From Octopus sinensis (lineage: Eukaryota): a DNA stretch of 64,000 bases. The notes beneath the pieces are model-generated. The model was not told where the DNA came from and did not search any database. It worked only from the letters and a program-made list of their open reading frames with translations. Positions within the stretch are counted from its first letter, which is position 1. Each line of letters begins with the position of its first letter. A program made the translations under genes and the position numbers. The stretch spans positions 198,586,001-198,650,000 of the forward strand of contig NC_042997.1 in assembly GCF_006345805.1 (NCBI RefSeq), in the 5' to 3' direction. Positions 1 through 64,000 of the stretch are shown one piece after another.

Positions 1-870
1 AACTCCCAGATGAAATAAATGATGACCCTAAATTAAGTTGTAATCATGAAATATACGTTGGCAATATTTCTATTCATGGAACAACAATTATAAAAATAAT
101 GAATTTGCGTAAGCATCCCTACGGTGTTTGATATTTGGAATTGATATCAGTGAAAATACAATCATAAATATTAATCTTGTTTTAATCACATTATCAACCT
201 AAACAGGATTGAATGCACTGAATATATACCATCTACGTTGAATCCTACGTTGAAAGATGATACAACTTCGAAATTCTGTGGTATTCAACGACTATAATTA
301 AGCTTCTCTTGTATAGTGCGCCGTACGTCGATTTTACGCTGATATCCTGTTGAGGATACAGAACAAAATGATAAGAAGCGGTGGAAGAGCTTATCTATCA
401 TATGATGGTAAATAGCTTTATTAACATGCCATTGTTTCTCACAATCCATTACATAACGAATATGACGAGTCAGTGGCTGATTACATACTTAATTTTGATA
501 TTCCAGAGAAGGAACATGTTTTAACAAAAGCGCATCCATTTTCAATACATTCTGATTGATTCAAACGTGGATATGTTCCACGTTGACTTCCTCTTCTGAG
601 AACATCGCCCGACTTTGGACGGTGTGTGTTCATAATACAAGCGATTCATTACTTAAGGGGCTTTTGAAAAACCGTGGTGTTTCAACATCGTTGTGTATCT
701 CTCCAGTCAAATCTATCCCGGATCAATAAATGTAAACGAGAGTAATGGCCCTTGTTTATAGAAAACTGCAAACTAATTATTTGTCGATACGTGATGTCTA
801 ATAGACCGGTAATGATTCATTGGGAGCAAGCAAAACAACGAGAATCTAAACAATATTATATCTATTCATT
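1..870 (+). pseudogene. Possible decayed coding sequence with CUB-domain-like spacing
   Basis: Joining frames across stops and frameshifts gives LSCNHEIYVGNISIHGTTIIK..HPYGV/IFGIDISENTIININLV../RIECTEYI..SKFCG../LLLYSAPYVDFTL. This loosely resembles CUB Cys and FCG spacing. Judged by eye only. Confidence 0.15.
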
Positions 871-877
871 TTGAATA

Positions 878-1090
878 GGCCGGTGAGCTGGTAGAATCGT
901 TTGCTCGCGGGCAAAATGCTTAGCGGCATTTCGGACGTCTTTACCTTCTGCGCTCAAATTCCGTCGAGATTTACTTTACTTTCATCATTTCGGGGTAGAT
1001 AAAATAAGTATGAGTTGAGCACGGCAGTCGATATAATCGACTTACCCACTCACTCGGAATTACTGGCCTTGTGCCAAAATTTGAAACCAA
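878..1090 (+). mobile_element. Degraded family C tRNA-derived SINE
   Basis: Diverged match to the family C consensus seen elsewhere in the window (ggcgagctggcagaa..tttcatc.tttcgggg..ggccttgtgccaaaatttgaaacc). Confidence 0.75.
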
Positions 1091-1470
1091 TGTGTTGTGG
1101 CAGACCCGAATGTCAATATGCTTATCGCTGTTGTACTTCGAATTCGGGAAACATCTCTTCCCTTTACACTACGTGTGATCATTGACGCAAGGGGACTTAT
1201 ACAAATCAATCTAGCCCAGCATCACTAGTATCGGTGATGTGATTTGTTTTATGGTTTAACATGTAACACAGTTTGTCTGAGGTAGCGTTTGCCAAAAGCG
1301 TTAACGTATATTCAATTCTAACTGCGCCAAACTGGCTAAGACTCAAAATTTCAGTGCATATTTTGGTCAGCATTTTAAAATATATAATTAGTACATTTAA
1401 TCAATGTATCAGTTATAGCACCTCTATCTTCTATTCTTACATCCCTGGTGAGTCGATTAGACTCGTGTAA
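1091..1470 (+). pseudogene. Possible decayed TNF-receptor-like cysteine-rich coding sequence
   Basis: Translation CGRPECQYAYRCCTSNSGNISSLYTTCDH*RKGTYTNQSS, then after a frameshift CDLFYGLTCNTVC, then FGQHFK../TFNQCIS. This resembles TNFR CRD spacing (CC..C..GTYT..CD..GL..NTVC). Stops and frameshifts are present. Confidence 0.3.
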
Positions 1471-1649
1471 ACTGATTAACGAAGCAGAAATTATCTGTCC
1501 TGGACACAAGTAGTGAGGTTTGCAGCATTTATGAAATCAAGACACACAAGTTAGTTAGTAGGGTCTTTTATAATACTTCGGTATAAAAGAAGGGATTGTG
1601 TCCCTGAGCTTCTCAGGCCCTCCGATATCAGTAGGATCATGCCCCAGAA

Positions 1650-2341
1650 CAGTGGTTCTCAATGGGGATCCATATCAAATTTTCGGGGATTCACGTAACA
1701 AAGTACTAAATTGGGGATCCACGATAGTTTTTTTAAGGGCCCCTGAAAGAATTCTGCTTTAGGTGTATATGTTGATATGTATTGGTATGTATTGCAAGAG
1801 ACAGCTAAGTTTCTTTCTGTAACGTTTTACATAATTCAACCTACACAAATTAATGTACGAGAAACAAAATAGGAATTCCGAAGGAGTTTCTATAACACTA
1901 GTTTTTAAACATCGAATGGCTCGTGGGGTCCAGCAAAATGGAACAGTAATCAAAAGGCGAAATAATGAATAGCGACAGTGTAGTTTCAAATGCCTCCAAT
2001 GACCCATTATCGTGTGCAAAACAATAATAGGGGAAATGCTCATTAAAATCTACGAATTAACATTTTCAATTTTATTAAATTTAATCTCTAACAAGAGCAC
2101 TCAGAGAGCACAAACCTCCGCCATGGCAACACCAACGTACTCTCAACGATTAGCCAGGGATGATTTTTAAAATGAGAATATCTGAAATAAACTCGATTGC
2201 TCTCACAAACGAGAATACTAAAAATGAACAGGAAGAATATGAAAATATGAATGTTTTAGAGTAAAATACGCAAGAGTATTCAATTGATAAACCTAGTTTT
2301 CATCCAGCCACTGTAAATACATAAATGGTAGAGAACCCCAT
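1650..2341. mobile_element. Old hAT-like MITE carrying a templated insertion
   Basis: Left end cagtggttctcaa is a typical hAT TIR. The degenerate right end is tagagaaccccat. Flanks ccccagaa / ctttagaa are only a partial 8-bp TSD. Confidence 0.4.
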
Positions 2342-2377
2342 CTTTAGAACAATTACTAGGAAATCATAGACATGTTT

Positions 2378-2447
2378 GACGCTGTGGAGCAACGGTAGCG
2401 TCTGACTCCAGATCAGAAGGCCGCGTGTTCGAATCACGTCGGGGTCA
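2378..2447 (+). tRNA. tRNA-Trp(CCA)-like copy, probably a pseudogene or SINE head
   Basis: Anticodon arm tctga-ctccaga-tcaga (CCA at 2408-2410), T arm gcgtg-ttcgaat-cacgt, 3' cggggtca. About 2 nt are missing in the D arm and the acceptor stem has one mismatch. Confidence 0.85.
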
Positions 2448-2457
2448 AATTTTCTTG

Positions 2458-2575
2458 GTTTACGGCCATATCACTTTGAAAACACCAGTTCTCGTCCGAT
2501 CATCGAAGTTAAGCAAAGTCGAGCCTAGTTAGTACTTAGATGGTTGACCACTTGGGAAACCTAGGTGCTGTAAAT
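2458..2575 (+). rRNA. 5S rRNA-like full-length copy (diverged)
   Basis: gtttacggccatatcac..gttctcgtccgatc..gaagttaagc..gttagtactt.gatgg.tgacc..tgggaa..ggtgctgtaaa matches metazoan 5S. Terminal helix gtttacggc/gctgtaaat pairs. Several changes are CpG-type transitions. Confidence 0.9.
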
Positions 2576-2581
2576 GTCTTT

Positions 2582-2642
2582 CAATGGCGGTGCCCCAGCA
2601 TGGCCACAGCTCGTGAGCTGAAACTAGATGAAATGAAATGAA
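2582..2642 (+). mobile_element. CR1-type LINE 3' tail appended to the 5S copy
   Basis: ggcggtgccccagcatggccacagc..gctgaaac followed by (gaaat)n. Same motif as the tail of the CR1 remnant at about 26477-26545 and of family A SINEs. Confidence 0.7.
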
Positions 2643-3294
2643 GAACTTCCAAGGACTGGAGGATTGAGACCAGTGATTAGTAGAGAGCTGCAGGGCGTAA
2701 TGATAATACGGGTGGCGAGAAGAAAGGCAAATGAGTCAGGTTCGCCTGGTTTAGAGTTGGCCCCAGCCATCTCAACAGAAGCGGCAACTGTAATAACAGC
2801 AAAAAAAGCAGCGTGAGGGTATTTTAAATCTGTGTTGCAGCGACTGGCGGGTGTTGGTGAATTCGCCCATTCCAGTAAGTCGCGTAGTAGTTTTAAATGT
2901 GGGCTGGATCTCCGTATAATGTAGAGTAGAACTGTTGGAAGCTGACATATCCTCTGCCAGTTTCTGTTATGTAATGGATGTGAAATCGTAAAGAAAGATT
3001 ATCAGTGAAATTGATGCATATCATTTGGAGAGAGACTTTGAATGTCTTAGAGTAAAATGCGCAAGAGTATTCAATTGATAAACCCAGTTTTCATGCAGCC
3101 ACTGCTGTAAATACATAATTAATACTGCCTTTATTTCAAAACAAATAGTAATATCTTCATTATTCAAGGACATAATGCATTACAGATGAATATCTATTCC
3201 CATTTCTCTTTTACATGTAATCAATTACGCCTTTGTAGCTGTGTCTCTTCTCCATCTCTCTCCTATCTCTATCCTTCTCTCCTTTCCTCCACAG

Positions 3295-3415
3295 CTATGG
3301 ATATGAGGAAATTAATAATGCTTTCTACAGACACTGTGACCATACCAAGAAAAGCTTTCTTATAGTTGCTGTTGACAAGACATATGGTTGTGTGCAATCA
3401 TTGATATTCCATTAA
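3295..3415 (+). other. Candidate exon (weak)
   Basis: Long polypyrimidine tract ending cacag at 3294, then an open frame YGYEEINNAFYRHCDHTKKSFLIVAVDKTYGCVQSLIFH*. Only a weak GT donor at 3387. Confidence 0.2.
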
Positions 3416-3857
3416 CTGTTGAGATGTATGAAAGTCTTGATGTTATACGCGTACGCATGTAATATAAATACTAGCAGGATCATTAGGAATTGGCGCTTAT
3501 AGATGAGACCAATGGTCATAAAAAGTGAAAGATATTAACAGAGAATACCTTAAGAACATTTCTTTGATTTATAAGAGCTGGTATTATGAAACGGAAATTA
3601 GACATCTACGGTAAACACGGAAAGAAGAATTATTCTTAGATACTGATAATTATTCGCTCTGAAACGCTACGCACTGTTCTGTTATGTAAGAGCCCAAGAA
3701 ATAGACATAAGGAAAATATAAATGGTGTAATAATGAATAGCGACAGTGCAGTTTCAAATGCCTCCAATGACCCATCATCGCGTGCAAAACAATAATAGGG
3801 GAAATGCTCATCAAAATCTACGAATTAACATTTTCAATTTTATTAAATTTAATCTCT

Positions 3858-4195
3858 AACGAGAGCACTTAGAGAGCGCAAACCTCCGCCAAGGCAACAC
3901 CAACGTCCTCTTAACGATTAGCCAGAGGTGATTTTTAAAATGAGAATATCTGAAATAAACTCGACTGCTCTCACAAACGAGAATATTGAAAATGAACAGG
4001 AAACAATAATCCGAAATACTTGTCCGATACCGGATCGATCCCCAAATCTAATCAGTTCGTGCCAGTCATGAGGTCAAGCATCTGTAAACGTTTCATCCGA
4101 ATCCATCCAGCGGTTCTTGAGATATCTTGTCCACGGACAAACAAACAAACACAACTGAAAACAATACCTCTGCCTTCGCTAAGGCAGAGGTAATA
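3858..4195 (+). mobile_element. Helentron/HINE-like non-autonomous element
   Basis: Subterminal acctccgccaaggc, internal (caaa)n, and 3' hairpin tacctctgcctt-cgct-aaggcagaggta (4165-4192). Related copies lie at about 25495-25820 and partially at about 2086-2234. Confidence 0.6.
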
Positions 4196-5239
4196 AGCTG
4201 TATTACCTTGTATAAGCTTGTAAAGAAAATCGAAGTAAGTTTATGCGAAAGCAAGGAAAGACACCTTAAGCAGTGCAGAAGCTGATATACAAAAAGACTG
4301 AATGGAAATGAATGAAATACTTTGACCTTAGTTTGGCTCCATCTGGTATAAAATGGAGTAAAACGATAATAACTGCTGCAAAGAATTATTCAGGGTATCC
4401 TACAATTTTTCAGATTATAGCCTAATATTTCAGAGTAGGTTGGCTTCTATTTCTAGAAAATTAGTGAAGTGTGCAGATGCTTCTAGTGTACAACTACCCC
4501 ATACTAAAACACAGCAAAACCTCTGAGTGTCAGAATTTGCAATCGGATGCTATTTCCTGTGCTATAGTTCCGGAGATCCTACCAAGTCATTCGGCCGTCT
4601 GACAACGTAACATTTTTCTGATCAGTGAGAGATTATCTAAAGTAACGAAACAACAACGACAACAACAACAAGAGACTTGCTGACTGAACAAAAAGTAAAA
4701 TCAATAATTTTTAGTTATAAATAAAACATGATAAACAATCCAAATGAAAGCCATATTCATCGACATATTAGATACAAAATGCATACTTAGAAGTTAATAC
4801 TTAAAATATATTAAAACATTAAGCAAATAAGAAAAAAAATAATCACAATATAAATACAGGTCCATCCATCGATGCTTAAATTCTTCTAATAAAACCGTAA
4901 ATCATAAATTGACACGAAAGGGAAATGTTTTCTGCGCTTTATGAATATTTTACAGCCAGTCGTACTGCAACCAAAGCATGATACACATAATCATTGGAGA
5001 ATAAGTTATCCACATCTGAATAAAATTTAGATAGAGACATACAGTCTAACGTAAGCAAATAAATAGGGAGATCGAAACAAATAACACAGACAGTGAAAAA
5101 TGTATCAATACAGAATGAAATTGCAAATAAAAATTAAACAACGGTTTTACTAAATACGAAAACCCACCAATAGATATGACTATTAAAGTACATATATCAT
5201 GTGGTAAAGAAAGACTGAAATCAAATAAATTTTTTTTTT

Positions 5240-5610
5240 ATTTTACTCTTGTATTTGTTTCAGGCATTTGACTGTGGCCATGCTGGAGCACCACTTTTAG
5301 TCGAACAAATCGACCCCATGACTTATTCTCTGCAAGCCTACTATTTCTTTTATTGGTCTCTTTTGCCGAACCGCTATGTCACGGCGGTCGTCAAGCGATG
5401 GTGCGGGGGCAAACACAGACTCACAAACATATATTTATATATGTATACGACAGGCTTCTTTCAGTTTCCGTCAACCAAATCTCCTGGCAAGTCTTTGGTC
5501 GGTCCGCGGCTATAGAAAAAGACACTTGCCCAAGTTGCCACGCTGTGGGACTGAACCCGGAACCATGTGGTTGGTAAGCAAGCTACTTACCACACAGTTG
5601 CTCCTGCGCC
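5240..5610 (-). mobile_element. Family A tRNA-derived SINE
   Basis: Reverse complement of ggcgcaggag..gtggtaagtagcttgcttaccaaccacatggttccgggttcagtccc..(microsatellite)..gcggtgctccagcatggcc tail. Confidence 0.85.
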
Positions 5611-5630
5611 TATATATACATTAGTATTAC

Positions 5631-5801
5631 AGCCAGTCGATTACATCGATCCCAGTACTCAACTGGTACTTAATTTATCGACCTCGAAACGATGGAAGGC
5701 AAAGTCGACCTCGGCGGAATTTGAACTTAGAACGTTGTGATGGGCGAAATACCGCTAAGCATTTCGTCCAGCGTGCTAATGATTCTGCCAGCCTCGCCGC
5801 T

Positions 5802-5833
<32 letters not shown>

Positions 5834-6230
5834 CCCTTCTACTGGAGGTACGAGGCCTCAAATCTGTGGGGGGAGGGTACTAGTCGATGACATCGTCCCC
5901 ATTGTTTCAATGGTACTTAAGTTATCGACCCCGAAAGGACAAAAGACAAAATTATCGACCGCGGCGGAATTTGAACTCAGAACATAACAACGGGCTAAAT
6001 ACCTATTACTTTACTACTCACAAGGGGCTAAACACAGAGGAGACAAACAAGGACACACAGACAGATTAAGTCGATTATATCGACCCCAGTACGTAACAGG
6101 TACTTAATTTATTGACCCCGAAAGGATGAAAGGCAAAGTCGACCTCGACGGAATTTGAACTCAGAACGTAGCGGCAGACGAAATACCGCTTAGCATTTCG
6201 TCCAACGTACTAACGATTCTGTCGCCACCT
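5631..6230 (-). mobile_element. Cluster/concatemer of family C SINE units
   Basis: Repeated gtcgacctcggcggaatttgaactcagaacg and atcgaccccgaaagga motifs, separated by (aat)n. Confidence 0.85.
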
Positions 6231-6905
6231 TAATAATAATAATAATTATTATTATTATCCCTCAAAAATGAGATTGCCACTAATAAAAGAACACAGTAAA
6301 TTCACAAATCCCATGAATACGAAAATAAACTAAACAAATATCTATGTGAAGATCAAACTGTATCCGCCAGACATGTCATCAGGCTGGATGGTGGGGGCTA
6401 TAAACACGTGAAAATTATTATGAATGCTACCCAAATTAAACAGAGAAATTGGCATAAAAAAAAGAAAGCACTTCGAATTTTGAGAGAAAGATATTCAGAA
6501 AATGAGCAAAATAACTTAATGTGGAATTAGAAATAAAATAATTAACCGAAGGGAATAATTTACAAATATTAGTAATAAAAAAAACAACTCAAAACAGTAT
6601 AATTTTCAAACATGAGAAAATAAAAAGACGAATCATATTCATATAAATATAATAACCGAAACTGGATTTAAAACTTGTTAGATAATAACTATGAAGCCCT
6701 TAGCTAGTTAAGCATTTAACCAGTTACAATATATTCAAATCCTAATTAAGTAAATTAGCAAGAATAGATAGAGGAGATAAAACATGACAATTAATGTTAG
6801 CGTTTAGAATTTATCAAACAAAATAAGACATCCAATAAATATATTTACAATGACATAGGAATTTAATATAAAGCTATGATAAAATAGTTATTATAAGATT
6901 GGTGA

Positions 6906-7271
6906 AAGCACTCTGTCGGTTACGACGACGAGGGTTCCGGTTGATCCGAATCAACGGAACAGCCTGCTCGTGAAATTAACGTGTAAGTGGCTGAGCACTC
7001 CACAGACACGTGTACCCTTAACGTAGTTCTCGGGGATATTCAGCGTGACACAGAGAGTGACAAGGCCGGCCCTTTGAAATACAGGTACAACAGAAACAGG
7101 AAGTAAGAGTGAGAGAAAGTTGTGGTGAAAGAGTACAGCAGGGATCACCACCATCCCTTGCCGGAGCCTCGTGGAGCTTTATGTGTTTTCGCTCAATAAA
7201 CACTCACGACGCCCGGTCTGGGAATCGAAACTGCGATCCTATGACCGCGAGTCCGCTGCCCTAACCACTGC
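6906..7271 (-). mobile_element. Family B tRNA(Arg-like)-derived SINE, head truncated
   Basis: Reverse complement of the family B consensus, ending aatttcacgagcaggctgttccgttga..ggaaccctcgtcgtcgtaaccgac. Confidence 0.85.
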
Positions 7272-7572
7272 TAACCGAAGATAAAAGCATGTTGATATCA
7301 ATATCTAGGGGAAAAAATGGGAACAGAAGCTTCTATTGGCTGTCGTTTCCTCTATATCCACCTAGGAGATTTCGGCCTATCTCACGTCAGTTATGAATGA
7401 TCTGCACCATGTATTTTTGGTCTATCACTCTTTTCTTTTTTTTCTTTGATGGTATCCATTTGAAAGGTGTTTTAGAATGGTGTTCTGGCAAGCGAAATAT
7501 ATGTCAGCAAGTTTCAAATGTTCATTCCGTGAAGTTTCAATGTTCATCTCGAATTTGATGTTTATGTAAGTA

Positions 7573-7954
7573 CTAGCAGTATCGCCCGGCGTTGCTCGGG
7601 CTTGTAAGGGAAATAACTATAAAGCATTTTTAGAGAGTTATAGCCAAAAAATAGCAAAAAAAATGGAAAAAAAAGATGGTAAATTTTTTTGAGAGTTAAA
7701 AAGGTCGAGTTGCGTCCCCTAGACAGTCTGTGGTTTGTGTTTCTGATTCTCGACCCCATGTCGAATTTATCGATTTTTTTCAGAACTGGGGGAACTTTTC
7801 AAAATTTTCGCTGCGTTAGTTTGAATTATGACATTGGGCTATGTGTGTGTCAAGTTTCATCAGAATCGGTTGAAAGCCGTGGTCAGGGTGAGGGTACAAC
7901 CTAACAGACACACAGAAACACACACAGACAAACTGCTGTTTATATATAGAGAGA
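7573..7954 (-). mobile_element. Non-autonomous Helitron (variant subfamily)
   Basis: On the minus strand: A|TC 5' end, hairpin cccgagcaacgccggg, CTAG|T 3' end. Confidence 0.85.
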
Positions 7955-7966
7955 TTACTGACATAA

Positions 7967-8223
7967 ACATCATTCGAGATTGAACATTCAGACGAATCCG
8001 AAACCCTCTCTCCACTCGACTTTCAACTCAAGATCACAAAGGAAAGTTCCATATTTACCAAATTCTATAGAAAAGCTGCTGATAGAAAACTTTTCGTCCA
8101 CTACCAATCAGCCTCACCCACCGGATCCAAAGCCGCATACGTGAGAAACGAGATTGCACGTATAAACAACAATTGCAGCAACGTGGCTGACAAAGTCAAC
8201 ACCAAGCAGTTCCTCAGAGACCT
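7967..8223 (+). mobile_element. Penelope-like element RT (thumb) remnant
   Basis: Frame reads TSFEIEHSDESETLSPLDFQLKITKESSIFTKFYRKAADRKLFVHYQSASPTGSKAAYVRNEIARINNNCSN, matching the PLE motif LPFLD..YRK..Y.H..S.HP..K..R..CS. Confidence 0.65.
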
Positions 8224-8358
8224 AATTCTTTCCTTTGTGATCTTGAGTTGAAAGTCGGTAGTCATGATGAGTATACTGGGCTTCGTATATTTACCCCAGT
8301 GTTACTTTGATGGCATGCATTTGCTCTCTCCCTCAATAATAATAATAATAATAATAAT

Positions 8359-8870
8359 GACGGAATGACAGCAGGAAAAATATAGTATAGCCTAGAAAAG
8401 GTCTCAATAAATGACAAAGCAACGATACTCTGGAGTACGCCAATACACACAATGACAGAAAGATCAAGGCTAATAGAAAGATATTTTGAGGGACCGCCAA
8501 GAAATGTATACCTTCTAATTAACATATCAGATGACAATGAATCTCTAGAAGAAACGAAGAATCTCCCGAAATAAAGGATTTGGAAATGGAGATAACTGAA
8601 TGTGGGGTCTGAAAACAGAAATATTCCTGATAATAAGTGCTTTAGGCATAGTTAAAACACTTACAGACAAATACATAATCAAAACACCATGACTTAGGAA
8701 AATATATAAAGAGAGAGAAAATAGCACTGCTTAGCACCGAGCACATCCTACGTAAAGCAATTTCGATACAGTAAAATTAACAATAATGCAGCAAGCCACA
8801 GCACATACGCAAGGTTCACAGAGCTGCACTCGGTAGCGCACTGAAAGCACGTTATAGAACTAAAAGATAC
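8359..8870 (+). mobile_element. R4/Dong-like (RLE-type) non-LTR retrotransposon 3' end
   Basis: Broken translation KATILW..PIH..DRKIKANR..KDLEMEIT..WGLKTE..IISALG..KIALLSTEHILRKAISIQ*. Starts right after (aat)n. Confidence 0.75.
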
Positions 8871-8889
8871 TGAATATTAATAAAAATTC

Positions 8890-9075
8890 TGAATGCGATC
8901 ATTAGAACGAATATGATTAAAACAAACATTAACGAAACTGAGCAAGACAGCAAAAATGTAGGATGTGCGGGAAACTGGACGAGAGTATTGACAAGCTTCA
9001 AAGCGAGTGCAGTAAGCTATGAGAATGTCAGAAAAAGGGAGCATCGAAATGTTGGCCACGTTTCTGGGTTTCGGG
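8890..9075 (+). mobile_element. RLE-type non-LTR zinc-knuckle remnant
   Basis: AIIRTNMIKTNINETEQDSK/CRMCGKLDESIDKLQSECSKL..KREHRNV, typical of the CCHC region of R4/Dong-type ORFs. Confidence 0.65.
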
Positions 9076-10280
9076 TGACGGAGAAATAGGATGAACACGA
9101 GTCGGAGGCTATTATGTTGAATAATAATTAAAGGATTTTTAAGGGATTTCTCCTTGAAGACCGATCATACAATTGAAGCAAATGGTTAGATATGATAATG
9201 GAACACACACACGCAAAAAAAAAGCAGAAAGAGAGAGAGAGTGTAAAATCATTGATATCAAAGAAACAGAGAAAATTAAGCCAAATCATTATTCTTAACC
9301 ATTAAACAATATTATGTATAAAACGATATAACTATGGAACGAAACGAAAGACATGACATTTATTTATTTATTCATAAGATAATTAACTAATGAATATTTT
9401 AAATGAAGTGTGACACACGGGTGCATATACACACATATATAATAGTTTAGTCTGTTAGTTTTTATTCGCTTTTACTCATTGTGCAGTGGTGTTCGAATGT
9501 TTAATCGAGCGTATTGGACCAGTACATATTTTCAAATCCGTTCCTTATGTTACGATCCCCATAGTCGACCAGTAGGTCATGCAGCATAAGCGAAAACACT
9601 GGTTTTTAGCAGTAAATAAAAAAGAACTCATATACATAATATATGTATATATAGTCAACAGATGAAATGCAGAGATTCTCAGTATAGAAGACACAGGGTC
9701 TAATTTTTCTCTTTCGCAAAATGTGTCCCCTTGAATTTTACTCCGATTGCTTTCGATTTTGGTGTATCAATGCAACTCTGAATTTTGATTACGATCAACC
9801 AATTAGTGTATCTCGTAAATTAAAGAATCTTATGTTATTTGGAATTAAATAAAGTTGGAAAATTTGGGTAATTTTAGCCAATCAACAGTTTGTTACCATG
9901 ACAACTGCACGACAACTGCACGTTGTGTTGTGTTTCAGCCTCTTGTGTTGATTCTTCACACTACGAGATTCACTCCACCCGCGTGTTTTGTTTTAATAAC
10001 AGTTTATAGTTATCAATTACAATTTTATTATATTTTTCGTCAATTGTCTTAATATATTACATATTTTTCATATATAGTAAAAGTTGTTTGCGATGTTAAT
10101 ACAGTTTCTTGTCATTATGAAGGAATACGTGAACTTAGCACAGATAACTCGACAATATTTTTGAATTTTGCATGCAAAAACATATAAGATACAGGTATTC
10201 CTTTTCTTGGGGTAAATTCTTTGTTGACCAGTGTTATTCTTATCATAGCTTTCAAATCCAAACACGAAAACGTTACTCAA

Positions 10281-10364
<84 letters not shown>

Positions 10365-10365
10365 C

Positions 10366-10471
10366 AAGGAGCTTCTACAGGACTAGAACTGTTTCATTCA
10401 AGAGAAATCTTCAGGAAGCTTCCTGAAGATTTCTCTTGAATGAAACAGTTCTAGTCCTGTAGAAGCTCCTT
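10366..10471. repeat. Perfect 106-bp palindrome within (TA)n
   Basis: The 53-bp arm aaggagcttctacaggactagaactgtttcattcaagagaaatcttcaggaag is followed directly by its exact reverse complement. Confidence 0.97.
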
Positions 10472-10551
10472 CTATATAATAAATTAATTTTACTCTGCTA
10501 TGTATTGAGTACCTTATTTACTGTGGTTAACCCCGAATCAACCCGGGACCT

Positions 10552-10586
<35 letters not shown>

Positions 10587-10599
10587 CTGGTTATATGGA

Positions 10600-10915
10600 A
10601 AAAACCATCAACGAATGTATAGTAGCATCACTAGCAAATAACACGCCCACCTACCTAGACAACAGGATTGACAGAACAGCAGGGGCCCAATACTTATCGA
10701 TACCACCTAATCCTATTCTTTGCCTTCACTGGCGACCGAACAAAAATCACGAACTGATAACATCTAAACAAAAATTTGTTCCGCACGCCTTATAAATTGT
10801 AATGTAGTGCCCTGCTGGCATCGGGGTTGAATCAAAAGTCCAACACCCACCCACCTTCACACTCACAGCGCATGTACACCGAATTCAAAACAAAGAAATT
10901 CATGACCATTTTATT
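10600..10915 (+). mobile_element. Penelope-like RT/GIY-YIG junction remnant
   Basis: Fragments SYSLPSLATEQK, NCNVVPCWHRG and YTEFKTK resemble PLE motifs SYSC..NI, CNC...CP..G.C and T...FK.R. Confidence 0.4.
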
Positions 10916-12780
10916 TTTACTTCTCTTATATCATTGATTTCTTCTTTCTCTTTTTGTCTTTCTATCCACACGCGTCCACTTTCACAGGTCTAAGTACAAA
11001 GTGAAGTACTACATATATTCACTCTCACGTACTCTTTATACACGCACGCACATACACACACACATACATCCATCTATACACACGTATATGATAAGTCAAA
11101 ATAGTTACAGGAACCGCCCATAACCCCAACTCCCATATCTTTCTGATTGGGGTAAATTGGTAAATATCCCTGAGCTACGCATTCGATACCGACAGAACAC
11201 TAATGCAATTTTTACCTGAAGAAAAAATAAGTCCCAGTTGAGCAGTGGTAAGTGTAACCAACTTACCCATCCTCTGAAGCTGCTGGCCTTGTGCCAGAAT
11301 TTGAAACCAGTATTATATTTAGATTATAGCTCTGATTTTATTCATCTAATTACTGGAATGAAGTGAAGAATAATATCTAACAACACTCACGAGAGGATAT
11401 GTGACAAATGTACAACAAAATACAGTTTTCAAAGAGGCTGTGTCCGAAGACTTGACTTCTAATGGACTTAAAACTATCTTTATTATTAATTTCATCAGAA
11501 AAATGTACAATTTCTATAGAGATTATGTATCTTATATTTCTCTATAAACATTCAACAATCCCGCAGTATCAAATACAGTCCTGGAATTTCCATGGGCTCC
11601 ACCAGCGATACGTTAATTCTAAGTAAAATTCATAGGTATTAAAGTGCATTATTGTAAATGAAATTGTGAACAATTATATTATAATGGATATTCATGCAAC
11701 ACGGTCCTGAACAATTCCAAAATAGGAGAGAAATACAAATGTTTATCAGGTGTTAAAATGCAATTTGAAGAAATATGTTTACAAATTATGAACAGAATTT
11801 ATTTCCCAGTAAAGACAAAAGAATCCAATTCGTTTGCTTTAAGTACCAGAATGAAACTAATTCAGTGATACATTGAATTACAATTGCTGACAATGTATAA
11901 CTGGGTGTTTTTTTATTGATAGGAAAGATTAAATGATTTTAGTAAAGCTATTCATGATTGCAAAGTGGCAAAGAACTTGATGATAGGCTCTACAGAAGAA
12001 CCGGTTAATGCCAAATGATAAACTGATATAATAATGTTTCTAAGAATATAAGTAGCGCCGTCAGTCAATAATTGCTTATTAATATTATATTGAAGGATTG
12101 TCTTTCTTTAATGAGGGTCTATGAAACGTTTTGTATAATTATGTTATTAGTGGAAACATCTACAGATGTTTTTCTATTGTGTTACGGGAGATATAGGAAA
12201 GAGAAGACAGAACGATAAAGAGTTCATGACTCGGCAATTCATTTTACAATTCATTTCTTCAGCAAATGATATTAATATATAAAAGACTAGATTACTAATC
12301 AAGAGTTTTGTTCGTTCTCCCTCCGCATAGCCACAGTGGGATATAAAAAGAAGATGAAAGAGACAGCAATTGTTATATAGAGAATTATGTGAGATATATA
12401 AACAGCTAAGTAGAGAATTGATATATTGGAATGACGAGGAGACAAAGAAAGCGAGAGAGGAGAGAGAATTTCAGTAGTCACGCAACGGTCAGATGAGCAG
12501 ACAGTGTAAATAGGGATGTATTGTGGGAAAATAACAGAAATATAGCACATGAGGGGATGATAGGGAAAATAATACAGATAGGAAGGGAGTTATACACACA
12601 CATACGCACGCACCTGTGTGTGTATGTATATAGAAGAGCGTAGGTTCGAAACGTTAAAGGATTTTTTTCAATTCCTGAGCGTTATACTAATACATCTGTT
12701 TGTTTTCTACGCCACCTGTCTTCGTCTTTCATTTTTTTCGTGAACTCTCCCCCCTATATATATATATATATATATATATA

Positions 12781-13235
12781 GGCGCATGAGTGGCTGTGTA
12801 GTAAGAAGCTTGCTTACCAACCGCATGGTTCCGGATTCAATCCCACTGCGTGGCACCTGGCACCTTGCGCAAGTGTCTTCTACGATAGCCTCGGGCCGAC
12901 CAAAGCCTTGTGACTGGATTTGGTAGAGGGAAACTGAGAGAAACCCGTCGTATATATATATATATATACATATATTTATATATATATGTGTGTGCGTGTG
13001 TGTGTGTGCGTGTGTGTGTGTTTATATGTCTGTGTGTCTCTGTCCCCCCAACATCGTTTGACAACTGATGCTGGTGTGTTTACGTCCCCGTCACTTGCGG
13101 TTTCGGCAAAAGAGACCAATAGAATAAGTACTAGGCTTACAAAGAATAAGTCCTGGGGTCGATTTGCTTGACTAAATGCGGTGCTCCAGCATGGCCGCAG
13201 TCAAATGACTGAAGCAAATAGAAGAATAAAAGAAT
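12781..13235 (+). mobile_element. Family A SINE
   Basis: Full-length match with internal (TA)n(TG)n. Confidence 0.9.
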
Positions 13236-13306
13236 ATATATACATATATATATATATCAAGAACAATCTTACTTAGAAATGGATGCGTGCGTTCCGTCAT
13301 ATAATA

Positions 13307-13632
13307 TATTAATAAATAAAACATATGCATATATATATACATATATGTACGTACCTACCTCTACATGTATATATACACGCATATATGGGTACAGGACACC
13401 TTCACCTTCGAAACGCAGAGTAGATGAAACCATGGCGACTGAAGAAGGGAAATTTTCCTTGTGTTATTTGTCCTGTACTCTATTTTTTGTTGTTTAAGAA
13501 AAATGTCCAGTTCCTTGGTTTTGTGTTTATGTTTTCGTTTCTCATTGTGTTCGACGCTTTTTTGCTGTCCTGTACCCATATATGTAGGTACGTACATATA
13601 TGTATATATACATGCATATGTTTTATTTATTA

Positions 13633-13635
<3 letters not shown>
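13307..13635. repeat. Inverted-repeat-flanked cassette with Penelope pLTR-like core
   Basis: 13307-13398 and 13566-13635 are inverted copies (tattaataaataaaacatatgca..gggtacaggaca). The core has ccttcgaaacgc and ctgaagaaggg motifs. Confidence 0.6.
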
Positions 13636-13666
<31 letters not shown>

Positions 13667-14295
13667 CTCCATGCATAGAGAGTGTGAATGAGAGAGAGAG
13701 TGATATAGAGGGGGAACGATGAAAAGAAGATACAATGTTTGTGAGGAGTTAATGATTATAATGAGGGTGTAAATGGAGGGAAGATAAGACTTACTGAAAG
13801 AAGGCAGAAAGAAACTGCATTGTTTTGTTGTTAGTATTATGCTAGCTGTTAACAATAAACATATAGAAACTGTAGACAGAACTTCTTGCCGTGAAAAGTC
13901 TATTTAGAAACATAATTCTGATATGTGTGTTTTACTTCTTGGAGTTTCAATCATTCTCATTTTCCACGTTTCTAATTAGCAATATTTATACACATTTTAT
14001 TATAGCGTGTTAAATAGCAACATCTTAAATTTAATTTAAGCATGCAATCAACTTACAGCTAAATTGTTTTAAAATATCTTGCATCAATTGCCATAATTTC
14101 AGAAGTTTTCAGGATAAATAACTTGCCATATAAAAAATACGCTGTGCATGAATAACACTTATGTATTTCACCACAAACTAAAGATACTTAAGACCATTGC
14201 GCTGATTCTGTCCTAGAAATCTGATAACACTTGGTACTGTGATATAACATAAAACACAGTAGTGATATACATACATATTTATTATAGAAGGGACA

Positions 14296-14472
14296 GGCGT
14301 AGGAGTGGCGGTATGGTAAGTAGCTTGCTTACCAACCACATTGTTCCGTGTTCAGTCCCACTGCGTGGCACCTTGGGCAAGTGACTTCTACTATAGCCTC
14401 GGGCCGACCAAAGCCTTGTGAGTGGATTTGGTAGTTAGAAACTGAAAGAGTCCCGTCGTGTATGTATATGTG

Positions 14473-14510
<38 letters not shown>

Positions 14511-14735
14511 TGTGTGTGTGTTTGTATATGTTTGTGTGTCTGTTTTTCCCCCCAACATCGCTTGACAACCGATGCTGGTGTGTTTACGTCCCCGTCACTT
14601 AGCGGTTCGGCAAGAGAGACTGATAGTATAAGTACTAGGCTTACAAAGAATAAGTCCTCTGGTCGATTTGCTCGACTAAAGGCGGTGCTCCAGCATGGCC
14701 GCAGTCAAATGACTGAAACAAATAGAATAAAAGAA
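14296..14735 (+). mobile_element. Family A SINE (apparent recombinant)
   Basis: 5' flank like the 15365 copy, 3' tail like the 12781 copy. Confidence 0.9.
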
Positions 14736-15364
14736 TATATATATATCCATGCATAGAGAGTGTGAATGAGAGAGAGTGATATAGAGGGGGAACGATGAAA
14801 AGAAGATACAATGTTTGTGAGGAGTTAATGATTATAATGAGGGTGTAAATGGAGGGAAGATAAGACTTACTGAAAGAAGGCAGAAAGAAACTGCATTGTT
14901 TTGTTATTAGTATTATGCTAGCTGTTAACAATAAACATATATAAGCTGTAGACAGAACTTCTTGCCGTGAAAAGTCTATTTAGAAACATAATTCTGATAT
15001 GTGTTTTACTTCTTGGAGTTTCAATCATTCTCATTTTCCACGTTTCTAATTAGCAATATTTATACACATTTTATTATAGCGTGTTAAGTAGTAACATCTT
15101 AAATTTAATTTAAGCATGCAATCAACTTACAGCTAAATTGTTTTAAAATATCTTGCATCAATTGCCATAATTTCAGAAGTTTTCAGGATAAATAACTTGC
15201 CATATAAAAAATACGCCGTGCATGAATAACACTTATGTATTTCACCACAAACTAAAGATACTTAGACCATTGCGCTGATTCTGTCTTAGAAATCTGATAA
15301 CACTTGGTACTGTGATATAACAAAAAACACAGTAGTGATATACATACATATTTATTATAGAAGT

Positions 15365-15526
15365 GACGTAGGAGTGGCTGTGTGGTAAGTAGCTTGCTTA
15401 CCAACCACATGGTTCCGTGTTCAGTCCCACTGCGTGGCACCTTGGGCAAGTGTCTTCTACTATAGCCTCGGGCCGACCAAAGCCTTGTGAGTGGATTTGG
15501 TAGTTGGAAACTGAAAGAAGCCCGTC

Positions 15527-15571
<45 letters not shown>

Positions 15572-15751
15572 TATATACATACATACACGTACGTGTGTAT
15601 ATGCCTGTGTGTCTGTGTTTACGTTCCTGTAACTTAGTCATTCAGCAAAAGAAGCCAATAGAATAAGTCCTGGGGTCGATTTGCTCGACTAAAGACGGTG
15701 CTCCAGCATGGCCGCCAGTCAAATTACTGAAACAAGTAAAAGAGTAAAAGA
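15365..15751 (+). mobile_element. Family A SINE with internal deletions
   Basis: Head and tail intact, part of the 3' module missing. Confidence 0.9.
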
Positions 15752-16102
15752 ATTCAGACAACCATTTTATCGCCAATTCATTGCTGATTTACGGAGTCAT
15801 TTGTTTGTTGTGAAATACGCTGAAGTCAAAATTCATGCTAACGTATCAAAGGAACAAAACTAGCTGTAATATCACGAACTGCACAAATTCCAGTGACATA
15901 CAAATATGCTTAATAATTTACGGTATGTACGAAAATGAATTTATAAAACAAGTTAGTTCTTGAAAAATTAGTTCTTCGCAAGCAAAAGCAAATTTGCATA
16001 AGCAAAAGCTCCCAAATTTGATAAATAGATGACGAGCCAACTGAATTAAACATATGAATATGGTTGTTAATATTGAATCCCTGGATGTATTTCTATTCAA
16101 TA

Positions 16103-16335
16103 AGGCGGCGAGCTGGCAGAAACGTTAGCATGCCGGGCGAAATTCTTAGCAGTATTTCGTCTGCCGCTACGTTCTGAGTTCAAATTCCGCCGAGGTCGAC
16201 TTTGCCTTTCATCCCTTCGGGGTCGATAAATTAAGTACCAGTTACTCACTGGGGGTCGATATAATCGACTTAATCCGTTTGTCTGTCCTTGTTTGTCCCC
16301 TCTGTGTTTAGCCCCTTGTGGGTAGTAAAGAGATA
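16103..16335 (+). mobile_element. Family C SINE monomer
   Basis: Full head ggcggcgagctggcagaaacgttagc. TSD ctattcaata on both sides. Confidence 0.9.
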
Positions 16336-17440
16336 GAAATATATATATATCTATTCAATATTTAGTTTGATAAAGTATTTCATCTATTTGAGAATCATCA
16401 CTGCCGTTTCTGCACATTCTGAGAGCATAATAAATGTAAATGAATCGAAATGCTTCATCCAGAAATTGAAATCATATTTGATCTGGGGTTGTATGAAAAA
16501 AATCCCTTTTGTGCTCTAGCAAGCGTTTTACTTTTATAATGATGTTATTGTTGCTGCTGTTTTGATCTTTAGATATTCTTAGATGACTTTTGACTTCAAA
16601 GTATTTTACAACCTATAATTGACTGACTTATGCAGCAATGAACTGTCGATAAAATGCAGTTAGGGAATGCATACAATACTAAAAACATACTTATTATCCG
16701 AAATTTCACCTTAGTTTGTGATAAATAACTTTACTGGTATATTAATGCTGTATCTGTGTGCTATAGCACAACATAAAGTAATATTGTGTTTCCTAAGCTG
16801 GAGTCTCTGGCAACACAGCATCAAATTGAATGCTGTCGCGATCGTTAGCTTCATGTGCACATTTTATACGACATATTTTATACGACATAGTATTTTTCTG
16901 CATTCATATGAAACTACTTGGATTTTGAACAACATATTTTGAACTAATTTAAATGTTATTGACTTCGTGTTTACATTTAAATTTAATATCTTATAATAAG
17001 ACACGCTATAATAAAACGTGTACAATATTGCTAATTAGAAATTGAAAAAATAAATAAGTAAATTAATGAAAGTAATTGAAGTAATATGCGCATTTCGGTA
17101 TATAGTTTCTAAAGAAGTGACTTCTTTTAACATGGAATCATTGCCTGATATTCTATTTCTTGCAGGAAAACCAGAGGGGTACCAGTCGAAAATGGTGGGT
17201 TTTATTTCTGCTACCTATCACGGATTTTTAATGCTTAAACACAAGCATACACACACAGTCACACACACAAACTTTTATAAAGAAGACGGAAAACATACAG
17301 GCTACATATGTGTGTATATGTATGTACGTATGTCATTATTCAGTTTATTTCAAGATTTCTTGCCAATAGATAAAGAACCGGTTTCTAACCTAGATGCAAG
17401 GTTCTTTCATTGGAATTTTAACATCAACAGAGTATTTTTT

Positions 17441-17585
17441 GTATGTATGTATGCATGCATGTATGTATGTATGTATGCATGCATGTATGTATGTATGCAT
17501 GTATGTATGCATGCATGCATGTATGCATGCATGTATGCATGCATGCATGTATGTATGCATGTATGTATGTATGCATGCATGCATA
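17441..17585. repeat. Mixed (ATGT/ATGC)n tetranucleotide repeat
   Basis: Direct reading of the sequence. Confidence 0.95.
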
Positions 17586-17651
17586 GATTTGTATGTTTTA
17601 TGTATGTATTCTCACACACAGAGTTGCATATCTAGACATACTCATATATAT

Positions 17652-17975
17652 TTAAATGATAAACTTCTGGAAAGTTTTACAGATTTTTACAGTTCCAGTG
17701 ATGGATTGGACCTCTAGTCTTAGATTTAGCTTTCTCCTTTCTGGTTTTGAGAAGCCTAATTTCACAAGATTGGTATTTGGGTAGTGTGTTACATATCCCA
17801 GGTCCCCAATAATTACAGGTATAAAACTGAAATTGTAATCTGGATAGCGTAACTGCAATAGTTCAGCATAGGTGTTCTCTTTTTCACTGATCTTCAGCTT
17901 TATGTTAACATCCGCTGGGCAGCTAATTTCCACTACTGTGCACAGTTCCTCTTCTCTATCCTAAATCATTATATC
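17652..17975 (-). mobile_element. RLE-type non-LTR retrotransposon C-terminal remnant
   Basis: EISCPADVNIKLKISEKENTYAEL..IPVIIGDLGYVTH..QSITGTVKICKTFQKFII*, with an upstream broken PDI..WDRE motif. Confidence 0.75.
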
Positions 17976-18303
17976 AAGTCTGTTGTGCGTATGTATGTAC
18001 GTATATATGTATGTATATATGTACGCATGTATGCCTGTGTCCGTGTGTAATGCTAATAAAGACAGAAATAAAGTGGCAACTTCACTATTGTTACAAATCC
18101 AACCGTTCAATCATAAGATTTTGCCTAACAAGTTAGGATCCCTAACACCAGTTGCATGCCAAGAAGAAATCAGTCTACAAAGCATGAAGATAATATTCAG
18201 CAATAACCATCATTTAAGGAATCGGTTATATTATCTTTAGAAGCCAGTTATATCATTTACTCAGCACATAGACACGTCATCAATGGTTACTTTAAACGTT
18301 GAA

Positions 18304-18530
18304 GGCGGCGAGCTGGCAGAGACGTTAGCACACCGGCCGGAATGCTTAGCAGTATTTCGGCTGTCGTTACGTTCTGAGTTCAAATTCCGCCGAGGTCGAC
18401 TTTGCTTTCATCCTTTCGGGGTCGATAAATTAAGTACCAGTTACGCACTGGGGTCGATGTAATCGACTCAATCCGTTTGTCTGTCCTTGTTTGTACCCTG
18501 TGTTTAGCCCCTTGTGGGCAGTAAAGAAAT
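18304..18530 (+). mobile_element. Family C SINE monomer
   Basis: Full head and body. ggttactttaaac is repeated on both flanks (TSD-like). Confidence 0.9.
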
Positions 18531-18749
18531 AGGTTACTTTAAACTTTGCTCTGCTCTGAAGGTTGTCAGAGTCTTTTGTTATGTATATCACTTTATTCCC
18601 ATGTAGGCAAATGATAAAAAAAAGTATACAGTTCTCTGAAATATAGCACATCTTCGCAAAGTTAAGCTCTTAAAAAATCTTAAATGTTTCACAAATATCA
18701 GCTGTAAGAAGCTGTGATTCGAAGCTTCTTTATACGGTGAGCCACTGAA

Positions 18750-19260
18750 TGAATATCTAAAGCACCCATAAATCTTGCATAGCTTAACAAAAATTCCTCA
18801 GTAGGATTCTGGATATCACCTGACAAGATACAGTCAAATGTTAACGTTCTTAAGCGGTTCAAGATATTTTGAAAGAACGGTAGAATGCCAAGGCAGACAC
18901 TTTATCAACATCTTAAAAGTAATAGATGTGTAAGTCAAAGTGACCAAGAAGGATGAAATGGCTTCAAAATCAAGAATCTGAAAGACCGGGCTGCTAAAGG
19001 AGGTGTCAAGTGATCTACTTGTCGAAATGGCATCGAGGTCTTCGAAACTTAACTTAAATCTGACAACGTTTCTAAGAACAATTCAACACCAGGAAAAATC
19101 TACCATTAGTAAACCACAATAAAAAGCCATATAGAAAACTATACTAATTTATAGAAAGACGTATAAATAGTGAGTAAACCTAACTTACAGAAAATACTAA
19201 GTGATATTATAGCATACAGAAATATTAATTTTATAAATAACAAGGAACTATCTGAGGATG
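18750..19260 (+). mobile_element. Penelope-like GIY-YIG endonuclease remnant
   Basis: Broken frames NGFKIKNL.., VIY/TCRN, QRF*EQF..NLPLVNH resemble a PLE endonuclease. A hammerhead-like motif lies just downstream. Confidence 0.45.
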
Positions 19261-19362
19261 ATTATGATGCAGCTAGTAATCGAACACACACACACACACA
19301 CACACAAACGCATATAATATATTATACTATATAATTATATATGCAATAATATATGATGAGGT

Positions 19363-19417
19363 AGCTTTGACTGAGGAGACACAAGATAAGTTCGAAACAC
19401 CGCGGTGACTCAAAGCT
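19363..19417 (+). ncRNA. Type I hammerhead-ribozyme-like motif (probably inactive)
   Basis: agctttga-CTGAGGA-gac..gttc-GAAA-caccgcggtg-AC-tcaaagct. Stem I is 8 bp and stem III is palindromic, but the cleavage triplet is GAC instead of GUC. Confidence 0.6.
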
Positions 19418-19519
19418 CCCCTTAAGCCAGTGAATCGCGTGTTTATGAACACGTATCGTCTAAACGGAAGTGTTCAAGAATGGACAGCTACGTTATTCTT
19501 CGAATTCTTGCGGTTCTCC

Positions 19520-20215
19520 ATGTACCTTACATGCCTTCAGTCGGATCTGTTTGCTGTTGGCTGGAAAAGAATAATATACTTCTAAATGAAGATAAGTTTA
19601 ATTTGATCCTCTTTGGAAAAGAGAACAATCTGAACTACCATAGACGACCCCCTAATGTCATCCAACATCACCAGAGACCTTGAAGATAATTTAAGCTGAA
19701 GTTCCTACATAAACAGCAAGGTTGACTTGGTTCGCAAGATGAGCTCCTGGATTCTGAGAACTTCCTAGTCTAGAGATGCTCATACCATCATCCTTCTCTT
19801 CTCTACTTTTGCCCGGTTGCCGACTGTAGTCGTCCCACACGAAGCAAAGCATTATGAAAGTAGAAGCACTACAGAGATAGACAGAAAGATAGACAGCATG
19901 ACAGGCATTGGCTATTGGGGCGCGACTGAAAAAAAACTCAATCTCTACTTTCTCCTACGCCACCGGAAGCGCGACATTATTTATGTAATGTGGAAAACAT
20001 TCCTTTAATATTGCACAAATAATGTTAGCATTACGACACAACTACTTTACATCAACTGGTTCAGCTCTCTTTAATATTATACCAAAATACATCAAAAGGG
20101 AAACAGATCCCATTAAATTTAAAAGTTCTCTGGACAAATTTCTTAAAAAAATCTCGGACCAACCTCCTACACCCGGATACAATAACTTTTTGCTAGAGTG
20201 GGCCATTGTATCCCA
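19520..20215 (+). mobile_element. CR1/Jockey-group LINE RT 3' remnant
   Basis: WLEKNNILLNEDKFNLILFGK, YW..LKKLNLY and ALFNIIPKYIKRETDPIKFKSSLDKFLKKISDQPPTPGY. Confidence 0.75.
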
Positions 20216-20822
20216 TATATAACTTCGGTCTGAATCACGATCTAAAATGACTTCACACTGTGGTGCTATTAAGATAGACATAGTCTGGGCCTATACTGGC
20301 CGAAACCTATCTAGGTTATCTAAGTTTTGTATTACATCATTGGTCTTCCTTTCCCTGTCTGCCTCTCTCTCTCCCTTCCCTTATCTCGCTATTGAATTCA
20401 TCTGTGCGGGTGTATTTGTGTGTATGCGTATGTAAGGTACCTATGTATAAAAGAGAACGCATGTTTCTTTCATAGATCTCCCGGTTTTACTTCGTAAAAT
20501 AAGAGAAGCGAAATATCAGTGGAAGACACTGCTTTTTTTATGTAGACAAAACTTTAAAACTGCTTTCAGCGACGTTTCAGATTTCTTTCTGTTTATACCG
20601 AAATTATTGACAGATGAAAAAGCCTATATAAATAGGAACCTATAATTCTACTTCTCATCAGTATTATTACTATTATTCATTGTCTTCGTCGTCGTCGTTG
20701 TTATTATTTTTGTTGTTGCCATGATAACAATCATAATCATTCTAAATTTATCTTAAACTTCTTGCTTATTTTTCTATTATATACGCAATTAACTATTAAA
20801 TGTTTTGATTTTGCTTTCGCAG

Positions 20823-20924
20823 CAATAATAGAATTTGAATACACATTTGCTTCTCGCCTGGCTGAGCCATCATCCATCCAGTCAAACGCTCTGTGTCTAT
20901 AGCAATTGAAGCTAAAGAAAAAAT
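20823..20924 (+). other. Candidate 102-nt exon with one in-frame TAG
   Basis: Acceptor ttttgctttcgcag, donor gtaagg. The best frame reads IIEFEYTFASRLAEPSSIQSNALCL*QLKLKK. A minus-strand acceptor overlaps it. Confidence 0.25.
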
Positions 20925-21365
20925 GTAAGGATAATTTATATTTATATATTTCCATTAACTTTTAATCAAAACAACATAGGCCATGTGATTTCATTCTTAC
21001 ACCAATTACATCGAAAAATTCTTGCACTAATTTCATTCTTATATCAATTACACCCAAAATAAAAGAATTTACACTGATATGCTTTCAACTTACTGAGAGA
21101 AAATTAATATTCTATTTCTGCTTACGCATATTATCCGGAAAACATTTTTCTACATAACCCAGTAAGGTGAAAACTTCAACCAAATGGAATAACATCAATC
21201 TTCATTTCGATTAAAAGTATTTGTAAGACTTAAAACTATTTACTAATTCTTTGTAAATATTACATGTTTCTCGTAAAAGTTTAATATGGCTTTACAGATA
21301 AAAATGCTTGACGTAGAAAACAAGGTAACATATTTAAAGTTAATTGATTGTAACGAAAACAATAA

Positions 21366-21760
21366 TCTTTATATATAAAAGTGAAGTTGTGTGTCTGTCT
21401 CCTACGATTTAGATTCCTAACTACTCCCACATTTTGCGGTGCAGTTTAACCAAAACCGGGTATCTTATAGTCGTGATTCATATCGAGCCCTTCTGGGTAT
21501 TAGCGCGCGTCTACGATGAGTCTACGATTTTTTTTTTAAATTACCATCAATTTTTCCCATTTTTAATGCAATTTAAGCATATAAAAGGGAACTAACTCTC
21601 TAAAAATTTATTATTAAATCTCAGAACGTAAAAAGCTACAGTAACCCCCCCCCCCCTTTGTGGTTAGCCATATTGAGATGGCTATTATACTTTACATCTC
21701 TAAAATGTTTATATAGTTATTTCCCTTACAAACCCGAGCAACGCCGGGCGATACTGCTAG
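21366..21760 (+). mobile_element. Non-autonomous Helitron
   Basis: A|TCtttatatataaaa 5' end, 3' hairpin, CTAG|T end. Confidence 0.9.
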
Positions 21761-22176
21761 TTAATGATAAACCTTGTATATTTCTAAATAATCAACAAGG
21801 GAAAATTATGGTCAAACACTGATTTTTAGGTTCATTTTCAATTCTGTAAAACACACCAGAGAATATACACTGAGGCAGGCCTGCATAAGAATGACATAGA
21901 TTAATGGTTATCTTCACACGGCAGCATTTACATCAGAGTAATGTTAAAGAAAATTAAAGGCGTATCCTGCAGAACTTCAACGGCGAAAGTATTCACGTTT
22001 CTTCTTCGCCGTTGCTAAAATAAAGAATTTTGATATCATGAATGTGTTAAGAAGCATTTTCCTTTCCATCAATTTGAACATTTCAAAATAAAACAGTAAT
22101 ATGAAATCTCGTGTTTTTAGTGAGCTTTAGTAATTTAGTAATAATGATAAGTAAAGAATTTACCGTTGCTAGTTTG

Positions 22177-22189
22177 TATATATGCATAC

Positions 22190-22240
<51 letters not shown>

Positions 22241-22352
22241 TATAGATACATACACGTAAATATATATATATATACATATATATATATACACATATATATA
22301 GATACATACACGTAAATATATATATATACACATATATATAGATACATACACG

Positions 22353-22394
<42 letters not shown>

Positions 22395-22981
22395 TACATA
22401 CACATAAATATATATATATATATACATATATATACAGATACATACACATAAATATATATATATATACATATATATACAGATACATACACGTAAATATATA
22501 TATATTTATACATATACAGATACATACACGTAAATATATATATATTTATACATATATATACAGATACATACACGTAAATATATATATATTTATACATATA
22601 TATACATATACATACACGTAAATATAAATATATATATATATATACGTACATACATACGTATATACATACATATACGTATATATGCATATATATAAATACA
22701 TACACACGCATATATGTATATATATATATATATAAATACATACACACGTATATATATATATATATATATATAAATACATACACACGCATATATATATATA
22801 TATATAAATACATACACACGCATATATACATATATACATATATATATATATAAATACATACACACGCATATATATATATAATATATATATATATAAATAC
22901 ATACACACGCATATATATATATATATACATATATATAAATACATACACAACGCATATATATATATTATATATATATATATA
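22177..22981. repeat. Compound TA-derived minisatellite with two unit types
   Basis: Units (ta)n..cagatacatacacgtaaa up to about 22625, then (ta)n aaatacatacacacgca. Confidence 0.95.
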
Positions 22982-23078
22982 TCAGAAATATTTTCTTAGC
23001 TGTGAGGCCATGTGGGGTCTACATCTAGCACATTGGATGTCCACTTAGTGGTCATACCTCATATATATGTGTATATAT

Positions 23079-23138
<60 letters not shown>

Positions 23139-23139
23139 G

Positions 23140-23345
23140 AAGGTTGAAAAGGAACACACGAGTTGATATATATGTGTTTACTCTTGTGTTTACTCAAGAT
23201 TAAACAAGAGAGACAGAAACAGGCAGAAACAAGGAAAATGCAAATATTCTTTTAAAAACATTTTTCTTTTAATTTTCCCAAAATTTAATTCTTTTCCATA
23301 TTTACAGTTGAAAAAGTCTCAATGACTGAAACAGGTACTGAACTT
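23140..23345 (+). repeat. TA-associated dispersed repeat (inverted copy at about 50945-51140)
   Basis: Shared aaacaagagagacaga..aaggaaaatgc..cagttgaaaaagtctcaatgactg. Confidence 0.75.
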
Positions 23346-23980
23346 TTTTTTCATAAGATTATTTTAGCATTTTCTATTTTAACTTTTTTCCAGATATATA
23401 TATTGTGTTGCCATTTTAAAGGTATGGCTTTCATATCATAACTGAAAATATGAACAGTCATATTCACCAAGAAAACAATAATTAACATTATGCAATATCA
23501 ATTATATAAAACACATTTTTAGAATTTATATAGATTTCCAATAACATTAATTAATTTATATATCCGAAGAATTCAATTTAAAGTGACTGCTATGTTCTAA
23601 TGTGTCTTTTAAAGCAAACTGGTGTTTCGAAAGTAAGGAAAGTCAAACGAAAGACAAATTATTTTACCTCATCTTTAGTGCTTTTATATAATTTGTATTT
23701 ACATGTACAACGGACTACGGAATACAACGTGCGCGCGCACACACACAGAAACGCATCCATAGTAGTCAGTTCATCCATTTAGACACTCTCTACTCAGTAA
23801 ATGAAAATCTGCCTAAATCCAGTACATTTATTAATACGCTCAGACCAAATGTGTGACGCTGACTCATGGTTAAGTGAGAGTAAAGACGGAGAGAGTATTT
23901 ACTGGGATTGCACCTTCAGTACTACCTATGTGGACTTTTATACCATCTCCAAAATCAAATACTTCAGAAAAATATATAGA

Positions 23981-24131
23981 AGTGGCTATGTGGTAAGTAG
24001 CTTGCTTACCAACCACATGGTTCCGGGTTCCGTCCCACTGCGTGGCACCTTGGGCAAGTGTCTTCAACTATAGCCTCGGGTCGACCAAAGCCTTGTCAGG
24101 GGATTTGGTAGACGAAAGTGAAAGAAGGCCG

Positions 24132-24178
<47 letters not shown>

Positions 24179-24380
24179 CGTGTGTGTGTGTGTGTGTCCA
24201 ACACCGCCTGACAACCGATGCTGATGTGTTTACGTCCCCGTAACTTAGAGGTTCGGCAAAAGAGACCGATAGAATAACTACTAGGCTTACAAAGAATAAG
24301 TCCTGGAGTCGATTTGCTCGACTAAAGGCGGCGCTCCAGCATGGCCATAGTCAAATGATTGAAACAAGTAAAAGAGTAAA
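23981..24380 (+). mobile_element. Family A SINE
   Basis: Near full-length match. Confidence 0.9.
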
Positions 24381-24569
24381 TCCATATTATAATTTTCAAA
24401 ATAGCCGTGAATTTTCATCGGGCACTGCAAGCATATCAGCCGAAATTGCGAGGATGATCCGGTTCTTGACTGAAGATTAGACGCTTCGAATGACCCGTCC
24501 GTTTTCGTATCGTGTATTTGAATGTTTTGCGTTCTTGTCCCATTTTGTAGTTTTATATATATTTTTTAT

Positions 24570-24649
<80 letters not shown>

Positions 24650-25094
24650 CTTTACTACGTTTTATATTTTCCTCTGTGAACGAATATTAGTTTTAGCGCA
24701 TCTTATTGTTGCTGCAACTTCCATTCTTATATCAACAACAAAAATCACGAAAATAACCTATTTTCGTTGCTTAACCGTCTCCAGAATTTCCTGTTTAAAT
24801 CGGAATCTCTTAGCGCGAATACTTGATTCGGTTTTGTGGTTTGGAGTGTTGAGTCGTGTTACATCGTAGCAGCTGCGTAATAATTTAGAAAAATTCTCAA
24901 AGTGCCATAACCAAAAGGAACAAAAAAAAACCCATTTCTTGTTATCCTTTCCTGTATCGTGAATGAAAAGCAATATCATAAGATAAATTAAAGATTACTA
25001 TAAAAAGTAGGAGAAAACAACAAAAATTGATAGGGAAAGTTGTATTGTCAATTTAAAGAAATTACAAAGACTAATATGAGAAATTAGAAGTTGC

Positions 25095-25350
25095 CATGCA
25101 AAACCCAAGCGAGTGTGCACGCTTCTAAACTAACAGAAATGCGTTATAACACCATGAGAAAAGACCGAGGAACTACTAAATGCTTGAGAAGATATTCCAT
25201 TCGTCACCCACCGCTCCTAGAAGCCATTATCTTGTTAAGAGGCGTTAAATGCAACTAGAATCTATGAAAGTCATTCACACGTTCAATGCATCTCGTGGAT
25301 TATTTGATAAGTTCAAGAAACGATCTAATCACCATAACATACAGATATCA
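25095..25350 (+). mobile_element. Tigger/pogo transposase (CENP-B HTH) remnant
   Basis: FNASRGLFDKFKKRSNHHNIQIS matches the Tigger motif F.ASRGWF..FK.R...HN. Confidence 0.65.
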
Positions 25351-25494
25351 AGATATCAGCTCAAGTGAAAAACTGTCGTTGCTTTGATGAAGGTGGATTA
25401 TTTTGGTAACGTTTCTTCGGTAAAGTTTATTTTATTATTTGAAGAAAAGAAAAAGGTATCATAATACAGTAGGAAGAAGAGCACTCGGATAGGC

Positions 25495-25820
25495 AAGCCT
25501 CCGCCACGATTAGCCAGAGGTGGCTTTTAAGGTGAGAATATCTGAGATAAACTCGACTGCTCTCACAAACGAGAATATTAAAAACGAACCCAACTGGTCT
25601 CAAAAGTAAAAAAAAACCACAGAAAAACGGAAAAATAATTCAGAAACCTTGTCTGGTATCGGATCGACCCCAAAATCTAATCAGTTCTTGTCAGTTACGA
25701 GGCCAAACATCCCTGAACGTTTCATCCGAATCTACCCAGCGGTTCTTGAGATATCTTGTCCACGGACAAACAAACAAACAACTGAAAAACAATACCTCCG
25801 CCTTAGCTAAGGCGGTGGTA
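25495..25820 (+). mobile_element. Helentron/HINE-like element, second copy
   Basis: Homologous to 3858-4195, with 3' hairpin tacctccgccttagctaaggcggtggta. Confidence 0.6.
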
Positions 25821-26224
25821 ATGAATATCTTGTGAAGCTTAAACTTTAAATTGCTAATTTGTTAGTCGAACATAAACGTTTCGAAATCCAGCCGTTGATA
25901 TGGACGATTATATGAGAAAACTTATAAGTAAGATTTAGGTTATATGGAAAATATTTACTAAATCGTCCGTTACATTGACAAATGTTACTGCGTAAAGAAT
26001 AATTCCTAAACCAAGATACGCCTGGTTAAAGAATCATTTTCCAAATCCTGATTCCTTGAAAATAAGCGAACAGGCGCTGAGGTTTGTTTTTAATCCAGCA
26101 AACACAAAGTCATGACTCCAATCAAAGGATCGGACTGTTACATCCATTTCCAGTGGTGGCCACTATTAGCTTCCAACTATACCATCTTCGAATTCACGAG
26201 CATAGATATCCTCTCGCCCCTCGC

Positions 26225-26545
26225 CCCAGCACTCTGTTGTAACAGTCTGACATTTAGAGGTCCTCAACTGTTAAACTCTCTACCTAAAGAAGTCAGAAAT
26301 ATAAAAGGAACTTCTACTGTAACATTAAAAAAAAAATCATTGGATAGATTCCTAACGACGATACAAGACCAGCCAACCATTTAAGGATACACAAACTGGA
26401 AAAATCAGCTGCCACAAACTCAATCATAGACCAACCTCCAGCCATAAAACGAAAACAAAACCAATAGAAAGCAAATTAAGGCGGTGCTCTAGCATGGATG
26501 CAGTCCTACAGCTGAAACCGTAAAAAAGAATAAAAGAAAAAGAAC
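26225..26545 (+). mobile_element. CR1-type LINE 3' end with intact tail
   Basis: CNSLTFRGPQLLNSLPKEVRNIKGTSTVTLKKK/LDRFLTTIQDQPTI, then aaggcggtgctctagcatgg..gctgaaacc(gtaaaaagaataaaag). Confidence 0.8.
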
Positions 26546-27485
26546 AAAAGTCAGTTAGTTATTGCGGTTTTTCGGAAGAGTTCTGATAATAAAAACCAAA
26601 ACGTTATGCAGCCAATGAAAAGGATTAAATATGCCTGGAAAGTTGAATGAACGTGTAATTAGCTTCAGTTGAAAAGTTGATTCAAATATGAAAAGGTGAT
26701 ATTCAGGACTTATTGTATGCTCTTAATGAAACCCTTAATTATGAAAATGCCTAAGGAGTACACAGAACAACAAGTGTCTACTTCAGCGTAGAAAAGACAC
26801 CTCCGCAACAGAGATCTCTTCTAAAAGCATATGCAGAATTATCTTGTGCTCTAGAATGACCTACAGAAAATTATCCAAATGTTGAACGAAGAATGACAGT
26901 TTTAAAAATATCTGTAATGATAGCACAGGACTGCTCTAGGGAATAATTAGAGATTCGTTAGAGGGTATTGTAATCAATCATTAATGTTTTCTTATAAAAA
27001 TAACAGAACCAGATGTTCTGAATTTACTTTTTACTCGTTGCTTATGCGAAAAAAGAAGCGTGTTAAATTTATTTGGATTGAATTACATATAATTCTGTTC
27101 AAAGGATTTCTTCGGTATAAGAAGTATATGTATTTATTCGACTGATTAGATGTAGATGCTTTTTCTGTGTATGCAAGAGGCATTATATGCCTAGAGTATA
27201 TTTAATGCGTGTACATGTTTTCCAGTATTGAATGATATATACGCTTATAAAGACTGTTTTAACTTCCTATAACATCGAAAATGCTGATGGCGAAATAGGA
27301 AAAAATAAAAAGGTGAAATGCGTTAATTTCGTTGATCGAGGTATGGGAGTATTATATTGTTTAACCGCCAATCGCAAGTGATTGTGGCCTGATGCCTGGT
27401 GGCTTTAACCACGCTTTTGCTAGTTGTTTTAGAAGCCTGTGTAGGCACGAGAACACAGGCATTCTCTTATCCCTCGTCCCAGGAG

Positions 27486-28357
27486 AATATCCTTTTCTAC
27501 TCTAGGCACAAGGCCCGAAATTTCTGGGGATGGGGGCCAGTCAATTAGATCGTCCCAGTACGCAACTGGTACTTAATTTATCGACCCCGAAAGGATGAAA
27601 GGCATAGTCGACCTCGGCGAATTTGAACTCAGAGCGTAACGGCAGACGAAATACCTATTTCTTTATTACCCACAAGGGGCTACACACAGAGGGGACAAAC
27701 GAGGACAGACAAACAGATTTAGTCGATTACATCGACTCCAGTGCGTAATTGGTACTTAATTTATCGACCCCGAAAGGATGAAAGGCAAAGTCGACCTCGG
27801 CGGAATTTGAACTAAGAACGTAACGGCAGACGAAATACCTATTTCTTTATTACCCACAAGGGGCTAAACATAGAGGGGACAAACAAGGACAGACAAAGGG
27901 ATTAAATCGATTATATCGACCTCTGTGAGTAACTTATTTATTTAATCGACCCCGAAAGGATGAAAGGGAAAGTCGACCTCGGTGGAATTTGAACTCATAA
28001 CGTAACGACAGACGAAATACCGCTAAGTATTTCGCCCGACGTGCTAACGTTTCTTATTTCTTTATTGCCCACAAGGGGCTAAACATAGAGGGAACAAACA
28101 AGGACAGACAAAGGGATTAAATCGATTATATCGACCTCTGTGAGTAACTTATTTATTTAATCGACCCCGAAAGGATGAAAGGGAAAGTCGACCTCGGTGG
28201 AATTTGAACTCATAACGTAACGACAGACGAAATACCGCTAAGTATTTCGCCCGACGTGCTAACGTTTCTTATTTCTTTATTGCCCACAAGGGGCTAAACA
28301 TAGAGGGAACAAACAAGGACAGAGACAAAGGAATTAAATCCATTACATCGACCCCAG
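27486..28357 (-). mobile_element. Family C SINE concatemer (4-5 units)
   Basis: Head-to-tail repeats. One block repeats with a period of about 215 bp (28021 and 28236). Confidence 0.9.
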
Positions 28358-29721
28358 TCTTGGAAATATTGAAAAGGTTGCAAGACGCAACGAAAACTTT
28401 AGGAAAATAAAAATAAGGAATAAGTGGAAATTTTACCGGTGAGTATGTTAAATTATAAGGCACAAAAAGAAAATGACTTTCCCCAGACAAAACAGAATAT
28501 GCTTCAACACACGAACTCACATGAAGCATCTGGGAAACCAAATCCAAAAACGAAACGTAATACATTAACAATAAGAAAACCAAAACAAAACATGGTACAC
28601 ACCCAAGCCACATACAATGGCTGCGCAGTAAAATAAGAAGAAAAAAGCTACTGAATGCCACCACTAACAACAAAAACAACAACAATAATCACAATGACAA
28701 TAATAATCTACTAGGTTTAAATAATTAATTTAATACTAATTTCAATAATTAATTTTAGCATTATTCATAGAATTCGAAAACACATTTCATAATGATCGTA
28801 AAGTAAGTGTTCTCAAAATAGTTAACTTGTATTCTCATGCGACTTAAATATAGCATTTTAAAGCCGGGACAAACGGACGGAGTAATTGAGGCACATAACG
28901 ATAAATTAATTCATTGCTTTCTAAAAACCAATCCGACTCTTAAAGCGCCACTTGCATCGTATTCATTCGCCAAAGAAAGAAAGAAGAAAAACGTTCTATC
29001 AGATAGTTAGAACGCCAATAAATAGTAATTCTAAGAAGGTTTCAAGGTTAATTGGAAACGACTAGCAGTTGTCAGAGTAAAACAAAATATATTCTAATGA
29101 TAATCAATTCTATATTTGTGTGTGTATTTCATACAGGAAAAGATACACGAATGTAATTTTTTGGCGTCAGATACAGCAACATAAATTAACCCTTGTATTA
29201 ACAAAGAACAACACAATTAAAACCGATGATAGAAAGGAACATCATTCTCATATAAATAATCTGTATGGCTGTCGGTTGTTTTGAAATATCATTGTGCTTT
29301 CCATAAACTCTTCGGTTCTACTTCTATCGCATCATTAACTATTAAACACGCAAGAAAGAACGGAAAAGCTATTCGATTGACATCGCCAGCTGCTCCAAAC
29401 TGGAAATTAATTTCACAACTTGGATGTTCCACAATATTCCACGACAGAAAGCAATACTGAAAACTGCTGGCTTTTGTTTGATTCCAATTCAGTTGTAGTT
29501 GTCAGCCGTGTCCTTAAGCAAGCAAGTGATACTTAGCGTAAAAATCATGTATTGAAGCCAGATAAATCTAAACGCTGAAATAAAGGTTTTCCAATATCAC
29601 CATTGAGAAAATCAAATAATACGTTATGCACTACTTATGTATATATTTTCTCTTATTATTATTATTATTTCGACTCATGCTTGTTGCTCTTGTGGCAAAA
29701 TTTGAAACTATTATTATTATT

Positions 29722-29936
29722 GCCTTTGTACAGCTTGTAACGCTGGAGATGTACTACAGTGTCAACTGCTCACAACCAGTGAACTAAGGTAACATCCCTT
29801 ACTTTTCGAGCACCACCCAGAGTATTCGAGCGGTTCCAAGCAGTGCTGTTTTCTGCAAGTGCTCTAACTTTATTGCAGCCCCTATTTGTTCCACGTACTT
29901 CTCAAGATTTTTACTCACTGTTCCCAGGACTCCGTC
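29722..29936 (-). mobile_element. R4/Dong-like LINE 3' end
   Basis: GVLGTVSKNLEKYVEQIGAAIKLEHLQKTALLGTARILWVVLEK* plus 3' UTR ending in (aat)n. Confidence 0.8.
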
Positions 29937-29989
29937 AACAGTGAGTAAAAATCTTGTCACAAAATTTGAAATTATTATTATTATTATTT

Positions 29990-30278
29990 TATGTTTGACT
30001 TTTGCTTTGCATTTGTACAAGTTGGCTCCAAGTCTCACCCAGAGACCCCAAGAGACAACAAATTGGAAGTTCATGTTAGTGTTATGCCTAGGGTGCCATA
30101 TATTTTGGTTTTGTACAGAGTGTTGTTCTAGAGAATGTTTAAGAAACTATAAGAAAATTATGTTTGTTTTAAAACTTGAGATTACATAGAAAGTATTTTG
30201 CGTAGGATATGGGCAGTTTCCATGATTTTGAATGGAGAGCCCGGTTTAGTACATCCATGTTGTTATTCAGCGCGGGCC
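29990..30278 (-). mobile_element. Second R4/Dong-like LINE 3' end
   Basis: ..ETAHILRKILSM* plus 3' UTR, bounded by (att)n on both sides. Confidence 0.65.
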
Positions 30279-30885
30279 TATTATTATTATTATTATGCCA
30301 GGTATATTATATAAATCAATTTATATACACCAAATTATTAAGTGGGGAAAACATCATGGTAGAATGAAGATATGTGATAGTCATACAATCTTTGCTTCCC
30401 TGGAATATAACGATATTATAAAAAAAACATAACCATCTTCACATACAACTACTACTGTCATTTATACAACTAACTCTTGAGCTGGAAGAATCGTTAGCAC
30501 TCCACGCAAAACGCTTAGTGGCATTTCTAACGTACGCATGTGTCCATACATTCTGGTTGCATCGACCTTAATAAAGAAACATAACTAAATATTGTAAGGC
30601 TATATACACAGAATGTAATTATGTTCATGTCACTATATTACTATATTTATTACAGTAACCATTAAAAGAGACCAATTAAAAGCAAATATATATTGATGAA
30701 TAACATTTTACGTTTGATGGGATTGAATCAACTTCAGCCTTCACCTGTGCTTATGTTATGAACCTTAGAAGAATGAGAGACAAATTAGATACCAAAGAGG
30801 TTTAAGCTCAGAATGTGAAGGGAGATAGCTAAATATCATAACGTTTCTTCCAGGTTCAGTATTAATTCTGTGACATCTATGGTAC

Positions 30886-31278
30886 TAATAATCCTTTCTA
30901 TTACAGGCACAAGGCCTGAAACTTCGGGGAGAGGACTAGTCGATTAGATCGACTCCAGTACGCAACTGGTACTAAATTTATCGACCCCCGAAAAGATGAA
31001 AGGCAAAGTCGACCTCAGCGGAATTTGAACACAGAACGTAGAGGCAGACGAAATACATATTTCTTTACTACCTACAGGGGGCTAAACACAGAGAGGACAA
31101 ACAAGGACAGACAAACGGATTAAGTTGATTACATCGACCCCAGTGCGGAACTGGTACTTAATTTATCGACTTCGAAGGATGAAAGGCAAAGTCGGAATTT
31201 GAACTCAGAACGTAGCGGCAGACGAAATACCGCTAAGCGTTTCGCCCGGCGTGCTAACGATTCAGCCAGCCCGCCGCT
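30886..31278 (-). mobile_element. Family C SINE dimer
   Basis: One head and two body units. Confidence 0.85.
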
Positions 31279-32814
31279 TTATGCATGGTACTAATTCTCA
31301 TTAGTCACTCAATAGTCACTCTCCGCTACGGACACAGAAGAAAGTAATTTACGCATAATAAGTAATTGTTTTTATCACGAAACAGTCGCAAGCATTTTAA
31401 CATTAAAACTATACATCACTCATAAACATAATGTACTCAAAATTATTCATGGTCATGTTATTGACAAACAATCACCCAGAATTCTTGCAATAAACTCTGT
31501 CTGGAATCAGACATACTTCGAAGGATTCTTTCGACATATTGTTCGACGTATGTTCATTCGATACTAGCTTTTCACTTTTCTCTCAACACTAGCTTTTCAT
31601 TCAGATAGTCGCTTCTGAAGTAACACGAAAAATATATCTCGCGGCTATGTAATTTGTGGAATAGGTTCACTAGAAATTATTCTAGCTTTATTCAGACAAC
31701 AATAGACGCTAACTACAATTTTTTTTTGACATCCTTGAATTTAACCTTTAGTAAAGTAACTTTAGTCAAGTTCTTGAGTACAAAAGTCAACTGAATTGTA
31801 AAACTGTTGGTGGCTCAACATCGAAATAATAGTACTAAGATTTATTTTCTTTTTGTTTTAACCTTTATTATTATGTTTCCTATACGAAATATTTAACATT
31901 AATAACTGTGAATCAAAACTTCGTTCAAATTTGAAGTCAACTGGAAACCAAATCACTTATATTAACTCTAACAAAAGCATCGTTTCTAATATTATTATCA
32001 ATAAACTACGAGCAAGAAAAAAATTGTATCTTATGTACATAGTTAATGCCATTGAAAATGGCAAGACTGTCATACAATAGCATTCCTCGATTCGTATAAA
32101 TTCGAATTGTTGTGCCTGAAATACCTTCTCCTGAAAAATTGCCAGCAAATTATATATTTCACTATAATCGTATTAAATAGGTTGCATTAGTTGCAGGAAT
32201 ATCTGATCCAATACAAGTATTTACATGAGATACATACTGTAAGCTTGTACAGTGTATTTTGGTAACAAGCACATTTTATATCTATATTTACAATCCTCCT
32301 GCAAACACACACACATGTATATATGTATGTGTGTATCCTTGTTAACAAAACAATGAGTTCGAAATAACTATAAAGGTAGTAAGAAAATCTAGGGAGAAGT
32401 GAGCAATAGAAGAGCTTCACAGAAGCTTCCTTTATGCAAGTGTTTCAGTCTTTAACTCTCTACATTCAAAGGGGCCCGGAAAGCTTCCGAGTCATGACTC
32501 TTGGATGTCTTTCAGCTGTCACATGTACTGCATCCTGCATCTTTCCCGGTGATCAAGGTGCCCTTAGAGCCAAGGTGCTGTGGATCACTTTGGCCCAAGA
32601 GAGCTAGCCAGCTAGAAAGACAGTATGTATGTATAATGTCATCAGTTAACGAATTAGTTTTCACTTCAACTTTAGGAGCTGCTTTATCATCCATATAGAT
32701 AGATTAGAAATATATGAAATTCCAACTTGTTGACTGTTTATTCGTGTGATTAGGTGCTAGTCTAACTGTGAATGGGTATTTATGTGTGCAGGTTTGTATG
32801 TATCTTTTTTCTTC

Positions 32815-32965
32815 AGCGGTTCGGCAAATGAGACGAATAGAGTAAGTACCAGGCTTTAAGAAAAACAAAAAAACTAAGTAATGTGGTCGATTCGTTCGAC
32901 TAAAAATTCTCCAATGCAGTGCTCCAGTATGGCCACAGTCCAATGACTGAAACATGTAAAAAAAT
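32815..32965 (+). mobile_element. Family A SINE 3' fragment
   Basis: gcggttcggcaa..gtgctccagtatggccacagtc tail. Confidence 0.7.
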
Positions 32966-34163
32966 AATAGATTTATATTGCATGCACAGAATCATGCACT
33001 CGAATATATGCATGATAAACTTTATAATAATTAAAAAATAGAAGAGATATACAAATGAAAATACCCTGTTGCTGATGTTGAAATTCATATGAAGGAGTCT
33101 TGGATCTTGGTTATAAACTTACCCTTTCTCTATTAGCAAGAAATTTTGGAATAAAATTGAACAATGGCATACATACATACATACATATAGAGAAAGAGAT
33201 AGAGAAAGAAAGAGAGTATTGAAGACAACAGAACACTGTTACCATAAATATATTTAAAAGTAGACGACAAAAATAATAAATCAGAAGATACGGGTGCCAG
33301 CCTCATATACGGAAAGCTAAATCCGAAATTTCTTTAGCTTTAGAAGAAAATGAAAATCCGCATTTGTAATTGCATTTTGTAAGAGCAGAAGAGATAAGTT
33401 TGAAAAGTCGTAACTTAAGTTTTCAGGCTTTGAAAGAATTATCTCCTGAAAGATCGTTTTACAGTTAATGTGTACAATGACTGCACTTGTACACTATACT
33501 GTCTGCTTTATAATTCTCATTCACCACTTTGCAAGCAGTCGCGATCATCTACACAGTGAGTATAATAGTACAGAATAGAATATTTGATAGCTTCCTTTAT
33601 TATCAGCTGAATTTAGAAAATGAAACAAGGATATTAAATTGGGATACCCAAAGTAGAATTTATTGGAGACTAGAATAATAGATTATCTGATAAGTAAATC
33701 TCCTTTTTATTTCTATTATTACTTACAGAGTAATGCATGTTCAGATTCTACACACCAAAATATAACACAAAATTTTACTAAGGAAATTCAATTACAATGA
33801 TACATTACAAATTTTTGTGAACAATCTTGTTTTTGCTTACGCTAATATCCTTCTGTCAAATATTCGTTTCTATGATTCAACGACTAATGCCAAGTGAAGA
33901 TTTAATTATTCTGCAACTGCTTAAAGTAGAATCTTTCTTACAATAAACTAACACATCAAATAATTCTAAGTTCATTAAATGAACTTTAATTATTTCATCG
34001 TTATACAGTATGCTTGTATTGATTTCTTACACAGACAAAAGGTCTGATATTTCGGAAAACAGAATAGTCGATTATAACCCAACAAGTGCTTGACTATTAT
34101 TTATTAAACCAATCTCGAGAGAATGAAAATTTAAAGTGATTTCCAACGTGACTTGAACACATA

Positions 34164-34326
34164 GGCGCAGGGGGTGGCTGTGTGGTAAGTAGCTTGCTTA
34201 CCAACCACATGGTTCCAGGTTCAGTCCCACTGCGTAGCACCTTGGGCAAGTGTCTTCTTCTATAGCCTCGGGCCGACCAAAGCCTTGTGAGTGGATTTGG
34301 TAGACGGAAACTGAAAGAAGCCCGTC

Positions 34327-34366
<40 letters not shown>

Positions 34367-34570
34367 GTGTGTATGTTTGTGTGTGTCCCCAACTTCGCTT
34401 GACAACCGATGCTGGTGTGTTTATGTCATCGTAACTTAGCGGTTCGGCAAAAGAGACCGATAGAATAAGTACTAGGCTTAAAAAGAATAAGTCCTGGGGT
34501 CGATTTGGTCGACTAAAGACGGTGTTCTAGCATGGCCGCAGTAAAAATGACTAAAACAAGTAAACAGAAT
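34164..34570 (+). mobile_element. Family A SINE
   Basis: Full-length match. Confidence 0.9.
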
Positions 34571-34704
34571 ATAGATGTACGCTACTAAATACACAGGGAT
34601 ATTCTGTCTACCACTACGACCATTCTGCGAGTTCGCTGTTCTGTATATTGGGTCCAAATTTTAGCGCAGAGCGAACTATTTCGGTGTAGAGGGGTGGAGT
34701 AAAT

Positions 34705-35030
34705 TGTTTACATTGATTCCAGTGTCCGGCTGCTACTTATTTTATCGATCCCAAAAGGATAAGTCGACTTAAGGACGAACGAAATGCCGCTGAGAATTTT
34801 TGTCTGGCGTGATAACGACTCGTATTTCTTTACTGCCCAGAGGGGACAAACAAGAACAGACAAACGGATTAGATCGACCCCAATGCATAACTGGTACTTA
34901 TTTAATCGACCCTGAAAGGATGAAAGGCAAAGTGGACCTCGGCGGAATTTGAACTCAGAACACAAAGACAGACGAAATACAGCAAAGCATTTCGCCCGGC
35001 GTGCCAACGTTTCTGCTAGCTCGTCACCTT
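34705..35030 (-). mobile_element. Degraded family C SINE dimer
   Basis: gacctcggcggaatttgaactcagaac plus head remnant. Confidence 0.75.
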
Positions 35031-35064
35031 CATTGTTCTTTATGTTGATACTTGAGAGACGAGT

Positions 35065-35440
35065 GGAGGCGCAATGGCCAGTGGTTAGGGCAGCGGACTC
35101 GCGGTCTTAGGATCGCGGTTTCGATTCCCAGACCGGGCGTTGTGAGTGTTTATTGAACGAAAACACCTAAAACTCCACAAGGCTCCGGCAGGAGGTGGTG
35201 GTGAACCCTGCTCTACTCTTTCACCACAACTTTCTCTCACTCTTTCTCGCTGTTTCTCTTGTACCTGTATTTCAAAGGGCCGGCCTTGTCACACTGTGTC
35301 ACGCTGAATCTCCACGAGAACTACGTTAAGGGTAGATGTGTCTGTGGAGTGCTCAGCCATTCGCACGTTAATTTCACGAGCAGGCTGTTCCGTTGATCGG
35401 ATCAACTGGAACACGCGTCGTCATAGCCGACGGGGTGTCA
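35065..35440 (+). mobile_element. Family B SINE
   Basis: tRNA-like head. TSD tgagagacga. Confidence 0.9.
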
Positions 35441-36009
35441 GTCGTGCCTGAGAGACGAATACAGACGGCGTGAAAATAATATAACTAAAACTTACAATAA
35501 AACTAAGATAGATTCTAAACATCTCTTCAACATTTGCTGCACGACGTTAGGATTGCCCTTGTGTTCTTTTCAATTATACACAAGTTCAAACCATCGCTTC
35601 ACATGTTCTTAATGTCAGGAAAAATTTTAAATAGAAATTATGACTCGTTTTGTTAAACAGATATAATGAAATACTTGTATTGTTCTAACTATTTTATGGT
35701 TATTGTGAAATTTACCATTATAGCAGTAGAGTCGTTGACTATTTTATTGTGTTTCTCGAAAGGTGGGTCACGATCCATTTATGATATTAAATTGTCAATG
35801 TAGTGAGTTAAATAGAATTTAGCTTCTACCGCTAGACGAATGTCAGGTACATTTCAGACGAAAATATTAATAGCAGACGCTGTTTGATTTCTGACTTCAA
35901 TTTCCCAGTCTTCTAGCTTCAATTTTCCAAGATTCCGTTCTAAAAGATACTGAGGCTCTTCAACACATACGTTTTTTCCAATGTGTTGATAATCTTGATA
36001 CAAATATGG

Positions 36010-36036
36010 GGGGGACACACAAACATACACACACAG

Positions 36037-36067
<31 letters not shown>

Positions 36068-36244
36068 ACACACACACATGATGGGCTTCTTTCAGTTTCC
36101 GTCTACCAAATCCACTCATAAGGCTTTGGTCGGCCCGAGGCTATACATGAAGACACTTGCCCAAGGTGCTACGCAGTGGGACTGAACCTGGAACCATGTG
36201 GTTGGTAAGCAAGCTACTTACCACACAGCCACTCCCTGCGCCTA
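36010..36244 (-). mobile_element. Family A SINE 5' half (duplicate at about 37860-38094)
   Basis: Head, central module and microsatellite. Confidence 0.85.
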
Positions 36245-36398
36245 TTCTCCTATTCTCAATCGTCCCTGTCTTGGGAGCATAAAATTCTAAGTTAGTGCAT
36301 CAGTCGAAGATGTCGAACTAGACTCAAACGAGTTTGAAGAAAACAAGATATTAGAAACAATATCTGGGCTTTATGTTATTCCATGAAATCCCCATTCA

Positions 36399-36796
36399 TC
36401 TTTATATATAAAAGTAAGGTTGTGTGTCTGTCTCCTACGATTTAGATTCCTAACTACTCCCACATTTTGCGGTGCAGTTTAATCAAAACCGGGTATCTTA
36501 TAGTCGTTATTCATATCGAGCCCTTCTGGTTATTAGCGCGCGTCTACGATGAATCTACGATTAAAAAAAAAAAATTACCATCATTTTTTTTCCATTTTAA
36601 TGCATTTTTCGCTATTAAATAAGGGAAGTAACTCTCTAAAAATGTCTACGATGAGTCAACGATTTTAAACAAAATTTACCATAATTGTTTTCCATTTTTA
36701 ATGCATTTTTTTGCTATATTTTGGCTATAACTCTCTAAAAATGCTTATATAGTTATTTCCCTTACAAACCCGAGCAACGCTGGGCGATACTGCTAG
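36399..36796 (+). mobile_element. Non-autonomous Helitron
   Basis: TC...CTAG termini at an AT site. Confidence 0.9.
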
Positions 36797-36914
36797 TTTC
36801 AACTAAAACCAAAATGAAAATCTCCGTTGATGGAGAGAATCAAATTGTGGAGTAAGTTATCATTGTACATCAAAGACCACACTCTTGACATGACTACAGC
36901 TATGTAAACGATTC

Positions 36915-37290
36915 GGAGGCGCAATGGCCAGTGGTTAGGGCAGCGAACTCGCGGTCGTAGGATCGCGGTTTCGATTCCCAGACCGGGCGTTGTGAGTGTT
37001 TATTGAACGAAAACACCTAAAACTCCACAAGGCTCCGGCAGGAGGTGGTGGTGAACCCTGCTCTACTCTTTCACCACAACTTTCTCTCACTCTTTCTCGC
37101 TGTTTCTCTTGTACCTGTATTTCAAAGGGCCGGCCTTGTCACACTGTGTCACGCTGAATCTCCACGAGAACTACGTTAAGGGTAGATGTGTCTGTGGAGT
37201 GCTCAGCCATTCGCACGTTAATTTCACGAGCAGGCTGTTCCGTTGATCGGATCAACTGGAACACGCGTCGTCATAGCCGACGGGGTGTCA
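36915..37290 (+). mobile_element. Family B SINE (recombinant)
   Basis: 5' flank and head variants from the 38765 copy, body from the 35065 copy. Confidence 0.9.
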
Positions 37291-37884
37291 GTCGTGCCTG
37301 AGAGACGAATACAGACGGCGTGAAAATAATATAACTAAAACTTACAATAAAACTAAGATAGATTCTAAACATCTCTTCAACATTTGCTGCACGACGTTAG
37401 GATTGCCCTTGTGTTCTTTTCAATTATACACAAGTTCAAACCATCGCTTCACATGTTCTTAATGTCAGGAAAAATTTTAAATAGAAATTATGACTCGTTT
37501 TGTTAAACAGATATAATGAAATACTTGTATTGTTCTAACTATTTTATGGTTATTGTGAAATTTACCATTATAGCAGTAGAGTCGTTGACTATTTTATTGT
37601 GTTTCTCGAAAGGTGGGTCACGATCCATTTATGATATTAAATTGTCAATGTAGTGAGTTAAATAGAATTTAGCTTCTACCGCTAGACGAATGTCAGGTAC
37701 ATTTCAGACGAAAATATTAATTGCAGACGCTGTTTGATTTCTGACTTCAATTTCCCAGTTTTCTAGCTTCAATTTTCCAAGATTCCGTTCTAAAAGATAC
37801 TGAGGCTCTTCAACACATACGTTTTTTCCAATGTGTTGATAATCTTGATACAAATATGGGGGGGACACACAAACATACACACAC

Positions 37885-37929
<45 letters not shown>

Positions 37930-38249
37930 TGATGGGCTTCTTTCAGTTTCCGTCTACCAAATCCACTCATAAGGCTTTGGTCGGCCCGAGGCTATACATG
38001 AAGACACTTGCCCAAGGTGCTACGCAGTGGGACTGAACCTGGAACCATGTGGTTGGTAAGCAAGCTACTTACCACACAGCCACTCCCTGCGCCTATTCTC
38101 CTATTCTCAATCGTCCCTGTCTTGGGAGCATAAAATTCTAAGTTAGTGCATCAGTCGAAGATGTCGAACTAGACTCAAACGAGTTTGAAGAAAACAAGAT
38201 ATTAGAAACAATATCTGGGCTTTATGTTATTCCATGAAATCCCCATTCA

Positions 38250-38646
38250 TCTTATATATAAAAGTAAGGTTGTGTGTCTGTCTCCTACGATTTAGATTCC
38301 TAACTACTCCCACATTTTGCGGTGCAGTTTAATCAAAACCGGGTATCTTATAGTCGTTATTCATATCGAGCCCTTCTGGTTATTAGCGCGCGTCTACGAT
38401 GAATCTACGATTAAAAAAAAAAAATTACCATCATTTTTTTTCCATTTTAATGCATTTTTCGCTATTAAATAAGGGAAGTAACTCTCTAAAAATGTCTACG
38501 ATGAGTCAACGATTTTAAACAAAATTTACCATAATTGTTTTCCATTTTTAATGCATTTTTTTGCTATATTTTGGCTATAACTCTCTAAAAATGCTTATAT
38601 AGTTATTTCCCTTACAAACCCGAGCAACGCTGGGCGATACTGCTAG
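38250..38646 (+). mobile_element. Non-autonomous Helitron (duplicated copy)
   Basis: Copy of 36399-36796. Confidence 0.9.
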
Positions 38647-38764
38647 TTTCAACTAAAACCAAAATGAAAATCTCCGTTGATGGAGAGAATCAAATTGTGG
38701 AGTAAGTTATCATTGTACATCAAAGACCACACTCTTGACATGACTACAGCTATGTAAACGATTC

Positions 38765-39146
38765 GGAGGCGCAATGGCCCAGTGGTTAGGGCAGCGAACT
38801 CGCGGTCGTAGGATCGCGGTTTCGATTCCCAGACCGGGCGTTGTGAGTGTTTATTGAGCGAAAACATCTAAAGCTCCATGAGGCTCCGGCAGGGGATGGT
38901 GGTGATCCCTGCTGTACTCTTTCACCACAACTTTCTCTCACTCTTACTTCCTGTTTCTGTTGTACCTGTATTTCAAAGGGCCGGCCTTATCACTCTCTGT
39001 GTCACGCTGAATATCCCCGAGAACTACGTTAAGGGTACACGTGTCTGTGGAGTGCTCAGCCACTTACACGTTAATTTCACGAGCAGGCTGTTCCGTTGAT
39101 CGGATCAACCGGAACCCTCGTCGTCGTAACCGACGGAGTGCTTCCA
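38765..39146 (+). mobile_element. Family B SINE
   Basis: Full length. TSD tatgtaaacgat. Confidence 0.92.
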
Positions 39147-39510
39147 TTATGTAAACGATCCGCAAGGGGGCACTAAATATCAACCTAAGGAAAAACAGAA
39201 GAAATTCCTGTTTGATCATGTTCCGTTTATATATTGGATGTAATGACAAATGAAGTAAATCATGAAGATGAGGCTGCAAATGAAATGCTATTTGAATTAA
39301 TGAGGCAATGTTATCACATAGGCATCTATCACGCATATTCGAACACTTTCTCAGATATATATATACACAGATCTCTCCCTCTTTCAATAGACACATATAT
39401 ACATACATATAAATATATATATAAGACTTACAACTGTAAACATGTATGTATGTCTGTGTATATATATGTATGAATCCAAAAACGAAATATATATATATAG
39501 GTATGTATGC

Positions 39511-39562
<52 letters not shown>

Positions 39563-39618
39563 GCGTGTGTGTGTGTATGTATTGTATATGTATGTATCCA
39601 AAAACGAAATATGTATGT

Positions 39619-39654
<36 letters not shown>

Positions 39655-40234
39655 GCACACACATAAAAACGCACGCACGCACGCATGCATACACACACAC
39701 ATACATACATACATACATACATACATACATTTGTAAGTATTATGAAGCGCTACGGGCTAGGGTATTCTGAGGAATATCAGTGGAATATTTATTTAACTAG
39801 AAATTGTAATGTCCTTCAGAGGTAATAATTATCCAAACGGAAAACACTTGACAGGAAATATTAAACAATTTTTTCTTGTTTTCGTTTTATATAAGATTCA
39901 AAACTCTCTTCATTGGCAGTTAAAATAGGCTGAGTGTGCATATATCGAACGTTAATTTTCACGTACTAATATAACCCATAAATTTTCCTTTCCTAAACCA
40001 TTAAGTATAACTGGTTTAGTTCTGGTTGCGTAACATAGCAATTTATTTTTTCAAACACTTTTCTTAGCTTTCGCATCAATTCGCCTGCTTATAAAGATGG
40101 TCGGATAAACTGTAGAAAGTACAGCTATCGTGTATCTGCCACCAGTGTTACACTAATGAGTTACAAAAAAACCCCCCAAAAAGACAACAACAATAAAGTC
40201 ACATACTTCAAATGGGTAATAGGTTTATGTGGGT

Positions 40235-40618
40235 GGAAGCGCAATGGCCCAGTGGTTAGGGCAGCGGACTCGCGGTCTTAGGATCGCGGTTTCGATTCCC
40301 AGACCGGGTGCTGTGAGTGTTTATTGAGCGAAAACAAATAAAGCTCCACGAGGCTCCAGTAGAGGATGGTAGCGATCCCTGCTGTACTCTGTCACCACAA
40401 CTTTCTCTCACTTTTTCTTCCTGTTTCTGTTGTACCTGTATTTCAAAGGGGCCAGCCTTGTCACACTCTGTGTCATGCTGAAAATCTCCCCGAGAACTAC
40501 GTTAAGGGTACACGTGTCTGTGGTGTCCTCAGCCACTTGCACGTTAATTTCACGAGCACGCTGTTCCGTTGATCGGATCAACTGGAACCCTAGTCGTCGT
40601 AACCGACGGAGTACTACC
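40235..40618 (+). mobile_element. Family B SINE
   Basis: Full length. TSD aggtttatgtgg. Confidence 0.92.
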
Positions 40619-41254
40619 AGGTTTATGTGGACGCAATTGCACTATGTATACCACTGTTTTTGTGATAGAAGCTATAATCATTTCTCGACAACACTCATGG
40701 TACGTAAAAAGTAAGTACAACGACTAGGTGCGAACCACGCATCTACTGTACCACATAAGCCACGTCAACATCTCATTGAGGACGACACTTTATGCACCGG
40801 CTTGCAGTGGTTTGTTATCTTGTTATCTGATAATTAGAAGCCTAGGAATTATATATCTTAATTGTTCGTACATATTCTGTATCTTGTTCATGTATGTAAT
40901 GACGTCAGAGGTGAGCAAAAAGCAACTGACTCAGTGCCCGACAGCTGTTCAACACACCACGCCTCACCCCATATATCACTGTTATTTGATCCAGAAAAAC
41001 AGTAGCGCCCTGGGGCACTTTTCGCATTTTAAGGGTTTATTGTATAGACTGCATATGTAAATTGGTAAGCTATTACAAGCCTAATATACAAAACGTAACT
41101 TAGTATTTTTTTTCATAAGCTCAAAAGCAGTGTTCTTGTGTGCCCTTAGAATATTTACAGTTAGTTTGCTTTCTTTAACATATATATCCCAAGTCAGCTA
41201 TTTATATTAGCTTTCTGGATTCAGTGAAATTTTAAACATATATTTCTTTTTTTA

Positions 41255-41663
41255 TTTATTGCCCACTGGGGGCTAAACATAGTGGAGACAAACAAGGACA
41301 AAGAAAGGTATTACGTCGATTACATCGACTCCAGTCCATAACTGGTACTTATTTAATCGACCCCGAAACGATGAAAGGCAAAGTCGACCTCGGCGGAATT
41401 TGAACTCAGAACGTAACGATAGACGAAATACCTATTTCTTTATTACCCACAAGGGGCTAAACATAGAGGGGACAAACAAGGACAGACATAGGTATTAAGT
41501 CGTTTACATTGACCCCAGTGCGTAACTGGTACTTAATTTATCGACCCCGAAACGATGAAAGGCAAAGTCGACCTCGGCGGAATTTGAACTCACAACGTAA
41601 CGACAGACGAAATACCGGTAAGCATTTCGCCCGGCGCGCTAACGTTTCTGCCAGCTCGTCGCC
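41255..41663 (-). mobile_element. Family C SINE dimer
   Basis: One head, two bodies joined at gaaatag|gtatttcgtc. Confidence 0.88.
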
Positions 41664-41901
41664 CTATTTGAAATGTATATTGCAAGTGTAAAGGTCGAGT
41701 ATTTTTGATACGCTTTGGTGTTTGTGGTAAAAGCAAAATACAGAATATGAATTTAGTCTATTTGCTTAGAGTCGGGTGACTGTTGTGTGTTGGTTCGAAG
41801 TTAAACTTTATCTTGTCTCGCATATATCCCGGTACCGTCAAATGTTCCCTCTCAGAATTCCACACTTGTTATTTCATCTTCAATATTGCACTCACAAAAA
41901 G

Positions 41902-42680
41902 TCTGGCAGAAACGTTAGCACGCCGTGCGAATACTTAGCAGTATTTCGTCTGCCGTTACGTTCTGAGTTCAAATGCCACCGAGGTCGACTTTGCCTTTCA
42001 TCCTTTCGAGGTCGATAAGTACTAGTTACGCACTGGGTGGATGTAATCGACTTAATCCCTTTCTCCGTCCTTGTTTGTCCCCTCTATGTTTAGCCCCTTG
42101 TGGGCAATAAAGAAATAATCGGTGTTTCATTCTACGTCTATGCATTAACAATACCTATTTCTTTACTACCCACAAGGGGCTAAACACAGAGGGGACAAAC
42201 AAGGACAGACAAAGGAATTAAGTCGATTACATCGACACCAGTGCGTAATTGGTACTTAATTTATCGACCCCGAAAGGATGAAAGGCAAAGTCGACCTCGG
42301 CGGAATTTGAACTCGGAACGTAACGACCGACGAAATACGGCTACACATTTCGCCCGGCGTGCTAACGTTTCTGCCAGCTCGTCGCCTTCAATACCACCAT
42401 GTTCGATTACTCTCATCCATCTTTTTTACACCCATCACCCCCACTTTTTCCGCTCTGTTACCTTTAATCATACGTTTTTCTACATAATAAACAACACTAC
42501 ATCACTTGCGCTATAGCAACAAAAACGACACAGTCATTTACTACATACACGAGCCTATAAATATACACCTATTTCTTTACTACCCACAAGGGGCTAAACA
42601 TAGAGGGGACAAACAAATACGGACAAACGGATTAAGTCGATTACATTGCTCCCAGTGCGTCACTGGTACTTAATTTATCT
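41902..42680. mobile_element. Family C SINE copies in both orientations
   Basis: About 41902-42118 (+), 42154-42386 (-) and 42567-42680 (-, partial). Confidence 0.85.
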
Positions 42681-42689
42681 TTTCTTGGA

Positions 42690-43117
42690 TGCTTTTCCTT
42701 CTCTTTTCTCTCCATATTTTCAAATTCACGCGCTCTAGTGTTATTCCACGGCCTGTTTTCTTTCTATATTTCGTCCTGTTACTATCTTCATTCATCACTA
42801 CGACTCCCACGTCTCTCATCTTTCTTTCTTATTTTCTTTCGCTTTCTTATTTTCTCTCTCTCCCCCTTCTTTCTATTTCCTTCTTTCTCTCTCTCTCTCC
42901 CTTTCTTTTTTCTCTTGCCTTCTTTCTTTCTCTCTCTCCCCTTTCCCTCTTTCTCCCTCCCTGTCTCGTTTCATCTCTCTCCCTTTCTCCCTCTCTGTCT
43001 CGTTTCATCTCTCGATCCCTTTTGTCTGTAGCTTTGTAGCTGTTTTTCTGTCTGTCTTTCTTTTTGTCTTTCTGTCTTTGTCTCACTTTAGCTCTCGGTC
43101 CCCCTTTCTTTGTTTGT

Positions 43118-43162
<45 letters not shown>

Positions 43163-43200
43163 TTCTTTGTTTTAATTTACCTATCTCTCTCTCTCCCTCA
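42690..43200 (+). repeat. CT-rich polypyrimidine low-complexity tract
   Basis: Direct reading. Includes a pure (ct)n run. Confidence 0.9.
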
Positions 43201-43744
43201 CTGCTAAATTATTCATTACCGACAGAAAAACATTTAAACTGCAATAGAAGAAAACAGCCTGAAACGTCAGACTCCTCTTTTTTACAGTAATCTAATTCAC
43301 TATTTCTGACCAAATATTTTTTCTCTACGTTTTCCGGCTCCCTACCTCTCTACTACCTCCTCCTCCTCCTCCTCTACATTCATCCGTTTTACTACTTCTC
43401 TGTAAAACTGTCGATAGTTGATTCATAATTTACATGTTGTACATGTGATTATTTAAGGCTAATAAAATTATACAAAGCGGGTTATAATTGTATTTGTTAT
43501 CAACACATAATTATAATCAAATTGTATGATCTTTTCATCGAATTACCGTCAAAAATGTAAGAATTAATATTACATTGACGTTTTACTTCCTATGGTAATC
43601 ATTAAAATGAGAAAACAAAACAAAAGCAGTAAACACCCAAACATATTATTAAACGAGAATTTTTAGTAATATTGTAGTAATATAATTTTCCAAATATTAA
43701 AAAGAAGCTAGCCTTAATTAAGCATAGTATTTTTAAGGCAGCAA

Positions 43745-44082
43745 GATGGCGAGCTGGCAGAAACGTTAGCACGCCGGGCGAAATGATTAGCTGTATTTCG
43801 CCTGTCGTTACGTTCTGAGTTCAAATTCCGCCGAGGTCGACTTTGCCTTTCATCCTTTCGGGGTCGATAAACTAAGTACCAATTACGCAGTGGGGTCAAT
43901 GTAATCGACTTAATCGCTTTGTCTGTCCTTGTTTGTCCCCTCTATGTTTAGCACCTTGTGGGTAATAAAGAAACAGGTATTTCACCTGTCTTTACGTTCT
44001 GACTTCAAAGTTGCGTACTGGGGTCGATCTAATCGACTAATCCCCTCCCACCAAAATTTCGGGCCTTGTGCCTAGAGTAGAG
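43745..44082 (+). mobile_element. Family C SINE with partial second unit and alternative tail
   Basis: Head, body, junction gaaacag|gtatttc, then ggccttgtgcctagagtag tail. Confidence 0.85.
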
Positions 44083-44379
44083 AAGATTATTTTTAATGCA
44101 GCACATGATTTGTAAGTGAGAATTATGTGCATGTGATTGGCTTCTGCATGTATGTGTATTTGCGTGCGTGCAGCGTGCGTGCGTGTTTGTGTGTGAAAGT
44201 GAACGGAAACCTGATGTTAAAAAATACTTATTTAGTTTCATTTGAATTGTTTTCTTCAAAACAATGCTTTAAAACGCCACCTAGAACACGTTTTCAGGGA
44301 CAGTGCGATTGTCGCTATGAATATTTTATTATTTGTCTCCTCGTTTGAAAACAATTACCTTCCAGGATAGATTTCGACG

Positions 44380-44800
44380 TTGGCAAAGACAGAAATTATT
44401 CAGCGGCCAAGTTGGGAGAAAATACAATTAGAGAACGAGAAATGCCTTGTACTTTGCCAAAATTGACCGTTAATGAATGATACATGAGCTGGCGCATGTA
44501 GAATAGCATGGAGTAGTAGCATGCATAGATTGTTTGTCCATTTCTGAAACCACTTTATTTGCAGTATCCCTCTCAAACACTCCGAAGCATCCAAGTTAAA
44601 CTCTTCTTTTCATCATCTGATCACATAGAACGAACTAATGATTAAAACTGCCTTCGCAATAAAGAAAAAAAGACGGTCTTTAACACCGCCACATTTGAGG
44701 GACCGCGACCAGTCTTCCTTTTCCAGTAGAATCGATGACGATCCAAATCACAAAGACCACGATTACCAATTCCTTCGTAGTCAGTGTTTTCTTGTATCAC
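44380..44800 (-). mobile_element. Tigger/pogo DDE transposase remnant
   Basis: Broken frames FYWKR.., KDRL, W.., LLLLHAILHAPAH resemble pogo motifs LFWK, KDRLT and LLLLDNAP.H. Confidence 0.45.
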
Positions 44801-44911
44801 ACGTCTGTTTTTTCCTCTCCTGTTATCAAACCTTTCAATGAGTTTTCCAAAGCATTCAAAGGATCAGACAGCACCCGATTGGCTGTGATTCGGTTCCCTT
44901 TTTGCTAACAA

Positions 44912-45073
44912 GGCGTAGGAGTGGCTGTGTAGTAAGTAGCTTGCTTACAAACTACATGGTTCCGGGTTCAGTCCCACTGCGTGGCACCTCGGGCAAGTGT
45001 CTTCTACTACAACCTCGGGCCGACCAAAGCCTTGTGAGTGGATTTGGTTGACGGAAACTGAAAGGAGCCCGTC

Positions 45074-45119
<46 letters not shown>

Positions 45120-45625
45120 TATATATAGAAAATAGTAGAGTGAAAAAACGACAGAAGGCTTGAATGTTAAAAAATATATATATTTGCGTCAATATGTCTG
45201 AAGAATATTAGAAAATTAAAAAAAACAAATTTTTTCCCTCTTATAATGACATAAATTAAAAGAAATACCGGTTTCGCGTGTAGCTTTTCAAATTTCTTGT
45301 GACGTTATGTTTATATTGCATGGAGTTATCGTTGTGTTTATTTTCAGGAGATTTCACAAACCAACTTTCTTATTCATATATATATATATATATATATAAT
45401 ATATATATATATATGTGCGTGTATATGTTTGTCTCCCCACCCAAACATCGCTTGACAACCGATGCTGGTGTGTTTACGTCCCCGTAACTTAGCGGTTCGG
45501 CAAAACAGACCGATAGAATAAGTACAAGGCTTACGAAGAATAAGTCCTGGGGTCGATATGCTCGACTAAAGGCAGTGCTCCAGCACGGCCACAGTCAAAT
45601 GACTGAAACAAGTAAAAGAGTAAAC
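44912..45625 (+). mobile_element. Family A SINE interrupted within its microsatellite
   Basis: 5' module to about 45080, about 300 bp inserted between (TA)n runs, 3' module from about 45430. Confidence 0.85.
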
Positions 45626-46028
45626 GAGAGTGTAAAGAGTAAATGTTGGTATAAATCGGCGCAGGCGTGGGTGTGTATTAAGAAGCATGCTTCCCAACGT
45701 CAAGGCTCCGCTTTCAGTTCGACAGCGTGGCACTTCGGGCAGGTGTGCACACACACACACACACGCATATTTATATGCATGCATGTTTGTTTATGTCGCT
45801 CGAATGAGAGAGTAGTGCTCAATGCATGGTGTAGGGGATATGACTTTCTTTATTGAAACCGAAATTGTGAGTTTGTTTCACACCTCGAGTTTCGGGTGAG
45901 AAGTCTCCTCAAGATCACATTGACAGGAAACTCAAGTTGTGAGACAAAATCTGTTTCGGTCTGACTAAAAAATAAACTGAAAACACACACACATATACAT
46001 GCATACATACATACATACATACATACGT

Positions 46029-46350
46029 GGAGGCGCAATGGCCCAGTGGTTAGGGCAGCGGACTCGCGGACGGAGGATCGCGGTTTCGATTCCCAGACTG
46101 GGCGTTGTGTGTGTTTATTGAGCGAAAACACCTAAAGCTCCACGAGGCTCCGGCAGGGAGGGGGGCGACCCCTGTTGTACTCTCTCGCCCTAACTTTCTC
46201 TCACACTTTCTTCCTTTTCTTGAGTAACGCTGCGATAGACAGGCGTCCCGTCCAGCAGGTGGGGAGGGGGCGGACACATACGCCACAGAAACCGGGAAAC
46301 CGGGCCCATGAGCCTGGCTAGGCTTGAAAAGGGCGCATAAATAAATAAAT
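46029..46350 (+). mobile_element. Family B2 SINE (B head, different tail)
   Basis: Shares about 150 nt with family B, then gcgat.gac.ggcgtcccgtccag..cagaaaccgggaaaccgggcccatgag tail. Confidence 0.85.
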
Positions 46351-46524
46351 ATATACATAATATTGAGTATATTTCTAGAAAAAAATTCTCGCTTAGTCTA
46401 ATTGTGACATACGCATGCAGGACGTATGTCATATTACCGAATATACATGCTGCTTGGAAGTTTATTATTTTGGGCAATTTTATGAAGTTTTTTTTTTCCT
46501 TCGAAGGCAGTTTTTCTTGTATAT

Positions 46525-46930
46525 TCTTTTATTCTTTTACTTGTTTGAGTCATTTGACTGCGGCCATGCTGGAGCACGGCCTTTAATCGAGAAACTCGAC
46601 CCCGGGACTTATTCTTTTGTAAGTCCAGTACTTATTCTCTCGGTCACTTTTGCCGAACCGCTAAGTAACAGGGACATAAACACACCAGCATCGGTTGTCA
46701 AGCAATGCTAGGAGGACAAACACAGACACAAACACACACACGCATATATATATATATACATACATATATACGACGGGCTTTCAGTTTCCGTCTACCAAAT
46801 CCACTCACAAGGCTTTGGTCGGCCCGAGGCTATAGCAGAAGACACATGCCCAAGGTGCCACGCAGTGGGACTGAACCCGGAACCATGTGGTTAGTAAACA
46901 AGCTACCTACCACACAGCCACTCCTGCGCC
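46525..46930 (-). mobile_element. Family A SINE
   Basis: Full-length reverse match. Confidence 0.9.
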
Positions 46931-46950
46931 TATATATATATATATCTTTT

Positions 46951-47273
46951 GACCCCCTTCGGTCATGAATGACCATGGGATTGCACCTAGAAAGTTACCC
47001 TCCTAGACACAAGTCCGGGCACGGTTGTTTATGGAAGACCAGCAGTCGCCCATGCATACCAGCCTCCCCTCTCCAGGCCACCAGTGTTATCCAAGGGAAA
47101 GACAAAGGTCGATACAGCTTGGCACCAGTGACGTCGCAACTCATTTCTACAGCCGAGTGAACTGGAGCAACGTGAAATAAAGTGCCTTGCTCAAGAACAC
47201 AACACCCAGCCCGGTCCGGGATTCGAGCTCACAACCTCACGATCGTAAGCTCGACGCTCTCACCACTGAGCCA

Positions 47274-47274
<1 letters not shown>
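46951..47274 (-). mobile_element. Family E tRNA-derived SINE
   Basis: Minus-strand head tggctcagtggtgagagcgtcg..gagctcgaatcccg, then ttgagcaaggcactt core and ggtgcaatcccatggtcattcatgaccgaaggggg tail. Confidence 0.75.
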
Positions 47275-47328
<54 letters not shown>

Positions 47329-47329
47329 A

Positions 47330-47560
47330 ATCTTCGACACATTTGTAACGTTCCTGTCAGATTATACTCAGCTCCCATAATTTCTTCGACTGTTTCTTTA
47401 TTCACCGCCTGAAGAAAGATATAATTCTCCAAACAGAACTTTCTGGGGCGGAAGACTTGCTACATTTCTTGTCTAGCATATATGCTTATAGTACGTGGGT
47501 GTTTGGGAGGCAGCTGTTCTCAAGCTCGTAGCATCTCAAGTAAAGTCGTAGAATTTTTTA
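47330..47560 (-). mobile_element. LINE (RTE/L2-like) C-terminal remnant
   Basis: SLPPQKVLFGELY..GGE resembles the RLPK.VLFGEL..G.R..GG motif. Confidence 0.4.
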
Positions 47561-48558
47561 CGTGTTTAACTGTATGGAAGTAAGAGATATTCTTCATTCA
47601 GAATTGAATTCAATACACAAAAGGAAAACAAGAAAGAATGAGACACTTAAAATTTTCCGGAGGAAGCACAACGTTACTCGCATCATCATTGAAAGTTGAA
47701 TATAAACTCACAATATTAAAACACTGCAATAAGTGAGTATAAATTGGTGGAGTAACTCACCTAATCAAGAATAATAAACCATGTGAAAAGTGACAGCAAG
47801 TCTGAATTTTATAAGTAGTGGGGTTGAGGTGTTATTTATTGGCGGTTCATTTAGGGAAATAGTCATGTACTGTTTGTAAAAATTGTTTCCCCAAATAAAA
47901 GAAGAATCATCTTAACAGATGCTGCAAATCGCATCATCCAAAATAGAAGAAAAGCCGAGACTAATGTTTGGGTGTGAGTTACAGAAAGAATGTGTGCTCA
48001 AGGGAAAAGGAAAAAAATCGAAAGAAGACAAAATATAATTGTTAGTAGACGGCGTGAAAGTTTAGTGATGAATGAAGTGTATTTTGGAAGAATGAAAGAG
48101 AGATAGAGAGAGAGAAGAAAAGGTTTTTTTTTTGGTAAAGAAGTGTTAAGCTTTTCTTCAAATATATTCAAGAGATCTTGGTGATAAAAATATCGAACGG
48201 AAAAGCAAACAACTGAGGCTCTTCGAAGTATTTAATGGTGCTGTATCTGAGTAACAGTAAGGTGTTTCCGATACTTATAATTTATTTTCTTTTGCTTTAC
48301 AAGAATCAACCGGCGTAAATCATAGAGCTAAGTTAGGGAATTATATAAGAGGAAGTAATGACAGTTTTAGCATTTTTGAAGAACTTGTTTGTCCTGCATC
48401 GATTAACAGAAAAATAAAAGATCAGATATCTGACAAAGTACAGACGTACTTGGAAAATTTTTTAGTAAATTTCGGTAAACTTATCAATACTTGCACTAAT
48501 GGAACTCCATCAATAATCAGTAAACTTAGATCTATAATCTTGCGTGAAAACATTTTCA

Positions 48559-48960
48559 GGATCTTTTCGGTTTGAACGGCAGTTTTTTTACATAATTTCC
48601 ACGTAACTAAACACTTTTAAACTTCGTATACTGGTAGAATGTGTTTATAAAACATCTTTTTCTCTTGGCTTTGAGAAAATTCTATAGTTTGTAAGATATT
48701 TGTTGTTTTTTATTTTCTGCAATTTCAACCAATCAATGACGTCTATTAAGGTAAAAAAACATTCTGTGCCGTATGAATATGTCCCTCGTTTAAGAAACAG
48801 ATTGGGTTTATTTACATTCTGAAACAAAAAAAACCCCATCCCCCCACCCCTAACCCTAAAACAGATTGAAATGCAATAGATCGATACTAGGGTCATAATT
48901 ATGGGTGACAATTTCATATGACACTGCTAGAAAAAACTGCCGTTCAAACCGAAACAATCC
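48559..48960. mobile_element. MITE with 29-bp TIRs and 8-bp TSD (Merlin-like termini)
   Basis: TIR ggatcttttcggtttgaacggcagttttt / ggattgtttcggtttgaacggcagttttt. TSD cattttca at 48551-48558 and 48961-48968. Confidence 0.85.
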
Positions 48961-49034
48961 CATTTTCAATCATCCTGTACTAACGTATCGTTTACACCAG
49001 ATATTAGGAGTCACTGAATGGAAAATCTTTAAAT

Positions 49035-49330
49035 TTGCAGAATACAATGTCAATGTTTGTGAAATATGTGAATAAAATCCGAGCAGCGGCATGAAACAGT
49101 TGTGAATTCAGAGAATATTACAAAATGTTAGATTTGGAAGAATATTCTGATGTCATCCTCTAGTGCGAGACCTGCTATCTTTCTGGAAGAAATTTTATGC
49201 GTCCTCTTTAAAAAGAAGTGGAAAATAATGAGCATGATGTTTTTAGAAGAAAAAAATTAGCTTCTATATGACAACGATCAACTATTTGACTTAGCATTTT
49301 TTATTGATGCAACCAGCCGCCTTATTCATC
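49035..49330 (+). mobile_element. hAT (Charlie/SPIN-like) transposase remnant
   Basis: MFVKYVNKIRAAA*N..EF..EEYSDVIL and DQLFDLAFFIDATSRLIHLNLKL match hAT motifs VN.IR..ALN and WL.DLAFL.DIT.HLN.LNL.LQ. Confidence 0.65.
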
Positions 49331-49399
49331 TAAATTTAAAACTTCTGGCAAAAAAAAAAAAATATATATATTTTTTTTTTCCCTCTGTCCTCCCACCTC

Positions 49400-49640
49400 G
49401 GGATCTTTCTTTTTCCTATGTTCCCGACGAAGAGCTCCGCTCGAAACGTCATACCCTCCTTCTTCCCTTTTTTTCCTGAGCGCCTAATAATACTTTAATT
49501 GTTCCACATCCTCGCGTCGTTGTCTTTTTTGTTTTCTTGTTTGGATTAACTTTATATATATATATCTGGATGGCCAGATAACTGAAGATATGGTGTTGTG
49601 GATTTCCACTTCGGCATCTGAAACTCAGAGTTTTATCTTG
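49400..49640 (+). mobile_element. Penelope pLTR-like sequence with hammerhead-like cores
   Basis: ccgacgaagagctccgctcgaaacgtc at 49424-49450 and agataa-ctgaaga..gaaa-ctcagag-tt-ttatct at 49576-49638. Confidence 0.5.
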
Positions 49641-50091
49641 ACTATTGAGTAAATGTAACATATTATTTTATATATATATATATATATTTAGTTATATCAA
49701 CGCATTAAAGATGAAATTAAAATTATTCACCTGTAAGGAGGAAATTAGGTATTAAACCAGTTTCTTAATTTAAAAGGGGAGAGTAAATGTACTAAAAAGA
49801 ATGGCAATTTTTTTTTTAAATCGGATTATTGAGACAGTTATTTAGAAAGAATTTTCGTGATTTTGTCGAAAAAAATCTTAAACACTGACCGCATGGTCAC
49901 ATTTATAAACTCATCTTCACTTCGGAAGCAAAAATGTAATGAAACATTTATTAAAATACACGCTATTGACTGATACAAATTTGAAAAGTATGCTCGAGAC
50001 AGAGAGTCGTTAGGCATGCGTTGAGTGGAGGAGAGAAACAAGAGAGAAAATAAAAATAATGACGATAATGGTAAAGTTATATATTTTATAC

Positions 50092-50443
50092 ACCTGTTTA
50101 CGGTGACTAACAATAAATCTGTGCCTGTGGTGGAATGGTTATCACACTAATACTGGGCAAATGAAATATCAGGTTGTCCCAAAAGTTCGTAAACACTTGC
50201 GAAAATTGAATTTTTACTCGCCAAGTACTAACAAAAACAACAAAAATTATTTTTCAAAATAAAGACCATTATTTTCCAAGATTTTCTACGAACATTTGGG
50301 ACAACCTTATAGCTTCATTTTCCGGATGGTGACAGTGAATCAAAGCATTTGCAATTTCTTCAAGCCTCTGCTACTGGGAAATAGCAAACGACTTCTTATA
50401 AACGCGCATGAGAATAAATAAATGAAAAATGGCAAAACTGCTC
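50092..50443. repeat. Left arm of a 209-bp inverted duplication (contains MITE)
   Basis: Reverse complement of 53273-53481 with about 4 mismatches once the MITE is removed. Confidence 0.92.
50169..50309. mobile_element. Tc1/mariner-type MITE
   Basis: TIR aggttgtcccaaa.gttcgta and TA TSD. The empty site aaatgaaaTAgcttc is seen in the inverted copy. Confidence 0.9.
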
Positions 50444-50905
50444 TCAAGCATACTTGATGATGGTAGTGATGATGGTGATACTGAAACGTCAGTGAGTAGG
50501 AGCCAAAAGAGAATGAGATAAGACTAGCTCGGAGTTGTATTGAGCCAGGAAGTGAGAGAGATAAAAAAAAAAAAAGGGTAGGATTCTGCAAAGTGAGCAG
50601 CTGAGTAAGAGAGGGAGTTTAGGTAAACAGGCAAGAGAAAAAAACAGAAAATATAGTTGGAAGGGTGAAAATGATACGGAGATGGAGAAGAGAAAAAAAT
50701 GAATAAGTAACAAAGTTTGTGACGTCACTGCATCCTTAGATATATCAGTGTCTCTTTTTCCTCTTTCTTTGCCCCCAAACACTTCTGCCTCATTCTGCAA
50801 CTTTTTAAAAACTATCTTTGAAGTGCATCTCAGAAAATAAAATAGCATTATTAGTGGAATTTATTCTTCGTTGCATGAAGGTAACGCACTGCTCATATCT
50901 CATAT

Positions 50906-50947
<42 letters not shown>

Positions 50948-51175
50948 ATTAAATTTTATAAAAAACATTTCAGTACCGGTTGCAGTCATTGAGACTTTTT
51001 CAACTGTAAGTATGGAAAACAATTAAATTTGGAAAAATTAAAAGAAAAGTTTTTTTAAAAGAATATTTGTATAGTGTTCACATGCAAGTGGCATTTTCCT
51101 TGTTTCTACCTGTCTCTGTCTCTCTTGTTTACTCTTGTGGGTTCTATATCTCTATGTATAGATAGATATAGATAT

Positions 51176-51206
<31 letters not shown>

Positions 51207-51574
51207 ATAATAATAATATTTAAGAAGGTGAATGAATTATCCTAGTATGGATAATTCGGTTAACCGATACCTGGGTAGCAAATTCACGTCCGAAAACACG
51301 GTTGAAGCTATATGCCAAGGGCAAGGATCCTGTGTTCTCGTGTGTAAATTTGTGTGTTTTTTTTAACTATGAATAAATGAAAGAATGGAGTCGAACGACT
51401 AAAAGTTTTTGCTTTACATGGTGCTGACATAAGTTCCTTGTCTTTCCTGATGAGATGGTGGCATAATGCACCCTTTATTCCTTCGGAATTAGGAATATGC
51501 AGCCTTCGAAACATGTGTCGAGAGTAAAGGAATTTTGTTAAAATCGTCGTTCGACTCCATTCTTTCTTTCTTTC

Positions 51575-51633
<59 letters not shown>

Positions 51634-52591
51634 GAGAATATATGTGTGTATGTAATATGTATGAATATATTATGATTCATTTGGAATTTTTGATATTACA
51701 TATACTCACACGCACACATAGTAACTCTATCCGTATAGTTTTTGTTCTACCATGGAATTTCCACGAATCTTGCTACTTAAATCATAATATCACGCAAAAG
51801 TACCTAATATACTTATATTTACATATTCTATACAAGGATTGAACTATGGCACAAAGCTTTAAAGCCACATTTGTGAAATGTAAAATGAACCAACTCTGTA
51901 CTCGATAATCATTCATCTCTTCAAATCAATTTAATTACAATATACTTTGGGTGTGTATGTACAGCTCATAACATATGCAAAGTTTTCCCCATGAAATTTG
52001 AACATAGAAAAGATATATAAAGCATTGCTTTATTATATTGCAATGAGTTTGTCTTTGGGTGACCCGAGTGTTATGTTAAATGAATCAGTAAATTGACAAG
52101 GATTGGAAATGCGCTATTTTTTGGTTTTATTTAGATCTAATTTTAATGTTGGTGATCATCCGTATTCAGCTGCTTATTATCAACCAGCGATAGCCTGCAG
52201 CAATTCACCGATCCCTGAAATTAAACACAAATAATATCCACACTTGCAACTGAACACAGTATCAAGGAAACGAAATAACAATCCTAATAAAAGCAAATAA
52301 AACGATTCGTTAAAAGACTGTAAAACCACGATACACACTCCAGCAGTTTGAAACATGGAAAATAATTAACCAAACATAATTAGAGTGTGTGTATGGGTTT
52401 GTGTGTCTGTGCGTGTGCGATTGGTTACATAAAGTCTGTGTTGGTATATATGCCATGCACGTCGAGTTACAATATTAAATCCACACTGATATCAAAGCAG
52501 ATACTTATATCCCTAATCGATACCAAGCTAAGAGACGTAGGTCTGGTAACCAGTTTTAAAAACCGATAGCAGTTCATACTATTAGATACTA

Positions 52592-53157
52592 TTGGGTTGT
52601 CCGGAAAGTTCGTGCCGATTTTTAAATGAAAGAAAAAGGTCAATAAATACTTGCCATTACATTTTTAATCGACCAAATTTGAACTATTTTGTAACACAAT
52701 GCGTCTCTATCTTTCCTTTAACTTGAAAATACCCTCTTCCCAGAATTGAGGTGGTTTCATGGCAAAGAATTTATCAAGGTAGCTTTTTACATCATCCAAG
52801 GTATTGAAATTTTTACCATTAAGACTATTCTGCAGAGACCTGAATAAGTGGAAATCCGAAGGAGCAATATCTGGTGAATATAGAGGGTAGGGTAACACAT
52901 CTCAGCCGAGCTGCAGCAATTTTTGTCTGGTTTTCAAAGCATCAAGTACCGAAAATGAACTTTTTTATCTTCCATTTTAAAGGGTTACAGAACTAACACA
53001 GGTTATAGGAACATAAACCTTCTTCCATGAAAAGATAGCTTAAACTGTGCTCTAAATGGAGGTGTAGTCAAATCCTGTTTTATGGACTCAACCATGTTCT
53101 AAAATAAGTCGAAAGGTAAGCTACTATAAATCGGCACGAACTTTCCGGACAACCCAA
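52592..53157 (-). mobile_element. Internally deleted mariner transposon
   Basis: TIRs ttgggttgtccggaaagttcgtgccgattt and TA TSD. MEDKKVHFRYLML is fused to KTRQKLLQLG*DVLPYPLYSPDIAPSDFHLFRSLQN (YSPDLAP motif). Confidence 0.92.
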
Positions 53158-53272
53158 TATTTTACTATGGTAAAAAGATTCTTGTGTCGGATGGTTGTAA
53201 ATTTATCTCATACAAAACCTTAATCATTAAACCACTTATATGTTCTATACACGGTTTTATGTAAAGTCGACC

Positions 53273-53481
53273 GAGCAGTTTTGCCATTTTTCATTTATTT
53301 ATTCTCATGCGCGTTTATAAGAAGTCGTTTGCTATTTTCCAGTAGCAGAGGCTTGAAGAAATTGCAAATGTTTTGATTCACTGTCACCATCCGGAAAATG
53401 AAGCTATTTCATTTGCCCAGTATTAGTGTAATAACCATTCCACCACAGGCACAGATCTATTGTTAGTCACCGTAAACAGGT
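53273..53481. repeat. Right arm of the 209-bp inverted duplication
   Basis: See 50092-50443. Confidence 0.92.
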
Positions 53482-55042
53482 CAGTTCGTTACCTACTACA
53501 ACTTTCGTATGAACTGCGACTGCACTCCAGGCATAGAATTATCTACAAGACACAGAGCTAGCTACACTTAGATTGGGTTTTCGTACATTCTCTCGTTAAA
53601 GGAGGCATAATCACAAGGTGACAGTAATTACAAGTAGAAAACTACATCAAAATTAGCATTTTTCAAAAATCTCAGGTCAATACACGTGCCGTGTCATTAA
53701 TCTTTTCCTTCACCACCGATGGGCTTCTGTTCCTCAAAACTCGCTTGTACAGTATCATATCCACTCAGTCACTCCAGACCTACTCGTTCGTCTCTCGTTG
53801 TCCATAGCCTGCCCACTCCCACTGCCCCAGGCCAAGTACTAATCCTTACCCTCAGTCAATCATTATCAAAACGTCACCCCACTTGTATGCTCAACCTGTA
53901 TATTCATATTTTTACTTGTAGCTCAACCGTCGACTTGTAACTACTTTCCAAGAAGTGTCTGAGATTTGTTTTTCTTTTAGTTGAGTTGTTTTATAGCAAA
54001 TGTGAATAAAACAAACCTTCAAATGAAGATTATTCTGAGTAACATTCCTAGATAAACTACGACCAGTTAACGGCATTGCACTCGTCGGTTTTGGAAGGAA
54101 GGAGAAGGTCAGAGATCACTTTCTTGCAAATAGAATTACTCCATGTGGTTATACATATTAAAAATAAATATATTTATTACACATTAAAATAAATATATTT
54201 GCAAATATATTTTTCATGAATTACACCTCTTATTTCTTCCTACATTTAACAAACGTGTAAACGGTACTTTGTTCGTCAGCAGTCTAAATAGTTAAATTTA
54301 AATATAATTACAACACTCCTTACAAATGCATATATACCTTGAGTATATTAAAATATTGTTTACACGTGTGTGCGGTAAAGAGAAAGAAAGGGACACAGAA
54401 TGACAATTACAAAATCATACAAACACGCAGGCTGAGAGAGAGAAAGAGAAGCTTGGCAGACCTAGATTTCATATAGACAGATCTAGTCACCGACAAGATA
54501 TATAATAATATCAATTATAAGTAAAGAACTCAAACAGAAACAAGTTCTGCAAAATGAGACGGAAAACAATAAATATCAAATATGGTTGAATAATAAATGA
54601 GAGAATGTGTTCATAGTATAATAGACAAATGAAACGTTGTTGATGTCTAAGTAATTTTGAGAAAGTATAAGATAATTTAAAGCGACGAATCTGGTTGTTA
54701 TAGCAATAGGTGGAGAAAGCAGCCAAGCAAGATAATGAAGTGAAAATAATGACTGAAATAGTGGTTCATGATCACGTTAGAGTTTGATGAACGGTAGTAA
54801 ATGTTTTAATGACGACAGCATTATTACAAGCAATATCTCTCTGTATGATTGATTTTCAAGTCAAATCAACTCCAAACTGAAACATGATTCATTGAAGTAT
54901 ATGTATATTATTTTTGTACGTGCACATAAACATATAATTGTGAGCTATATGAATAAACAAATTACCTAATGAATAAACAAATTACTTAAATCTAAACTTT
55001 CAAATAACAGCAAATATGGAATTTTATTTACGAGTTGGATAC

Positions 55043-55437
55043 TTGGAAGCACTCCGTCGGTTACGACGATGAGGGTTCCGGTTGATCCGAATCAACGGAA
55101 CAGCCTGCTCGTGAAATTAACGTGTAAGTGGCTGAGCACTCCACAGACACGTGTACCCTTAACGTAGTTCTCGGGGATATTCGGGGATATTCAGCGTGAC
55201 ACAGAGAGTGACAAGGCCGGCCCTTTGAAATACAGGTACAACAGAAAAAGGAAGTAAGAGTGAGAGAAAGTTGTGGTGAAAGAGTACAGCAGGGATCACC
55301 ACCATCCCCTGCCGGAGCCTCGTGGAGCTTTTAGGTGTTTTCGCTCAATAAACACTCACAACGCCCGGTCTGGGAATCGAAACCGCGATCCTATGACCGC
55401 GAGTCCGCTGCCCTAACCACTGGGCCATTGCGCCTCC
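55043..55437 (-). mobile_element. Family B SINE
   Basis: Full length. 13-bp TSD acgagttggatac. Confidence 0.93.
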
Positions 55438-55558
55438 ACGAGTTGGATACTAACCTCAAACTGATTCATTATAACGTCTCTTTTTATAATAGAAGCAGAG
55501 GACCAAGGAGGAAGCTTTTATGTGGTTGCTCGAGCTGCGAGAAATAACAACTGAATAA

Positions 55559-56345
55559 AGGCGGCGAGCTGGCAGAAACGTCAGCACGCCGGGAAAAATG
55601 CTGAGTGTTATTTCGTCTGCCGTTACGTTCTGAGTTCAAATTCCGCCGAGGTCGACTTTGCCTTTCATTCTTTCGGGGTCGATTAAATAAGTACCAGTTA
55701 CGCACTGGGGTCGATATAATCGACTTAATCCGTTCGTCTGTCCTTGTTTGTCCTCTCTGTGTTTAGCCCCTTGTGGGTAGTAAAGAAATAGGTATTTCGT
55801 CTGTCTTTACGTTCTGAGTTCAAATTCCGCCGAGGTCGACTTTGCCTTTCATCCTTTCGGGGTCGATTAAATAAGTACCAGTTACGCACTGGGGTCGATA
55901 TAATCGACTTAATCCGTTCGTCTGTCCTTGTTTGTCCTCTCTGTGTTTAGCCCCTTGTGGGTAGTAAAGAAATAGGTATTTCGTCTGTCTTTACGTTCTG
56001 AGTTCAAATTCCGCCGAGGTCGACTTTGCCTTTCATCCTTTCGGGGTCGATTAAATAAGTACCAGTTACGCACTGGGGTCGATATAATCGACTTAATCCG
56101 TTCGTCTGTCCTTGTTTGTCCTCTCTGTGTTTAGCCCCTTGTGGGTAGTAAAGAAATAGGTATTTCGTCTGTCTTTACGTTCTGAGTTCAAATTCCGCCG
56201 AGGTCGACTTTGCCTTTCATCCTTTCGGGGTCGATAAATTAAGTACTAGTTTCGCACTGGGTCCAATGTAATCGACTTAATCCCTTTGTCTGTCCTTGTT
56301 TGTCCCCTCTATGTTTAGCCCCTTGTGGGCAATAAAGAAATAAGA
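55559..56345 (+). mobile_element. Family C SINE tetramer (one head plus 4 x 184-bp units)
   Basis: Unit starts at 55607, 55791, 55975 and 56159. Units 2 and 3 appear identical. Confidence 0.95.
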
Positions 56346-56699
56346 AATAATTGAATTTCCCTTAAATTATAGATTTCTATCTTTAAGGAGATGAATATTA
56401 ATGGCAAGCAGTTCAAGAATTATATGGAAAACGTATACTTGATTCTATGAATACTTGTATACTAACAAAAAATGAAGACATATAACCGTATATCTTACAT
56501 ATAAAACATACTTTTAAAAAGACAGTTCATGGACATCGGAAAGATGGTAAAATCTTGTGATACTTTCTGCCTATAATTTAAACAGTCCTTGTTAGTTACT
56601 AAAGTAATAACCGATAAATACTGAAGTCATATCTGATATTCTTAAATATAACAATACCCATGAGGAAATACTATCATCATTCGTTATTCCGGGTTTCTA

Positions 56700-56985
56700 C
56701 AGGGTGGGACAGAGAGGACGGACTTTTTGAGAAATTCGCAAAATCATTAATTTTAGCTTCAAACACATTTTATTGTCATTAATGTGTTTGTATCAAATTA
56801 GCATTTGTCAAAATCAAGTGTGGAAAACAGCATCCATCATATAATGTCCGTTTTCATTGATGCATTTCTGAAGGTGTTCTTGGACGTTGGTCTCTACTCT
56901 CTCCAGCATCGCTCCGTCGATTTTGGCGACTTCCACGCGAATAGCTTCCTTCAAATCGTCCAACGTATACACACGTGTAAGAAAC
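56700..56985 (-). mobile_element. Tc1-like transposon 3' end
   Basis: TA|cagggtggg terminus. The minus strand reads TLDDLKEAIRVEVAKIDGAMLERVETNVQEHLQKCINENGHYMMDAVFHT*. Confidence 0.8.
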
Positions 56986-58334
56986 AGTAACATTTGATCG
57001 AGTTATTCTCATGCTGGAACACTAGTCTATAAGCTTTGACTTCGTTAACATCCTAAAGTCAAACGGTGGTATTAAAGCAAAAATAAAAATAAAAGGTTAG
57101 GTCTTACACATAAGAACAGGTGCAGTCCAGTCAACCGGACTCTGCACAATTTTGCCAATCTAATATAATTTAGGTTTGAAGAGGCCCGACGCTGTAATAG
57201 AAGACACTGGCTCAAAGTACCATGCAGCTGGATCGATCTGGGAACCATGTAATTGCAAAAGGGATATCTTAACCACATAATGGTTAGCTACTATTTTGCT
57301 TGACCGAATGACTGAAATATAATCTAACATATTTGATGTCATGTTATACACCTAAAACTCTGAATAGCATAGGGAATTTGTAACTTTCGTGGAGACTAAG
57401 AGCTTTAAATAATAATAAACAGTCTTAAACAATTTTGAAAATTACCCTTTAAACATGTCAAGTCGGTTGAGTTTGAAAACATGGTTAGTATTCTCTCAAC
57501 ACCACAAACAAACTGTGACACAACTGATGATGCATCTCTGTTGTCGGAAAACCGGTCAGAAATAGCAGCCAAATATCTTCAAATGCCAGTGCCATTAAAA
57601 AAAAAATGGATGCAATATTTGTTTGTGTTTGACAGAGCCAGTAGAGATTGGTTCTTGAATGCATTTTCTCTTAAACCGTTATAAGGATAGTCAGTCGTGA
57701 TGTTTTACTTTTCAGTTTGTAAAGCCCTGATAAATGATGAATTTAATCTTGCAGAGGTTATCAAAAGAACATGTCTTAGTGTTTCGAAACACCGATGATT
57801 AACGACTAATTAAGGATTCATGGTGACTAATGAAGGATTCATGTGCTCTGTAAAACTTAAATGATTGAAATAGTTAGTCAATAACATTTAAATCCCCTTT
57901 TAATCTCATTTACTTCTATTACCATAGGTAACAAATGTATAATATTGCAACGACGATAAAGAGTATTTACTCTTATATAATGAAGGTGACACAAACTGTT
58001 TTAATACCAAAAGGTAATATTTACCCCACTTAAAAGTAAATGTTGTGTTAGAACACAGAATACTGCGATATTTACCACGAGAGAACCTTTCGTGTGGTCT
58101 TGCGGTGCAGAAGATATGCACTCTTGTATACATCGCTAAATGTTTTAATGGATTGCATCAGAGAATGGTGCGGGGCGCTTAGGGTCCTTTCCAAATTTTC
58201 AGCTAAATAGGAGAAAAGCAAGAAGTTATTCCCAATCTGCAGATGTTAGCGTGCTGGATGGTTGGAACACCTTTGATTCTGCCAGAGGCAAAGAGAGTTA
58301 CTAATATATGTTATAAAAAATAACAATATATATA

Positions 58335-58725
58335 GGCGCAGGAGTGGCTGTATGGTAAGTAGCTTGCTTACCAACCACATGGTTTCGGGTTCAGTCACCT
58401 TGAGCAAGTGTCTTCTACTATAGCCTCGGGCCGACCAAAGCCTTGTCAGTGGATTTTGTAGACGGAAACTGAAAGAAGACCGTGATATATATGTATAGGT
58501 ATATATATATGTGTGTGTGCGCGTGTTTGTGTATCTGAGTTTGTCCCCCCCCCCAACATCGCTTGACAACCGATGCTGGTGTTTACTTAGCGGTTCGGCA
58601 AAAGAGACCGATAGAATAAGTACTAGGTTTACAAAGAATAATTCCTGGGGTCGATCTACTCGACCAAAGGCGGTGCTCCAGCATGACCACAATCAAATGA
58701 CTGAAACGAGTAAAAAAGAGTAAGA
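58335..58725 (+). mobile_element. Family A SINE
   Basis: Near full-length match. Confidence 0.88.
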
Positions 58726-59039
58726 GTATATAGTTAACAAATATGGGGCCATTAGCCAACTACTGACTGATATCTATCGGAGTTTATAATCTTTCCTGGA
58801 CATAAACCACCAGGAGAAGATCACGGTGTTGCCAAGCGCTAAATAACACTCACAGTACAGCCATTTCTTTAAACAGGAATCGTTAAGTAAATTCCAATAA
58901 ATAACAAAATAACAATTTTGTATCTGCATTTGGTACCAATAACTAATAAATGTCCAAATCACATTCAGTTGGTATTATTTTCAGCACTACATACAAAAAG
59001 TATATGTTACAGTCATTGAACCGTAGCCATCTTGAGGGG

Positions 59040-59310
59040 ACGCCTTTTCCGAACCGCTATGTTACGGGGATATAAATAAACCGACACTGCTTGCCAAGTG
59101 ATTAGCGTTGAGTGATAGACACAGGCACAAATGTATACACACACATATATATATATATATATACACAACAGTTTCCGTCAATCAAATAAACTCACAAGGT
59201 CCAGGTTTATAGTGGAGAATAGTGACCCTAAGCGGTGCGCGGTGCTGAGGCCAAAACCACGCGGTTGCAAAAGGAGCTGTTTTATCACAAAGCCATACCT
59301 GCACCTTCTC
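59040..59310 (-). mobile_element. Highly degraded family A SINE
   Basis: ccgaaccgcta.gttacgggg..cagtttccgtcaa..ctcacaagg remnants. Confidence 0.55.
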
Positions 59311-59348
59311 CACTAGGACTGTGGTTAACATCTGGGCATAATTGTATA

Positions 59349-59643
59349 TCTTTATATATAAAAGTACGGTTGTGTGTCTGTCTCCTACGATTTAGATTCC
59401 TAACTACTCCCACATTTTGCGGTGCAGTTTAACCAAAACCGGGTATCTTATAGTCGTGATTCATATCGAGCCCTTCTGGGTATTAGCGCGCGTCTACGAT
59501 GAGTCTACGATTTTAAAAAATTTAACATAATTTTTTTTCCATTTTTAATGCATTTTTTTGCTATTTTTTTGCTATAACTCTCTAAAAATGCTTATATAGT
59601 TATTTCCCTTACAAACCCGAGCAACGCCGGGCGATACTGCTAG
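59349..59643 (+). mobile_element. Non-autonomous Helitron (shorter variant)
   Basis: TC...hairpin...CTAG termini at an AT site. Confidence 0.9.
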
Positions 59644-60462
59644 TTCATGATACTTTAATACATATGAGACCCACCTTTTACCCGTTGAATCCGTTTATCC
59701 TCAAATGCGTCTTTGCAGATACATGGGTAAGCGATACTTTATATCTATGTATATTGCATATCCGCATGACTGATGCCTGATCCGGCCAATTCCGAAACAG
59801 TTGCTACTTACAGAATAATCTACTTGTAAAGGAACGTTCTTGAATAATTAAAAGAAAATCCTTACGATTGTCATTCGTTAACCATTTATTATAAGACGGT
59901 AGAACGACAAAACCACTACACCAGTTTTGAAAATTTGTATTTTACGAGGTGTATAGTATAAGATACTACTTCAGAACTCAAATATTTCCCCTCTCAGTTA
60001 CTGAATGTTTTCATAGAATGGGAAACATTCTTGTGATTTCTCATACTGGCATAAGGCCAAACTTTTTTTTTTCTAATTGACGAAGTCCATCTGGACAGGA
60101 TTTACACTCACAACATAAAGCGACAGAACTAATCACTTAAAAGTATTGAGCTGACTACCCTTTCGTTTCTGGCAACTGCTGTCTTCTCTCGTGACTAATA
60201 GTAAAACTTTCGAACACGCAATGTTCAAAATATTCAACGTAGATATTACGAAGATTGATTAAGTCATGATATTAAGATTTCTGAAATCAGGGAGGAATAT
60301 CTTAATGACGCAATATTATAGTTATTCATTGTGCAAAGCACGATTATTTTAAAGAGATATACAATTTACTATATAGTTTAATCATATTAAGAATGATATC
60401 GTTTAAATATGAAATGACAACGGAAGACGTGACCTCTTCGAATTTAATTTATTGTCTATCGT

Positions 60463-60495
<33 letters not shown>

Positions 60496-60562
60496 GATAA
60501 ATGATGGTAAAATATTAAGAAGAATGGTTACAGTGGCAGAGAACAATATGAGGAATATATGA

Positions 60563-60744
60563 GTCGCAGGAGTGGCTGTGTGGTAAGTTGCTTGCTAACC
60601 AACCACATGGTTCCGGGTTCAGTCCCACTGCGTGGCATCTTGGGCAAGTGTCTTCTGCTATAGCCCCGGGCCGACCAATGCCTTGTGAGTGGATTTGGTA
60701 GACGGAAACTGAAAGAAGCCTGCCGTATATATGTATATATATAT

Positions 60745-60783
<39 letters not shown>

Positions 60784-60976
60784 TCCCCCTAGCATTGCTT
60801 GTCAACCGATGCTGGTGTGTTTACGTCCCCGTCACTTAGCGGTTCGGCAAAAGAGACCGATAGAATAAGTACTGGGCTTACAAAGAATAAGTGCTGGGGT
60901 CGATTTGCTCGACTAAAGGCGGTGCTCCAGCATGGCCGCAGTCAAATGACTGAAACAAGTAAAAGAGTAAAAGAGT
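60563..60976 (+). mobile_element. Family A SINE
   Basis: Full-length match with (tg)n. Confidence 0.9.
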
Positions 60977-62079
60977 ATATGAAATGCAGTCGTATATCAC
61001 ATAGAGGAATCAATAAATAATACTAACACTGCATTCTGTTTTCTATCTGTTGTACTTTACTTTGAAACACACATCGGGTAAACATTTTTAAAAATATGGC
61101 GCGATCTGCTTGGTTTCATTAACAGTTTCGCCAGTTATTTCAAAGGATGATGATTATGAACTAACTTACTATTTTGATGTTTATGAGCACAAATGACATG
61201 AAATTCAATTAGCTTTACCGAAAACTTTTATCATTTTGTTTGTGCGGCCTGATTAAAATTTCATATCAGTGGAGTTGTTAAATCATATTTAATTAAATAC
61301 TACATGAGTTTTCACTTCGCCACATGTATTTGAAATATGCTGCAGGTCAGGGCCATAAAATGGTTGAATTTCATGAAATTTAATAACCACAGCACTTCCT
61401 ATTTCAACTATAGAAAAAAAGTGTAATTATTGAGATAATTTAACTTAAAGGTCAACAGAACATATCTGGAGATATGTTTGCTCAATGCTATTCAAGAATA
61501 TTGCAATTATTAGACATGCATTATATCACTGCCTTTACCTCTTTTTGAAATGTTGAAATTATGGATGATTAAACTTACATTTGACTCCTCAGGACAACTA
61601 TGAAATTGCAAGCTGTGACAATCATCTGCGTGCAACATAGAAGGCAGATTTCCTACTCGAACAGGCATGAAATTAAATGCTCTATTAATAAGCGGAATAT
61701 AATTCCTTCGGCTAAATTAAGCTTCTTTCTTTGTTCACAAAAAATAATAATAAAACGACATATTCTTTAATGACTGATTATAATATCCACGCCATGATTT
61801 CCATGTGGATGAGATAACTGCGTTTTGAAGTGCTCAGAAAATGACAGAGGCAAGAAGCTACCCAACCGCATTAACAGACGACTATCGTGATACTCCTGGA
61901 AGTTAATCCATAATTTGGGTTGTCACAGTGCAACGAAACACGGGAATATCCCTGACGAAACTTGAGAGTTTATTATTTGTAGAATATCATTCGCCGTAGA
62001 AGAGAAGTAAATAGTACATTAGGTAATTTTGGACGAATATTGTAGCAAAAAGTATTTCATTTCGCTAATTTGACCATGT

Positions 62080-62391
62080 GGAGGCGCAATGACTTAGTGG
62101 TTAGGGAGCGGACTCGCGGTCGGAGGATCGCGGTTTCGATTCCCAGACCGGGCGCTGTGTGTGTTTATTGAGCGAAAACACCTAAAGTTCCATGAGACTC
62201 AGGCAGTGAGTGATGGCGACCCCTGTTGCAAACTTTCGCCCCAACTATCTCTCTCTCTTTCTTCCTGTTTCTTGGGTAACGCTGCGATGGATTAGCGTCC
62301 CGTCTAGCTGGGGGGAACACATACGCTATAGAAACTGAGAAACCGGGCCCATGAGTCTGGCTAGGCTTGAAAAGGGCGCATAAAATAAAAT
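62080..62391 (+). mobile_element. Family B2 SINE
   Basis: Full length. TSD aatttgaccat. Confidence 0.88.
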
Positions 62392-63507
62392 AATTTGACC
62401 ATAACAAGTTTTCGTGGGATCCAGCTTTTATCAGTTTCAGCTCACCGACGACGCAAATATGCACCATAATTTCATGAATATCACAACTTCAAAGACAGTT
62501 TAATTAAAATCTAGATTGCTTTCTTTTTGACTGGAACTGTGTATTACGTTCGAAAGCATCGAACGATGAGCGCAAACGAAAAACATGTTCCTCAATAAAC
62601 CCAGAACTACTCATGTATGTTATATAACCCACATTTCTCATATATATCTAAATATATATGGTTCAAAACTGTACGAAAAATACCCCAGATAAGTGAGGCA
62701 ACAGCAAACAAGGTGTATCAGTTTGACACTGAGGGAAAATGGAGGACTCTTCGACGTTTCAAACCTACGGTCACCTATACAACGGTATAAAAAGATATAT
62801 ATACATGTACGCCTAAATATGTGTGCGTTTGTGTGTGTGTGTGTGTGTGTGTGTTATAAAAAGTACATACAATTCATTGAAACACTGACTTCCACAAAAA
62901 ATATATCTATATATTTTGTTGCTTGTAATCAAGCGTAATTTCTGCTTGGATGTATCGTTATGCTTTATTAATCCAGAACTTCATAGTTAGTTGATATTAG
63001 TGAGTAGTTCAGTGGCTATGATCTTGGTGTGCATATTAGTAAATGATCTCACTCTGATTAAATGTAATACTCACATATACAGCGAGTACACAGAAAAACA
63101 ATGTTCGTTGTACGCTGAAGTATTCATATCTTCCTGCGTTTTGACATGCCTACACTTGTGTATAGAAACGAAATGGACACAGCTATGCTTACATAGGCTC
63201 GTGAACATGCACATCCTTTGTATTGTGTATTTGCAAAATCGTGTAGACATGTGAACATTCCACATACACACGTAACCATATAATACATATGGAAAGACAC
63301 GCGCACACAGAGAGACACACGCATATATGTATTTGTACATATATATCACTATATACAATTTAAACATATATATATATGCATATGCATGCGTACAAATCTA
63401 TATATATATATATATAGATGCACAGACATCTTGTACGTCTGAATAGATTCATCTAGTGATATAAATGGACGCACGTGAGACCAACGCATGGAAGATTTAA
63501 GTATCAT

Positions 63508-63760
63508 GAACAATTTCACTAGTATAGATTTCTTAGATGTCATTATATAAAAAAAAATACACACCAACTTTCACTTTCGTAAACAATTTACAAAACGTAA
63601 TGAGAAAGTCACTTAAATACGGAAACAAGCTTGTCACCCGCTGACAATATTTCGAAACATAGTCAATAAAATCAGCATAAAACTATCTGCTCTTTCATCT
63701 AGTACGGAAATAATCGATAATGCACGACAATAACATAAACTTAAAATCAAGCGGACTCTA
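63508..63760 (+). mobile_element. Penelope-like RT remnant
   Basis: TSIDFLDVII..CHPLTIFRNIVNKISIKLSALSSSTEIIDNA matches PLE motifs FLDV and HP...I..RLS.LSS..EIF.NA. Confidence 0.6.
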
Positions 63761-64000
63761 TTAACGTAAGCTTCAAAGATAACTTCATATACAGACAAAA
63801 TCACCGACAGCAACAGAACACAAACAGAAATCAGTGTAACCCCAAAGCAAGTTAAATGTAAAACCCTGAGGAAACCCAACATTATGCAAATTAGAGGTAT
63901 CTTGCAACGCAAAAACAGCAATATATGAAACTTAAGTTAGCCTCATTAGATTTATATCCAATACTAAATAAGGATGATATATATATTTCTTTATTGCCCC

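What the first reader, a model, noticed from the sequence alone, without database searches (positions are those of the whole stretch)
2378..2642. Chimeric tRNA-Trp + 5S rRNA + CR1 tail: candidate composite Pol III retroposon
Seen: a near-complete tRNA-Trp(CCA), a 10-nt T-rich spacer (aattttcttg), a full-length 5S rRNA copy, then a LINE-type 3' recognition tail ending in (gaaat)n. The same tail sits on the CR1 remnant at about 26477 and on family A SINEs. Established: SINE2 use tRNA promoters, SINE3 use 5S promoters, and both borrow LINE tails for mobilisation. Inference: this unit has two internal Pol III promoters in tandem plus a CR1 tail. It may be a tRNA-5S dimeric SINE, a 5S-SINE inserted behind a tRNA copy, or a retrocopy of a linked tRNA-5S rDNA transcript. 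In two places CCGG has become CTAG and helix pairing is retained; double CpG decay would also explain this.
Basis: partly seen in the sequence, partly recalled or inferred. Interest (0 to 1): 0.85.

Follow-up and report, generated by a model that had tools for sequence, protein, structure and literature searches.

The report
tRNA-Trp + 5S + LINE-tail composite retroposon
A 265-base unit joins a slightly damaged tRNA-Trp copy, a complete and well-folded 5S rRNA copy and the 3' end of a LINE, so it is most likely a LINE-mobilised composite SINE of a known general kind, but I could not test whether the tRNA-5S junction recurs in the genome.

Summary
Rfam finds a tRNA with anticodon CCA at 2378-2447 (44.7 bits) and a full-length 5S rRNA at 2458-2576 (104.3 bits). 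A 10-nt spacer, AATTTTCTTG, separates them. From 2585 there is a two-hairpin tail ending in (ATGAA)3 at 2642.

The tail core recurs 11 times in the window (0.07 expected). The other copies are on about 11 tRNA-derived family-A SINEs. A more diverged copy lies 96 nt after the stop of a LINE ORF2 C-terminal remnant, so the tail is LINE-derived.

The 5S part keeps 33 of 34 model pairs despite 20 differences from a native-like 5S (31 of 100,000 random placements do as well). Window CpG o/e is 0.95, so decay does not explain the CTAG sites.

Both junctions look like ends of primary Pol III transcripts: no CCA plus an AAUUUU trailer, and UCUUU. This points to RT template jumps.

The decisive test could not be run. 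No cephalopod DNA was reachable, the window has one 5S and one tRNA-Trp, and there is no significant TSD.

- Family-level composite SINE: about 0.5.
- One-off chimera: about 0.2.
- Two-step adjacency: about 0.12.

The closest precedent is the tRNA/5S hybrid MEG-TR. An Octopus vulgaris annotation already lists a 5S SINE class. Interest is moderate.

The parts
2378..2447 (+). tRNA-Trp(CCA)-derived module. The A-box region is TGGAGCAACGG and the B-box region is GTGTTCGAATCAC. There is no CCA end. The D stem lacks 2 nt and the acceptor stem has one mismatch.
   Evidence: Rfam RF00005, 44.7 bits, model 1-71. ARAGORN finds none. 65 of 73 columns identical to canonical tRNA-Trp.
2448..2457 (+). Spacer AATTTTCTTG. 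AA+TTTT looks like a pre-tRNA 3' trailer with a Pol III terminator, followed by CTTG in front of 5S position 1.
   Evidence: Sequence. It holds the only T run of 4 or more in 2378-2821.
2458..2576 (+). Full-length 5S rRNA-derived module with the internal control region (box A, IE, box C) and the 5S fold preserved.
   Evidence: Rfam RF00001, 104.3 bits, model 1-120. 33 of 34 model pairs are canonical. 99 of 119 positions match native-like 5S L001. Structure retention: 31 of 100,000 random placements do as well. Box A has 1 change, IE 2 and box C 4.
2577..2584 (+). Linker TCTTTCAA. TCTTT is a likely remnant of the 5S 3' U-run, too short to terminate. CAA(T) is where similarity to other tails begins.
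   Evidence: Sequence. Tail alignment: copy 32913 has CCAATGCAGTGC.
2585..2606 (+). Tail hairpin 1 (UGGC.GGUGC-CCCA-GCAU.GGCCA), shared with family-A SINEs and the LINE remnant.
   Evidence: RNA fold. The motif occurs 11 times against 0.07 expected. Alignment A3 and pair counts.
2607..2620 (+). Tail hairpin 2 (CAGCU-CGUG-AGCUG). It has the same shape as family-A CAGUC-AAAU-GACUG, with two compensated pairs.
   Evidence: RNA fold. Pairs 29/37 and 31/36 are changed on both sides in the unit only.
2621..2642 (+). AAACTAG followed by the terminal short tandem repeat (ATGAA)3, equivalent to (GAAAT)n.
   Evidence: TRF 2628-2642, period 5, 3 copies. Family A ends in (AAGAGTAA)n-like repeats instead.
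26112..26384 (+). Comparator: C-terminal remnant of a LINE ORF2 (...FRGPQLLNSLPKEVRNI...LDRFLTTIQDQPTI*).
   Evidence: ORF. It matches residues ~900-970 of ~1000-aa proteins P0005 and P0010, which carry Exo_endo_phos + RVT_1. Alignment A4.
26480..26550 (+). Comparator: LINE 3' end carrying the same tail core (GGCGGTGCTCTAGCATGG...CAGCTGAAAC) followed by A-rich repeats, 96 nt after the ORF2 stop.
   Evidence: Sequence. nhmmer 26476-26524, E=1e-12.
60562..60963 (+). Comparator: a full-length family-A tRNA-derived SINE with the shared tail. It is one of at least 12 copies in the window and has TSD TATATG.
   Evidence: blastn, flanks, tail fold.

Best explanation
The 265-bp unit is one LINE-dependent composite retroposon, a complex SINE.

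Its core is a SINE3-type element. A complete 5S rRNA-derived head is fused to the roughly 60-nt 3' recognition module of an APE-type LINE. That module consists of two hairpins, AAAC and a short tandem repeat. The same module mobilises the abundant tRNA-derived family-A SINEs of this genome. A tRNA-Trp-derived module sits in front of the 5S head.

Inferred origin: a LINE reverse transcriptase primed on a tail-bearing RNA, then jumped to the 3' end of a complete 5S primary transcript. At the 5S 5' end, in the same or a later event, it jumped to the 3' end of an unprocessed pre-tRNA-Trp. This would leave the two U-run junctions that are seen.

Inferred function: Pol III transcribes the unit in one of two ways. 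It can start at the tRNA type-2 promoter and read through the T4 at 2450-2453. Or it can start at the 5S type-1 promoter, which gives a 5S+tail RNA with no internal terminator. The LINE RT recognises the two-hairpin tail and its repeats and copies the RNA into new TA/AT-rich sites.

What is shown: the three modules, their order and integrity, the LINE origin and fold of the tail, and the position of the terminator.

What is inferred: the template jumps, transcription, mobilisation, and that the composite is a repeated family rather than a private copy. I put the family-level reading at about 0.5.
For: - Modules and order.
- Tail shared with 11 SINE copies and with a LINE 3' end lying behind an APE+RT ORF2 C-terminus.
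- The tail folds into the same two hairpins as the family-A tail. Hairpin 2 differs by two compensated pairs.
- Both junctions carry what a primary Pol III transcript would carry. The tRNA has no CCA and has the trailer AA-UUUU. The 5S is followed by UCUUU, then the tail homology begins.
- The literature proposes RT template switching onto small RNAs as the way hybrid heads form (PMC4824008; PMC4758252).
- The 5S module is not a decayed pseudogene. It keeps 33 of 34 pairs despite 20 differences from a native-like 5S, and only 31 of 100,000 random placements do as well. It scores like native genes. There is no CpG depletion in the window.
- It is not a native 5S gene. There is one copy in 64 kb and no terminator after it.
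- Base-rate argument (inference). If the window is an ordinary sample of the genome, a configuration seen in the only 5S copy of the window is unlikely to be a one-in-thousands accident.
- An Octopus vulgaris repeat annotation lists 4 '5S' SINE consensus families covering 9.83 Mb, about 0.35% of the genome. That is about one 265-bp copy per 64 kb, which is what is seen here (PMC13282606). This applies only if the window is from an octopod, which I could not verify.
Against: - No second copy of the tRNA/5S or the 5S/tail junction could be found. The window has none and no collection on hand holds cephalopod DNA.
- No significant target-site duplication flanks 2378-2642. The best shared k-mers are 5-7 nt, which is the chance level. 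So it is not shown that the tRNA was inserted together with the 5S and tail.
- The TTTT at the junction would stop a good part of the transcripts that start at the tRNA promoter. This would work against inheritance of the tRNA module.
- Box C of the 5S promoter carries 4 changes, so activity of the type-1 promoter is uncertain.
- Covariation support for the tail hairpins rests on one sequence and is not significant in the shuffle control (87 of 500).
Confidence: 0.5

Rival explanations
1. One-off chimeric retro-pseudogene. During a single LINE-mediated reverse transcription, the RT jumped from a tail-bearing LINE or SINE RNA to 5S rRNA (or copied a 5S-SINE RNA) and then to a pre-tRNA-Trp. The product was inserted once and never amplified. 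The tRNA/5S junction is private to this locus.
For: - The junctions end in U-runs, as expected if the RT lands on the 3' ends of nascent Pol III transcripts.
- Chimeric retrogenes with small-RNA 5' parts are documented for LINE RTs (Buzdin et al. 2003, as cited in PMC4758252, and PMC4824008).
- Only one copy is present in the window.
- The T4 would hinder propagation of the tRNA part.
Against: - Such chimeras are rare per retroposition event, so meeting one in the only 5S copy of an arbitrary 64-kb window is improbable. This is inference and depends on how the window was chosen.
- The tRNA module is structurally damaged (D-arm deletion). A fresh copy of a functional pre-tRNA should be intact unless it decayed in place, yet the neighbouring 5S shows almost no structural damage.
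Confidence: 0.2
2. Two independent events. A 5S+LINE-tail SINE landed about 10 bp behind a resident tRNA-Trp gene or pseudogene, just after its terminator, by chance or because the LINE endonuclease likes the T-rich trailer. The tRNA is not part of any mobile unit.
For: - tRNA plus AA plus TTTT is exactly the layout of a resident tRNA gene with its terminator.
- 5S+tail alone is a complete, terminator-free Pol III unit.
- No TSD encloses the whole unit.
Against: - No TSD encloses 2458-2642 either. The sequence before 2458 and the sequence after 2642 share nothing beyond 3-4 nt.
- Landing within 10 bp of one of the rare tRNA loci is very unlikely by chance (inference).
- The family-A copies mobilised through the same tail type insert in TA-rich sites, not T-runs.
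- The tRNA is itself degenerate.
Confidence: 0.12
3. Native linked Pol III genes. This would be an orphon of a tRNA-Trp/5S rDNA unit, with a 5'-truncated LINE or SINE tail that happened to insert right after the 5S gene. The 5S would be a functional or recently functional variant gene.
For: - The 5S scores like native genes and keeps its fold.
- 5S rDNA linked to tRNA genes is reported in some animals (e.g. PMC3464664, listed; I did not read it in detail).
Against: - There is a single 5S in 64 kb and no array.
- There is no T run of 4 or more after the 5S.
- Only 10 bp of upstream sequence lies before the tRNA body, leaving no room for the usual 5S upstream elements.
- The tRNA is not intact.
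- The tail begins 8-9 nt after the 5S end. That is the layout of a head-tail SINE, not of a random nearby insertion.
- Two native 5S loci fetched from environmental contigs have no tRNA in front and no such tail.
Confidence: 0.05

Closest known systems
MEG-TR, the hybrid tRNA/5S rRNA SINE of fruit bats (Gogolevsky, Vassetzky and Kramerov 2009). It is listed among 5S-derived SINEs in PMC10946416 Table 2. Its module order is recalled from memory of the abstract and was not read here.
   Same: A complex SINE that combines a tRNA-derived and a 5S rRNA-derived module in one LINE-mobilised unit.
   Different: MEG-TR is mammalian and L1-dependent with an A-rich tail. It was formed from two pre-existing SINE families. 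The unit here has a near full-length tRNA-Trp with its trailer and terminator, a structurally intact 5S, and a stringent-type two-hairpin LINE tail. Multi-copy status is unproven here.
SINE3 (zebrafish; Kapitonov and Jurka 2003) and other 5S-derived SINEs: HaSE3, PxSE4/5, MEG-RS/RL, Ped-1, 5S-Sauria.
   Same: A 5S-derived head carrying box A/IE/C, plus a 3' end shared with a partner LINE and with a co-resident tRNA-derived SINE. HaSE3 and HaSE1 share a tail in the same way.
   Different: Those families have a body between head and tail, and 5S heads of about 63-75% identity whose fold is often lost. Here the 5S is complete, 83% identical to a native-like 5S, with 33 of 34 pairs kept, and it joins the tail after 8 nt. 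A tRNA module precedes it.
AmnSINE1 / Deu-SINE subgroup with a 5S + tRNA composite head (Nishihara et al. 2006, as described in PMC4824008, and PMC4758252).
   Same: A composite head made of 5S and tRNA-derived sequence, explained by RT template switching onto a small RNA.
   Different: The order is reversed: there the 5S is 5' of a partial tRNA-derived region and has taken over promoter function. There is a Deu core and an L2-type tail. Here the tRNA is 5' and both modules are nearly complete.
Twin SINE of Culex pipiens (Feschotte et al. 2001, cited in PMC8010984).
   Same: A dimeric Pol III-derived retroposon proposed to descend from an unprocessed dimeric precursor transcript.
   Different: Both Twin monomers are tRNA-like. 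No 5S is involved.
UnaL2/UnaSINE1 of the eel (Kajikawa and Okada 2002, cited).
   Same: Mechanistic model for the tail. A LINE RT recognises a conserved 3' stem-loop plus terminal short repeats shared by LINE and SINE.
   Different: Shown experimentally in the eel system and only inferred here. The sequences are unrelated.

Membership tests
SINE (SINEBase definition, PMC3531059) | Short (<1 kb), interspersed, non-tandem | tested here: met
   265 bp. Single, non-tandem copy in the window.
SINE (SINEBase definition, PMC3531059) | At least 60% identity to a tRNA, 5S rRNA or 7SL RNA over at least 60 nt | tested here: met
   5S: 99 of 119 identical to native-like 5S L001 and 104.3 bits. tRNA: 65 of 73 identical to canonical tRNA-Trp and 44.7 bits.
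SINE (SINEBase definition, PMC3531059) | [quoted passage not shown] | not testable with these tools
   No cephalopod DNA is in the reachable collections. There is one copy in the window.
SINE (SINEBase definition, PMC3531059) | Distinct from a plain RNA pseudogene (extra modules or diagnostic changes) | tested here: met
   A LINE-derived tail is fused 8 nt after the 5S. There is no A-tail and no CCA.
SINE3 (5S-derived SINE) | 5S-derived head with the type-1 internal promoter (box A, IE, box C) | tested here: inconclusive
   The head is complete. Relative to native-like 5S, box A has 1 change, IE 2 and box C 4. Promoter activity was not tested.
SINE3 (5S-derived SINE) | 3' end shared with a partner LINE | tested here: met
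   The same tail core lies 96 nt after the stop of an APE+RT ORF2 C-terminal remnant.
Hybrid tRNA/5S complex SINE (MEG-TR type) | The tRNA and 5S modules belong to one retroposed unit (common TSD, recurrent junction) | tested here: inconclusive
   There is no significant TSD around 2378-2642 nor around 2458-2642. The attempt to find a paralogous empty site failed. Junction recurrence is not testable.
Functional tRNA-Trp gene | Intact cloverleaf | tested here: not met
   ARAGORN finds no tRNA. There is a 2-nt deletion in the D stem and an acceptor mismatch.
Native 5S rRNA gene | Tandem array and a T-run terminator directly after the gene | tested here: not met
   One 5S in 64 kb. It is followed by TCTTTC, and the next T4 is 246 nt downstream of the 5S end.
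CR1-clade LINE as partner | The ORF2 in front of the tail is an APE+RT LINE protein | tested here: met
   ORF 26112-26384 aligns to residues ~900-970 of P0005 and P0010 (E 7e-6 and 2e-4). These proteins carry Exo_endo_phos + RVT_1.
CR1-clade LINE as partner | Phylogenetic placement of the RT in the CR1 clade | not tested
   No RT domain survives in the window. The homologues are unnamed environmental proteins and a crab protein.

The most novel reading that the evidence does not exclude
The unit represents an abundant cephalopod SINE family with a true tRNA-Trp/5S dimeric head. A position-independent type-2 (tRNA) promoter has been placed in front of a 5S-type SINE, whose own type-1 promoter depends on upstream context. 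The 5S module is kept under selection for the native 5S RNA fold, for example to bind 5S partners and reach the ribosome where the LINE RT is made, as Alu does through SRP9/14. It would be the first tRNA/5S hybrid SINE outside mammals, and the first with both modules nearly full-length and a stringent LINE tail.
Probability: 0.25. Interest if true: 0.6.

Novelty: new member of a known kind. Interest (0 to 1): 0.4.

Why it matters
5S-derived SINEs are rare, and tRNA/5S hybrids rarer still. I found none described in detail for molluscs in the open literature I could search. The one trace is a bare '5S' SINE class in an Octopus vulgaris repeat table.

If the junction is recurrent, this unit gives a clean example of how complex SINE heads are built from whole primary Pol III transcripts. 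It also offers a natural test of two questions: whether a type-2 promoter can rescue a type-1-promoter SINE, and whether the 5S fold itself is selected in such elements.

If the junction is private, the unit is an ordinary chimeric retro-pseudogene. Its use would then be limited to marking template switching by a stringent-type LINE RT.

Tried and rejected
1. Fishing for other copies through spurious ORFs.
   - A 50-aa frame across the tRNA/5S junction found only two native 5S genes in TARA and JGI metagenome contigs. Neither has a tRNA or the tail.
   - A concatenate of eight open frames over both junctions found nothing.

2. DNA pattern scans.
   - Metagenome contigs with the 5S/tail junction pattern, then with the abundant family-A tail pattern: 0 hits each. 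These collections therefore hold no DNA of this organism.
   - Viral contigs: one chance hit in a GC-rich phage.

3. Fetching genomic DNA of the organism through window-encoded proteins.
   - The LINE C-terminus found no word-index hits.
   - Ten window ORFs are not in the collection.

4. TSD search. No repeat above chance was found.

5. Paralogous empty site. The 5' flank contains repeats that recur at 3039-3118 and 3720-4002. Homology stops at 2324, 53 bp before the unit. Alignment of the joined flanks to the paralogue scores below shuffles.

6. Pfam on the LINE remnants themselves gave no hit. Homologues had to be used instead.

7. Literature.
   - No open paper describes a cephalopod 5S or tRNA/5S SINE.
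   - Sequence strings of the window's repeats occur in no held paper.
   - The octopus genome paper is not held.

8. Readings considered and rejected.
   - Decayed 5S pseudogene: the fold is kept and there is no CpG depletion.
   - Native 5S array: single copy and no terminator.
   - Functional tRNA gene: broken D arm.

Full report
**Observation**

Rfam's gathering-threshold scan of the whole window returns exactly two matches:
- a tRNA at 2378-2447 (+), 44.7 bits, model 1-71;
- a 5S rRNA at 2458-2576 (+), 104.3 bits, model 1-120, untruncated.

The anticodon loop reads CUCCAGA, so the anticodon is CCA (Trp). ARAGORN does not call the tRNA. The differences include a 2-nt deletion in the D stem and a shifted 5' acceptor strand. 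It is therefore a tRNA-Trp-derived sequence, not an intact gene.

The 5S is as good as native genes by score. Three native 5S genes on two environmental contigs score 101-113 bits.

The remaining parts are:
- the spacer AATTTTCTTG between the modules, 2448-2457;
- TCTTTCAA after the 5S, 2577-2584;
- hairpin 1, 2585-2606;
- hairpin 2, 2607-2620;
- AAACTAG, then (ATGAA)3 to 2642.

**The tail is LINE-derived and shared**

The core GCYCCAGCATGGCC occurs 11 times in the window against 0.07 expected. An HMM of the tails finds 13 sites. Eleven end copies of a roughly 400-bp tRNA-derived SINE ('family A'), which has at least 12 copies and covers about 8% of the window. One site is the unit. One is at 26476-26524.

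That last tail lies 96 nt after the stop codon of ORF 26112-26384. The ORF's product aligns to residues ~900-970 of ~1000-aa proteins (P0005, P0010). Those proteins carry Exo_endo_phos and RVT_1 domains (alignment). So the ORF is the C-terminus of an APE-type LINE ORF2, and the motif is the end of its 3' UTR. Clade assignment to CR1 was not tested. The remnants themselves have no Pfam hit, and the homologues are unnamed.

The tail of the unit and the family-A tail fold into the same two hairpins. Hairpin 2 differs by two compensated pairs: CAGCU/AGCUG against CAGUC/GACUG. This supports a structured RT recognition element and a source LINE subfamily other than that of family A. The terminal repeats differ too: (GAAAT)n against (AAGAGTAA)n.

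The covariation rests on one sequence and is not significant by the shuffle control (87 of 500). The slide control is clear, with 83% of positions paired against at most 42%.

**The 5S module is not a decayed copy**

Compared with a native-like 5S (L001), it has 20 substitutions (99 of 119 identical), ten of them in paired positions. Even so, 33 of 34 Rfam pairs are canonical:
- 3-116 changed from C-G to U-A;
- 18-60 changed from G-C to U-A, by two transversions;
- 70-105 changed from G-C to A-U.

The neighbouring pair at the second CTAG site and the helix IV changes also keep pairing, from my reading of the sequence. Placing the same substitutions at random keeps at least 33 pairs in 31 of 100,000 trials.

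L001 is a proxy, not the ancestor. The test therefore shows only that this copy left a fold-constrained lineage recently. That lineage could be the native 5S or a constrained SINE master.

**Junctions and terminators**

The only run of four or more T in the unit is 2450-2453, exactly between the tRNA and the 5S. The next is at 2822. The tRNA has no CCA and is followed by AA-TTTT, which is the layout of an unprocessed pre-tRNA. The 5S is followed by TCTTT, and tail similarity then starts at CAAT (copy 32913 has CCAATGCAGTGC).

Both junctions thus look like 3' ends of primary Pol III transcripts. This is what RT template jumps onto small RNAs would leave. The literature invokes that mechanism for hybrid SINE heads and chimeric retrogenes (PMC4824008; PMC4758252).

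Functionally, 5S+tail is a terminator-free Pol III unit. Transcription from the tRNA promoter into it needs read-through of a T4.

**What could not be shown**

The window holds only one 5S and one tRNA-Trp. No significant TSD brackets either 2378-2642 or 2458-2642. Family-A copies have only 4-7-bp TA-rich TSDs, so weak TSDs are expected for this LINE type.

The 5' flank contains repeats that recur nearby, but they end 53 bp before the unit and give no empty site.

All attempts to reach other copies failed: pseudo-ORF protein searches, the LINE protein, exact look-ups of window ORFs and DNA scans. The abundant family-A tail is absent from the metagenome collection. This shows that the collections do not contain this organism.

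**Context from the literature**

- SINEBase's definition requires at least 100 copies and separates SINEs from RNA pseudogenes (PMC3531059).
- Known 5S-derived SINEs are SINE3, AmnSINE1, HaSE3, PxSE4/5, MEG-RS/RL/TR, Ped-1 and 5S-Sauria. No mollusc is in that list.
- MEG-TR is a tRNA/5S hybrid. This is my recollection of Gogolevsky et al. 2009; only the family name is confirmed.
- A 2026 repeat annotation of Octopus vulgaris lists a SINE class '5S' with 4 consensus families and 9,831,953 bp, about 0.35% of the genome (PMC13282606). That predicts about one 265-bp copy per 64 kb, as seen here. This holds only if the window is octopod, which I could not verify.
- Kapitonov and Jurka's point that type-1 promoters depend on upstream context (quoted in PMC3272025) gives a rationale for a tRNA module in front of a 5S SINE.

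**Weighing**

Chance adjacency of a 5S SINE and a tRNA locus within 10 bp, or a one-off triple chimera, are both rare events. If the window is an ordinary sample, seeing the configuration in the only 5S copy present favours a family-level composite. This is inference and is sensitive to how windows were chosen.

Against this stand the T4 at the junction, the lack of a TSD and the lack of any second copy.

My weights are:
- family-level composite SINE, 0.5;
- one-off template-switch chimera, 0.2;
- two-step adjacency, 0.12;
- native linked genes plus a tail insertion, 0.05;
- the remainder unassigned.

**Verdict**

The feature is real and correctly described. The mechanism is of a known kind: a LINE-tail-dependent Pol III retroposon with a hybrid head. 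I file it as a new member of a known kind with moderate interest (0.4). A genome-wide junction count, which is cheap to run, would decide its status.

Noticed in passing
window 35065-38851: A tandem duplication of about 1.85 kb: 35065-37000 matches 36915-38851 at 99.6% identity. Each unit holds the 5' half of a family-A SINE on the minus strand. It looks like a very recent segmental duplication, or possibly an assembly artefact.
   Followed up: partly
window 27539-28353, 41251-41616, 55717-56277 and more than 15 dispersed fragments: An abundant repeat of 184-215 bp (TTTATTGCCCACAAGGGGCTAAACATAGAGG...) occurs both in short tandem arrays and as dispersed fragments. Copies are 84-92% identical. 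Its nature (satellite-forming SINE or MITE) was not examined.
   Followed up: partly
window 20022-20222 (+), with degenerate ORF2 pieces from about 19400: A second APE-LINE ORF2 C-terminal remnant (FNIIPKYIK...FKSSLDKFLKKISDQPPTPGY). It is homologous to the one at 26112-26384 but has no GGCGGTGC-type tail behind it, so it is a different LINE subfamily.
   Followed up: partly
window 12778-13228, 14295-14745, 34161-34575, 46530-46933 (-), 58332-58714, 60562-60963 and others: Family-A SINEs of about 400 bp have a tRNA-like head that Rfam does not recognise at E<=1, and an internal (TA)n(TG)n microsatellite. They lie in TA-rich sites with 4-7-bp TSDs such as TATATG. At least 12 copies cover about 8% of the window.
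   Followed up: partly
window 22191-22982; also 10294-10364, 17440-17609, 39487-39730: Long impure (TA)n and (TGTA)n microsatellites. They produce dozens of sub-threshold Rfam 'miRNA' matches (mir-297, mir-466, mir-3149 and others), which are artefacts.
   Followed up: yes
window 1952-2234 ~ 3720-4002; 2248-2324 ~ 3039-3118; 2146-2229 ~ 25506-25589: The 5' flank of the unit is itself made of repeat fragments that recur within 2 kb in a different order (91-94% identity). The element they belong to was not identified.
   Followed up: partly
window 4280-4320: ...GCAGTGCAGAAGCTGATATACAAAAAGACTGAATGGAAATGAATGAAAT ends in GAAAT/GAATG repeats like those of the unit's tail. It may be a degenerate 3' end of the LINE subfamily that supplied the unit's tail.
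   Followed up: no
whole window: GC is 36% and CpG observed/expected is 0.95, so there is no CpG depletion in this repeat-rich region. No credible protein-coding ORF of 110 aa or more is present.
   Followed up: partly
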